From Lytechinus pictus (lineage: Eukaryota), in the NCBI RefSeq assembly GCF_037042905.1, contig NC_087250.1, forward strand, positions 25,174,001 through 25,238,000: DNA of 64,000 bases, in the 5' to 3' direction. The position numbers and the translations under genes are program-made. A model generated the notes under the pieces. The model was not told the DNA's origin and did not search any database. It saw only the letters and a program-made list of their open reading frames with translations. Each line of letters opens with the position of its first letter. Position 1 is the stretch's first letter. This document shows positions 1 through 64,000 of the stretch, in pieces.

Positions 1-379
1 TGAAAAGCCTAAAAGCTTTATAAATAAAACTGTGGTAATAACAAGAGTAGGGAAAAGCAGAATTAAAAAAATGAAGACAAATAACTCAACTTGTAAATTA
101 TAGAATATTAGAAAAAATGAAATTGTAGTGATCACAAACAAATAAAATGAAAGAAACAAACAGAACTTGGGAAAATGTGTACTTTAAAGAAAGAATAGCA
201 CGACGGAGGATAGAAAAGTGAAGCAGAAGAGAACATGGGGAAAAAATAAAGGAAAACATGAAGGGTTAGAAGCCTGCAGAAGATGAACATATAAAAAGTT
301 TTAAATTATTGATAAAGTGGGGGGATGATAAGAATTGATCAAAAAGGAGTTTGAAGACTTTGGGGAAAAGAGAGGGTTT

Positions 380-1085
380 CAAAAATATTAAGACAATGAT
401 GAAGAAAGAGAAAGAGGGGTCAGAAGACAAACAAGAACATAAGGAGGAAGAGAAGAAGGAAGGGGAGGGGCAGAAGGATGAGAAGAAGGAAAACCAGAAG
501 GGGGAGGGGGAGAGAAGGAGGAGGAAAAGAATAAAGAGGAAGACAAAAAAGAACAGGAGGAGAAAGAGAAGGAGGAGAAAGGGGGAGCAGAACAAGAAGG
601 AATAGAAGAAGAAGTAGGAGAAAGAAGGGGGAGAAGGAAGGAGAGAGAGGAGAAGAAGGAGGGGGAGAAGGAGGAGAAGAAGAAAGAGGAGGATAAAGAT
701 GAAGAGAGGTCAGAAGACAAAAAAGAACAGGAGAAGAAGGAGCTGTAGGAGGAGAAAGAGAAGGAGGAGGAGGAGAAAGGAGGGGGAGCAGAACAAGGAG
801 AAGGAATAGAAGAAGTAGGAGAAAGAAGGGGGAGAAGGAAGGAGAGAGAGGAGAAGAAGAAGGTAAAGACGGAGGAGGAGAAGGAAAAGAAAAAAGAAGG
901 AGAAGGAAAAGAAGATGGAGGAGGACAAAAAAAGGAAGAAGGAGGAGGAGGGGGTGTAGGAGAAGAGGGGGCGAATGGGGAGAAGAGGAAGAGAAGGATA
1001 AGTAAGATATAGGGAGGATGGAGATCGGGAGAAGGAGAGGAGGGAAGGGGAAAGAGAAGTAGAAAAAGAAGGGTAAAGTGAGGGG
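380..1085 (+). repeat. Purine-rich (GAA/GGA) low-complexity tract with internal duplications
   Basis: Almost exclusively A/G; repeated blocks such as gaaggaatagaagaagtaggagaaagaagggggag. Confidence 0.9.
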
Positions 1086-2945
1086 TAGCAAAGTTCTGGC
1101 AGTTGTTCCTCTTTTCATCTTTTTTCTTGTCTTTTTTCCACAAATTAAAGTCAACCGGAGGAGTTTTTAACATTATGCGTATCACCATCTCCAAACTTCC
1201 ACTTTGCAGATCCCCTATTTTCTTTGTTGGCGACTACAGTATGTGTAAGATTTCTGGGCAGAATGCGGAAGGGGTGGATGTTGCCACCCCACCCCCAGTC
1301 AAGAGAGTCCATTCCTTGTCTGATGCAGTACAAAACCTCATCTTCAGTTGTGGTCTCTTAACTTTACATCATTCAATTAACATTCCTTATGTTGGGTTGG
1401 CAGTGAAATACATTTTTTTTAATAATACCCTCATTTTGGCAGCTGCTTTTATCATGAGTCATTCAGCTTTAGCAACAAAGCCTAATTTTGAACCCAAAAT
1501 GAAAGTAATTTTCGTTGTGGTTTTTTAGTGTGTACACTTTGTCTCCCATCACAGAAACCGCATAGCGGTTCTGTATAAAGCCTTTTGAGAATTGTGAAAT
1601 GCCATTCTTAGATTTTTGTCCATTTGTTATGTGCCTGTGGATGAGCTCTAAGCATTGAGGTGCCTGTTCAGACTGTAGAAAATTGTTCAAATATTGTGCA
1701 GAAGTTTAGAGTAGAGGAGTTGTTTAGACCAGACCAGTACGTTATACTGCACTTCTGTATTAATAAGCCCTCCTGATTTGTATTACATGTAGATCACTCA
1801 GACAAAAAAGTAACATTAAGGTGTATTGTACAAATATTGTATATAGAACAAAATTATTCCAAAGAAACAAAAAAAAAATTAACCAAAATATACCTTTAGT
1901 ATGCAAATGTTTTAGTTTGAAGAGGTATTGGTTATTAAAACCAGTCTTTGAAATAGGCCTAGTCAGAATTTTGTATCCCTGCCTTTGCAGCCACCATTTA
2001 AAGAAACATTTTCTTTTATTCTTGTGCATTTTAATAATTGGTTGTCCATGTATTTGAATAAATAATAAAAGACGAGACATCCTAGAATAAAATATTTTAA
2101 AAGATCTTTGTTGAGGACATTTACATGTATACAAGGGGCAATGTGTGAATGTGTTTGCTGCTTTAATACAGTTTGCTTCCCCCCCCCCCCCATCCCCCTC
2201 CCCGCACCCCATCCTCCAATCTCTACATCTTTTATGACAATTTACCACAGACATTCCATTCTGCACAAAGCATTACACTTACACTCAGACGTAATGTACA
2301 AAGAAGAACCAGTTTTAGCCAATCATATTCTAGTTTCATTTTACAAACTGATTTCAAACAAAGAAGAGCAATACGTTCTTAAAGAAAAGTATAATATTTT
2401 AAGAAATAATATGTAGCCTTCTTTGTCACAAATATTTCCAGCATCAATCTTTCTCCTTTTTCGGATCATTGTCTGGGTTGTTAATTAAGCTTCTTTGATG
2501 CTAAAAGATAAGAATTTAATTTCTTTTTCTGTTTTTTTTTTTTTTAGGGGGGGATTGGGTGCAATCTAATTACTGAATACTGACTTTCAGTTTCTTCTAA
2601 ACTGGGTTCAAAATTTATAATAAATTGAAATAATGTTTGTCATTTTGAAAGTTTTTTACATATATATACACACGCATACACCATTTGTGCTTGGGGAGAC
2701 TACATTCTATGTGTAAGTCATCTGTGCCTTGGTTGGTTCTTTTAGTATGCCACCAGCCACCGTACTGTTCACATTGCTTCCAGTATTAGTCCTGAAAAGG
2801 TAGTAGTATAGGGTACCCCTGTTCCTGATGGATTCAATAAAAGGTGTAGTATTTACTCTTGATGTTTTCCAATGAAGGTTATGGGCCTGATATTGATAAT
2901 AAAAAACAATATAGCGCCATCTATCTAGACATAATCTATTCCAAG

Positions 2946-3150
2946 GAGGAGCGATAGCTCAGTCGGTAGAGCGTGGGTTTCGGATTCTGGTGACCCGGGT
3001 TCGATTCCCAAGTGGTGCGCTAGTGCCCTTTGGTAAGGCATTTATCCTCATTACCAGGTCCCTCGGAGAGGACCTTAAGCCGTGGGTCTCCTGGTTGCTT
3101 GCTCACAGGCATTCGTGCTTTCTTAGCAGTCAGGTAAAAAACCTCGGTAT
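2946..3150 (+). mobile_element. tRNA-derived SINE
   Basis: A box (tagctcagtcgg) and B box (ggttcgattcc) followed by a non-tRNA body gtgccctttggtaaggcatttatc. Confidence 0.8.
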
Positions 3151-3157
3151 AATAACC

Positions 3158-3335
3158 CTGGCTTAAGCTCGAGCTGCCTTTCAGCTTTTAGTGCTTTCAA
3201 GGAATTAATCCTGCCGGGTACCCATTCACCTCACCTGGGTTGAGTGCAGCTTAATGTGGGTAAATTTCTTGCTGAAGGAAAACACGCCATGGCTGGGATT
3301 CGAACCCACGTCCCTCTGATTGAAAGATGAGAGTC
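3158..3335 (-). mobile_element. SINE fragment (B box plus core body)
   Basis: Minus strand ggttcgaatcccagccatggcgtg...caagaaatttacccaca...gctgcactcaacccaggtgaggtgaatgggtacccg; same family as 56310-56540. Confidence 0.75.
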
Positions 3336-5651
3336 TTAGGGGATGTTGCAAGAAAATCGCAAATATTCTGTTGCAATTTTACAACTGATAGATCAACATT
3401 GGTTATAGCAAATAAGATTAAATTTCTTGTTTTAAGGAGCAGATTAGCAACCAATCACTAATTTGCAATTAACTGCAAGACATATGATTGCTTTAGGGAC
3501 CAAAAATTGACTTGCAATTGATCGCAAGTTTCTTGAAACACCCCATTAGACTTAATAGACTACGGCTCCCCTATTAATGATATTTGAAAGTTATACTGGA
3601 TATATCAATTAATAGTTGAAGATCTACATCTTCATTGATCTGGCTCCCGTTTCATAAAACTAGTTATGTATGATAACAAATTTGCAGGAACCGTTTAAAG
3701 CTATTGAAATCGGTCAATCTGATTGGCTGATGGGTCCCTATTCTGCATTTGTTATTATAACGAGTCATTATAAAACCGGAGCCTGATTCTGTTTTCTCAA
3801 TATAAAATGTATTGTGGAAAAAATAAAACAAAACTGTGATGTGCATTATAGAATTTGTAATAGCTGCATCAATTTAAACCTACAAAACGGTGTACAGTAC
3901 ATGTAGGTAATACATGAGGCCGACATGCGATTTCGCCCTCATGACAGCCCAAATAGCCCCTTAAATTCCCCCAAAATACATGCTTTGGGGTGGCCATTCT
4001 TTCTTGAGTCACCCCAATATCTGTCCAAAAGAATATTCAAGATTATGAAAATTGATAAACTACATGACAGAGTAATGATATTTGCTTTTACTGCATAATT
4101 GCTTGTTTCCATGAAAAGTAGCCCTTAAAATGAAAGGAATAGCCCCCAAAAATTCTGCAATCGCCCCAATGTGAAAAAAAAAAGATAGCCCCTAAAAAAT
4201 TAAAGTTATTCCTACCTTGCTACAAACTTGTGTGAAGTGCGTGGGTGAGTAAAGTGTGTACATACATGTATCAAATATATTGCGTTATATTATAATTTTG
4301 TAATTTGAAAATGTCATTGATGCTTCAGTTCACACCTTTAGATCTATTTGAACATCCATCTGAAAATGCCATTGAATTTGAAATGAGTCTTTTTTTTTAG
4401 GATTTGTGTAAAAAGTACAGTAGAGTAGCCACTTTCACACCACCCCAATCGAAAATATACCTTGAAATTTCTGATTTAGATTGTTTAAAGTTTACACTGT
4501 AAAAACGCTGTTTAAAATTTTAAGCACATTGTTTAAGCCCCTCATTCTAACAACTGCTGTTTAAACATTTTAAACAGCTGTTTAAACTTTTCAAACAAGT
4601 TAAAAAGTTTAAAAAATTACAAAAAAAGTTTAAACAACAGGAAGTTTAAGCAAACTGTTGTTTAATAGAGTGACAGGCTTAAACAACGTGCTATTTCTTT
4701 CTACTGTGCATGTAATCAAATTCCTCTATTGAAATTTGCTCATCAGGGTATCATGAGTTTGAATCTCACCGCTGCCTAGAATCCTTGACATGCATCAATC
4801 CATCCACATTTTTTATGAATTATGAGCACATAATATTAAAAAAGCCTAACGATTGGGTTTGGAACTTTTGCTAAAATGCTCCCAAAGGAGTGGAGAAAAG
4901 TGCATACGTGTTTCATAAAGAACATTGTACTGTAGTTTGCCTATCATTTTGAGTTTGGAAACTTAATGCTTCCCATAGGAGAAAGTACATGTAGTAGTAT
5001 GCTTACACAAGCTATACCCCATTGACCAGAGTAATAATGATAATTGTTATGATTTGTTGAACAACAAAAATGTATTTTTATGTTTGGATGGTGTGAATAA
5101 GCTTAATATACCTGAGGGCATTTTCAGCAATCTCCCATCATTTGTTGTTTAAGAGATAATCATACACACAATGAAAAGTGTGTAAAATTGTGCTGTGTAA
5201 CGTCCCGTGATAATGCCCAGGAGAGTATGATTGTGAACCTAATACATACAGGGGCGGATCCAGGGTTGCCCTATAGGGGGGAGGGGGCACATTGTCCCAA
5301 GGAAAAATTTGACAAGCAAAAAAAAAAAAGTCTTCATTTTCAAAGGGGGGAGCACACTTCTGTTTTACCTGCATTTTTATATTACAATTTAATTGTGCCT
5401 CTCAAAGGGGGGGGGGGGGGGGGGCTCAGGCCGGCTGTGCCCCCCCCCCCCCCCCGGATCCACCATTGCATGTACATGTAGGTCCGTGGTATGATGCAGT
5501 CATTTCATGTGCACATAATATACCCATTCAATGAAATTGATTGTGGACTGTAAGAGGATGGATGGTCAATTTGACCTTTACAAATGACCATGATTCCTTG
5601 ATAGATTCATGAAATTTATTGTGAGCATTTAAATACTCCTGTGTATTTTAT

Positions 5652-6153
5652 AGGGGAAATTCACCCTGACGAAAAGTTAATTTTGTAAAATTAGCAGAAA
5701 AAATAATAAAAGATATTGGTTTGATGAAAATCCATCAAAGAATAGGAAAGTCTATCACAAATTGAATTATTTGATTTGTGATGTCATGTGTGTACAGCTT
5801 TCCTACATGACATCATGTATTTGGTAAAAAATCAATGAAATGTCATTTTCTTAGAAAATTGAAAATGTTTTTTATTGTAGTTTCAGTATATCAGTCAGTA
5901 CGTAACTCATTTCACATCTGCTCCTAAAAATGAAATGAAAAAACAAGTCATCTCGAACCATTAAAAAAATGAAATTTGATTTATGAAATATAGGGCAGCT
6001 GCTTGTTTTAACATAAAAAATGAGAAAACTTGAAATGATAATGATATTATTAATCTTTAATGGATTTTTCTCAAACTTTCACCAATGATTTTTTAATCAT
6101 TTTTCTGAGCACTATTTTGACAACAAACTTTTGTCAGGGTGAACTTCTCCTTT
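5652..6153. mobile_element. Degenerate MITE, Kolobok-like
   Basis: Termini aggggaaattcaccctgac / gtcagggtgaacttctcct followed by ttaa. Confidence 0.65.
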
Positions 6154-7288
6154 AACCCCCTCTATGCCAATTGCACCAAGGGAGGTTTTTAGTATTATAG
6201 CCAGTGACATTCACTAACAACTTTTATATCCTACATAGAGTAAATCCTGTATAGTGATTGGTTCAAGTAGCATCATGTGACCTAATATATTTCAACTATG
6301 ATGTTGCGTGACGTCAGACCTCGATATATTTTTGGATATATCGAGGTCTGACGTCATTATTTCGCAAAACTGGATATCTAGCTAAACTTTTGTCAGGGTG
6401 AACTTCCCCTGTGACTCCCCTCTATGCCAATTGCACCAAGAGAGGTTTTTAGTATTATAGCCAGTGACATTCACTAACAACTTTTATAATCTTCATTCTT
6501 GAACACCAAGGAGCATTAGTGACAATTTTTAGATTTTCTTCTAATAATATAAAATCTCAGAGGTCCAGTTTACCCCCTGAAATGCTAAAAAAGGAGCCCT
6601 GGAAAAATCCTCATTCATTGCAGTGCTAAAGCTCGTTCAATGTAGCAACTTCCCCCCCCCCCCTAAAAAAATAAAGAAAAAAAATAAAGAAATGTAAATT
6701 TGCTTATGGCTGAAAAGTATGCATATTAATATGTGGTATTTTAGCTACATGTACATGTAACTGAAAAGTCCACCTTAGAAAAAGTTTATCTGAAATTAAA
6801 AAGAGAAAAATCCAACAAGCAAAAAATTAGAATTTCATCAAAATCAGATGTACATGTACAGAAAGTTATTTACTCTTTTATGTTTTGCTGGATTTCACAA
6901 AAGAGTTCGATGTTTATCAGAGTCTGTATGCAAATGAGGGGACAGATGACTTCACTCACTCACTACGAATTAAATTAAACTTTCTCCTCATTGTCCTGTG
7001 AAACAGTTTTAATTTTATTCCTCCTTAAATTAAACCATGGAAATAATACCATTTAAACATTTCATGGTTCAGTCAAGTTGGTCCTCATTGTCAAATCTGT
7101 AAAAAAATGAAATTGAAAGAGAAAGTATCTGTAGACATTTATTATTTCATTGATTTATTAAATCATATCATTCAGTTTTCCCATCCTGTTAAGAATTTGT
7201 CCTTGCTGTGATTATATTTATTTGACCTCCTGCAATTTTCAGCCCTCAATCTAGCCAAAAATTACTTTCATTTCTGTTTTACCTCAAG

Positions 7289-7345
7289 ATGATGAAGAAG
7301 AGAATGTGTGGCATACATGTAGCTCACAAATATTTGAAATTCCTT
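7289..7345 (+). CDS. Candidate 57-nt phase 1-1 cassette exon of the Pur gene
   Basis: tttctgttttacctcaag|AT GAT GAA GAA GAG...CCT T|gtgaga. Open and frame-compatible with exon A; no homology recognised. Confidence 0.3.
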
Positions 7346-7511
7346 GTGAGAAATATACTTTCAAGTTCGGAATATTTTTTTCTGCTTTTTTCTTTTTAAA
7401 GACAAATTAAATTTTTTGTGGAATGCTTGGATCTATTCTCTTTTCATTAAATCCTCCCAGGCTCCCACCCTGTTTCTAGTCTGCTATGCAAACCCTTCAC
7501 TTGAGGTACAG

Positions 7512-8112
7512 TAAGGACAAGTCCACCCCAACAGAAAGTTAATTTGAATAAAAAGAGCAAAATCCAACAAGCATAACATTGAAAATTTCATCAAAATCGG
7601 ATGTAAACTAAGAAAGTCATGACATTTTAAAGTTTCGCTTTATTTCACAAAACAGTTTATATGCACATCCTGGTCGGTATGCAAATGAGGAGACTGATGA
7701 CATCATCCACTCGCTATTTCTTTTGTATTTTATTATATGGAATATGAAATATTCTAATTTTCTCCTCATTGTCAAGTAAAACAACAATTAATTCCTCCCT
7801 GAACATGTGGAATTAGCATTGTTTATATATAGTTCAGTCAAGTTGGTCCCTATTGTCAAATTTCTAAAAAATGAAATATTGTATAATTAAAACAATTAAA
7901 AAAAAACAATAGAAATAGTGAGTGAGGGACATCATCGACTGTCTCATTTGCATGTCACTGAGTTGTGCATATCACTGTTTTGTGAAAAATATTAAAGCGA
8001 TACTTTAAAATTTCATAAAGTCCGATTTTGATGAAATTTTCAGCGTTATGCTAGTTTGATTTTTCTCTGTAATATTCAAATCAACATTTTTCTGTGGTGG
8101 ACTTGACTTTTA
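7512..8112. mobile_element. ~600-bp MITE family A (TTAA target, AGG..CCT ends, Kolobok/T2-like)
   Basis: TIR aggacaagtccacccca / gtggacttgactt; long internal palindromy; several copies in the window. Confidence 0.85.
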
Positions 8113-9136
8113 AGGGTCTGAATAAGTGCAGCCTATCAATGCGTTGGTTATGAAGCCCCCCCCCCCCCCTGAATTGAAACGGCAAGTTCTGTATGTGCTA
8201 GTCTTTGCGTGGAGATCTACTTGTTGATGAAAGTTTCAATCAAGCTCTGTGCCTGGACTCTGGAGACTACCCTGTTCCCCATCTAAAAATATGTTCATAC
8301 CGATATGGAGGGATCGAAATTCTAAAAAAACTTTTCAAAATTACTCATGGCAAATCGGCGTAACAGGAATTTCTTTAAAAATTGTTTTCAGGGGCTACTT
8401 TTGGCAACCTACATGCACTACCTTGCACTATTTGCAATATTGGATAAGCTTTAATGTTGCAGTGAATAGGGATGTTCTGGGGCTCTTTTTTTTTTTACTT
8501 CCCGGGCTCTTTAGAGCATTGGGGGGGGGGGCAAAATACATACAAGATGTTGGGATAGAATAGAATGCATTGTACATTGTTGAGGAATGCAAGTCAATTT
8601 TTGCTGGCTCATAACTTTTGGAAATTATTTGACTTGAGTTGGTGTGAATTTATAATATGAAATAAATTATGAGGCTTTTATGGAGATGTATAATAATCTA
8701 TTCTAGGGGTATGGGGCGGGGGGGGGGGGGAGTTGACAGGTATGAAAGCCCCCTCACAAATGCATTCTTTCTGGTAGTGATCATTGTCATGTAGTAGTCT
8801 GCAGGCACAGACCCTGATAGAAACTTTGATTAATAAGTTGGTCTTCACACGAGACTAGCACATATAAAACTTGCTATTTCAATTCTTCAGTACACAAGAT
8901 ACTGTTGGATGCGTATTCAGACCCCTTACTCAAATGAAGGGTTTGCACAATAACAACGGACATACATGTATTGTACAGTGCTGATTCAAAGTTCTCAATC
9001 AATGAATGAACTTTAGTTACCTGTGGTATTTGTGTTTCCAAGAAAAGAAGTTTCTTTGATTGTGGAGTTTATCCTGGTACTCATTGCAGCGTAAACTTGC
9101 AGCCTTCTTCCATTTCTAATCCCCAATTTAAAATTA

Positions 9137-9610
9137 GGTGGTTTCAGACCGCCTCGAAGTTCGTCAGTTCCAGGTATTCTCTGATCGGGAAATTTACCCC
9201 GATCAGAAAATACCAGGTATTTTGGTAATGTGAAAGCAAACTACGCGTAATTTCCCCGAAAGAAAATACCCGCTAAATAGTAGGTACTTGGTGAAATTAC
9301 GAGAACTTTTTCGGGGATTTTTCCAAGGTCGCAGGTATTTTGGCAATATGAAAGCAATTTACGGGAACTTTTAGCCCAGTGTGTCGTTGGGCGCGGGCGC
9401 CGTGGGTGGCTGCTGGGCTAGTGGTTTTGAATCTTGCGCCTTGCCTGCTTATTAGACCATACTGCGCATGCTCCTAACTTCAGGAATTTATCCCGAAGGG
9501 TGTGTTTCGGGGCGGTGTGAATGCAGGAATAATTAATGGGTATTTTTTAGCCTAAAAATGTTCTCGTAATTTAACGGGGATTCTTGTGATCGAGGCGGTT
9601 TGAAACCGCC
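9137..9610. mobile_element. Non-autonomous DNA transposon, PIF/Harbinger-like
   Basis: TIR ggtggtttcagaccgcctcga / tcgaggcggtttgaaaccgcc, flanked by tta/taa. Confidence 0.75.
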
Positions 9611-9754
9611 TAATGTGGCATTTTGTTAAAAAACACCTTCCATTTTTGAATTCTTCAAATTTCTTCTAGCATGACCTTTCCCTATAACAAATGCTTGTAT
9701 GGGCCAATTTGTTTTATTTTTATTTGTTTATTCATTTTATTCGACTCATTCATG

Positions 9755-9993
9755 CACTGTAAAAACTGCGGTGTTAAAACTGACACCAGTTGGTGTTAAT
9801 AGAGGACCACAACGTGAGGTGTTAAAATTACACCCTAGAGATTAAAAATAACACCAAAGCGTGTAAATGTAACAACCAAAGGTGTTGTAATGACACCTAT
9901 AGGTGTAAAACTAACGCCACCAATTCAACACCGGTGTAAAATAACTGGTGTGGTCCTCCATGTACACCGGTTAACACCACAGTTTTTGCTGTG
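9755..9993. mobile_element. Short MITE
   Basis: cactgtaaaaactgcggtgttaa / ttaacaccacagtttttgctgtg; a related terminus occurs near 4495. Confidence 0.6.
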
Positions 9994-12821
9994 TGTATTT
10001 ATATTTATTTTTGAGTTTCCTTTTCTACAGTATTTTGCTTTACAAGTTTATTTTTTTTCAGATTTACAAAATGGAGAAAAAAGAAAAGTAGGGTTATGAC
10101 TAAGCTGTAGTTATGACTTTTTTTCTGTATAGAAAAGCTATATGTATTGCTAATGAAGTCTATGAGTGAATCTAATAAAGAATAGTGCAGAATTGCAGAT
10201 ATAATTCATTCTCCCTTTATTCTGTTCTTTGAAATTCATGAAGGTATTACTATTGATCTCTGTACTAGTTTGAAAGAAGAATTTCTTGGAAATATTTGTT
10301 TAATTGGCTGGTTGTTCTGTTTCACTCCAACTTTTCCTGTACAAAGTCTTTGTCAGAGCATCATAATTATTTGGTCATTTACGGCTAGTAGCGATTGATT
10401 TGTGCTATTGCCATCAGAGATATGCGCTTGAGGTTTACCAATTCCGAGAAAGTTTGATGACATCATTTTGACTAATGATTAACAAGAGCCCAGTGGCACA
10501 ATGGTCTGTATTCAATCCCACGATATCACTGACCAATCATGACCATTGTTGCATGTGCATTTCGTTGTTAAAGTATACATCCAAAGAATCAAAAGTATTT
10601 TATAATGACTTTATGTGGTCATCATTGTAAAGGGGAAGTATTACTAATCAGATATATAACTTCACTTTTCAAAATAGTGATCAGAGATTGCAGAAATCAG
10701 CTCTCAAAAATGATTTATTTTCATGCCATATTTCTGCCTTCCACCGGTCCTCTTGCGAGCTCCAGCTGATTGACGTCACACAATGAGCAGTGTGCAGCTG
10801 TGCTGACAGCAGCCCATTGGAGACGATCTTTCCAATCAGCGTTTTTTGCTCTTAGAATTGTTTATTCCTCTTAAGATTGGTCTTGTTATATAGATAAAAG
10901 TTTGAATTTACTGAACAGTGAAAAAAGTGCACATTTAACGTATTTTGGTGACCGATATTTAGCTTAGAATTTTTTTTTTTTTTTTCAAGAAATATAGGTG
11001 AATAAACAAAGCATATTTTCACGTAGAAATCACACTTGCGTCACATTAATGTTATAGTCAATATAAAGCATAGACATTCTTCTTTATGACTGAACAAAAA
11101 TTATGAAATTTCATTAAGTAGCAAAGTCAGGAATCACAAAAAAAACACGGCAATATCCATCGCGAAATGACTGAAATTGCAGTTGAATTGCCGAAGCATT
11201 ATTAGGAAACAGCGGCGAGCGGACTTTCTTTCATATATCTTAAAAATGCCATCCTGTTAGGGCGATGGTCTGTGGCCAAATGCGTTGGCCATTGTTTTGT
11301 CATGTGCGAGGACCCTGGTTCGAAACTCGGATTTTTTTTTTCTGGGTATTTTTTTTTTATTCCTTCCCCGTCCCTACCCATCTTTTTTTTCTCTTTTTAT
11401 TTTCTTGTGAAATTCTATTCAGACCTGTATTTATCAAATCTTGCTTCTTAATTGCTGCTTTTGATTTTCAAGTTCTTGATTAGATTATTCTACTCTTATT
11501 TGGGATGGGAGGGGTAGAGTTAAAAGTCAAGTCCACATCAACTAAAAATTATTTGAATAGAGTGATTTCCCTTGTTGTTTTTACTCAAAACAGTCATATA
11601 CACAAAACAATGATATGCAAATTAGAGTTGTCACTCACATCACATTCGTTTCTATTTTTTGTGGCATTTTGTTTTTTATTCTTTGCAGATTTGACGATAG
11701 GAAACTCTTCATCTGATCACAATAGGTTATATTTACGGAACTGTTAAAATAGTAATTATATAAATTTGAATCAAAGTTTTTATGAAATTTCCTGCAATAT
11801 CTTGTTATTTTTCTTTAAATTCAAATGAATTTTTGATTGCGTGGACTTCTCCTTTACTCTTAATGTAGGGAATGCATAGCAAAATTTATCCAGAAACAAA
11901 ATTGTCTTAGAATATGCAAATCAGTAATTGGACACATGTTCACTTTTCTTTCATCCAGGCCACTTCCTCACATCCACCAGGCTTTCAGTCTGATGATGAA
12001 CCATCACACAACATTCACAGTGCTTCACAATAAATATTTCACTTCTGTTCATACATGCAATAAATATTGTGGAAAACAAATAAAAGGCGTACCCATATTC
12101 AAATACCGTTTAAAAGGACAAATATATTATACCTTTCGAGAAAAATCAGCACGTTAAATATCTGATAACAAAACATAATTATGGGGCACTGCAAGAAACT
12201 TATGTTCAATTGCAAATCAAGCGTAAGTCTTAAATTCAAATTTAAGCGTAATAAGGTCGAGTTGCAATCGCAATTCAACTACATGTTTAATCAAAGGACT
12301 TTCCCTTGATTTGGGACGTGTGATTGAGTATAACATTTCTCGCAAAATGCCCTAGTAACATTAAAATTGTTCTTTCGTTTTAAATTGTGTGTTATTATTT
12401 TTGACAAGCTGTATTCCTGTCCGAGTAAAATTTCTTAGTTCTCTCCAAAACTGTGCTCAAAATTGTTTCCAAGATTGATAAAGAAATTTTTTCTTTTGTA
12501 TCATTATCATTCCACAACTTGCAAACCGTAGGTCCTGGAAAGAGTGAAGAAAAAAATGGCTATATCCAAATCATAGTAAAAGGACATGATGGAATCTCCC
12601 AGATTGAGGTAGCAAGCAGAGACCAGAAGTCACCAGAGTTAGCAATTGTGCAGATCTGTGTGTAGAAGAGAGAAAAAAAGAAATAGTTTAAATAATCAAA
12701 TCAAAGTATGAATTTAATTATCGTGATGATTGATGACGTGCGGTGGCATGTAATTCCCGGTCAACAACAAATGATAGTAGGTTTAGACACCTGAAAAGTT
12801 CCACTCAGAACACTGGTGCTC

Positions 12822-12978
12822 TACCTCAAGTGATGTTTGTGTAGGCCCCACTCCACTTCACTACCGCTACACTACCGTACATGTACGCCACACCTACCCG
12901 GGTAAGTGTGTAGCGTAGTGTAGGCTGTAGCAGTACTCCAGTAGTGAAGTGGAGACTACACGAACATCACTTGAGGTA
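12822..12978. mobile_element. Palindromic MITE
   Basis: tacctcaagtgatgtttgtgtag / ctacacgaacatcacttgaggta. Confidence 0.75.
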
Positions 12979-13101
12979 CGGTGCTCTCTGAGTCTCTGTG
13001 TCATTACAAAGATTGCATTTATCTTCATTGTTGAAGGCATTACGCATACATATATGCAGCAACACTCTAATCAGAAAGAAACACCAGACTCTAATTTTGG
13101 C

Positions 13102-13717
13102 CCACCCAAGGGTTCATTACATGCCGCCGCGCACAGAAAATTCAAGCAATAGAAGTCGTGGACCCAAGAAGTGAGATCCCAGCACGCGCGACCCACTAGT
13201 TAGAAATCCACTGCCAAACGCGGTTCGTGGTTAGTATACTAATACTAACCTCGCAATACGTACTAGTAGTATACTAATACTAACCTCGCAATACGTGTGA
13301 GTGATTTTGGCCAGGAATCAGGGTAATCACTGCTGAAAATTTGTCTGGCTTCATGACATCGGCATCATGGTGATATAATTCTGTGTATAATAAAAACTTA
13401 AACATTCCTCTGAAACAGCAGATTTTCAGCCATGGTCCATACCACTCAGTGCTCCTAAATAATTTAATTGCCTGCCTGAGTCCTGACCAGTTTTAGAAAT
13501 CTGAAGAAAAAATCTGCTGGAATTGTGCCACTCACACGTATTAAGTATACTAACCCCGCACCACGAACCGCGTTTGGCAGTGGATTTCTAACTAGTGGGT
13601 CGCGCGTGCTTAGCCTGGAGGCGTCTGGGATCTCACTTCTTGGGTCCACAACACACGACTTCTATGGCTTGATTTTTCTGTGCGTGGCGGCATGTAATGA
13701 ACCCTTGCCTTGGGTGG
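13102..13717. mobile_element. Long-TIR non-autonomous element
   Basis: About 130-bp inverted arms starting ccacccaagggttcattacatgccgcc and ending ggcggcatgtaatgaacccttg...ttgggtgg. Confidence 0.75.
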
Positions 13718-14420
13718 AATTGTACAAAAACATTATTTCTAAAATAAAAACTTTTTAATTTTAATAGTAGTTATGCCAAAATGCATGATTCTAAACTTAT
13801 ATCAGATCTGTATCTGTCATCTGACCTGAATGCATCGTCAGAACAAGTACAGTTTCCAAACATGCTTACCTTGACTTTTGACTGGATCAAACAGCGTAGC
13901 CTGCAACATGCATCGGGAGCAAGTGAATGGGACCGTGCAGCTTGGAGTTTTTCAATAGTTAGTAGAGCAACACAACGAAGACTGTCGAGTGGACAAAATC
14001 GATCTTTCCAGTTCACAATTCAATAAAAAACGGGCAAAATAACACAGTTCTGGTTCCCTTATAGTCTGAAGTTGTCGAAAACAGAATTCGGATGTCACAT
14101 ATTACATGAAGAAAACGGTAAATTCGGAAGATATTGAAGAGGTCAGTAAGGTGATTCAGTGTATTATGCACAGAGGGATGATGAGCTCGATTATTGTGTG
14201 ACGTCATTATTCTCGACTGTTTTCACTGCGTGAACTGTCGGTCTGGGGGGCGGCTGGGGGGCTTAGAATGGTCTCTAATAATTTCATTTCTTGCATTTCC
14301 ACGACATCGATAAGACTTTTTAGTGACATATTTGTGTATAAAAAGACAAGACCTTTCCATTCATATATAATTTGTCTATAATCATCACTTTCGTGAATTT
14401 TCTTTGTGTGTATACTTTAA

Positions 14421-14984
14421 AGGGATGGTCCGGGCTGAAAATATTAATATCTTAATACATAGAGTAGAATTCACTGAGCAAAATGCTGAAAATTTCATAA
14501 TAAAGTTATTGAAGTTTAAAGTTTAGCAATATTTTGTGAAAACAGTCGTCATGAATATTCATTAGATGGGCTGATGATGTCACATCTCCACTTTCCGTTT
14601 TCTTATGTTATTACATAAAATCATATTTTTTTCATTATTTCATACTTGTGTGAATAATATGTCTCTTTTATAATGAAATAAGTTGCAGCAATAAATATCT
14701 AATGCACTAAATCAATTGTCAATTCAATTTTTCTAGTACTTGGAGGAAAAAATTTGAATGAACCTAATTTCATATAATAAAATACAAAAGAACAAGTGGA
14801 GATGTGACATCATCAGCCCACCTAATGAATATTCATGACGACTGTTTTCACAAAATATTGCTAAACTTTAAAATTCAATAACTTTGTTATTTGTTATCCG
14901 ATTTTGATGAAATTTTCGGCATTTTGCTCAGTGAATTCTACTCTATTTGTTAAGCTATAAATACTTTCAGCCCGGACCATCCCT
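14421..14984. mobile_element. Near-palindromic MITE family B (TTAA target, Kolobok-like)
   Basis: ttaa|agggatggtccgggctgaaa...tttcagcccggaccatccct|ttaa. Confidence 0.9.
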
Positions 14985-16549
14985 TTAAGATCAATGTCTA
15001 ACCAATCAGATCTAATCTTTCATATTTGTGATTGATTACCATGCTTCTGTGAAGCATGGGCTGTTCTTCTGTGATGGTAGTGGTGACATATATCATGAAT
15101 GAAAAGGAATTCTGCTTTGTCCTTCCTGCTCAATACCCTTCATGTTTTGGGAATTCATTTGCTTTTTCATTTTAAAATAGGGGGGTGGGGTTAGCAGAGT
15201 TCAGGGTTCCCAGCCCATCAGGGAAAATTATGTTACTTTTTTCTAGTCAGGGAAAAATCGGGGAATTTGATTTTTTTTAATACAGTACCTCAAATTAGGG
15301 AAAAATGCCTCAAATGATGGAAAAATCTGGGAATTTTGATCAGCCCCAAAGTCGAAAGCAAGGTAGTCAGACTCTGTTATATTTTGTTGCATATCAAAGT
15401 CATTGAATGCCTGGTTATGGTGGTACTAATTAGTTTTACATTATTGTTTTTATACTGAAAATACATATAATTTACTGCAACAACATGCGAAACTGGCGAT
15501 GGGTTTAAATATTTATCAGGGAATTTCTAAACTTCATCAGGGAAAAATCAGGGAATTTCGTTTTCTTGAAAAGCTGGGTACATTGGAGTAGTTGTTCTAT
15601 TCCATGCATTATTGCATGTGGGCCTATGCTTGAGAGATCAAAAAATAGGTTGCAATTTTAAATAACAATGTTTTTCAAACCAGCTTTTAACAAATATACA
15701 GGGGTTTTTCCACCCAAAGTACTGGTAATTTCACTATTTAAGCTTGACTACTTGACATTGTGTCAAAGTAACTTTATTTTTTTAGTAGAAAAATCTGAGT
15801 TACATGTAAATCAATGAAGAAATAGTTGGTATTTTATCAACTGTGAAGAATTAAATCTTGAGTTTTTTAATTATACAAGAAATACAATGAATTAAATACA
15901 TTCATTGCATTCACATTTGTTATGATCAGGAGTAACCTTTAAAGTCAATGCCTAGTGAATAATATTAAAGTCAGACCTAGTTTACATTGTAATCCGCATA
16001 AAGGCTTTTACTGAGAAAGGGAAAGCGTTCCTCCACGTAGTGACTTGCATTGACGGAACACGGTTTTATGGTACTGGAGGAAAAGGGCACCAGGAACTCA
16101 ACAATACGGCCGAAACTTCAGCTGACTGAATGTCACAGCGAGAGAGCGATGGAGAAGGAGAAAGTGAGAGAATTTGAGATCAGGCACAATTACAGTGTAT
16201 GTAGTGGAAAGTGGGTATTACAATCAAAATTTAAATTACAGTATCTTTTACATTCGAATCTGCAAAACATTTTTAATATTTGGCCTGATCTTGGAGTCGT
16301 AAAACCTTTTTTTGGGGGGCGGGTATTTAGAGAGATAAGGGCAAGATGTTTGAGATGAAGAAAGAGAGAGAGATACACCTGTAGATGCAAGATGAGAGAA
16401 GTCAAGAAGGGGTGGGGAACATAGAAATACACAGAGAGAGGGTGAAAGAAGGGGGTATTTTGGAATATGAGAGGTCTCTCATCTTCCAAAATACCCCCCC
16501 CCCCCCTTCTCTTTCTTTCCATCCCTCAACTACCTGTAGTATATAGAGG

Positions 16550-17370
16550 GAGAAAGGAGGAGAAAGAGAATGAGATAGATGAAGAGAGAGTGAGATAGTA
16601 TACATGTACAGGTCTGTACAAGATGAGAGAGGTGTTGGGTAGGGGGATAAGAATGAGAGAGGGGGAGAGGTATTTTGGAAGATGTGAGGGAGTTTGAGGA
16701 ATAAGGAGGAGAAAAAGAAGTTAAAAGAGAATGAGATAGATGAAGAGAGCGAGATAGTATACATGTACCTGTACAAGATGAGAGAGGTGTTGGATAGGGG
16801 GATAAGAATGAGAGAGAGGGGGGAGAGGTATTTTGGAAGATGCGAGGGAGTTTGAGGGATAAGGAGGAGAAAAAGAAGTTGCAAGAGAATGAGATAGATG
16901 AAGAGAGAGCGAGATAGTATACATGTACCTGTGCAAGATGAGAGAGGTGTTGGATAGGGGGATAAGAATGAGAGAGGGGGAGAGGTATTTTGGAAGATGC
17001 GAGGAAGTTTGAAGGATAAGGAGGAGAAAGAGAAGTTGCAAGAGAATGAGAGAGATGAAGAGAGCGAGATAGTATACATGTACCTGTGCAAGATGAGAGA
17101 GGTGTTGGATAGGGGGATAAGAATGAGAGAGGGGGGAGAGGTATTTTGGAAGATGCGAGGGAGTTTGAGGGATAAGGAGGAGAAAGAGAAGTTGCAAGAG
17201 AATGAGAGAGATGAAGAGAGCGAGATAGTATACATGTACCTGTGCAAGATGAGAGAGGTGTTGGATAGGGGGATAAGAATGAGAGAGGGGGGGAGGTACT
17301 TTGGAGGATGCGAGGGAGTTTGAGGGATAAGGAGGAGAAAAAGAAGTTGCAAGAGAATGAGAGAGAGCGA
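16550..17370 (+). repeat. Tandem repeat, ~157-bp purine-rich unit, about 5 copies
   Basis: gagatagtatacatgtac recurs at about 16592, 16751, 16911, 17066 and 17222. Confidence 0.95.
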
Positions 17371-18811
17371 GATGGAGCGTTCAGCTCGTAGCTGAAGGGA
17401 AAGGAGGGTAAGGGAGAGTTCAGTGCATCATTTATCTCAAGATAGCTGAGCAAGAAGGTCATTTAGAGTTCACCCGCTCTCTCCCTCTCTCTCCACCCTA
17501 CACTGTACATAGGGAATTGTATTTAGATGGGCTCGCATCCCTTACACAATGCTGTAGTCTCAGTGATGAACGAACATGAATAATTCTCCTCTGTCTTTGA
17601 CAACATGGTCCTTATCTTGCCTGAGCCGACTGACGTTTCATCGTAGTTTCGTCTTGTAGATATACCCCCTCTCCCATTCATTGCTGAATAATTTAATCTT
17701 TAAAATAGAAATAAGAGTAAGGCCCTGCAGCAATGTTACATTCATCATCGTCTGCTTGGTTATTATGTACATACTAGTCCTTTGGAAAAGATAGCAATTT
17801 TGCTTTCAGATCCCTTTTCAAAGAATTCACTTTTAAGTTTTTAATGGATCTCTCTTGATAGATTGAGGCGGGATGCGTAAATACTGATTTTCTGACATAA
17901 ACTGGAAGCTAGTGCGCCGTCAATATGATTTTCCCATCTTAAATGCTCTTTTTTTCCCAAGTCTTATCACAAGATGTGATGATCTGGACACTCAAACTTG
18001 CAAATCAGTTTTCATTTTCTTTTGTTTTGTACCTTGTGATTAATAGCGAGAGGTTTATATAAAAAGATGCAATGTTTATTCTTCTACTTTCTCAGAAATA
18101 GCCACTCTTTAGTTGCAATGTCAAGAAGTTTTGAATGCAGTGTATGTTAAAAAAACTTACCTTATTAGAAAGATTTCTTTTGTTTTATCTTTCTGGAACC
18201 TATTGAGTGTATTACATAGCAACTCAATAGGCTCTCGAAAGATAAAACAAAATAATATTTATTTATATATATATATATATATATTTTATACTCCACTCTT
18301 GTTTTTTTTTGTTATTCAGCCCAACAGCAAAAGGCAAACACCCTCCTACCTGTTCATCTCTCCCTTTCTTTCTCCTCTCCCCCCTCCTTGCCCCCCCCCC
18401 CCCATCCCAATCTACTTTTTTAATGCTTTGAACTCTTCCACATGTCATAAACAGAGCTGTTCCATTCTCATCCTTTTGTATAAGAATGTCCTTCCTTCTC
18501 TATGTTCTCATTCAGATCCATTATTAGCAGACCTTTTTATAAAGCAAGGTTATTTCAGGTCAGGGAGAGCTGATCAGAGGCTTTCATACCCACCCAGTCC
18601 CCCAAATAACCTGGAAATTTAAAACAATTGGTTTTAATAATAGGCTACAACATTTTTTTGCAATTGATTTCATGCATTGGCATGTCACAACTGCCTGAGG
18701 TTTGGCAAAGAGTTGGCACCTTTTTACACTAAGATATTAAAGAGGAAGAAGAAAAATTGAATACAGGTACATATAAAGGGGATAGAAAGTACATGTACAT
18801 GATATAGGCCT

Positions 18812-19330
18812 TAAAGTTCAAATCCACCCCAGGAAAACGTTGAATTTAATAAACGGAGAAAAATCAAACTAGCATAACGCTGAAAATTTCATCCAAATCG
18901 GATGTGAAATAAGAAAGTTATGGCATTTTAAAGTATCGCTTATTTTTCACAAAACAGTGATGCACAACTCAGTGACATGCAAATGAGTCAGTCGATGATG
19001 TCCATCACTCACTATTTCTTTTGTTTTTTATTGTTTGCATCATACAATAATTTTTACAGATTTGACAATAAGCACCAACTTGACTGAACCATACAGTATC
19101 AAACAATGCTAATTCCACAGGTTCAGGGAGGAATTAATTATTATTTCACTTGACAATGAGGAGAAAATTAGAATATTTCATAATTCATATAATGAAATAC
19201 AAAATAAATAGTGAGTGGATGATGTCATCAGTCTCCTAATCTGCATACCAACCAGGATGTGCAGATAACTGTTTTGTGAAATTAAGCAAACTTTAAAATG
19301 TCATAACTTTCTTATTTTACATCCGATTTG
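18812..19330. mobile_element. MITE family A copy, right end lost
   Basis: Similar to 21103-21701 up to acatccgatt. Confidence 0.8.
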
Positions 19331-19899
19331 CAGGAAAAAAATGTATGTGATATAACTCTGTGATAAAAGTGAAGAAAATGAAATGTGTAATCTGGAAAGC
19401 AAAAAAAAATCACCCAGATATTCTGTGTACAGACCTATGGAATCACGACGCTTCTCACACAACGAGACGTCATGGTCACGAGGCCGGTGAAAAGCACAAT
19501 AAAGCCTGTTTTCTAAGCCCGATTATTGGAGCTGTTCTTAAGCAAAATACTCAGCTGTTAAGCGGTGAAAATGCATAAAGCTTACATTGCTATAGTCTAT
19601 AAACGTTCGATTGGTATGATTTTTAATTTTCATTTGTGGGTCCGGTCTGGGTCTTTAATGCCGTATGTACATGTAGTCGTGATGTTTATAGGTATGTAGT
19701 AGACATAGTGGTTGCCTTGTAGGCCTATTCCCAGTTTATAAAATTGGATTTCAAAAGGCACCTATTTCAAGATTTCACGTTTGCATTTGAAAGATGTGTT
19801 CATGAGACAATTCGTATCTCTAGCACATCCAAGCTATGAAAATGAAAGCCTTGTTGATGCTTCCGTTTTGATATTGTCAAATGACTGCATAATGCTGTA

Positions 19900-20085
19900 A
19901 TAAAGCGCTGCATACTATTACCCCGGCTACATGTTTAGCATAACTACCCTGAACAGACCTCGACTATTCAAGGAATCACTTCCTACCGGATACCCACACC
20001 TGGGTGGAGAGTGGCAAATGTAGATAAATGCATTGCCAAAGGACGTGAATGCTACGTTGGGATTCGAACCCCATGTATCTTGTCC
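19900..20085 (-). mobile_element. SINE fragment
   Basis: Minus strand ggttcgaatccc B box followed by ttggcaatgcatttatctacatttgccactctccacccaggtg. Confidence 0.6.
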
Positions 20086-20100
20086 TTGTGGTTCAAAGTC

Positions 20101-20263
20101 CTGGGGAGTGTTTCATCAACATTTTCATCCGACAAGTTGTCAGATCTGACATCTTTCTCTGATGTTGATTGGCTGAGAGGTACTGTTACTATGGTAACTG
20201 TCGGATAAAATGGGACTTGTCGGATAAAACGTCCGACAAGTCCTTTCATGAAACGCTCCCCAG
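20101..20263. mobile_element. Short MITE
   Basis: ctggggagtgtttcatcaa / ttcatgaaacgctccccag. Confidence 0.7.
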
Positions 20264-21102
20264 AAGCCTTTCCACTGGGCCACAGCACAGTCTGGTATTT
20301 ATGATGCTGTGAAGTTTGCCATTAGCATGATAGACCATGTAAAAAGCACTCTCTCTGTCATGTGAGTCCAAAAAAACTTGACACCTCACAAATTCCCATT
20401 TTTAAGAAAAAAATATGTCATGAATGCGTAATCATTTTCCAAAAATAATTTGATACCATATTGTTAACGCTTAATAGATGATCAGGAGGTATTATTTGCA
20501 GTGATGTAAATTAGGATTTACGCCAAAGTAAGGCATGACTGCAATGAATGAATTCAAATGTCAATGATGTCATGATCCTACAACAGATGCATTAAAATCC
20601 ATTTCAAAACATTTTTTTCAGTAATTTACACATTATAATTGTGCAATAATCACTTTAAGTATCAATTCTCAAGTTCATTTCATTGAAAAGGGATTTGCCG
20701 ATATGTTTACTAACTCAAGTACGATTATTGCATCATTGGCATCTGGGGTTCAGTCATTGGGGATTTGTGAGATGTCAAGGTGTTTCTTTTTTACTCACAA
20801 GTTATAGCCATTCAGATTGTGTTCATCACAGAGTGTGGGGAGTTTATTTGAGGTCAAGTACATGTACATCTACATGTATGCCCACATGTACATGTATGCC
20901 TCATGTACATGTAGGCGTGTGATTGTTGACCACTAAGTGATCTCCACTGCATAGCATTGCCCAGGGATGTAGCGAGGCCGGCATCTCCAAGCCGCCTTCT
21001 CCCATACCCTTTGAACATGTGACTCGGGCCGAGGCCAAGGCCGGCATGCCTGGCATTGCCACTTGCCAAGTTTATAATAATTATCACACTTTAAATTAGT
21101 TA

Positions 21103-21701
21103 AAGGACAAGTCCACCCTAACAAAAAGCTGATTTGAATAAAAAGAGAAAAATCCAACGTGCATTGCACTGAAAATTTCATCAAAATCGGATGGAAAATA
21201 AGAAAGTTGTGATATTTTAAAGTTTCGCTTAATTTCACAGAATAGTTGTATGCACATCCTTGTCGGTATGCAAATGAGGAGACTGATGACATCATCCACT
21301 CACTATTTCTTTTGTATTTTTTTATTATATGAAATACTGAATGTTCTAATTTTCACCTTTTTGTCATGTGAAACAAATATTAATTCGTTCCTGAACCTGT
21401 GGAAGTAACATTATTGTAATACTCTATGGGTCATTCAAGTTGGCCCTTGTTGTCAAATCTGCAAAAAAATGAAAAATTGTATAATTCAAACAAAAAACAA
21501 AAGAAATAGTGAGTGAGTGACATCGACTCTCTCATTTTCATGTCAGTTGTGCATATAACTGTTTTGTGAAAAATAAGCGAAACTTTAAAATGCCATAACT
21601 TTCCTATTTTACATCCGATTTTGATGAAATTATCAGCATAATGCTTGTTTGATTTTTCTCTATTTATTCAAATCAATATTTTTCTGGGGTGGACTTGACC
21701 T
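21103..21701. mobile_element. MITE family A, full copy
   Basis: ttaa|aggacaagtccaccc...ggggtggacttgacct|ttaa. Confidence 0.9.
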
Positions 21702-22051
21702 TTAATTTTACCCTCTGCCTGCCTACTGTATGCCTGTATGAAGTACACTCAATACTATAAAAAAAGGTCAAGTGTACAATTATCATGTTTTGTTATGTCT
21801 ATTTTGTATGTACAGTGTGTAATTCTTGACTTCAATTTTGATTGGATAAAAAAAATGGACTTGTTATTATTTTGTTATTACTAACGACGTTTTAATACAT
21901 GTACTAGTATTATCTTCATCATTTTTATTTTTAGTACTATCATTAATATTGATATTATTATTATTGATATTTTCATAATCATAATCATTATTTTATTATT
22001 ATCATCATTATTCATTATTATCATCATTCTTATTGCTATTTATCATTACAG

Positions 22052-22155
22052 CTGGGGTGCAGGAATTGGCCACAAAAACCCTCCATATTCAGAGTAAGAG
22101 GTACTACCTTGATGTCAAACAGAACAGGAGAGGGCGCTTTCTAAAGATAGCAGAG
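22052..22155 (+). CDS. PURA: Pur-alpha/beta family protein, internal coding exon A (first half of PUR repeat I)
   Basis: Encodes [34 protein letters not shown], recognisable as Pur-alpha (QELAxK...[15 protein letters not shown]). Acceptor ttacag|, donor GAG|gtaagc (phase 0). Starts in phase 1, so an upstream exon is required. The symbol denotes the family; PURA vs PURB orthology is not resolved. Confidence 0.95.
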
Positions 22156-22207
22156 GTAAGCGAGGTGCGTTCAACCCATTCATCTTCATCTTCATATCTT
22201 TTCTTCA

Positions 22208-22833
22208 AGGTCAAGTCCACCCCCAGAAAATTGTTGATTTGAATCGATAAGAGAAAATTCAAACAAGCATAACGCTGAAAATCTCATCACAATCGGATGA
22301 AAAATAAGTTGACAGTTTTAAGTTTTGCTTATTTTTCACAATTATATGCACATCTCAGTGACATGCAAATGAGGTAGTTGATGATGTCCCTCACGCACTA
22401 TTTCTTTCGTTTTTTATTGTTTGAATTATACAATATTTTATTTTTTACAGATTTGACAATAAGGACCAACTTGTCTTGACTTAACCCATAAACTGTTGAT
22501 ATAATGCTAATTCCATATGTTCAGGGAGGAATAAAATTTAGTTTTACACGACAATGAGGTGAAAATTAGAATATTTCATATTCCATGATAAAATACAAAA
22601 GAAATAGTGAGTGGGTGAGGTCATCAGTCTGCTCATTTGCCTGCCGACCAGGATGTGCATATATATGTAATTGTTTTGTGAAAGTTATTAAAGCGAAACT
22701 TTAAAATGTCATATTAGTACTTTCTTAATATTTTACATCCGATATTGATTAGATTTTTCAGTGTTATGCTTGTTGCATTTTTCTCCTTTTATTCATATCA
22801 TTATCAACTTTTTCTTGGGGTGGATTTTTCCTT
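22208..22833. mobile_element. MITE family A copy
   Basis: aggtcaagtccaccccc...ggggtggatttttcct. Confidence 0.85.
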
Positions 22834-24329
22834 TGATTAATATTTTTATTCTCTTCACTCTAAATGTCAGAGATTGAACAGAAATCCAATTGGATTGTTA
22901 TAAGGGAAGAAAACGACAAATCCCAAATGAGATTGAAACACAGTACATGTATGCCAGAGCCAGAGTATTATGAGGAGCAACAACTCATATCGTGTTCCTT
23001 GCTTTTCAATGTGTTTGTTGTCAATACAGTACCGAAACGATGATGCCGAACATTCCTTTAGAAACAAATTTGGGGGGATTTCAGTGTCTTTTATACCATG
23101 TTTCAGCAATGCATGATGAAAATATCTACAACAGATTTTATTTTCTTTAGCATGGTCAGCCCCCCCCCCTCCCACTCACTTTCAAAACCATTCCGCAGAA
23201 TACCGCCAAATAATTGCTATGTTGTATTTTTAGGGTCTGCCAGAAAAGCGGTAGTATTCACATACACATCACCCAAAAGCAATGCATTATCTACAGGTGC
23301 ACTGGTGTAATGATGAAATGATTGATGTAACGATAACACCATTGTATTGAACAACACCCCCAACATCTTTAAGCACAACATGTACATAAAGTAGAATAAA
23401 AAATTTCAATTTCAAAACCCATTTTCAAATTATTTCAAGTTTCCACGTGTCAATTGAAGTGCATAGATATAACATATAGATTTGAGGTGGAAAAAATCCC
23501 TCAATACAGGATCGACTTTCAATCTCTGATATTTAGAATGCTATCATATTTTCTTGTCATTTTCATACATGGCGAAAGATTTTTATTTCTATAATTGTTT
23601 CACTTGTTTTGTTTCATGATTAGCACTTTTTTCATTTCACTGTATTCCCACAAAGATGAGAAAATAAAATATGCGTCCTGGCTACTTTTTTTTAGCTTAC
23701 TGACCAAAATTTGCTACATTGTATTGCAATACTGCATGTACAGGAACATTGGACTCTATGGGAATTTTAGGGGCTCTTTTTCAGTTTTCCAGCTCCTGAG
23801 GGAATTTTGGGGAAGCCCCGAGCGGGGCCGAGCCCCTTGTAATTTTTTGTTCTGTGGCCCTTTTTTCCCCTGATTTTCATCGCAGTGGATTCAGCAGTAA
23901 TTTCTTTGTCTACAATTTTCAGTATTCATAATATGCAGCATTTTTTCAAGCAGTGGAGCTGTCTTTCTATATTAAAAGAATAATAAATTATCGTCGTTAT
24001 CCCTTCATTTGCAAATTTAGTTATCTACGCTTTTCTCTGTAACTATTATTCATACATATATATACTGTAGTGCACTATACAACATTTCTGTTGACTTTCT
24101 GTATTCATCCTTCATCCTTCATTTTCTTACTCAGGAATTTTTCCTAATTCCTAGGGTTTTTCAAGTCAAAGTACCATTTTGTTGTACATGTATCATTTCC
24201 TTATCGCTAATTAAGTTTGCATATTGATATAATATATATATCACTCTCTTCCAGGGTTAGATCTGAAATTCTAATTTTAGAATACATGTAAATTGTAAAT
24301 GCCTGGGTATATATCAAAGATGATCTTAA

Positions 24330-24726
24330 AGCTATAAAATGAACGTAGTTGCAGTAAAACACTGATTTCGTGAGAAAGTCTGTAAGACCAAGGTAAAGTA
24401 TTGATATATCATCGTGGATCTAGATCTGGTACAGTTACATAAACTGAACTTTGTGAAATCATAATATCTAGCTAAAAAACGATCACACTGAAGATCGCCA
24501 ACACAGATAGGCACACGTGGGACAGTGTATTATTATTGCTGGAATAAAGACCCGACGGAAGTGACCAAATCCGCGCATATTTTGCTTATTTCTCAGCAAT
24601 TACACAATTTCTTCCAGAATCCTTTGGCACATATTTTTTATTCATACAAACAGACACTTTGGTGATCATTATATTAAATTCTGTAAAAAGTCATTTTGAG
24701 ATCGTTCCCAAAACTGGAATTTATCT
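24330..24726. mobile_element. TTAA-flanked element family C
   Basis: TTAA on both sides; near-identical copy at about 34143-34541. Confidence 0.8.
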
Positions 24727-24947
24727 TTAAGTATTATTGGCGATTGTTTTACCATCCAATCCGCCCACTCTCCTAGAAATAGAAATAGAATCATGGGACG
24801 TGATTTTACTTTCATATTCATACGTGTATAAATGCATCATTGGGTAGAGTGATTCTACAGGGAGAATGTGAAATCAAATCGCGATGTACGTGTAAATGTA
24901 CATGTTGTACATTTAAAGTTTGAAAGTTTATAAAGCATTAAACTTAA

Positions 24948-25551
24948 AGGTCAAGTCCACCCCAGGAAAATGCTGACTTGAATAAATAGAGAAAAATCAA
25001 ACTAGCATAGAGCTGAAAATTTCATCAAAATCGGATGTAAAACAAGAAAGTTATGACATTTTAAAGTTTCACTTATTTTTCACAAAACAGTTCAATGTGC
25101 AACTCAGCGATATGCAAATGAGAGAGTCGATGATATCCATCACTCACTATTTCTTTTGTTTTTTATTGTTTGAATAATACAATATCTCAAATTGTACAGA
25201 TTTGACAATAAGGACCAACTTAACTTAACCATGAACTGTTAAAATAATGGTAATTGCACATGTTCAGGGAGAAAATAAACTTTGTTTCATTTGACAAGGA
25301 GGAGAAAATTATAATATTTCATATTTCATATAATAAAATACAAAATAAATAGTGAGTGGGTGATGTCATCAGTCTGCCAATTTGCACACCGACCAAAATG
25401 TGCATATCACTGTTTTGTGAAATTAAGCGAAACTTTAAAATGTCATAACTTTCTTATTTTACATCCGATTTTGATGAAATTTTAAGTGTTATGCTTGTTG
25501 GATTTTTCTCTTTTTATTCAAATCATTTTGTTGTTGGGGTGGACTTGTCCT
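24948..25551. mobile_element. MITE family A, full copy
   Basis: ttaa|aggtcaagtccacccca...ggggtggacttgtcct|tta. Confidence 0.9.
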
Positions 25552-27409
25552 TTATTAAAGTATTTCACCCACGTGAATGAAGTACATGAAGTCATCATTA
25601 ATCCCAATGTACCCACAACCACATCAGTACTGGTCAATATTTTGATTAATTATCGAAATCATGTGGTGAAAAGAAACCTTTATATTGTATAATGGTCATG
25701 TTATTGTGTTGATATACCCTTGTAGCACGAAATGACCAAAATACTGTCCAAATGATATGAAAAGTTAATCAGTGCTGCTCTGTATTGCTTTTTTTTTGTA
25801 CATGTAAAGTGGGTACCCAAATGCACGCTTTTCATGGACAAGCGTTGATGAAAGCCTTACTTTTATTTCTCCGTTTCACTGTCATGTAATTGCAGCTCAT
25901 AAGGAATTTTTAGACTTGGCGCTATATCGTTATTGGTGATATTTTACTGGTGATAGTCAACCAGCACTATTTGTTTTTGCCCTTTCTTTTAGCTTACGAT
26001 TTTCCTCTTCCCTTTTAGCTTTGCTACATGTAACGTAGCCTTTACGAGTGCATATAAGGTACCAGACACCTGCTACATATTGAATGTATGCAGGAGATTC
26101 AGCTAGATAGCTGCTCTATCATGGAGCTCCTCCGCATAACCCGGGCTGGCTGGCTCAAAAATAGAACTGAACCCTGCTTGACTCTTCTTTCTTGAGTCAA
26201 ATCACGCCATGACTGGTGCATCCACAGATCGCTCGCCTTAAAGTTCCTTTGCATTTATACCAGCTTGTCCTGTTTACACTTCATTGTGATAAGCAGTTAA
26301 TACAGAAATTTGAATATTTATACCTGTAGTCAAACCTGTGTCATTTGCGGCCACCTGACTATATTTTTAGGGAAAAACCTGTCTATAGTGACCATCACAA
26401 TTGAAAGTGAATGCATACATGTACATGTAGGCAGGGTGCTACATAACTTTTTAGAAACGCTTGCCCGGTCGGGCAAGTAAGTTTTTAAATAGTTGGAATA
26501 TACTTGTCCAAACCTTGAAAAAAAAAGTTTCACCTCTTCAAAAGAAAATTTTGCGTTTTTATTAACCATTGACATTTTTCTCTCTTTTGACAAGAACTGA
26601 TCTACCTTGTTATTGCATTTCTTTTTCCAAAGTGATTTTATCTTGCCTGCCATGACCCAAATTAGGGTCAATATCATATCGACCCTAATTTTGGTCATTC
26701 TACTGTGAGAATGTTGCTTTCTACTGTGTGAATTTGCTTGCCCAATTTGGGCAAGTAGTTTTGGTCTTTACTTCAAAACCCTTGCCCGACTCTAACCTTT
26801 ACTTGCCCCGGGCAATCGGGCAAGTGCTTATGTAGCACCCTGATGTAGTAGGTATGTGTAATACGGAACCTGTATTAAAAGGCCACCTGTCTGCTGTAAC
26901 CATTTTTCTGTTACCCTTGGGCGACCTTTAATGGTCAGGTTTGACTGTATACAGAGAGACCTACTTTTAATTGCGACCTCGCATAGAAAACAATTACAGA
27001 CCACAAATTGTTTTTCCTTGTTTAGAATCTGCCATTGAAACATAATAATATTTTAATATTGATATGAATTTGTCTATAAAAGATAACCTGCTTTATAAGA
27101 CTCAAATTAAGAATCCCAAGGGGAAAGGCTATTTTTCAAAAGGGCACTTTAAGTTTAACAAAGGAAAAGGATGGGATGCTCAGTTTAGGGGGCCTCCAAG
27201 GCCATTAAAAAAGGCCATCAATATTTTATACTTTTCTATGGGGCATTTGATTACTGCAGGCAAAAAAGACATTATGCAATATTGGCCCTACGTGTACATG
27301 TAGGTCTATATGTGCACATGTACAATATTTTTAGGAAGGGCGTCAAGGCAATATCTGAGAGCATCAAAGGCCATGGACTGGGATATCCTTGGGTAAATTT
27401 GAGCCCTGT

Positions 27410-28340
27410 TGAATGAGAAGAAGAAAAGGAAAGAAAGTTGAAATGAAATGATATACAAGAAGAATATAGAGAAGGGAAGAAGAAGAAAAAGGAGAAGAGG
27501 AAGAATAGGAATAGAAGAAGAAAAAGAAGAAGGAGGAGGAGGAGGAGGAGGAGAAGGAGAAGAAGAAGAAGTAGGAAGAAGAAGAAGAAGAAGTAGGAAG
27601 AAGAAGAAGAGGAGGTGATTTTGGATTAGGAGGATAAGGTGGAGCACCAGAAGAGGAAGGTTAAGGAAAGAGTGGGAGAAGGAACAAAAAGACGGGAAAA
27701 TACAGAGTTGAAAAAATAGAAGAGCAACACCTGATCCTATTGTTTTATTTAACAAACATCTGCTAAAATTTCAGTTTTTAAATAAAAATTGATGCAAGAA
27801 AGTTAATTTCCATTTGTAATGCACTCATGCTTGTAATCAGCAATTCTACATTTCCCGAGTGGCTTGAAACCTGTTTCTTTTATGCATTAGAATTATAAGA
27901 ATTCTATCCACGCTTGATCTTATGATGGAGGAGCAGAAGGCAAAGAATAAGAAGAATGAGGATGAGGAGAAGAAGTAGAAGTAGAAGTAGAAGTAGAAGT
28001 AGAAGAAGAAGGAAGAGGAGGAAAAGAAGAAGAAGTAGAAGAAGGAGGAGGAGAAGAAGAAGAAGGAGAAGAAGAACAAGAAGAACAAGAAGAAGGAGGA
28101 GGAGAAGAAAGAGGAGGATATACATGTAGAGAAAGAGGGGTCAGAAGACAAAAAAAGGAAGAACATGAGGAAGAAGAAGACAGAAGAAGAAGAAAAAGAA
28201 AAAAGGAGAAAATAAGAAGGAGAAGAAGAAAGAGGAGAAGAAGAATAGGAAGGAGAAGAAGAAGAGAGAGAACAATATATAGAGAGAGATGACAAAAGAG
28301 CCACAGAGAGAAGAAAAAACAAGAAGAGAGAGATAAACGT
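27410..28340 (+). repeat. Two purine-rich (GAA/GGA) low-complexity tracts
   Basis: About 27410-27720 and 27930-28340; they share motifs such as gaggggtcagaagacaaa with 380-1085. Confidence 0.9.
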
Positions 28341-31300
28341 AATTTCAGTAAGCTAGGTAGTATCATCATTAGATATGAACTCTCCCTGACCTCACATGTA
28401 TGTCCCATGAATTCATAATGCCTTGCCCAGGGCATTGAAAAAAAAAAAAAAGCTTCTATCTCCCCATCATTCAATACTCTGTAGTGACATTTTCACTCTT
28501 GGTTACAGTCCCATTCTCTGCTTTTTGTCATTCATGATTTTGTTTTTTTTAGCTTAATGATATCAGTCTTGACAGCAACAACAGATTGAATCCTCTTTGT
28601 TCAACAAGCATGCAGTTTTGGGAGCAGTTCATTTGATAATATTAAATGAATTTTCACTGACAACTGTGATAAGCTACTGAAATTCTTGAATCTGATTGGC
28701 TAAAGAGCAAACTTGTCAGTGAAAATCTCTGACAAGATGTCATTGTCTGTATTCAAATGCAGGATCAAATTCACAAGGGTGAATCAGAAAATGTAATATA
28801 GTTTTGTTCCCTCGTATTTTTCTTTTTTCAAGAGTTACCTTTATAGTTTACATGTATTAGATGGGCATGTATCTGCTTTATGTAGTGTTGACATTAAATC
28901 ATGAAGATCAACGACCAGCATTTTTTTTTTTTTTTTTTTGTGCTCATTTCAGGAGGAGCAAAAATGCCTGAAAATAGATTGGAGTCCTGTTTCACAAATG
29001 CCCTACATGTAGTTCTAGTAAGTTTTTTAGTATCTAGATTCATACTGTTGATATTGCAAATCTGTTATTGTATCATGTTTTAAGAAACAGCCTCTGATTT
29101 TGCATCCATATTTCATATCAGCTGAGTATTTCTGTGGTCTTTCCAGGAGGGGCAGAAGTGTCTGAAAATAGATCTGGGGGGGGGGGGTGGTTTCATGAAG
29201 AGTTAAAAGAATGATAAAGTTGCTCTTCAATATCTAGTTGCGTGTCATATAAGTGGTATCACATAATTGGTCAAATCATGCTATACAAAAGAAGAGGCAT
29301 GCTACAGCATATTAATTGATAAGATTGCGCATTATACTCATGTACACATCAGCATTAAGCATGACATTATTAAAAGTCACATTAACTCGTTTGTGAAACA
29401 CCCCCACCCCCCCTCCCCCCCCCCAGATTTTGCATTCATGTTTTGTGAGAGTCTCCAGTATCCAAAGATTTTTATTTGCATTGATGCAAGCATGTAATGG
29501 CTGTTGAACCTCCCTCTGATTACTGTCTATCATGTGAGTAGGAGGCCTGATTCTTTGCCAGCAATTTACCCGGGCAAGAACCTCCCCGGTTGTTTTCCTT
29601 AATTTACCAGCATAAAGGAGGATAATTTTCAGCCACTTTTTTGTGATTTTGAATGTAGGTAGAGATTGGGAAGAGTTGATGGAAGGTCATATCGATGCAA
29701 CTGAGGAGTGATTGTTTTTATATTTTTGGCGGTTGTTCGTTTGTTTTTTTCTCAAATGGTAATTAGTTGTACAGCATCTGAGTAAGGGATTGTTTCATGA
29801 AATAAAATGACAGTGGCTCTCATTGACAACTGTCAGAAGCTACTGAAATGCTTGAATCTGATTGGCTCAGAGCCCGATTCTGCGCTAGCAATTTACTGGC
29901 TCGACCCTCCCTGTTTTTTCCCCCGCATAAGTACTCAGTAGGATAGTTTGTACATACATGTAGCAATATTTATTGTGATTTTAAATGTGTATTGTAGGTG
30001 GAGACTGGGAAAAGTTGACAGAAGGTCATATAGATACAAGTGAAGAGTACATTGTAATAGCCATTTGTCATTTTGTGTTATTGTTTAGTTTGAGTTTTTT
30101 AACTTTTTTTCTCAACATGGTAGATTATTGATGTACACAGATCGTGCAAAAAGTATGAAAGTATGCACTTGAATTACTCCACTGCAAATATGAACACATC
30201 AACCGTTCATGGACATTTATAAGCTGTGGTCACAGGGATGAGAATGCATAGTGAAGTCTGGACACAGCGTGTTCACACTGATATTGATGGCCATCTGTTG
30301 ATTTTGCATTAAATATATATAGGTAATACATTAGAAGTAGATAGATCATTTTCTCCCTGTAAATTTACATGTATGAACATATCAACCACTCGCATTAATT
30401 AGCTACGAGAGGGATAAAAGAGCACACAGTGTGGACAAATCATGTTCACACTAATATTAGATGTCCTTCTATTGATTTTGCATAAAACATTGTATTCAGT
30501 TCCCCGTTCATTCATGCGAATATGAACACATTGATCACTTGCATCACTAATTAACAATGAGACGGATACCTTGTGGACAAGGCATGTTCACACTCGTATT
30601 CGCTGACCATCTGTTGAACCCGTCCTCATCAGTCGGCAGAGGTTCTGAGCAACGTTCATTTTATCAGAAAGGCCAACCACCTTATACACTCCCGGGTACA
30701 TCAGCCAGCAACTCTACATCACCCACAGCGATTCATTCCCACGTTTTTTTCCCTTCGTTCATTCGTTAAGGACCCATCTCATCGCATCGTCGTCGTCTTC
30801 CCTCTCTCTCTCTCTCCTCTCTCTGCGCATCCCACCCCTACCGTCCCGGACGGTGTCCTCTGCGTGAACCCCAAGCTTGTCAGGGGATATTTATGTAATA
30901 TATGCCTTTTTTCTCTCTCTTTCCATACGATGCGATGCTGTCTACCAAAGCTCGCATAGACTTTGTACAATATGTGCCGGTGTGTGTGGATGTGTGTGTA
31001 TGTGTGGGGGAAAATGCATTGGAGGGTTTTTTATGTGTAGGTGTGTTTGAGTATTGAGTAGTGGTGGATGAACATGGAAGTGTGTATGTGTGTTTTTGTG
31101 GGTTACATTTTACATGAAACAAGCAGACAGACTTTGCCCAGAGAGAGAGTGTATGAGACTGTTTCTCTCTTTCTCTATCTCTCGCTCTTTTACTCTCGCT
31201 TTTATGTTTCTTTCTAAATTTTCTTCTTTTGCTGTTAAATAAATGGTGTGTACTTCATAATCCTTTTCCCATTTTATATTTTACAGAAATAACTTTGTAG

Positions 31301-33541
31301 TGTTCGATCATTCACAATCTTTGTCCCATTCATATTTTTAAGTAAATAATGTGTTCAATCTGTTTATAGGCTGAATATGTCCATTTAACAGATCTCTCTC
31401 TCTATCTCTTTCTCTGAATGTACATGTATGTACAACTCTCAATGCTTTTTTATATGCAGCTCTTTTTGTCAGATTCTGATTTTTCTGAATGCTCAATTAT
31501 TATTATTTTTGTTTGTTTGATAACATGGTTAACTGTAAATGTGACAAAATGTCTTAGAATAAATGTGGCACAATTGCAAATAAAAAAAATACCATGCTTC
31601 TGAATAGATATTAACCTTAGCTTTAAAACAAATTTGATTATGAATGAGACAGCCTCTTCATTATTTTAGCAGAAAGAATGGATATTAGAGCGAGATAAAT
31701 ATAAATCAAATGGTGACACACTGAAAAATTAGACAACAGAAGTATGCATACAACTTCTGACTATTTATAAACTGTTAAATAGCATTTTTATTTTTGTTTA
31801 ATAGGGACAGTGGTTTTCCATATTGTACAGGTATTAAAAAATCAAACAGAAGTCTGTCTTGGATCTTTGCATTTCTTGTGAAAAATCATTGATACATGTA
31901 TTACCTTTTCGAAATATAATTCATGTTTTCACTGTGCACATTTACCATTTTAGGTCAATGTTAAAATGGAATGACTGGTTTTCATAAATGGAAAAAACAC
32001 ATTTTTCAAAACAGAAAATAACTGCCCCTATTTGTCAATACATAAAGTTTTGCTGTCACATTACAGAATTTACTTTGTCTTGATAGAAAGATTCCTCTAG
32101 AAAAGTTGAGATGAATTTTCACTCATAAAAGAATAAAATTAAGAGTGAATAGCGTAAATTTATGGTGGAAATATGCATTTGACTCGCATTTCATTGACCA
32201 TGGTAATATGTTGTATATCCAGCCTTTTTTGTGTGATATATTTCATTCAAAATCAGTCAAAAGTGTTTTATACCCAAACTTCACTTCAAACTTTTTTTGA
32301 AAGTTTTCACTTTTTTATGGTATTTTGTTTCAAGATTGGTTTGCATTGCAGAAGCTGAGTATCACATACATATATCTTTTACAGAGTAAAAACAAAATAC
32401 AAACTTGATACTTTTAAGAAGAAATAATATTGAAATAGTATTATAAAAACCATAGAAAACATGAAGAAATAGGAAAGTTAACCCAATAATACATCTTTTT
32501 TTTTTTTTTTCTTTGGGGGGGGGGGTGGCAATGTGAGTTCAAATATTAAGACCAAAGTCAGCAGGATATTTCGAATAATTATGATGTAAAAGAAGAAATC
32601 GAATTAACCCCCAGACAATAATTTGTTTGCCTTTCCTTTGGACTCTGTGGAAATTACTCTAAAAAATTTGGTTCTGTATATTTTTGGCCTTGTTTTATTC
32701 AATTTATTTATGTTTTTTCCAGGATATCCTATTCTGATTGGATGTTTTTTTTTTTTGGTGTGTTTTTAAATTCTTTCCATAATTGTATTTACTTAAATCT
32801 ATAAACAACACAAAATTGGCAGCTCACAGGCTGAAAACATTTAATATGCAAACATAACAAATAAATAGAAATAGTACATAATTATACTATTAAACATTTT
32901 AAACACACATGATGGGTCAATTTATAACATTGATAAATTGCCAACTGTCATTTATTAAATTATAATAATTTTAATAATAATTCATTGGTTTTCTACCGTG
33001 TTTGATATAAAAACAAAGAAACAACCAAATAGATCTGTTAAATTGAACAATATATGTAAAAAAAAAAAAAAAATGATTTTTTTTTTTTTGGGGGGGGGGG
33101 GTTTAAGCAAAGGTCAAGTGTGATTGATTTAGAATATAAAAAAATATGTTGTGCAGATTAGATAAGAATTAACAGAGCTTATTACTTTTAGGGGATTATG
33201 ACATAAAAAATAAGTTAAATAATGTCAAAAGAAACAGTTATTTGCAATGTGATTTCTACAGGTATGTCTAAAATGGGCATGTGTCTTTCAGTTCTATTAT
33301 TCATATTCTATTGTGTTTTGTTTTGTTTTTGTTCCCCTCCCCTTTTTCTTGTATAAGCGAGTTCTGGTATAGTTTTCTTGTTTGGACATTTAGTTTATTT
33401 ATCTCTATATTGTGTTATGCAGTGGTGCTAAAAAGTTAGTGAATCCCACCAAAAAAATCACTCCTTCATGCTGAGTGTTAAACGGAGACAACAACACTAC
33501 AATGTTTGCCGAGCCCAGATAAAAAAACTTCACAATAAAAA

Positions 33542-34142
33542 AGGTCAAGTCCACCTCATTAAAATGTTGATTTGAATCATAAAAGAAAAATCAGACAAGC
33601 ATAATGCTGAAAATTTCATCAAAATCGGATGTAAAATATTAAAGAAAGTTATGACATTTTAAAGTTTCGCTTATTTTTCACAAAATAGTTATATGCACAA
33701 TTTAGTCACATTGTATGCAATTGAGAGAATCAATGATGTCCCTCACTCACTATTTATTTTGTTTTTTTTTATTGTTTGAATTATACAATATTTCAATTTT
33801 TACAGATTTGACAATAAGGACCAACTCGACTGAACCATATAATGTTAACCAATGGTAATTCCACATGTTCAGTGAGAAATAAAACTTTTTATTCACAGGA
33901 CAATGAGGAGAAAATTAAAATGTTTCATATTTCTTATAATAAAATACAAAAGAAAAAGTGAGTTAGTGATGTCATCAGTTCTTCATTTGCATAACAACCA
34001 GGATGTGCATATAACTATTATGTGAAATCAAGCAAAACTTTAAAATGTCATAACTTTAATATTTTACATCCGATTTTGATGAAATTTTCAGTGTTATGCT
34101 CATTGGATTTTTCTCTTTTTATTCAAATCAACTTTTTTGTTG
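33542..34142. mobile_element. MITE family A copy, right TIR cut by a family C element
   Basis: Family A similarity ends abruptly near 34142. Confidence 0.85.
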
Positions 34143-34541
34143 GCTAAATGAAAGTAGTTGCAGTAAAACACTGATTTCGTGAGAAAGTCTGTAAAACCAA
34201 GGTTAAGTATTACTATATCATTGTGGATCTAGATCTGGTACAGTTACATAAACTGAACTTTGTGAAATCATAAAATCTAAGCTGAAAAACGATCACACTG
34301 AAGATTGCCAACACAGATAGGCACACGTGGGACAGTGTATTATTATTGCTGGAATAAAGACCCGACGGAAGTGCCCGAATCCGCGCTTATTTTGCTTATT
34401 TCTCAGCAATTCCATAATTTCTTCCAGAATCCTTTGGCACATATTTTTTATTCATACGAACAGACACTCGGGTGGTCATTATATTGGATTCTGTAAAAAG
34501 TCATTTTGAGATCGTTACCACAACTGGCATTTTTAATATCT
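34143..34541. mobile_element. Family C element copy
   Basis: Near-identical to 24330-24726. Confidence 0.85.
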
Positions 34542-36365
34542 TTAAGTATCTAAAACATGGCAGAACTTGAACACTTGAAAAAAAAAATGTGTTCATTTTC
34601 TAGTGGGGTTCACCAACTTTTAGCACCACTGTACATGTCCCAACACGCATGTATATATGTTGTGATATATTTTGTTTTTGTTAGTTTTCCTTGTTTCCTT
34701 GCCATCCCATTTGCTGTGTATTGTTTCAATGTGATGTGTCTACAGGCCCCGATTGGATCATGCTTGCAACGTTCTTAACATTCTTGGAATTGAGGCATTC
34801 TTTCATGTACATTAATGTATGTAGCACCCCCCCCCCCTTCATCCATCCATTCCCTTCCCTTCAAGTATCATTTCCAATATCACAACACTAATCTTCTGTA
34901 CTTACGAGGACTAATAATCACTTTTATAAAAGCTTCAGAACATTCTATAGTGTGTACAATGTCAGCTTGATCGAGTCTTCTTTCAAAAAAAAAATCTAAA
35001 AAGCAAATTTAATATAAATTTAAACCCTAATCGTGAGTTGGGAATTAGGGATAGTAATTGTTTTGGGCGATTTTGAAGTGATGCATTATATCTTAATACA
35101 GCTTTGAATCTTCATACTTAATCTACTATCCTCATTCCATCTAATGAACATCCCCCCCCCCCCCCGGGGGGGAAGGGGGGGCAGTGGTTACTGCCATTAT
35201 AAGATGTACAGGCATTGTCCACAGAGGGGCATACAATTAAAAAAAAGTATCAAAATAAAAAAAATCAGGGGAAAATGGTACATGTACATGTGTACTTTTT
35301 AATGACCTATATATGAGTAAAAGCAAGGAGGAAAATACACAGAGACTCAGGGGCGTATTTGCCCCTGAAATGCTAAAAAAATAGCCTTAAAAATTAAAAA
35401 GAGAGCCCTATAAAAATTAAAAAGAGCCCCAGAGAATCCCCAGAACACTACAAAGTTTATCAAATGAAGCAGAGTTTAGACAGTTAACACTCTGGGTTGT
35501 GAAAAGTTTCCCCTGAAAATAATATGTATTTTTTATATATATTTTTTTTTGCCTGGTGTGAGTAAAGTGAATATATTTCACTATCATGAAAATGAAATAT
35601 TTAAGGCTTTATTTTAGTGGAGGGGGAAGCATGCCAGAATAGTTTAAGGGTATTCTGGGGATTCCTGTTCATGGTCTATTCTGGGATCCATTTTATAAAA
35701 CTTGCATAACAACAAATATACATACGGTACAATAACAGTTTAAAACTACTGAAATCATTCAGTTTCATTGGCTGATAGCAAACTTGTACATTATTGTAAC
35801 AAGTGTTTATGAAACAGGGCCCCTGAAAGTCCCATGTTGCCCACATTTAAATGACAGTGCCCACTCCCTCCTGAGGTCTAATTCATTTTCATAATTTTCA
35901 TAATTTTTTTTCTGCATACAATTTTCTTGGCCTATAGTATTGCGTATTCCATGAAATCATGTATCTTCTTTATTCTTCCTGGACTTATTGATATTTTAAG
36001 TCGTTGGTATCGCAGAAGACTGGGGGCATTTTATTTAACATACACTGTACAGTACGTAGCCAGACTCATCCAGGGCTCTGGAAATGATTTTTTGATAGGT
36101 GCTGCTGGTTTTCAAAAAAAAATTGATTTTAAGCAAAACAGAGATGGCTTTCACTCCCAAATGAAAGGGATTGGGGTCATGAAATTTTGACAAGTAAGAA
36201 AAAAAATGATACTCAATCCAAAATGAAAGTGATTTCGATTCAGTAGCTCATGGATTGGATGTCCAGGGGGTGCTGTCTATATAGTAAATAACACATGCAG
36301 CGCCCACTTGGCAAATCCTCGGGGTACTTCTGCACCCCGGCTTCCCACAGCCAGGGTGGACTCAA

Positions 36366-36673
36366 TGGCCCGTATTCTGAAGTCAGACTTAACTTAGACC
36401 ATAAAGTCTGTGCTAAAATTATGGGAGCCAAAACTTCTAATATTCCGTTTATATTGTATATTTCTTATGTTCACTATTTTGTTTTCTTTTGCTTTCATAA
36501 TGATGAAAAAACTTCAAAATACTTCAGTTATCATTCCCAGACAATTGGGTGTCACATGAGTCAATAAATTGGATGTGTACTGTAAGGGATTTGTGCCCTA
36601 AATTGGCTCTCCATAGTTAAACCACAACTTTAAACCAGGGTTTAATTTAAACTGGAGTTCAGAATACGGGCCA
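36366..36673. mobile_element. MITE
   Basis: tggcccgtattctgaa / ttcagaatacgggcca. Confidence 0.7.
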
Positions 36674-37009
36674 ATATGAAATAGTGGTTCTCCCAAAATT
36701 TCTAAAAAGAAAAAGTATAAGGAATAACATTTTTTGTAGCCTAGTTATGAAGAATCAATAAAAAAAAGTTGTGAGGCAGTGACTGCAGCCGGTTATGATG
36801 ACTGTTTTTCCCTTCTTTCATCCAAAGGGAATTTCTCAGCGCTAATGAGCATTTTGTTTACTTCACTTTGAGTGGTAATGGGGTGTTTGTGGCTTTGTAA
36901 AGATGTGAGGTGATTATTAATACTCACATGAATGAGGGCATTCATCAGCCTTGTATGGTTTCATGGTGATGATGGCAGTGATGGGCTCAGAATCACAATC
37001 ATTGGTTAA

Positions 37010-38070
37010 GGATGGTGGTGATGCTTTCGCTGGTGTTGGTGGTGGGGATGATGATGGTGATAATGATGATATTGGTGATAAAGATGATGATGATGATGGT
37101 GGTGATGAGGATGATGGTGATGATGGTGATGATGATGATGATGATATTGGTGATAAAGATGATGATGATGATGATGATGGTGATGATGGTGATGATGATG
37201 ATGATGGTGATGACGATGATGATGGTGATGATGGTGATGTCGATGATGATGATGATATTGGTGATGATGGTTATGGTGATGGTGATGTCATAATGTTGGT
37301 GATGATGATGATGATGATGATAATGATGGTGATGATGACTATGATGATAATGATGGTGATGATGATTATGATGATGATGATGGTGGTGACGATAATGATG
37401 ATGATGATGATGATGGTGACGATAATGATGATTATGATGATGATGATGGTGGTGACGATAATGATGATTATGATAATGATGATTATGATGATGATGATGG
37501 TGACGATAATGATGATAATGATGATGATGATGATGGTGGTGACGATAATGATGATTATGATGATGATGATGGTGGTGACAATAATGATGATTATGATGAT
37601 GATGATGATTATGATGATGATGATGATGGTGGTGATGATAATGATGATGGTGGTGAGGATAATGATGATTATGATGATGATGGTGGTGACGATAATGATG
37701 ATTATGGTGATGATGATGGTGGTGACGATAATGATGATTATGATGATGATGATGGTTGTGACGATAATGATGATTATGATGATTATGATGATGATGGTGG
37801 TGATGATAATGATGATTATGATGATGATAATGATGGTGATGATAATTGTGGTGATGCTGATGATGGTGAATATGTTGAATAGTGATGATGATGATGATAA
37901 TTATGGTGGTGATGATGATGATGATGATGAAGATAATGATGTTGATTATGATGGTGATGATGAAGATAATGATGTTGATTATGATGGTGATGATTATGAT
38001 AATGATGTGGGCAATGATGATTTTTTTTTCTGCCAGTGCTGATGATGCTGATGGTGATAGTGGTTATGAT
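37010..38070 (+). repeat. Compound (GAT)n/(GGT) microsatellite, about 1 kb
   Basis: Direct reading of the sequence. Confidence 0.97.
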
Positions 38071-40926
38071 TTTTAAGAGCAGGAGCATTATGGTGATTCT
38101 AGTCTTAGATGATTGAAAAGTACATCTAACATGTACATGTAGTTTGAAAACTATTCTCAAATTATAAAGGGTTTTCAAACAAAACATGATCTAAGTTTCT
38201 GTACATATACATGTATCTTGAAATAAGTGCTTACATTATCCTCTAGTTTCAATATTCTATCAGATTTTTCAAAGATATGTTTTGTGGATTACATATATTG
38301 TGATTGGAATTAATTTTAATCTGGATGTCCAACTGTTATTGCCTCAATGTGAACAGAGCTTGTTTGGTCAGTGAATGGACAGGTCAATTAGTCTGTTATT
38401 GTGACGAGTTCATACGCAAACCACCCTGGGATCCTCGAGACCAGCTGCCAGGGTCATACGTTAGATCAATCCCAATATAGAATTCTGGCTGGGAAGCCTC
38501 GTCTCGTCAACATCCTAACTTCATCATCCCCCCCCCCTTCCCCCACCTCAGGGTGCCCAAACCCTTCAGAATATTCCATCCCGCTTTGATATTTGACCAT
38601 TACCGGAACATAAGCATGCATGGAGAGTAGAGAAAACAATGATGGGTAAATTCCAGGACATTTAAACAGGGGTTCATCCCGCAAGGTTGTTTGGAGCGGC
38701 GGCGTATGCGACGCTTCATTGTGTCAAAAAGAAAGTTTCCTGTGTAGATATTATTAACCACAGGAGTGTTCTACCCCATGCCTGACCATTTCTCACACAT
38801 AGCATATAAATGTCACTCTACTGCATTAACATTATGTGCCGGATGACGTATAGGGGAAGTAACTCCCACTGTGGTCGTGGCGTGTGCAACGCATCTTTTG
38901 TGAAGAATGCTCCTGATCGTCCTGATTAACCCAAAGAAATTTTTTGCACCCAAACCTTTGATTTATCGCTCCCCTCCCGGAGTACCTCCTCTCCTCGGTG
39001 AGAGGTGCGCCGAGGGGGTCGCTGGCTACCGGTGGTTTCATGAATCGCGCTGCCCTCGCGGTCTGATGCAGGGACAGTCACTAGATCGCCCCGTGGCTGC
39101 GGGGTTCCGAGCCTTCGTGTGACCTCTGACTCTGCCTAGGCACTGGGCAGGCGGGGGGTGCGCAGCCGTGATCTCGAGGTGGAGATGAGTGCCGTGTGCA
39201 AAATATAGGTGAAGATGTCTGGTTTTGCTGCCCTCGTTGTTTGCCTGCTTACGTGCAACATATATTTTAAATGTCTGGAAGAAGGAGAAGAAAGGCTCTT
39301 GGCTAGAGGCTTTTTTTCCCTCTCTTTATACAGTATACCCATACAAGGCACATATACACCTCTGCTAGACGCCGTGTCAACATCATTTATGCACACGTTT
39401 GTTGCAACGCATCTCTATCAAGATTTCCTATGCAATAGTTCATCATCTACTATAGATAAGAGTGATATAGACACACACTAATCTTTATACTCACATCGCA
39501 CATAATTAGCCAGATGAAATCATACAAGTGGTTATTAGGAAGATGGAAAAGATTGAATGAGATGAGGACAAATCTGTTAATATTAACTTTTGAATGGCTT
39601 CTCAGGGTATTGGCCTGTCCTCTCTGTATTGAAGCTGCAGGTCTTAGATTCAAACCGTGTGTATGCCCATCAGCTTTAATCCTTTGTATATCCTTTGCAA
39701 AGTCTGTATAAATGCCACTCTTGAGAAAGGATACATGCATATTTACAAATTTGCTTTTAATGGCTAGCATAGATAATCAGTAGGCCTTTTAATTTCCATT
39801 ATCTGCAACATCCATTTAGATTTTGTCAGAGGTTGAATGGTTAGCGCCCTCTCTTGTTTGGAAGCGTCATTGATGTCTTAAGTATGTTCTAGATCATGGA
39901 TAACTATTGACATATTTTGCTTTGATCATCATGTGATATATTCATTGCTGAAACCTACCAGCTTTTGTTTGCCCAAGGTTGGACTGGCACAGCACCTTAC
40001 CATGGCATTTTAGCATGCAGTTTTGATAAAGATAAGAATTTTATTTACCTCTTCAGGGTTGTATGAAAACAACTCTGCTCAAAACCAAACTGACATTCTC
40101 GTGACCATTGTTAATAACCTCATCACTGGGTGATTAACATCACATTAATGATTACATTGATAACTAGATTCACCTAAATATAGATGTGCTCCAATAAATA
40201 ATTGCCACTTTCGCATACATACATATTTATCTTGTGGCAGCTAGTCATAAAATGTTTTTCAAAAATGATCCTTTACCGATATGAAGATGATGATGCCCGA
40301 GTTTCAATGTGATATGAGTGCTGCATATCAAAGTGGCCATTATTTTTTTTTATTTAATAAGTATTATCATCATGCCATCATCAATTCATCATTCTGTTGT
40401 TATTAAACATTATTAGGGCAGAGTCAAAAATATTTAACGCCGTTCAAACGATTGTTCAAAGCGTTTTTCTATTTTGACACCTGTTTGGATGTATGAAAAA
40501 AAAAATCTTTCCCCCAAAGTTGCTGAAATTTCACATTTCACTTTTTTTAATCCATGAAATACCCTTCTATTTTCCTCATTTCCTTGTAATTGTTCATATT
40601 TATTTGGAAATTATCAAGAAAATAAAGAATATTCTCTTTCGTGACTGTAGAAGATAATTTTCAGTTGCTGTCACACTTGATCTACCTCCATGAGATTATG
40701 TATGTGAGACTACAATGGCCTCGGATGCCCTATATTGATTGGCCTTGATGGCCGTGCATGTATTTTGTGCCCCTTTTTTATTTATGTTGTATTGTGGAAA
40801 GTGGATAAATGTGCCCCTGAAAAAAAACTGGCCTTGACCCTAACATTTTTAAAATTGATAACAGAAATCTTTGCTCCTGTTTTTTATTTATTCCCCCTCT
40901 TTCTCTCTTTTTGAACTTTGAGCCAG

Positions 40927-41148
40927 GTCGGGGGCAGAGGAGGAAAGAGCCGGCTCACGTTGGGTATGTCCGCCGCTGCCGAGTTCCGGAACCACTTGAC
41001 GGACTTCAGCGAGCATTACGCACAGCTTGGGCCCGCCAGCCACGATAACCCGCCAGACGACGGACGACTGAAAAGTGAAGTGATCGTTAAAGAGAACAGA
41101 CGGTATTACCTTGACCTCAAAGAAAACTCACGAGGGCGCTTTTTAAAA
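40927..41148 (+). CDS. PURA: Pur family coding exon B (end of repeat I, start of repeat II)
   Basis: Encodes [36 protein letters not shown]...[27 protein letters not shown]. Polypyrimidine tract plus ccag| acceptor, AAA|gtaagc donor, 222 nt, phase 0-0. Confidence 0.96.
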
Positions 41149-42267
41149 GTAAGCAATATTTGGGTAAATAGTCACACCAACGAAACCAACTCCAGACCGA
41201 TCAAAGCTTTTACTTCATTTCAAATGGCGTATCATCGGACAGTTCTGTGTTGGTGTTATTGGTGTGGCTCTGGTAGTAGAATCCAGTCGAAGCACTTGTA
41301 TTTTAAGTAGATTCGTGTATACAAATAATGTTGCTTTATAGGGAAGGCGTAGTAAGAATTACACACACACACATGGTACCTTTGAAACCAGGGTGAAAAT
41401 ACACAGGAGCTTGGGGAAATTTCGCCAGTAAAATGCTCAGAAAGCTCCTGGAATATCCCTTATACACTGTTATGTTTTAAGATTAATGTTGAAGATATAC
41501 GTGCACTGTATGTAGTAGATATGAAAAGAAGCCCCCCAAAAATTATTCTTTAAAAAGTTGCCTGTTTGGAGCAGTTCTTCCATGTAAAGCCGAGAGTGGT
41601 TTGATTTATTATAGTCGTATCATTTTGTGAAATCTGACCATATCCCTCACAGTTTTGGTCATCACAGATGGTTCTTACGTATAAACACAATAATTTGTTG
41701 TAATGATATTCAGTGTTATCCCTTTGATTGTTCGGTTCATGGCAGTGTTACATGATAGAAGCGATCAATTGTATAAAGTGTAACTCTAAAGGCCACCGCA
41801 CACCTTACGACCCGACTGGTCTGCGACTGAGTGAGGGGAGATGAATCGCAAGGTGGTCATAAGCCTCGATACCACACACCTTGAGATCCGACTACCATGC
41901 TGTCTGTGACTCACGCATGCGCCTTTTGTTTTTTGCCACAGCAATTGAGAAAATGACGCTTACTACTGCGTATGCACGTTGCATATCATGCACGCATTGC
42001 AACTCTGCTGTCTGATTGGCTGGAAGATGGATTGAGTTTGCGATCCAGTTGTAAAGATTCGACATGTCAAATCTCTGACCGGTCTGCGACTATCAAGCTG
42101 ACAAGAGCTGTGACATCACATCTCCCCTCACTTTCCTTTTAGAGGTGTGTTCCTTGTAGTTGATGTCCATAAAACCATGAATCATCTTGAACAAGCAGGT
42201 GATTTTAATAGGAACTCTGCCTTTCAATTGTAATAATTAATCGTATCTCTTTCTGTTATACCTCTAG

Positions 42268-42388
42268 GTGTCACAAACAGTGAACAGAGGAGGTCCCAGA
42301 ACACAGATCGCCGTGCCTGCCCAGGGTCTTGTTGAATTCAAAAACGCCCTCACAGAGTTACTAGATGAATTTGGAGTGGATAGCACAG
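42268..42388 (+). CDS. PURA: Pur family coding exon C (end of repeat II); absent from the ORF track
   Basis: Manual translation [40 protein letters not shown]. Acceptor ctctag|, donor CAG|gtaaaa, phase 0-1. Confidence 0.95.
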
Positions 42389-43058
42389 GTAAAATTGGAA
42401 TGAGTTGAATTTCAAAATTGGAAATTATCTGAATGGACTTGTTACAACATGTGACGTAATTGATTGACTGTTAATGCTCAGGGATTTTGAAATTTTGAAA
42501 ATAGTCTCACAGATTTCTTAAAAATGACCTTAGTGGAAAATCAATTTTCCTCCGGGTTCAAGGTTTTTTAGAAGAAAAAAAAAATCACAGAATCAAATTA
42601 GGATAGAGAGTAAAGATATATTGGAAAAAGTTACAATCCAAAATTGGAAATTGAAACTTGGAAAAGAAAGCACAGGGTAATCGACATTTTCTCCTGTTTG
42701 AGATATTGGAAGCCAGGGGAAATAATATGCAGCAATTAGAAACATTTGTATTTAGTGCTGTGAAGATGTTTTTAATTTACTTTAATAATTGTGATGTATC
42801 TACTTTTGCAAGTTTATGTTTCATGAAATGCCCTCGAATATAGTACTCGAATTTTTGCACAATAGCGCCATCTCCCGGTGAACTATAGACCACGCACTTC
42901 CGTTTGTACCAACCCCAAGCTAGCAAGCGTGCTAAACGTCCTCTTTGTTTTTTCGCCCCTCGTGTTGTATTTTGTTATCGTTGTTCACAAATTTACTTCT
43001 ATTTTTGTAAATTTTTGTGAAGCTTTAATCTTCTTATTTACATTGCTTTTATTTACAG

Positions 43059-43174
43059 AGGAAGGTCAAGGAAACGTCCCAGAGAGTAGATCATTTAGGG
43101 TTGAAAATAAAAATTTCTACTTTGACATCGGACAGAACTTCCGTGGAGTTTACATGAGAATCAGTGAAGTACAG
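43059..43174 (+). CDS. PURA: Pur family coding exon D (repeat III)
   Basis: Encodes (E)[38 protein letters not shown]. Acceptor ttacag| in phase 1 matches exon C; donor CAG|gttaga in phase 0. Confidence 0.93.
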
Positions 43175-43241
43175 GTTAGACACCAATTAGATACTATGTA
43201 TGGTCTCTCATTAACTAAGTGCTATAAGTAGCTAGTCTCAA

Positions 43242-43451
43242 AGGGATGGTCCGGGCTGAAAGTATTTATAGCATCATCATCAGCCCACCTAATGAATATT
43301 CATGATGACTTTTTTCACAAAATATTGCTAAACTGTAAACTTCAATAACTTTATTATTTGTTATCCGATTTTGATGAAATTTTCAGCATTTTGCTCAGTG
43401 AATTCTACTCTTTGTATTAAGATATAAATATTTTCAGCCCAGACCATACCT
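43242..43451. mobile_element. Internally deleted MITE family B copy
   Basis: Same TIRs as 14421-14984. Confidence 0.85.
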
Positions 43452-43750
43452 TTAATGGGGAAGTGAACTGACAGATACTATGTGTGTTCTCTCATTGACT
43501 AAGTGCTTATAAGTAGCTAGTCTTAAAATATACCTTTTTTTGACAAATATTTATATGTATAAATGTGTAGTGTGGTTGGTCAATAGTGTTGGGTTTGGCT
43601 GGGATGTTGCCCCGCCTTCATGGAAAGACCCAAATGTACATTGTATCTTGATTGTACTCATATTATTATTTTATCATGGAAAGACCCAAATGGACATTGT
43701 ATCTAGATTGTACTCAAATAGTATTATTTGTATCTTGTGTATATTTTTAA

Positions 43751-44159
43751 GGCGACCGCACACCTTACGATTGGTCTGCGACTCAATTTTGGAATAAAAC
43801 GTAGTAGAATTTGATGCTAATATTGAGACTTGGAATATACTGTGTAATGTTCAAAATCATTGTACGAATACCTATGTTCAAATCTGACAATGCTATCATC
43901 CTTCTTAGAATAAAAGCAAATTTAATATCTAGTCGTAATGACGTCATAGCAGTCGTACGATTGGTTACGATTTGAAACTAATTTGGCCTTTACTCCAAAA
44001 TAAAGGCTTGCAATCTTTCAAAGTGGTTATATTCGTATTCTTTCAATTAATTTTAACCTCAAATAAAATGATATGTTCCATTCACATTTTCAGAAAATGA
44101 GCAAAATGCGATTTGTTCCAAAATCGGATCGCGAATCGGTCTTAAGGTGTGCGGTGGCC
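43751..44159. mobile_element. Non-autonomous element, PIF/Harbinger-like
   Basis: ggcgaccgcacacctta / taaggtgtgcggtggcc; a related left end occurs at 41791. Confidence 0.75.
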
Positions 44160-44354
44160 TTTATGCTTGTGCATGTATGTGATTGTGCTTTTTAAAGAAG
44201 TGGAAAAAGAAGCTATTATTTTTATTTTTACTATTATTATTATTAGATCTGATCATTTTAACTAACGAAATCTATCATTGTCATAATTCTTTATATAGGA
44301 AAGGTTCATAACCTCCTCATCGTACTCAACATCATCGTCAGCTATAATCTCCCT

Positions 44355-44710
44355 CATCATTCATCCTCCTTAATTATCATTATCACTTTTATCATCATTA
44401 CCATCATCATCATCACCATCAACATTACCACTGTCATCATCATAAGCATCATCACCATGATCATCACCATGATCATCACCATCGTCATCACCACTATCAA
44501 CATCATTATCATCATCATTGACATCAACACCATTGTCGTCATCATGAACATCATCATTATTATCATCAATGTCATCATCATCATCATCATCATCACCATA
44601 ACCAACATCACCACTATCTATATTCTCATGAACATCATCAATGTCATCATCATCACCACCATAACCAACATCACCACTGTCTTCCATCATTCCCATGAAC
44701 ATCATGATCA
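44355..44710 (+). repeat. (CAT)n microsatellite
   Basis: Direct reading of the sequence. Confidence 0.95.
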
Positions 44711-44870
44711 CGAAAATGATCTCTTAGTTCATACAACCTTTTGTGATTGATTTGACTTGTACCTTTGAAAGTTTTTTTAACAGATAAATGATTGATGCTA
44801 TACAAATGCTGTTCATCATCATCACCACCTCTCATCCTCTTTTTCTCCTCTTTTATACCCTCCATCCCAG

Positions 44871-45011
44871 CCTCGAAATCAATTCCGCACATCCGTCACG
44901 ATTCCGGAGCGATCCTGGGCCCGTTTCCGAGACATCTTCACAGAGTACGTCGACAGGATGAAAGAGATTAGAGCACCCGAAGGAGGAGGTCAAGGGGACG
45001 AGGGAGATTAG
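44871..45011 (+). CDS. PURA: Pur family terminal coding exon E with stop; absent from the ORF track
   Basis: Manual translation PRNQFRTSVTIPERSWARFRDIFTEYVDRMKEIRAPEGGGQGDEGD* (TAG 45009-45011). Pyrimidine tract plus cccag| acceptor. Confidence 0.94.
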   Translation, partial: PRNQFRTSVTIPERSWARFRDIFTEYVDRMKEIRAPEGGGQGDEGD

Positions 45012-48000
45012 GATAATCCAACACTCACCTTAATCCCCTCAGAATCCTCATCCCCTCAACAGAAGAAAAAAAAGAAAAAAAAAGAAACAGACTCTATACC
45101 CTCTGCCTCAAGAAGACTGGAAAATGACGAAAAAAAGGAGAAAAAAATGGAGACAAGAATTCTTTGACAGATGATTATTACATAACAGTGTGTGTATTCA
45201 TGGCTTGGGAAAAAACAACAACAACAACATGAGATGGATATATGTGTGGGAGAGACAGTTGTGATATATAAAAAAAAATAATAATTTATATAAATCTAAA
45301 GATTTTATCATATTGAAATGGATTTTTTGTATCAATGAAATTGAGGAATGATTTTTTTTTTGCAAGTGTGTTGGTTCAATAGAGAAGGTATTGAAACAAT
45401 GTATTTGTTACAATAAACCACAAAAAAATTGAAAAAGTTAAGTTTATGAATTCCAAATATGTGTATGCGGACACAGCTAAAGGTTCTTTTTTGTTTTGTT
45501 TTGTGAACACATCGCCATGACAATAATTGTAAGTCTCGGTAGGTGAGAAAAGGATCCATAAAACTAAATTTTGAGCCAATTGTCCAGAAAAATATTAATC
45601 ATATTTACTCATGATTTGGATATCACTGCTCACATTAAAAAAAAATCTAACTTGACTCTCCCAAACTGATTGCCCACTTGAAAATTTAGTAAAGTGAAAT
45701 GGGTCTTTGTTAGAGTTTACCTCTGAACCAAACACAAAATGTTTCAAATTCATGCCCGCTAATAGAAAAAAAATCACGATTGATATCAATTGTATGACAC
45801 AATATGCTTGCGTGATAAAAACTGAGCAAAGAAGCTGAAAGAAATAGGTTTTCAGCAATGCTTTTGTAATAATTTGATTTTAACCATGTATAAGAAAATG
45901 TTTTAAGGTATTGGAGTTAATTTGCAGAGGTACAATGAGCCATTTGAAAAGAAAATAAATAACAGGACAAGGGGGGGGGGGCGGTTCAAGGCTTGAAAGG
46001 GCACAACGTGACAAGGATTCAATTGCACCGACCTAGGACAGAAAAAACTGACCGTGGGATAAAACTGGCATCCGGATTGTTCATGCTGCCACGCAGGATG
46101 GGGATACATTGAAGGAGGGGATGGATTACAGGTGGAGGACAGAATTGCCCACGACACGGATATACGGATGGTGAGACCGCTTCAGACGGAGTTCCTTTTT
46201 ACGGAAAAATGTGTAGAGTTTACAGCCTGTGTGATTGCATATAACAAAATAGAGCTATTTAATAATTTGATGAAAAAAGAGGAACGATGTAAAAAAGAAT
46301 GAGAGAGACATTTGTACATGTGTTTATGATAGAGAGCCTTTTCTAACATCAGAATTTTGAGTTTTCTTTTCTCTATTTTTCTGGATATCTGGTTCCTGTT
46401 TCTCTTTTATAGTGACTGAATCAGACTTGATTACTTTTTATAACAGGGGCAAGCGTACTATTGAATTAATGTAAATTTAGTGCAGGGGCCTGTTTCACAA
46501 AACTTGTTATGATAACAAGTTTGTAATAACAGTTAAAAGCTACTGAATTCCTTCATTCTGATTGTAAACTTGTTACAGAGATTGTGCATTTGTTATTATA
46601 ACAAGTCTGTATGAAACAGTATTGTGATCTGTTCCGGCTTGTTCATACAATCTTCCTTGCCTATATGTGGTATTCAATACCTGTCAGCTTTGTCTAAAAG
46701 GCATCAATTTTGTGATTTTTTACTTTCAATTAAGTGAAGGAGGTGAATACTTCATCAGTCTTCTGTACAATTCACATTGGATCACAGAATTAGGAAATAT
46801 GAAAATAATTTTTAAAAATCAGGAAAAGAAATGAAATCATTTGAAATTGTTCACTATTACTCCATGCAATTACTCACGGGTCAACAACTTATTTCAATCT
46901 TACGCTTGCCCCTTGACAAGCATGTATAAAATTGCCAGAAATGTTTGACAAATCTCGGCCTTCACAGTGTAGAGAGAGAGAAAAAAATTCTGAGATAAAT
47001 AAATCTTAAGAGAGTTATATTTACATTTTTCACTTGTGTCAAGCTTATATATATATGAATATTTGATATTTTGTCTTATTTTTTTTCTCTGTTAAACATA
47101 GAATTCTGCACATTTCTTTTTAATCCTGTCTACAGGAGCCCCCTGTATTCGGGAGATGCCTCATAGAGTTATTTATATAATCATAGAGAGTGCTTTTTGT
47201 GTTGTGATGACCAACAAGGTGTTCCAAACCATTGAGAGGAAGAGAGAAATATATCTCCCGATCTAATGTATAGTGTTGGTTTGTTTAGCTAGCGAGTTCA
47301 CCGTTGCCCCCACGTAGCCCTATAAACGTATGGATTAGATCTGTAGTGGTATATATAGAGAAAGAAATTGGCAGCCATTTTGCTCCTCCTTCCTTATTGT
47401 TTTGCAATTACAGTGTAAGCGGTGAGGGCCACTGGCAGCCATTTTGGTACACCCATCTTCATTGACTTGAATTAATGTTTATTTACAGCCATTGTCGACC
47501 CTAATGATTCTTACTCATGCTTCATATCAGTCTTTTCAGCTTTTTATAGAGAAGAATGAATTCCACTAACTTTTATTCTTGGTGGCCCTATCAGTCCATC
47601 AAAATCATCAATTTTATTTTTTTGCTGGCCTGAAAAGCAAATTTGGTGGCCCTAAAAAAGTAGAAGACATTACAATTTATCAAAACTTTGGTAGCCCGAC
47701 CGGGACACCAAGTGTGGTCTTTTGCAGAATTTTGTTGGCCTGACTCTCATTTTTGGTTGCCCCGGGCCACTGCTAATGTTGAGCCTGCTTTACAAGACTC
47801 TGTACATGCATCTAAACAAAGCATATTCTTATTGATGCCCGTAATATTGTGATTAAAACTTATTTAAAGCCAATCCATATAAGAGAAATATCAGTGAGAA
47901 AATTCTTGTCAAAAGCAGTAATTTAAAAGGGCTTGTATTTTCAAACCAAGCTCATTCATCTTGTTTAATCTTTGGATTATGAAGTCATAGATGTGAATGG

Positions 48001-51000
48001 TTTCAAAGAGCAGGTGAACATTTGTGAGATGATTAGGAGCTGTAACTAATGTTAGATTACCCAGGGAATTAAGAAACTGGGATTTTACAGAGCAGATTGA
48101 GAAAAAGGTGAGGATGTTTGATCTTGGAAGTAGTGATTCCGGGAAGAAAGAGAAAGGAATTATAGTAATCTCATGTTTGGTAGTAGATTTGTGTATTATT
48201 TATGCTTGCTTGTTTCTTGTTCCATTTTGTTTGTTTAGAAAACAGCACAATCTAACTTCAAATGATAATAATGGAAATAACATGAATGATGGATGGGGGG
48301 GGGGACCAGCAGGGATGTTTGTTTTATCCTTTTTTTTTTTTTTTATTGGTTATATTGCCAATTACCTGTCAAATGCAGTGTCGTTTTTCCTTTTCTCATA
48401 ACAATCTGAAGAATTCTATATAATTATACTGGTCAATCTGTTCAAATATTTTGGAACCAAAGAAATCTCTCAAGCATAGCGTATGTTCACATTTTGTTCA
48501 CATTTCTGGTCTGAAAAAAATATTTTGATCTTGACGATTATTCAGCTTCCAGTCTAAGTATTAAGGTTACTGTTTAGTTTGGCACTATTTCCACAAATCA
48601 TCAGAAGGGAAAAAAAGACATGTTTGAGGATCAATGATTTTGAAGTTCAGTGCTTTGGGGCTAATTTATGCCCTTCAATATGTAGCTTTCAATTGTTCAT
48701 TCAATGAAGAAAAGGAGAGAGAGAGAACATAAAGTCCCCTCCCCCCATCCTATTCATTTGGTGATTTCAAGTTCAGTTGTGACCTTTTGGTGTTAGGTCA
48801 ATTTTTACACGATTATAACACCAAACATAAAATGAAGATGGTTCTGAAAAGTCACTGACTGGTGGCTGAGATGTCAATACTGTGATCTGGATCAGTTTTT
48901 ACAAACTCTGAATAAGTTTTGAAGCTAGTGGAAGCAATTCAAATTTCAACACCAAGGCCAATACCGGACTTGAAATCACCCATTGGGTTGATCTCATCAT
49001 GGCATGGACTGTACAGATTGAAGTAGGGATATAACATATTACTATAAATTTTCAAGTCCACTGGTTTTATTTCCTTCAATTAATCCACAGAAAGTTAAAC
49101 TAGGCCTAGAGAATGAAGCAGATTCTGTTGCTATTTCCTTTTCTATATTTTATTTATTTTTGTGAAAGTGAGAATGTTGAAGTGATATTTACCACCAAAA
49201 AAAGAAAGAAAAAAAAAATGTGTAAGACAACATTGTATCGTTGTGTAATCTGTTTGCATGTTAAGATATACAGGATGGTAGCATGAAGGGTAAGGTCTGG
49301 GTTTTTGTTTGGCCCGAGAAGTTCTGAACGCTTTAAGAATTTCTTTAAGATAGTTCGTCATTTAGGATATTATCCCTTTTTGCATGTTATTTTGCTCAAG
49401 TTTCAAGCTTTTTCGAGTTGAAAGAATGTTGAAGTTCAGTATGATTCAGTGTAAAGCTATCTATGAGGTAGCTTAAATGGTGAAAGGTTTAACTAATGGT
49501 TTATCAATTATATATCGTCTCCAAATTTGAGTGGTTAAAGGATTAGTTATTGGTAATATTGTTTTTGATGAATATTGAAGGTTTAAGTAGGCGTAACTGC
49601 TAATTGCTAGTGGTTTAGGTGATGATTTATTAAGTATAGATTAAGTCATCCTATATTTAAGTCGAGATTGAAATGGTTAAAGGATTAGCATAACTCTTGA
49701 ATGGTTAAGTGTAGATGATGGTTTATCAAGTATACTCAGTCATTCTGTATTTGATTTAAGATTGAAGTTAAAGGATTAGCATAACTTTTAATGGTTTATC
49801 AAGTATTTATCAAATCCTATATTTGATTTGAGATTGAAAAGGTTAGAGGATCAGTGAACGGTTGAGGTTGTGTAGGATAACTAGTAAAGGTTGAATTTGA
49901 GTAGGTTAACTTGTAAAGGTGTATGAGATTAAATGATTATTGGTTTTAGAGTGTTTCATTCTGAAGGTAAAAGCTTGGCTCCTATTATTATTGCAGTTTG
50001 TTTGCATGTCATGTACACTAATGCAAGTTATGATGGTTATAATGGTTAAAAGCACTATAAGTGATTCTGTTAAGTATCGTGTAATAATTAAGAGTTTAGA
50101 AATAAGGGTTTGATAATGGTTTAAGAGTTTGAAACCCTTGGTCGGAGGAAGATGCTACAATTTATCTATCTGCAAGTAATGCTACAGGGATATGCATTGC
50201 AAGTTATAATGGTTGTAACGGTTAAAACATTCTTAAGTAATGCTGTCAAGTATTGTGTAATAATTAAGAGTTTGAAAATAATTAAAGAGATTAAAACCAT
50301 AGAGAAAGATGCTACAATATCTACAAGTAATGCTACAGCAATGTGCAACTGTGCATTCGGATTTGTCAGAAACTAGCTAATCTCAAGTTAAATAGTAAAA
50401 CTTAAGTGGTTTAAAGATTGAATTTAATCAATGAATGGGTTTGTTTACAATAATAGTACATGAAAGTTAGTAGAAGGATACTACATGTACAAGATAATTT
50501 GAACATTGTGTAATGTACTCCCATTAGATTAGTTGAACTCGCTCCTGAAGAGGTTAACTTTGAGTGAAATAAGATTTTTGAAGATGTTTTGGACAAGAAT
50601 GCATTTCATTAAAACCTGTAATCCTGGATGAACTCCGGTTAAATTCCATTTCCACTGGTAAGGTAATATTTTAATTAAATGTATATGTTATATGATCAAC
50701 AAGTGACTATTCTTACCTCTGGTTAGTTCAGTAACCAGTATGATTGGTTGATAAGTTAAATAGTTATGCTTGAGTCAAAGTGTCTCAGTCAACCTTTACT
50801 TTTGATTATTTCCTAAGTTTAAATGGTTGAATAATTTTCATTCAAAACAAATTTTGTGGATGCCAATCTTGGTTGTTTACCCTGTGTGACAAAGAATTGT
50901 GATTGATCTGATCGTTCATAATTGATAAAAATCATGGCAAATTGTGTAAAGAAAAAAAAGTCACAATCGATTGCAAACATTTATTTCATGTTTAACAGGG

Positions 51001-54000
51001 CCCTAGGTCGAGTTACACAAAAGATATCAATTGTACAATGGATTATAACTGAAAAAAAATAATTCTACAGCACACTGTGTTTAGTAGCAGTCAGTTAATT
51101 TCATAACTTCATGTAACATGTCTGAGGTCAAGTATCACAAGATCATGGATAAACGTGTACAAAAAGTTTTAGTCAGTTGCAAAGATTGATTTTATCCCTT
51201 CATGTAACAGGTCCAAGGTCAAGTAACACGAGATATAATGTATTCTAAAATGGATCATAATAGCATAGCTAACCATGTACAAAAATGTTGCAAGTAATTG
51301 CAAAGATTGATTTCATCTCTCAATGTAACAGGGCCCTAGGTCGAGTAGCACAAAAGATGTAATCAATTGTTCAATAGATCGTACATAAAAGCATGGCAAA
51401 CTGTGAACAAAAAAATGCAATTAATTGCAAAGATTGATTTCATCTCATGTGAAATGGCCCAGGTCAAGAAACATAAGATACAACCAATTCTATAATGGAT
51501 CATAACTAAAAGAAAAAAGCATGGCAAACTGGTTATTAATCAGTTGCAATCTACAACCTTGCAAGTATTGCTGTATCCATGTAAAAGGGCCCAAGCCAAA
51601 TGAGATTGGTATATTCGATGGGTCCAACTTCTTTTAAGAATTTTGATAGGAATGTTTATAATCTTCATGAATATACTCGAGAAACTATCTACACAGGATG
51701 GAATAGAAGGTATTTTATTTTGTTTCAGTCAAAGAGCAGTGAGTAGTTTCCAGTCTGCTGCCCTCATGGGGTGAAAATGAAAGCATTCTATTGGAACATT
51801 GCAAGAAACTTGTTATCAATTGCAAGTAAATGTTAGGTTCCTAAATCAGTCACAAGTCCGACAATTGATGGTAAATTTCATTTTGACTGCGGCCAGCAAA
51901 GTCAACATATAAAATGCATGTTTGTTCATAAAAATTCTAGATATGAATGTATATCCTTGAATTCATTGATTTCTTGACAATTTGGTGTGTTCTCCTGTGT
52001 TTACAAAGGACATTTTTGCCAATTTCCTATCGAAAAAATTAAGACACTGATGGTTTTCCATCGAGTTAGGATTGATTGGATCAATCGTAAATCTTTGTAA
52101 AACAGGGCCCTGGTCTGCTTATTGTAAGAAGAGGTAAACACATTTGCTCTAGTTACAATTTACCCAGTTTATCAAATGTAAAGAAATGTACAGAAATTTG
52201 CATTTGATTGCAAGAAACTGGAAATCAATCTCAAGTCAAGTGTAGGTCCCAAAATCATTTGCAAATCTGACAATTGATTGCAATTTCAATTTTGATCGCT
52301 GGTCTGCTTCGTGGAACAAGAATTAATTATACTTTTGCTGTAGTTACGATTAATCCCAACTGTATACAAACAGAAAATTGCAATGCAAAATTCTTGCATG
52401 TTTTGTTGCAACACTCTCTAAGGATAAAGTGTAATTTGCTTTGTGTGTGCATACATTTTTGGTTAGAATATGACACTTAGTCAGGGTTAGTACTCTATCA
52501 GATAATGGGAGTCATTCATGTGTATTGGAATTTAAACATCGCTCTGCTACATGAGGAAGAGTTCTCGAGATATAAAATGGGCATTTATAAGTCTTAATAA
52601 CTGCGTGGATGGGACGGTTGTATCTGCCGGGAAAAGGTTGAATAATATAACGGTTTCTAAATGAGCAGCAAGTTTAATCTTCGAAAGAGATGGAATAGGC
52701 ATAATGAGGAATTCTAAAAGATATAAATATATATTTTTTGTTATATTTTATATGCTGCAAGTATGATGTAAAAATAAGAATCAGACAAATATTGCAAGGG
52801 TTTTTCATTTCATTCTATATTAAAAGATGACAATAAGTATTCTGCAACCCATAATATTGCCCATATCTATCAGTGTTTGAAGCACACTTTACTCCATCTT
52901 AACCCTACTTTGCATAAAAATTGCAAACTGGTCTTTTGAAGCACCCCTTTTTCCCAATTCAAGTGCACTTCATGGAAGTCATCAAACACAGAATATTGCA
53001 AACTTGGGACCCAGATATTTAAAAATCCTTTTTATTATTTCAAGTTCAGGAGCTTGTAAAAACAGCTTTCTTATGGTGTATAGTAATTTACATTCATAAT
53101 TGCAAACATGCTCATTGAAGACCCTTCAGTATTTTGTGAAAATTTGAATGATCATTTCTACATGTTTTGATCCAGGTTTTCGTTTAGTGCAATTTATGGT
53201 ATCTCACCTGCAGCACACAGTATCAGGAAAAAGATGTGATCAATTCATGTTCAGGACCTCATGCAGCAAAAATAATATCTTATCAAAATCAGATTAATAC
53301 GATATGGGAAATAATGTTTAAATTATCGTAACTTTCCTTGCATGATCGCGCAAAAGCAAATCAAAACAATTTCCCCCACATGCCTCAAAACTCTCTGTGA
53401 ACATTTGCTGCAATAATGTTCCACATAAAATGCAAATGATCATGTAGGCCCACCAAATTTATAGAATCGATAAAGAGATATTAATTGTTCTAGATAAAGA
53501 CAAAGTTGAGAGCCGTTCCGTAAAGCTTGTTATAGTAACATATTTGCAATAACAGTTTAAAGCTACTGAAATCATTAACTTTCATTCGCTGGTAGTAAAC
53601 TTGTAGATATTTTACATTTATTATTATAACAAGTCTTTGTGCCATGGGACACTGGTCTCGGAATGAGGGAAAATATAAATAAATCTAAATATTTCGCATT
53701 CACCTTTGTTTGGAATGCTTCACATCCAAATGATCAATGTTCTTGCTAAAGAGCAATATATACCAAACAAATCCTACCATTTTGTTTATTGTATTATGCA
53801 AACCTAAATGCTTTTTGTACAAATATTATGGATAAGTTTTAAAAAGATACAATACATGCAGTTGTCTTTTATCATCAGAATTTTAACCTTAAGAATAAAC
53901 CAGAAATTTTCATTGGAACATAATCAGGAAGGGGGGGGGGGGGCTTGGGTTCAGGGGGGGGGTAGAAGCTTATGATGGTACTGTATATTACATGTTTTAG

Positions 54001-54900
54001 AAGGTATACAGTACATATATCATTCTGTGTATTTGAATATTCATCTGTAGATGCTGAGCTTTTGCCATGATCAACTAAACAAACTAAAAGTAGAATAACA
54101 AAAAAAAAATGATGTGTGAAGTCAGCGAGAATTTGGCTTCTCCAAACTTGCCTAGGTTTCGTCTCCCTTATCGATAGTAATGAATTGAAGTGGATATTAT
54201 TGAAGTTCTTGGTAATAAAACCATTTATAAAAAGAAATATGTGTATAAAACTGAATTTGCTAGGGGCAGAGCTGGGGATAGGGGCATATCTTGTTACAGT
54301 GCATTCAATGTCTCCTGTTAAGTCATGTGTGGAGCTGCAACAAGACAATCCACAATATTCAAATCATTATCTCTCTAAACTCCAAGTAACGTATTTGCAA
54401 TCTTTTAATTGACTTCATTAAATCATCTGTGATCCGTTCAAAAGATTCAGGTCATTTTCAGGGGAAAATGTTTGAAACATTTGGGCTCTTTACAACTTCA
54501 CATGTGGCTGGCGTCGTTTTCCACAGAATTGGTATATACCTCATGTGATTAAAATTGCTTAGCTTATACCGGTAATTATGCCAGCTCAAAAAAAAAATGA
54601 TAAAAAATGATAATCCTACCAAAAAAAAATTGTTTTTAGAGAGACGATTCTGTTTTAAGAAACAAAGCTACGTATTATATAGAGGAAGATATATATTTTA
54701 AAGAGTGGGATCATTAAGGAGCTTTAAATATTTTATTTTTTGTTTGTTGTGAGAATATCTTTTGATTCTTAAAATGAAGCTTAGCTTCATGATTCCACAC
54801 AGCCAAGCTTATATCAATGTAATGTAGATTTAGTGTGTAACAACATTGGAATTTTAAGAAAGAAAAAAAAGTAGATGTAATAATAATTGTTATTTATGAA
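45012..54900 (+). other. Probable long 3' UTR of the Pur gene (end uncertain)
   Basis: Follows the stop codon, AU-rich, lacks the ~600-bp MITEs frequent in the introns, U/GU-rich tract near 54910-54960. The poly(A) site was not identified. Confidence 0.35.
50995..51595 (+). repeat. Degenerate tandem repeat, unit about 110-120 bp
   Basis: Recurrent taacagggccctaggtcgagt/ggtcaagt and ttgcaaagattgatt motifs. Confidence 0.65.
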
Positions 54901-56309
54901 AAAAATTGTATTTTCTTTTTCTTTTTATTTTGTTTTATGTTTCTTGTTGCTTGTCTAATCCTGATATTGATGGCTTTTTGGGTCATTTGAAAATATGTGT
55001 TCTTTTTATTTTCCTTTTATTTGTCGAGGAGTCAATGATGTAGCCATATTCATATTGGATTTGTTTGTTTGCGAATTTCCATCACTCCAGTGAGCAAGCA
55101 TCTATCGGTGTTGTACTCAGCAGCATACTTAGGTTTTTTTTCCAGCTTATGGATATTCATAATGCAGTGTGGCTTTGTATTAATATTCATGTTTGTCTTT
55201 GAAATGAAGAAAGCTGATTGGCTGCTCACTGGAGATGATGTCATAATGAATATTCATTCTAGAAGCTTTTAAGATACACACTGACTGATGTGACTGTAGA
55301 AGCTTCACCACTGTGTGTGAGTTTTTGAGTCAGTTGCTGCCTACAACATGAATATATATATACATAAACATGAGCACATACGAATATATGAATACTAATT
55401 AGTCTGTAGACTTCAAATACAGGCTTTTTCTTCTGTACAATGCATTTATGTAAACAAAGAGCATTTATTATTGGATAATATAGGATGACCCAAAAAGTTT
55501 TAAGGTATTATTGTATTTTTGTACTATGTAGGATGTTCACTGATGTTCATTAAATGGAGGAAAAGAAATTTTTAGTGTGTTTTATCTTGTTGTAAATGTT
55601 TGAGAAACAAGAACAAAAAGATGTAGAGAAAGGAAGGGAAAGAAAGAGGGGAGATATGGAAGGGTGGAGATATGGAAGAGTGTAGAGTAGATGAGAGAGA
55701 AAGAGAGAGAGGGGGAGCAAGTGGAGAGAGGGGTACAAATAAAGAGAATAGAAAATGTAATACATGTAACATATCTCATGCTCTAATTTTATGAGCCTCA
55801 ATCTCACTCGCTTTAAACTTGCAAAATACATGAGACTTATGCATGTTTGATTAAAATTGAGGAGGAAAGATCCTTCAGATATGCACAGATTGAAGCAGAG
55901 AGCACCTAGATAGAACCCCAGAGCTTCTAGGGACCCTGGCCGATGCAACCTTGCACCCAAGGTTTGTGCTTTCAGTGGAGAGCGCAAACTGGGCAACGCA
56001 CTCGCAATTTTCCTTCAAGAGTTTTTTTTTTTTTTTTCAGGCCCTGGAGTCATTTGTCACTGGAATCTCTGTTGATATAAAAACACAGACAAGATGTAAA
56101 AGAGAGAGAGAAAAAGGATGAGATGGCCAGCTTCTTCCAAATCTAAATATATAAGCAGATTACAAATGGTTGTGTCATGGATGTTACCACTATAGATCAT
56201 TAAAAATCGGTTTCATTATGCAAGCCAAAGCATTATAAAGTTCACATGGAGTGCGATGACCATGCATCCATTATTGTTCCATCAGAATGTCACAGAAAAA
56301 TTGCGATCA

Positions 56310-56540
56310 GATCCCAGCCATGGCGTTATTTCCTTTGGCAAGAAATTTATCCACATTGTGCTGCACTCGACCCAGGGGAGGTGAATGGGTACCCAGTAAG
56401 ATTTATTCCTCGAACGCCTTAGGGCATATTAATATGGCGGCTCGGCTACAGCCAGGGTAATAATATGATACCAAGTATCAAAGCGCAGTTGAGTATATGC
56501 ATATAGTAACTGCGCTATATAAATGGACATATTATTATTC
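56310..56540 (+). mobile_element. SINE body, 5' truncated
   Basis: Homologous to 3158-3335; ends in tattattatt. Confidence 0.7.
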
Positions 56541-56952
56541 CCGGGGGGGGGGCCGTCAAATGTATTGCTGTACACACGCGTGGCCAAATTATTTCCAAAC
56601 CACCCCTAAACGAGTTTTTCTCTGTGTGCAAAATAACCCCCTAAAATGTTTTCTGCAGGCTTTATTTACACATTTTGACCCCTAAACAAGCTGTCGCCAG
56701 ATTATGACCCCGGGGAAAAAGCTTGGGGAAAAAAACATACACTAAACACGTTTGGCTAGTCTTAAAAAAAAAGCTTTGGAAAAAAAAATACCCTAAATAC
56801 GTTTGACCCTGCGATTGACAATAAATTGTGATGTTTTTTGTTGAGAATGAACCAACAGTCGGCTCTAGTCAGATTGACTGTTAAATTCAATTATCCGCTA
56901 GACTATCTCCACAAATTATTTCATTCTACTGTTTTACAGCCCATACAATACT

Positions 56953-57220
56953 GGTGTGTTGGCTCAGTTGGTAGAGCGTCCATCTTACAACCGGGAGGTC
57001 GGGGGTTCAAACCCTGGCCGCGTCAGACCAAAATACGTTAAAAGATGGGAGTTGCTGCTACCCTGTTTGGCGTTCAACGATTAAAGGGATAGAGCCTCGT
57101 CGATCTGGCGCTGCACAGCGGCTGCCAGGCCCATGATCAATTGGGCAAAGCAAATTTTCGGAGTATTTCATTTCATGTCAATTTCGAACAATAAAATATG
57201 GATTTTCATCTTTTTTTCAT
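56953..57220 (+). mobile_element. tRNA-derived SINE
   Basis: A box tggctcagttgg and B box ggttcaaacc followed by a non-tRNA body. Confidence 0.8.
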
Positions 57221-57572
57221 CTACAAAACAACTGAAAGATATTAAACTGGAAACCAACGGTCAAATTTAAATGCTTTTTGAGTAAAGCAGAAAATTGGGT
57301 CAAAAATTGTTGAAGGGGTGATGAAAATGAACGTTCAATGTATGCTACAAAAATTCTCTAATTTCTCCTATTAAACACTGCTGTAGAAACAGCATGATGA
57401 TGAAGCGATAGAAAGATGGTGGATAAATAAACAGATCATTCACTGACCAACCTTAGAAGATAATTACAGCATATACAGTCTGTCTCACACAAAAAAGAAA
57501 CCTGTTTTCATAGATAAACTTAACAATTTGAAAAAAAAATTACTATAAATTTGACAATTAGGGTGAGAGTTG

Positions 57573-57679
57573 GCCTATCTGATATGCGCCAGGCTAGTGG
57601 GCAAGTTACTGATCGCGTGAAGGAGACCGTCAGGCGAGGGCGCAGCTTCGCCCACTAGCCTGACGCATATCGGATAGGC
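57573..57679. repeat. Short GC-rich inverted repeat or mini-MITE
   Basis: gcctatctgatatgcgccaggctagtgggc / gcccactagcctgacgcatatcggataggc. Confidence 0.8.
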
Positions 57680-58252
57680 TAGGTTATAGTGGAATCTCAT
57701 CTGTAAATTGAGATCAAAAGCTTAGCTTTGCAAACCCTTCACGCATGGCAGATTAAAAAGAATATTGAGGCATACCGAAAATGGTTAGGGCAGAAACTCA
57801 CGAGTGAATCTGAATCCACTCTTATTTCAGAGAACAGAGAAACTCAACAAAAAATGCAAAATAAATGCAAATGAGCAGTTATTGTATCATGAACCAATCC
57901 TGTCCAATTTTAAGCACAATCTCCTTTTGACACTAAATTTAAAATTCCTCTTGCTCATTAATGCATGAAGTGTTCTTATACTAGGTATAAAAATATAGAG
58001 GAATAACTGAATTTTATGATCTACATGTAACTAACATATCATAATTTGTTTGCCTTTGAAGGAGAAGGACATGGGAATGCCGGTTTCCTTTTTTCTGGGG
58101 CGCACTGTATATTGCATCTGAAAATAAAAGGCACTCGAGACTTCAAGAACTTCCTTCATAAATCATATTTATTTTCTTTATATCAATATATATCATCTGG
58201 TGTACAAAAATACAATTTCATGTAATCGTTTTGTTTATCTCACATACATACA

Positions 58253-58638
58253 GGACCGAATTCACAAGGTGGTTTTTAAAAACCATCGGTTGAACCCATG
58301 GTTTAGGCAGATTTCCTGTATAGATTATGCTTAATTTGGCACGTATCGGGCACGTGTATAAAAAATGTCCTATGCTGATGCCCCTTTTGTCACAGTGCGC
58401 CAAATTGACGCCTACTGTTTTGATTTCAGAGTCCACTCACCAAACAGTGGACTCATGAATAAAATAGCGTACTTAACCATGACAACAGGCATCAATTTTG
58501 CGCACTGTGACAAAAGCATCCATCAGTATTGGACAGTTTTTAATATACTCGGTAAATAAGCGTAATTTATACAGGAAATCTGCATTAAACCATGGGTTCA
58601 ACCGATGGTTTTAAAAACCACCTTTGTGAATTCGGGCC
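58253..58638. mobile_element. Palindromic MITE
   Basis: ggaccgaattcacaaggtggttttt / aaaaaccacctttgtgaattcgggcc. Confidence 0.85.
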
Positions 58639-60779
58639 ATAGATTTTGACTTGGGCAGATCACATGCAAATGATGCAGGCTTATTTCACAATTTACACAC
58701 TGGTGTATCTCAAGCAGCAAACTTATTGATCAGTGGGAATATTCTATTGTGTGGTCTCCCTCCCCCCCCCCCCCCCCCCGACTTGAAGATCACTTAATTG
58801 AATAAAACCAACAAAAACAGGCAGCTCAAAGGTGGAATATTCAATTTATAACAAAAACCAGAATTATACAAAAGACAAAAATCATGAATCAACTTTTTAA
58901 AAAATACTATGATATTGTTAGGAAAATGCTGTAACTACTGATAAAAAGAACTTACAATACATGAATGATTTGCCTCTTTCTTATAATAAGACAGTCCCCA
59001 TCAAAAGGAATTTTCAGAAAGGCATTAAAAACCCATCTCTTCCATATTTTGCAGTACCATAGTACTAGCATTATATAATTTCTTGTAATTATTTTCATTG
59101 TAAGCACTTTGGGCCTTAAGGGAAATGCACTGTATAAGTAATAATTATTATTCATTGGTTTTCTATTATTGTTCAAAATCGTAGAAAAACACAGAATTAA
59201 ACAGAAAATAAATAGAGTGAGTTAGAAAATAAGAATATATAAAAAACCTGGGATCAAAAATATGTATCAGAAATATGCAAGACATCATGCATCTCCGCGC
59301 CTGATTTACATCTTGCTTATCTTCTCCTTGCTTTCCCCCGAATCATCAAACTCCTCTCCTATTTGAATATTGTTCAGTTTCCAGCTGTATGGCCTGTAAC
59401 CTACTGTGACCTCTGACCCTGTGATAAGCTCCTGGACTTGTGCTGCCTTCTCCCCGTCAAGGAATGGAATGGTCCACCTACATTGTGAATAACGATTAAG
59501 AAAATGTGAATTAAAAATGAGTTAAAAAGTGACAAATCTATTAAGAAGTAAATGAAAAGGTTTTGAGAGGATTTTGAAAGAATTGACAGAGATACAACTT
59601 TGAATGTCTTCAAAGAGACTATTCCACAATGCAGGGTATGCATGAACAATGGATAAAGAATACCCCCCCCCCTTTTCCTCCTAATTATCAAATTGATGAA
59701 AGTGAAGAGGAGATAACTTTTTGGTGACAATAAATTCTTTTTGCCAGTTTCAGAACGGTAAACATTTTCCCGCACACGCCTCTGCACGTTTATGGAATGC
59801 TTTTCCTGATTCCACGAAATATCAAGTAACTTTGTAGGTTACTTCAAAGTTTCGCTCAAAAGGAATTTTTTCCAGCAACCTCAATGCTCAATGTCGCATA
59901 GTACATAGAGCTTCTAATTTATTTCTTCTAACTTCTGAAGTGCATAGGATGCAAGCTGTTTAATATGTTAAAACCACAATAAAATTACCAATTATCATTA
60001 TTATTATTATCATTAGTTGCCTAAAAGCTTCCTTCTATCCATGGGAAATAAGCAAAAAAAAGCTGCAACATGTGAAGTATAAAAATGAACACTATATGAG
60101 TTGCGTACAGTAATATTATGGCGGTATTTTGTGTGGGTTCCTTTCCTTTAAAAAGATGCAGAATAGGCCACAAGGGGGAGACAAAACACCAATAAAGTGA
60201 CTTACTGGCTTCATACATGCAACCAAAAGGATGACATTTGTTAAAACATTTGTTTTTATTTTACAGAACTATAGTTAGAACATGAATACGTATTTGAGGG
60301 TTCCCTGATATTTGCTCCGGTGACAATTGCTCTGCTCTAAATTCCACACACTAATCAAATGACCAACTTCATTCCTAGGTTTAACACTATACCGTACCCT
60401 AAACCTAACATAAAAGCCTACTGCAACCCTAACCCTAAATCTCAGACGAAGTAAAGCCCGGAGCAATTGTCGCAGGAGCAAATGTCGTGTCACCGAGTAT
60501 TAAAGAGATACGGTATATGGTTTACCTTACAACTTCAATGTCTGTTTCGGCCGCATCACTACCATACCATTTTAAGAGTGACGGAAGATTGATCTGGATA
60601 AGATAATAATGAATTAACAGAATAAATTGCATTTTTGGAGAATAAGATGGCTTCACAACAAACTTGAAATCCCAAAATTCATCACAAATCATGGTAGTTA
60701 CAATAATTCCAAAGTTACCATATTTTTGTCTGAAAGGAGGCCACATACAGTCTAAAGATCTATGGGATTCAAGACTGAA

Positions 60780-62195
60780 AGGTCAAGTCCACCCCCAAAA
60801 AATGTTGATTTGAATCGACAGAGAAAAATCAAAGAAGCATAGCACTGAAAATTTCATCTAAATCGGATATAAAATAAGAAAGTTATGATATTTTTAAATT
60901 TCACTTATTTTTCACAAAACAGTGATATGCACAACTCAGTGACATGGGACTGTCGATGATGACCCTCACTCACTATTTCTTTTGTTTTCTATTGTTTGAA
61001 TTATACAATATTTCATTTTTTACAGATTTGACAATAAGGACCAACTTGACTGAACCATATAGTATCAAACAACGTTAATTCCACATGTTCAGGGAGGAAC
61101 TAATCGTTGTTTCACTTGACAATGAGGAGAAAATTAGAATATTTCAGATTTCATATAATAAAATACAAAAGAAATAGTGAGAGGATGGCATCATCAGTCT
61201 CCTCATTTGCATACCGAGCAGGATGTGTATATATATATATTGTGAGATTTAACAAAATTTTAACTTTCTTATTTTATAGTCACGTAGTGTATTACCGGAC
61301 ACTATTATGATTCCGGACGCGCGTATTACTGCGTTCTAAAACAAATTCGTACCGTAAAACTTCCGGAATTCAATTTCACAGAGCAATACATAGAACAAGA
61401 TTGCAAAAACAAGGCGAAAAATCCAACTTTTACCTAATTATCTCTAAAAATGACAGAAAATGCTTAAAATATCATATAACATAGTTTTGTATTAACAATT
61501 GATGTATTTTCTAACGGAAATATGGGCCTGATTTGCCGAATTTCAATCTCGTCCACTCCTTCGAATGAATGATGAGGTGTGGTGTATTGTGGGTGATCGT
61601 CGATGGCTAGTTCTCAAGGTACCCGTGCGCAAGGTTTACTGTGAGTAGAGCCGTCAATCGGCAGCGCATCGATAGAACTTGATGAGCGTCACAATACGAA
61701 CGCGAGCATATTATTATTGGAAAGTGCCATGGAACATGCAGCTAACAAGACAAAATAAAATAAGTTATCAAACACGAATTTATTACCAACATCTGCTCAG
61801 ATTCGATATAAAAAAGCAAATAATACTTAGAATTTACTCATGATATGAAATAAGAAGAAAAAAATCACACAAATTTGCTCTTACATCATTATAATCAAGG
61901 ATATCTTTACCCGTCCGGCGCGCGTCCGGAATCATGATGTAATTTGTCGCGCACGAAAATAATTGTTTTTCGTGGAGGGGTATGCGGCAACTGCGATGCA
62001 AAGAAAATGGTTGGTAAATATAAAATAATTTTATCATATTCATAATTTTCATAATATTTGGAATAGCAAGTGTGATTTTTTCTTGATTGTATTTCCTCTA
62101 GTTGTCATTTTTAAAGCACTGAAATAAAGGTGTCCGGCAATAGGATACACTGCCATACATCCGATTTTGATGAAAGTTTCAGCGCTATGCTTGTT
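60780..62195. mobile_element. MITE family A copy split by a nested insertion
   Basis: Family A sequence stops at ttcttatttta (about 61276) and resumes at catccgattttgatgaaa (62158). Confidence 0.75.
61277..62155. mobile_element. Nested Tc1/mariner-like non-autonomous element
   Basis: Imperfect TIR agtgtattaccggacac / gtgtccggcaata..tacact; inserted at a duplicated TA. Confidence 0.6.
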
Positions 62196-64000
62196 GGAGG
62201 CAGGATGGAACATCAGGGCCATGTCTTACAAAGAGTCGATCCAATCAATCACTTCTATGGAGAGCCAGCAACATCTAAAATGCATGTTTTTTCAAGATAT
62301 TTTCCAGATACGCTGTATATTCATGCACAATTCAGTGTGCTTCCTTTTGTTTACAAAGAACATTGAGCACATTTCCTGTAGATTAAATTATGACATTGAC
62401 TGAGGGTTTCCATACAGTTGAGGTCAATCAGGGTCCCGTCTTACAAAGAGTTACGATTGATCCAATCAATCGTTTAAATCAATCGTAACTCTATGGAAAT
62501 CCATCAGTGTTATAATTTTTTCTACAGGAAATTTGCAAAATGTCCTTTGTAAACAAAGGAGATCACACCAAATTGTCAAGAAATCAATGAATTTATGGAT
62601 ATACATTCAGATCTAGAATTTTTTTTAAATAAACATAGTTACATTTTATATGTTGACTTTGCTGGCTTTCCATAGTTGCAATTTGATTGGATCAATCGCA
62701 ACTCTTTGTGAGACGGGGCCCAGGTCAATCGTAACTCTTTGTAAGTCAAGGTCTAAAATAGGTATATAGCAACATACCTGCTTGGAGTCAATGTCCATTG
62801 TTATCTCTTGATTTAAATAATTCTTCGCTGCCATGTCTAGTGCCCTCTCGAGATTCTGCTCTGTGTATACACTGATTGGGGGACAGGACTAAAACAGAAA
62901 ATGGCAGATATAAAAGAAATTTATTGACAAAAAAAGAAGTTCATACAATTTATGAAATGTAATATTGTTTACTTCTTTCATTCTTAAAAATGAGATATAC
63001 AATTTTGGTGTCCTTTTCAAAGAAATTATGCATTGCATTTTGCAATCGCCTCCCAGGCACGCAAAGGTGATGCCTAACATACAATTATGATAACAATAAT
63101 CTTGTATCTCTTCATCAACATTATCATACCTCAGCCCCACAGTTCAGAGCAAAGTGTATTCTGGCATCCAAGGTATCAACCATGTAAGCTAACCGAGGGT
63201 CATCGTCATGGAAACAGCTCTTCTTGGTGGAAGGGTGTGGCTTATTCCCTGTCAAGAAAAAAAACTTCTGACAATCAGAAATAAACAAAATACTTGTAAA
63301 TCTTTCTTGTTCGTAAATTATGCAACTTTGTTAAAATCATCATTTATGCTCTTACATCACCTCCATATATAGTGACTATTATATTTTGGATCAAAAATTT
63401 ATCCTCCGGTCATTGGCTAAAAGAGCTTCACGTGATTATGTGTATTTTCAACTTTTTTGGAATGTTGGCAGCTAGGCATACTATTTGAGAAAATTACGTC
63501 ATTTTTGTGACGTCATTTCCCCAAATAGTAAAACTATTTGGGGAAATGACGTCACGGCGCCATACGCCTGATGCGCGTGATATCAAAATCACCAACATTC
63601 AGCGGGGTATACGAGAGCTTGAGTGCTTACCATGGGCGATACTCGTGACGTCGCGGCTACGTTTTTAGACTACAGTTTATGCTTTGACTTTTTCAGACAT
63701 TTTCATTGACTATTAAAACTTGGATTTCATTAAAATTGGATATGATTTTTAAAAAGAGCATAAGACCATGAGAGTGACAAGAGAGGATAAAAGGTAAGCC
63801 ATTATTCTGTTTTTTCCTTTTGTTAAAATTTTTTATCCAAAATATAAAACAAATATACTCTGCCATAATCTCGAGTTTCTGGTTAAAACTATGGGCCTCG
63901 GTGCCTCCAATAGTACCATTCACTTCGGGGCTGCGCCCCTCAGTGAATAGTACTATTCTGGAGTCACCTCTTGCCCATAGTTTTAACCAGAAACTCTCAA

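Follow-up and report, generated by a model that had tools for sequence, protein, structure and literature searches.

The proposed 10-kb RNA hairpin in a Lytechinus pictus Pur intron is very probably a chance chain of short complementary words

The 10-kb RNA hairpin proposed for a Pur intron of Lytechinus pictus is very probably not a real feature but a chance chain of complementary words within an ordinary, repeat-filled intron. Here, the window denotes the whole 64-kb stretch of DNA that was analysed, and its features are collected in Table 1. In our reading, twelve short complementary words (7-11 bp) would have been picked, in nested order, from the thousands that any AT-rich 10-kb sequence offers. 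We infer that the helices do not form in vivo. Notable folding of the intron RNA, if there is any, would proceed via transposon-derived inverted repeats, with duplexes of about -115 to -250 kcal/mol.

Table 1. Features of the window, with positions counted from its first letter
Feature	Position	Strand	Basis or remark
Candidate alternative first coding exon, ATG..MDSIK + G	2828..2843	+	homology only
Claimed 10-kb hairpin, 12 nested helices of 7-11 bp	11885..21850	+	judged very probably a chance chain
Perfect helices of the claimed hairpin	11897/21833 (8 bp); 12555/20803 (10); 12636/20710 (7); 13939/19828 (8); 16011/18087 (9); 16049/17917 (8); 16191/17499 (9)	+	
Helices with one or two G:U pairs	11885/21842; 13914/19858; 15588/18687; 15903/18132; 15984/18112	+	
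Near-perfect palindrome, 601 nt, strongest real hairpin of the region	13107..13707		single copy in the window
Palindromic MITE-like element, second family	14417..14988		terminal repeat TTAAAGGGATGGTCCGGGCTGAAA
Purine-rich minisatellite, unit 155-158 bp, 5.1 copies	16564..17366		TRF score 1376, 94% matches
Copy of ~600-bp MITE-like family, 3' end truncated	18811..19340		terminal repeat TTAAAG.TCAA.TCCACCCC
Full copy of ~600-bp MITE-like family, ~350 nt upstream of exon A	21100..21705		self-arms, termini
Exon A, 104 nt, first strands of PUR repeat I	22052..22155	+	Pfam PurA, tblastn
Copy of ~600-bp MITE-like family, ~50 nt downstream of exon A	22204..22834		inverted match to 21100-21705
Exon B, end of PUR repeat I and start of repeat II	40927..41148	+	Pfam, PDB, tblastn
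Exon C	42268..42388	+	tblastn to P0002 and P0001; splice sites read
Exon D	43059..43174	+	tblastn to P0002 and P0001; splice sites read
Exon E, followed by TAG 45009-45011	44871..45008	+	tblastn to P0002 and P0001; splice sites read

The helices themselves are present as the first-pass annotation had described them. All 12 are found at their coordinates (105 bp in total) and nest without mutual conflict. Seven are Watson-Crick perfect, among them every helix that had been called perfect. The tandem array lies in the apical loop, i.e., inside the innermost helix (TRF period 155), and the acceptor AG of exon A (22050-22051) follows 201 nt after position 21850, in line with the distance of about 200 nt given before. 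Arms of at least 10 nt are found in 3 of the 12 helices only. A comparison of coordinates reveals that all 24 arms lie outside the real inverted repeats. The existence and conflict-free nesting of the helices are what one would expect if distant parts of the Pur pre-mRNA paired as a functional hairpin, which would shorten the effective intron and leave some 200 nt between an upstream site and the exon A acceptor. We nevertheless give this explanation almost no credence, given how the pairing compares with chance.

Under the same energy scoring, the proposed structure amounts to -64.0 kcal/mol over 9966 nt, while every one of 25 dinucleotide shuffles provides a better nested chain of perfect 8-mers (-129 to -183 kcal/mol, mean -152, from 31-41 helices). 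Nested chains of 36-44 perfect 8-mers are possible in shuffles. The first-pass annotation had itself declared that pairing not significant against shuffles would refute the hairpin, and this is what is observed: the helix chain as well as its composites are matched or beaten by shuffled sequence. The real segment does hold more perfect 8-mer stems than its dinucleotide shuffles (2648 vs. 1370 +/- 49), but this raw excess is due to transposon copies and self-complementary microsatellites, which the helices do not use.

We also masked the repeats and counted perfect long-range matches (more than 500 nt apart) in comparison to 100 shuffles. For k=10, 47 matches are found vs. 35.7 +/- 8.5, a count reached by 10 of the 100 shuffles, and for k=12 the numbers are 3 vs. 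2.6. That is, from 10 nt upwards, long-range complementary words in the masked sequence stay at the level of shuffles. For k=7-8, a surplus of 13-15% above the shuffles remains (k=8: 538 vs. 470 +/- 28, reached by 0/100 shuffles). The masked excess observed when no distance limit is applied (k=12: 47.5 vs. 4.8) was traced to (TA)n, (ACATGT)n and short-range hairpins and was thus discarded.

Considered arm by arm, the chosen pairs appear more favourable. For 5 of the 12 helices, neither arm has an equally good partner elsewhere in the segment. When composites are compared with the alternatives of their own arm, their energy is reached by 0-2 of 300 shuffled partners and by 0-9 of about 655-660 other real windows; the outer composite (9+8 bp), which speaks for a functional hairpin, is unmatched among 659 other windows. 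We rejected such per-arm competitor counts and partner shuffles as tests, since the pairs had been selected beforehand. We read the advantage of the chosen pairs as an effect of picking among about 10^8 possibilities, which is not in itself a disproof.

The energies of the individual helices are low (-4.8 to -13.6 kcal/mol), such that 0/12 reach -15 kcal/mol. Once the cost of opening local structure is paid (windows of +/-300 nt), the net values are marginal and range from -7.7 to +2.4 kcal/mol per helix, still before the cost of loop closure. With helices numbered from the outermost inwards, the best composites are helices 9+10 (-27.2 kcal/mol), 5+6 (-24.3) and 1+2 (-14.0). Long-range window pairs of -27.2 kcal/mol or lower occur on average 6.75 times per shuffle (range 1-12, 20 shuffles), and those of -24.3 or lower 22.8 times (14-36, 20 shuffles). 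Plain local folding provides about -0.3 kcal/mol per nt, i.e., -999 for the first 3000 nt of the segment, and with dangles off -1515 kcal/mol for 5000 nt. In addition, far stronger transposon duplexes compete with the helices. The strongest real long-range duplex, 18811-18961 with 21555-21705 (151 nt at 88%, -178 kcal/mol), cannot coexist with helices 3-6 for topological reasons.

Functional intronic pairings of similar span are known elsewhere, which favours the hairpin in principle. PCCR-type structures have arms of at least 10 nt, hybridisation energies of -15 kcal/mol or lower and a location in conserved intronic regions, with covariation in the best cases (PMC8052449), and ATE1 and Dscam1 are reported cases of long-range intronic pairing (PMC7797038, PMC12962786). 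The proposal resembles these systems in that a role in splicing is envisaged for intronic segments that are complementary across distances of up to about 10 kb, and its arms of 7-11 nt fall near the lower end of the PCCR-type class (PMC8052449). Unlike in that class, no single helix here reaches -15 kcal/mol, the complementarity does not go beyond composition-matched random sequence, and the set as a whole fails to beat shuffles.

With regard to the surrounding gene, the DNA under the claimed hairpin appears, from its sequence, to lie inside a + strand Pur-alpha/beta-like gene, within a long intron of 19 kb or more, a setting that would also suit a functional hairpin. The first-pass annotation had concluded from the presence of the hairpin that the region is transcribed as Pur intron; the intron is supported by gene structure, while the argument from the hairpin falls away. 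Exon A is a true downstream PUR-coding exon with its acceptor on the + strand. It matches Pfam PurA (1.1e-15, profile positions 2-38), is 97% identical to the Diadema protein P0001 (tblastn), has its donor GT at 22156-22157 and is preceded by in-frame stops without an ATG. At position 22086, 20/20 RNA reads come from one strand. A second donor after 22164 gives a 'SEV' isoform, and L. variegatus has isoforms both with and without SEV. Exon B matches Pfam PurA (1.5e-29) and PDB 3k44 (1.5e-35), and exons B-E are 100% identical to the public L. pictus model P0002.

The candidate first exon at 2828-2843 is the counterpart of the first exon of L. variegatus isoform X3 (MDSIT|AG...), and its donor G|GT at 2844 follows MDSIK in the correct phase. 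Read depth in its bin is 0.05-0.14, i.e., there are no RNA reads. Given exon A and this upstream MDSIK exon, positions 2844-22051 would form one intron, a status that rests on a 16-nt exon recognised by homology; the 15 of 138 joints listed include no splice junction in support of it. When the 64-kb window was searched for MSDRDS, the conserved first exon, no match was found. Echinoderm Pur-alpha/Pur-beta proteins (L. variegatus XP_041466386-88, S. purpuratus XP_030848548-49, Diadema) are the same protein as encoded here, and L. variegatus shares with the window both the SEV alternative donor and the MDSI(T/K)-type alternative first exon. P0002 differs from the gene in the window in that exon A and the alternative first exon are missing; its start lies at 36972, within a (GAT)n microsatellite. 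The missing exon A and the microsatellite start seem to reflect a poor gene model, not biology.

Pfam searches of 8 and then 104 ORFs gave the Pur exons as the sole accepted matches; among the 104, which are the ORFs of 55 aa or more from 1082-24224, the exon A ORF alone passes the cut-off. Sub-threshold rows for HOOK_N_NuMA, PIN_5 and Toxin_BN_H are far under the cut-offs and were treated as chance. Rfam (gathering thresholds) and ARAGORN gave no match over the window.

Next to gene structure, we considered RNA reads. Coverage on the + strand had been put forward as a check of the hairpin, and it is borne out in part: cover biased to the + strand spans about 10.2-15.6 kb, i.e., part of the left arm, while nothing is seen at 15.6-18.3 kb. 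Over the right arm (18.3-21.6 kb) the cover is dominated by repeats and unbiased by strand. Continuous + strand RNA spanning both arms is thus not shown by the reads, which further weighs against a functional hairpin. The biased stretch raises the question whether the region is more than an intron, harbouring an independent + strand transcript at about 10.2-15.6 kb or an alternative first exon at 16130-16163. The summed bin depth over 10254-14255 favours the + over the opposite strand in X19 (35.7 vs. 21.2), X20 (41.0 vs. 8.5) and X21 (24.8 vs. 17.1). X1 contigs cover 10640-14421 (depth 86-162, 0-4 differences), and RNA depth is then about 0 across 15590-18257, although holes and dips in read cover are not to be taken as findings. 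The bias is only partial, even though the library is fully stranded at exon A, and 71-74% of the aligned reads continue into sequence that does not match, as expected of repeats. The exon candidate encodes MSQRESDGEGE + A|GTGAGA in phase with exon A, a peptide that resembles the conserved N-terminus MSDRES.. and '..QEGDET|GVQEL' of S. purpuratus; on the other hand, GA-rich DNA readily encodes E/R/S/G, and the bin is without reads. We therefore hold either version to be unlikely, if with some small chance, and keep to an ordinary intron with a chance chain of words.

Real complementarity is found in the cargo of this intron, which comprises two palindromic MITE-like families, a 601-nt palindrome, a 155-bp minisatellite and self-complementary microsatellites. 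The palindrome at 13107-13707 pairs through arms of 51 nt (100%) and 54 nt (94%), and its RNA MFE of -338.4 compares with -167.5 +/- 7.8 for shuffles (z -21.8). The element at 14417-14988 is complementary to itself over 97 nt (97%) and 87 nt (91%), and a related copy lies at 43240-43455. The element ends read TTAAAGG...CCTTTAA, in which TTAA or TA may be either a target-site duplication or a portion of the terminal repeat. The assignment as MITE-like follows from shared terminal repeats, a length of 500-630 bp, at least 7 copies per 64 kb and overlapping ORFs without a Pfam domain.

Inverted-repeat transposon pairs in introns are known to form dsRNA of the IRAlu type, and inverted repeats flanking an exon are a known setting that promotes back-splicing. 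Like such pairs, the real complementarity here consists of inverted or palindromic MITE-like copies, with one pair around exon A. Unlike them, the claimed helices lie outside these repeats, and circular RNA, editing and skipping were not observed. We thus also weighed real intron dsRNA from transposon-derived inverted repeats, including the pair around exon A, which could affect inclusion, back-splicing and editing. The z value of the palindrome and MITE self-arms of 85-97% complementarity (136 nt at 85% within 21100-21705) agree with it, as does the pair enclosing exon A, for which the best match of 21100-21705 to 22204-22834 is inverted (77% over 650 nt, vs. 68% direct) and holds arms of 90% complementarity (21249-21325/22585-22661, 77 nt, duplex -114 kcal/mol). 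Yet every element is itself palindromic and would self-fold first, and with at least 7 copies scattered over the 64-kb window the flanking of the exon may be chance. No exon A back-splice or skip joint is among the 15 of 138 joints listed.

Editing, another check proposed along with the hairpin, also yields no support: A>G changes are not in excess (44-47 places vs. 56-67 for T>C), and no difference row falls in the helix arms among the 40 of 459 listed. Overall, we regard a contribution of such transposon dsRNA as quite unlikely. Very improbable is the specific case that the MITE-like pair bracketing exon A loops the exon out and thereby adjusts how often the first strands of PUR repeat I are included or makes a small circular RNA, or, as a weaker variant, that 15984-16019/18087-18121 (-27.2 kcal/mol) is a real local element. 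The preferred reading remains a chance chain of words.

If true, the hairpin would have been a rare invertebrate case of a multi-helix 10-kb intron clamp on splice-site choice. Since it is indistinguishable from chance, its main value is that of a calibration point: AT-rich eukaryotic DNA will always offer nested chains of 8-10 bp helices across 10 kb, and such chains are uninformative alone. As by-products, the true inverted repeats of this intron are now located, and a corrected exon map is obtained for the Pur-alpha/beta-like gene of L. pictus.

All 12 nested helices that the first-pass annotation had chained into a 10-kb hairpin (11885-21850, numbered here from the outside inwards) are present in the sequence. 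They sum to 105 base pairs; seven are perfect Watson-Crick helices (11897/21833, 12555/20803, 12636/20710, 13939/19828, 16011/18087, 16049/17917, 16191/17499) and five depend on one or two G:U pairs. The surroundings had also been described correctly. That is, the innermost helix encloses a tandem array (TRF period 155, 5.1 copies, 94% matches, 16564-17366; copy spacings 155-158), and since the last helix ends at 21850 and the acceptor AG at 22050-22051 belongs to a genuine exon (exon A, first strands of PUR repeat I in a Pur-alpha/beta-like gene), the structure does close about 200 nt upstream of that acceptor.

As a real structure, the hairpin is not borne out: it is a chance chain of helices, failing both the shuffle test and the single-helix energies. 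In this AT-rich eukaryotic DNA (GC about 0.33-0.43 here), the 9966-nt segment holds 2648 perfect complementary 8-mer pairs vs 1370 +/- 49 in dinucleotide shuffles, and the shuffles already permit nested chains of 36-44 perfect 8-mers, i.e., three times the proposed twelve. The whole structure reaches -64.0 kcal/mol (Turner model) and is outscored by 25/25 shuffles, for which simple chaining of perfect 8-mers produces 31-41 helices worth -129 to -183 kcal/mol (mean -152). The outermost of these frequently lies within about 100 nt of the segment ends. Plain local folding is worth about -0.3 kcal/mol for each nucleotide (-999 over the first 3000 nt, -1515 over 5000 nt), and the 210 paired nucleotides show no gain over it. 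Individual helices range from -4.8 to -13.6 kcal/mol; once local structure has been opened (+/-300-nt windows), each helix nets -7.7 to +2.4 kcal/mol, a figure that leaves out the cost of closing loops that are hundreds to thousands of nucleotides long.

Neighbouring helices scored together reach -27.2 (9+10), -24.3 (5+6) and -14.0 kcal/mol (1+2). For its own arm, each composite outscores both shuffled partners and the remaining windows of the real sequence, and for 5/12 helices neither arm is paired as well by any other site in the segment. Such partner specificity is to be expected when pairs are picked out of about 10^8 candidates. Among 20 shuffles, long-range pairs of at most -27.2 kcal/mol occur on average 6.75 times per shuffle (range 1-12), those of at most -24.3 on average 22.8 times (range 14-36). 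Functional long-range intronic pairings do exist, and the human catalogue by Kalmykova et al. (PMC8052449) jointly requires arms no shorter than 10 nt, a hybridisation energy of at most -15 kcal/mol, conserved intronic location and a span of at most 10 kb; covariation E is below 5% for only 3204 of its pairs. Here, 0/12 single helices reach -15 kcal/mol, and the set fails the shuffle test.

Among indexed sequencing runs, none recorded as RNA was found to contain the stretch. RNA was assessed over 2250-22249 in three ribo-depleted, paired, raw-read runs of the same species label (X19, X20, X21) and one contig set (X1). At the exon A variant 22086 the first mate lies on the - strand in 20/20 reads, so the libraries are stranded and + strand RNA corresponds to first mates on -. 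Support for transcription from the + strand is confined to part of the left arm: over 10254-14255 the summed bin depths of + strand RNA vs the other strand are 35.7 vs 21.2 (X19), 41.0 vs 8.5 (X20) and 24.8 vs 17.1 (X21). The right arm (18258-21592) shows low depth without strand bias, except for a repeat (19592-20258) whose depth is about 100-fold on either strand. Over 15590-18257, which takes in the apex, the array and the inner five helices on both sides, depth is essentially zero in all four data sets with covered flanks, a kind of hole that by the method's own caveat is not to be taken as a finding; a filter effect, an indel haplotype or the boundary of a transcript near 15.6 kb may lie behind it. 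On these reads, one continuous RNA with both arms is neither demonstrated nor contradicted. Of the placed reads, 71-74% continue into dissimilar sequence, a mark of repeat copies located elsewhere, and no splice junction of the Pur gene is among the joints listed (15 of 138). There is no A>G excess among places of change (44-47 A>G vs 56-67 T>C). The tRNA-like head (GCGATAGCTCAGTCGGTAGAGCG...GGTTCGATTCCC) of a SINE-like repeat (2951-3139; no call there from ARAGORN or Rfam) has a depth of 567-767 on the strand meaning + RNA, with 113-161 read ends stacked at 2951/2952; since hundreds of these reads run on into other sequence, most derive from other copies.

With regard to the gene, ORFs 40915-41310 and 42866-43231 match Pfam PurA (1.5e-29, 1.1e-12) and the Drosophila Pur-alpha structure 3k44 (1.5e-35). 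'Pur-alpha-like [Lytechinus pictus]' (P0002, a public protein model) matches the exon peptide at 100% identity, and the Diadema antillarum protein does so at 95%. The exon map was derived from tblastn and splice sites read directly, and reading phases agree in all five exons.

Coordinates of the Pur exons and of the palindromic elements
Feature	Position	Strand	Basis or properties
Exon A	22052-22155	+	tblastn, splice sites
Exon B	40927-41148	+	tblastn, splice sites
Exon C	42268-42388	+	tblastn, splice sites
Exon D	43059-43174	+	tblastn, splice sites
Exon E	44871-45008, then TAG	+	tblastn, splice sites
Near-perfect palindrome, 601 nt	13107-13707		arms 51 nt at 100%, 54 nt at 94%; single copy in window
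Palindromic element	14417-14988		arms at 97% and 91%
Family of ~600 bp, copy	18811-19340
Family of ~600 bp, copy	21100-21705
Family of ~600 bp, copy	22204-22834
Family of ~600 bp, further copy	7513-8113
Family of ~600 bp, further copy	24944-25554
Family of ~600 bp, further copy	33540-34138
Family of ~600 bp, further copy	60778-61276

Exon A encodes 34 residues (Pfam PurA 1.1e-15) and has stops but no ATG in frame upstream; no other Pfam match above cut-off was found among 104 ORFs with a length of 55 aa or more (1082-24224), nor any match with Rfam or ARAGORN. Its further donor nine bases downstream of the first accounts for the two isoform types ('AEVSEVGG' and 'AEVGG') that L. variegatus and S. 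purpuratus annotations contain. Exon A is part of all models from L. variegatus, S. purpuratus and Diadema but absent from P0002, which starts at 36972 (segment 36972-37103) within a (GAT)n microsatellite, includes a second odd exon (40056-40130) and is probably a weak gene model. Microsatellites of this type in Pur introns (37047-38007, 320 units; 44391-44710, about 30 units) yield long poly-Asp/His/Ile open frames able to mislead gene models.

Isoforms in L. variegatus start either with MSDRDSTEDQPQGQ, joined to AGVQEL, or with an 11-letter segment. At 2828-2844, ATG GAT TCA ATA AAA G followed by GT encodes MDSIK plus one base in a phase that fits exon A, which makes 2844-22051 a putative intron for one isoform. 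The conserved MSDRDS exon was searched for in the window and not found; the main-isoform intron would be longer. The region is therefore probably intronic whichever first exon is used: the assignment to a pur intron appears right from gene structure, independent of the hairpin, which lends it no support. An exon-like match at 16130-16163 (ATG..MSQRESDGEGE plus A, then GTGAGA; phase matching exon A) is similar to the conserved Pur N-terminus (MSDRES..) as well as to S. purpuratus ..QEGDET before GVQEL; given its GA-rich DNA and zero RNA reads, it is probably due to chance.

The real sequence does exceed its shuffles (best chain -310 kcal/mol; 108 window pairs of at most -27.2), due to repeats that the proposed structure does not use: by coordinates, 0/24 helix arms overlap palindromic or MITE-like elements. 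The strongest long-range duplex (18811-18961 x 21555-21705; 151 nt, 88%, -178 kcal/mol) crosses helices 3-6 and thus cannot coexist with them. A big excess in a first masked k-mer count was traced to (TA)n, (ACATGT)n and short-range hairpins. With these masked too, and the count restricted to pairs separated by more than 500 nt, real vs shuffled matches are 538 vs 470 +/- 28 (k=8; reached by 0/100 shuffles), 47 vs 35.7 +/- 8.5 (k=10; 10/100), 13 vs 9.8 (k=11; 24/100) and 3 vs 2.6 (k=12; 41/100). We infer that the residual 13-15% at k=7-8 stems from higher-order composition.

The 601-nt palindrome folds at -338 kcal/mol vs -167 +/- 8 for shuffles (z -21.8) and is a candidate foldback transposon or hairpin-RNA locus; RNA depth in its bins is about 3-12. 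Copies of the ~600-bp family share terminal repeats starting with TTAAAGGTCAAGTCCACCCC, their ORFs gave no Pfam domain, and we label them MITE-like. At 14566, in a MITE stem arm, A>G occurs in 64-100% of RNA reads vs 17/2307 of X1 contig depth; with first mates on both strands, a paralogous copy or variant is more likely than editing. Two MITE-like copies (21100-21705, 22204-22834) flank the 104-nt exon A on both sides, their best match being inverted (77% over 650 nt; 77-nt core at 90%, -114 kcal/mol). This bracketing pair is a lead of low probability. Transposon-derived intronic dsRNA is a familiar class, to which the real inverted repeats here belong, and nothing in this region is novel.
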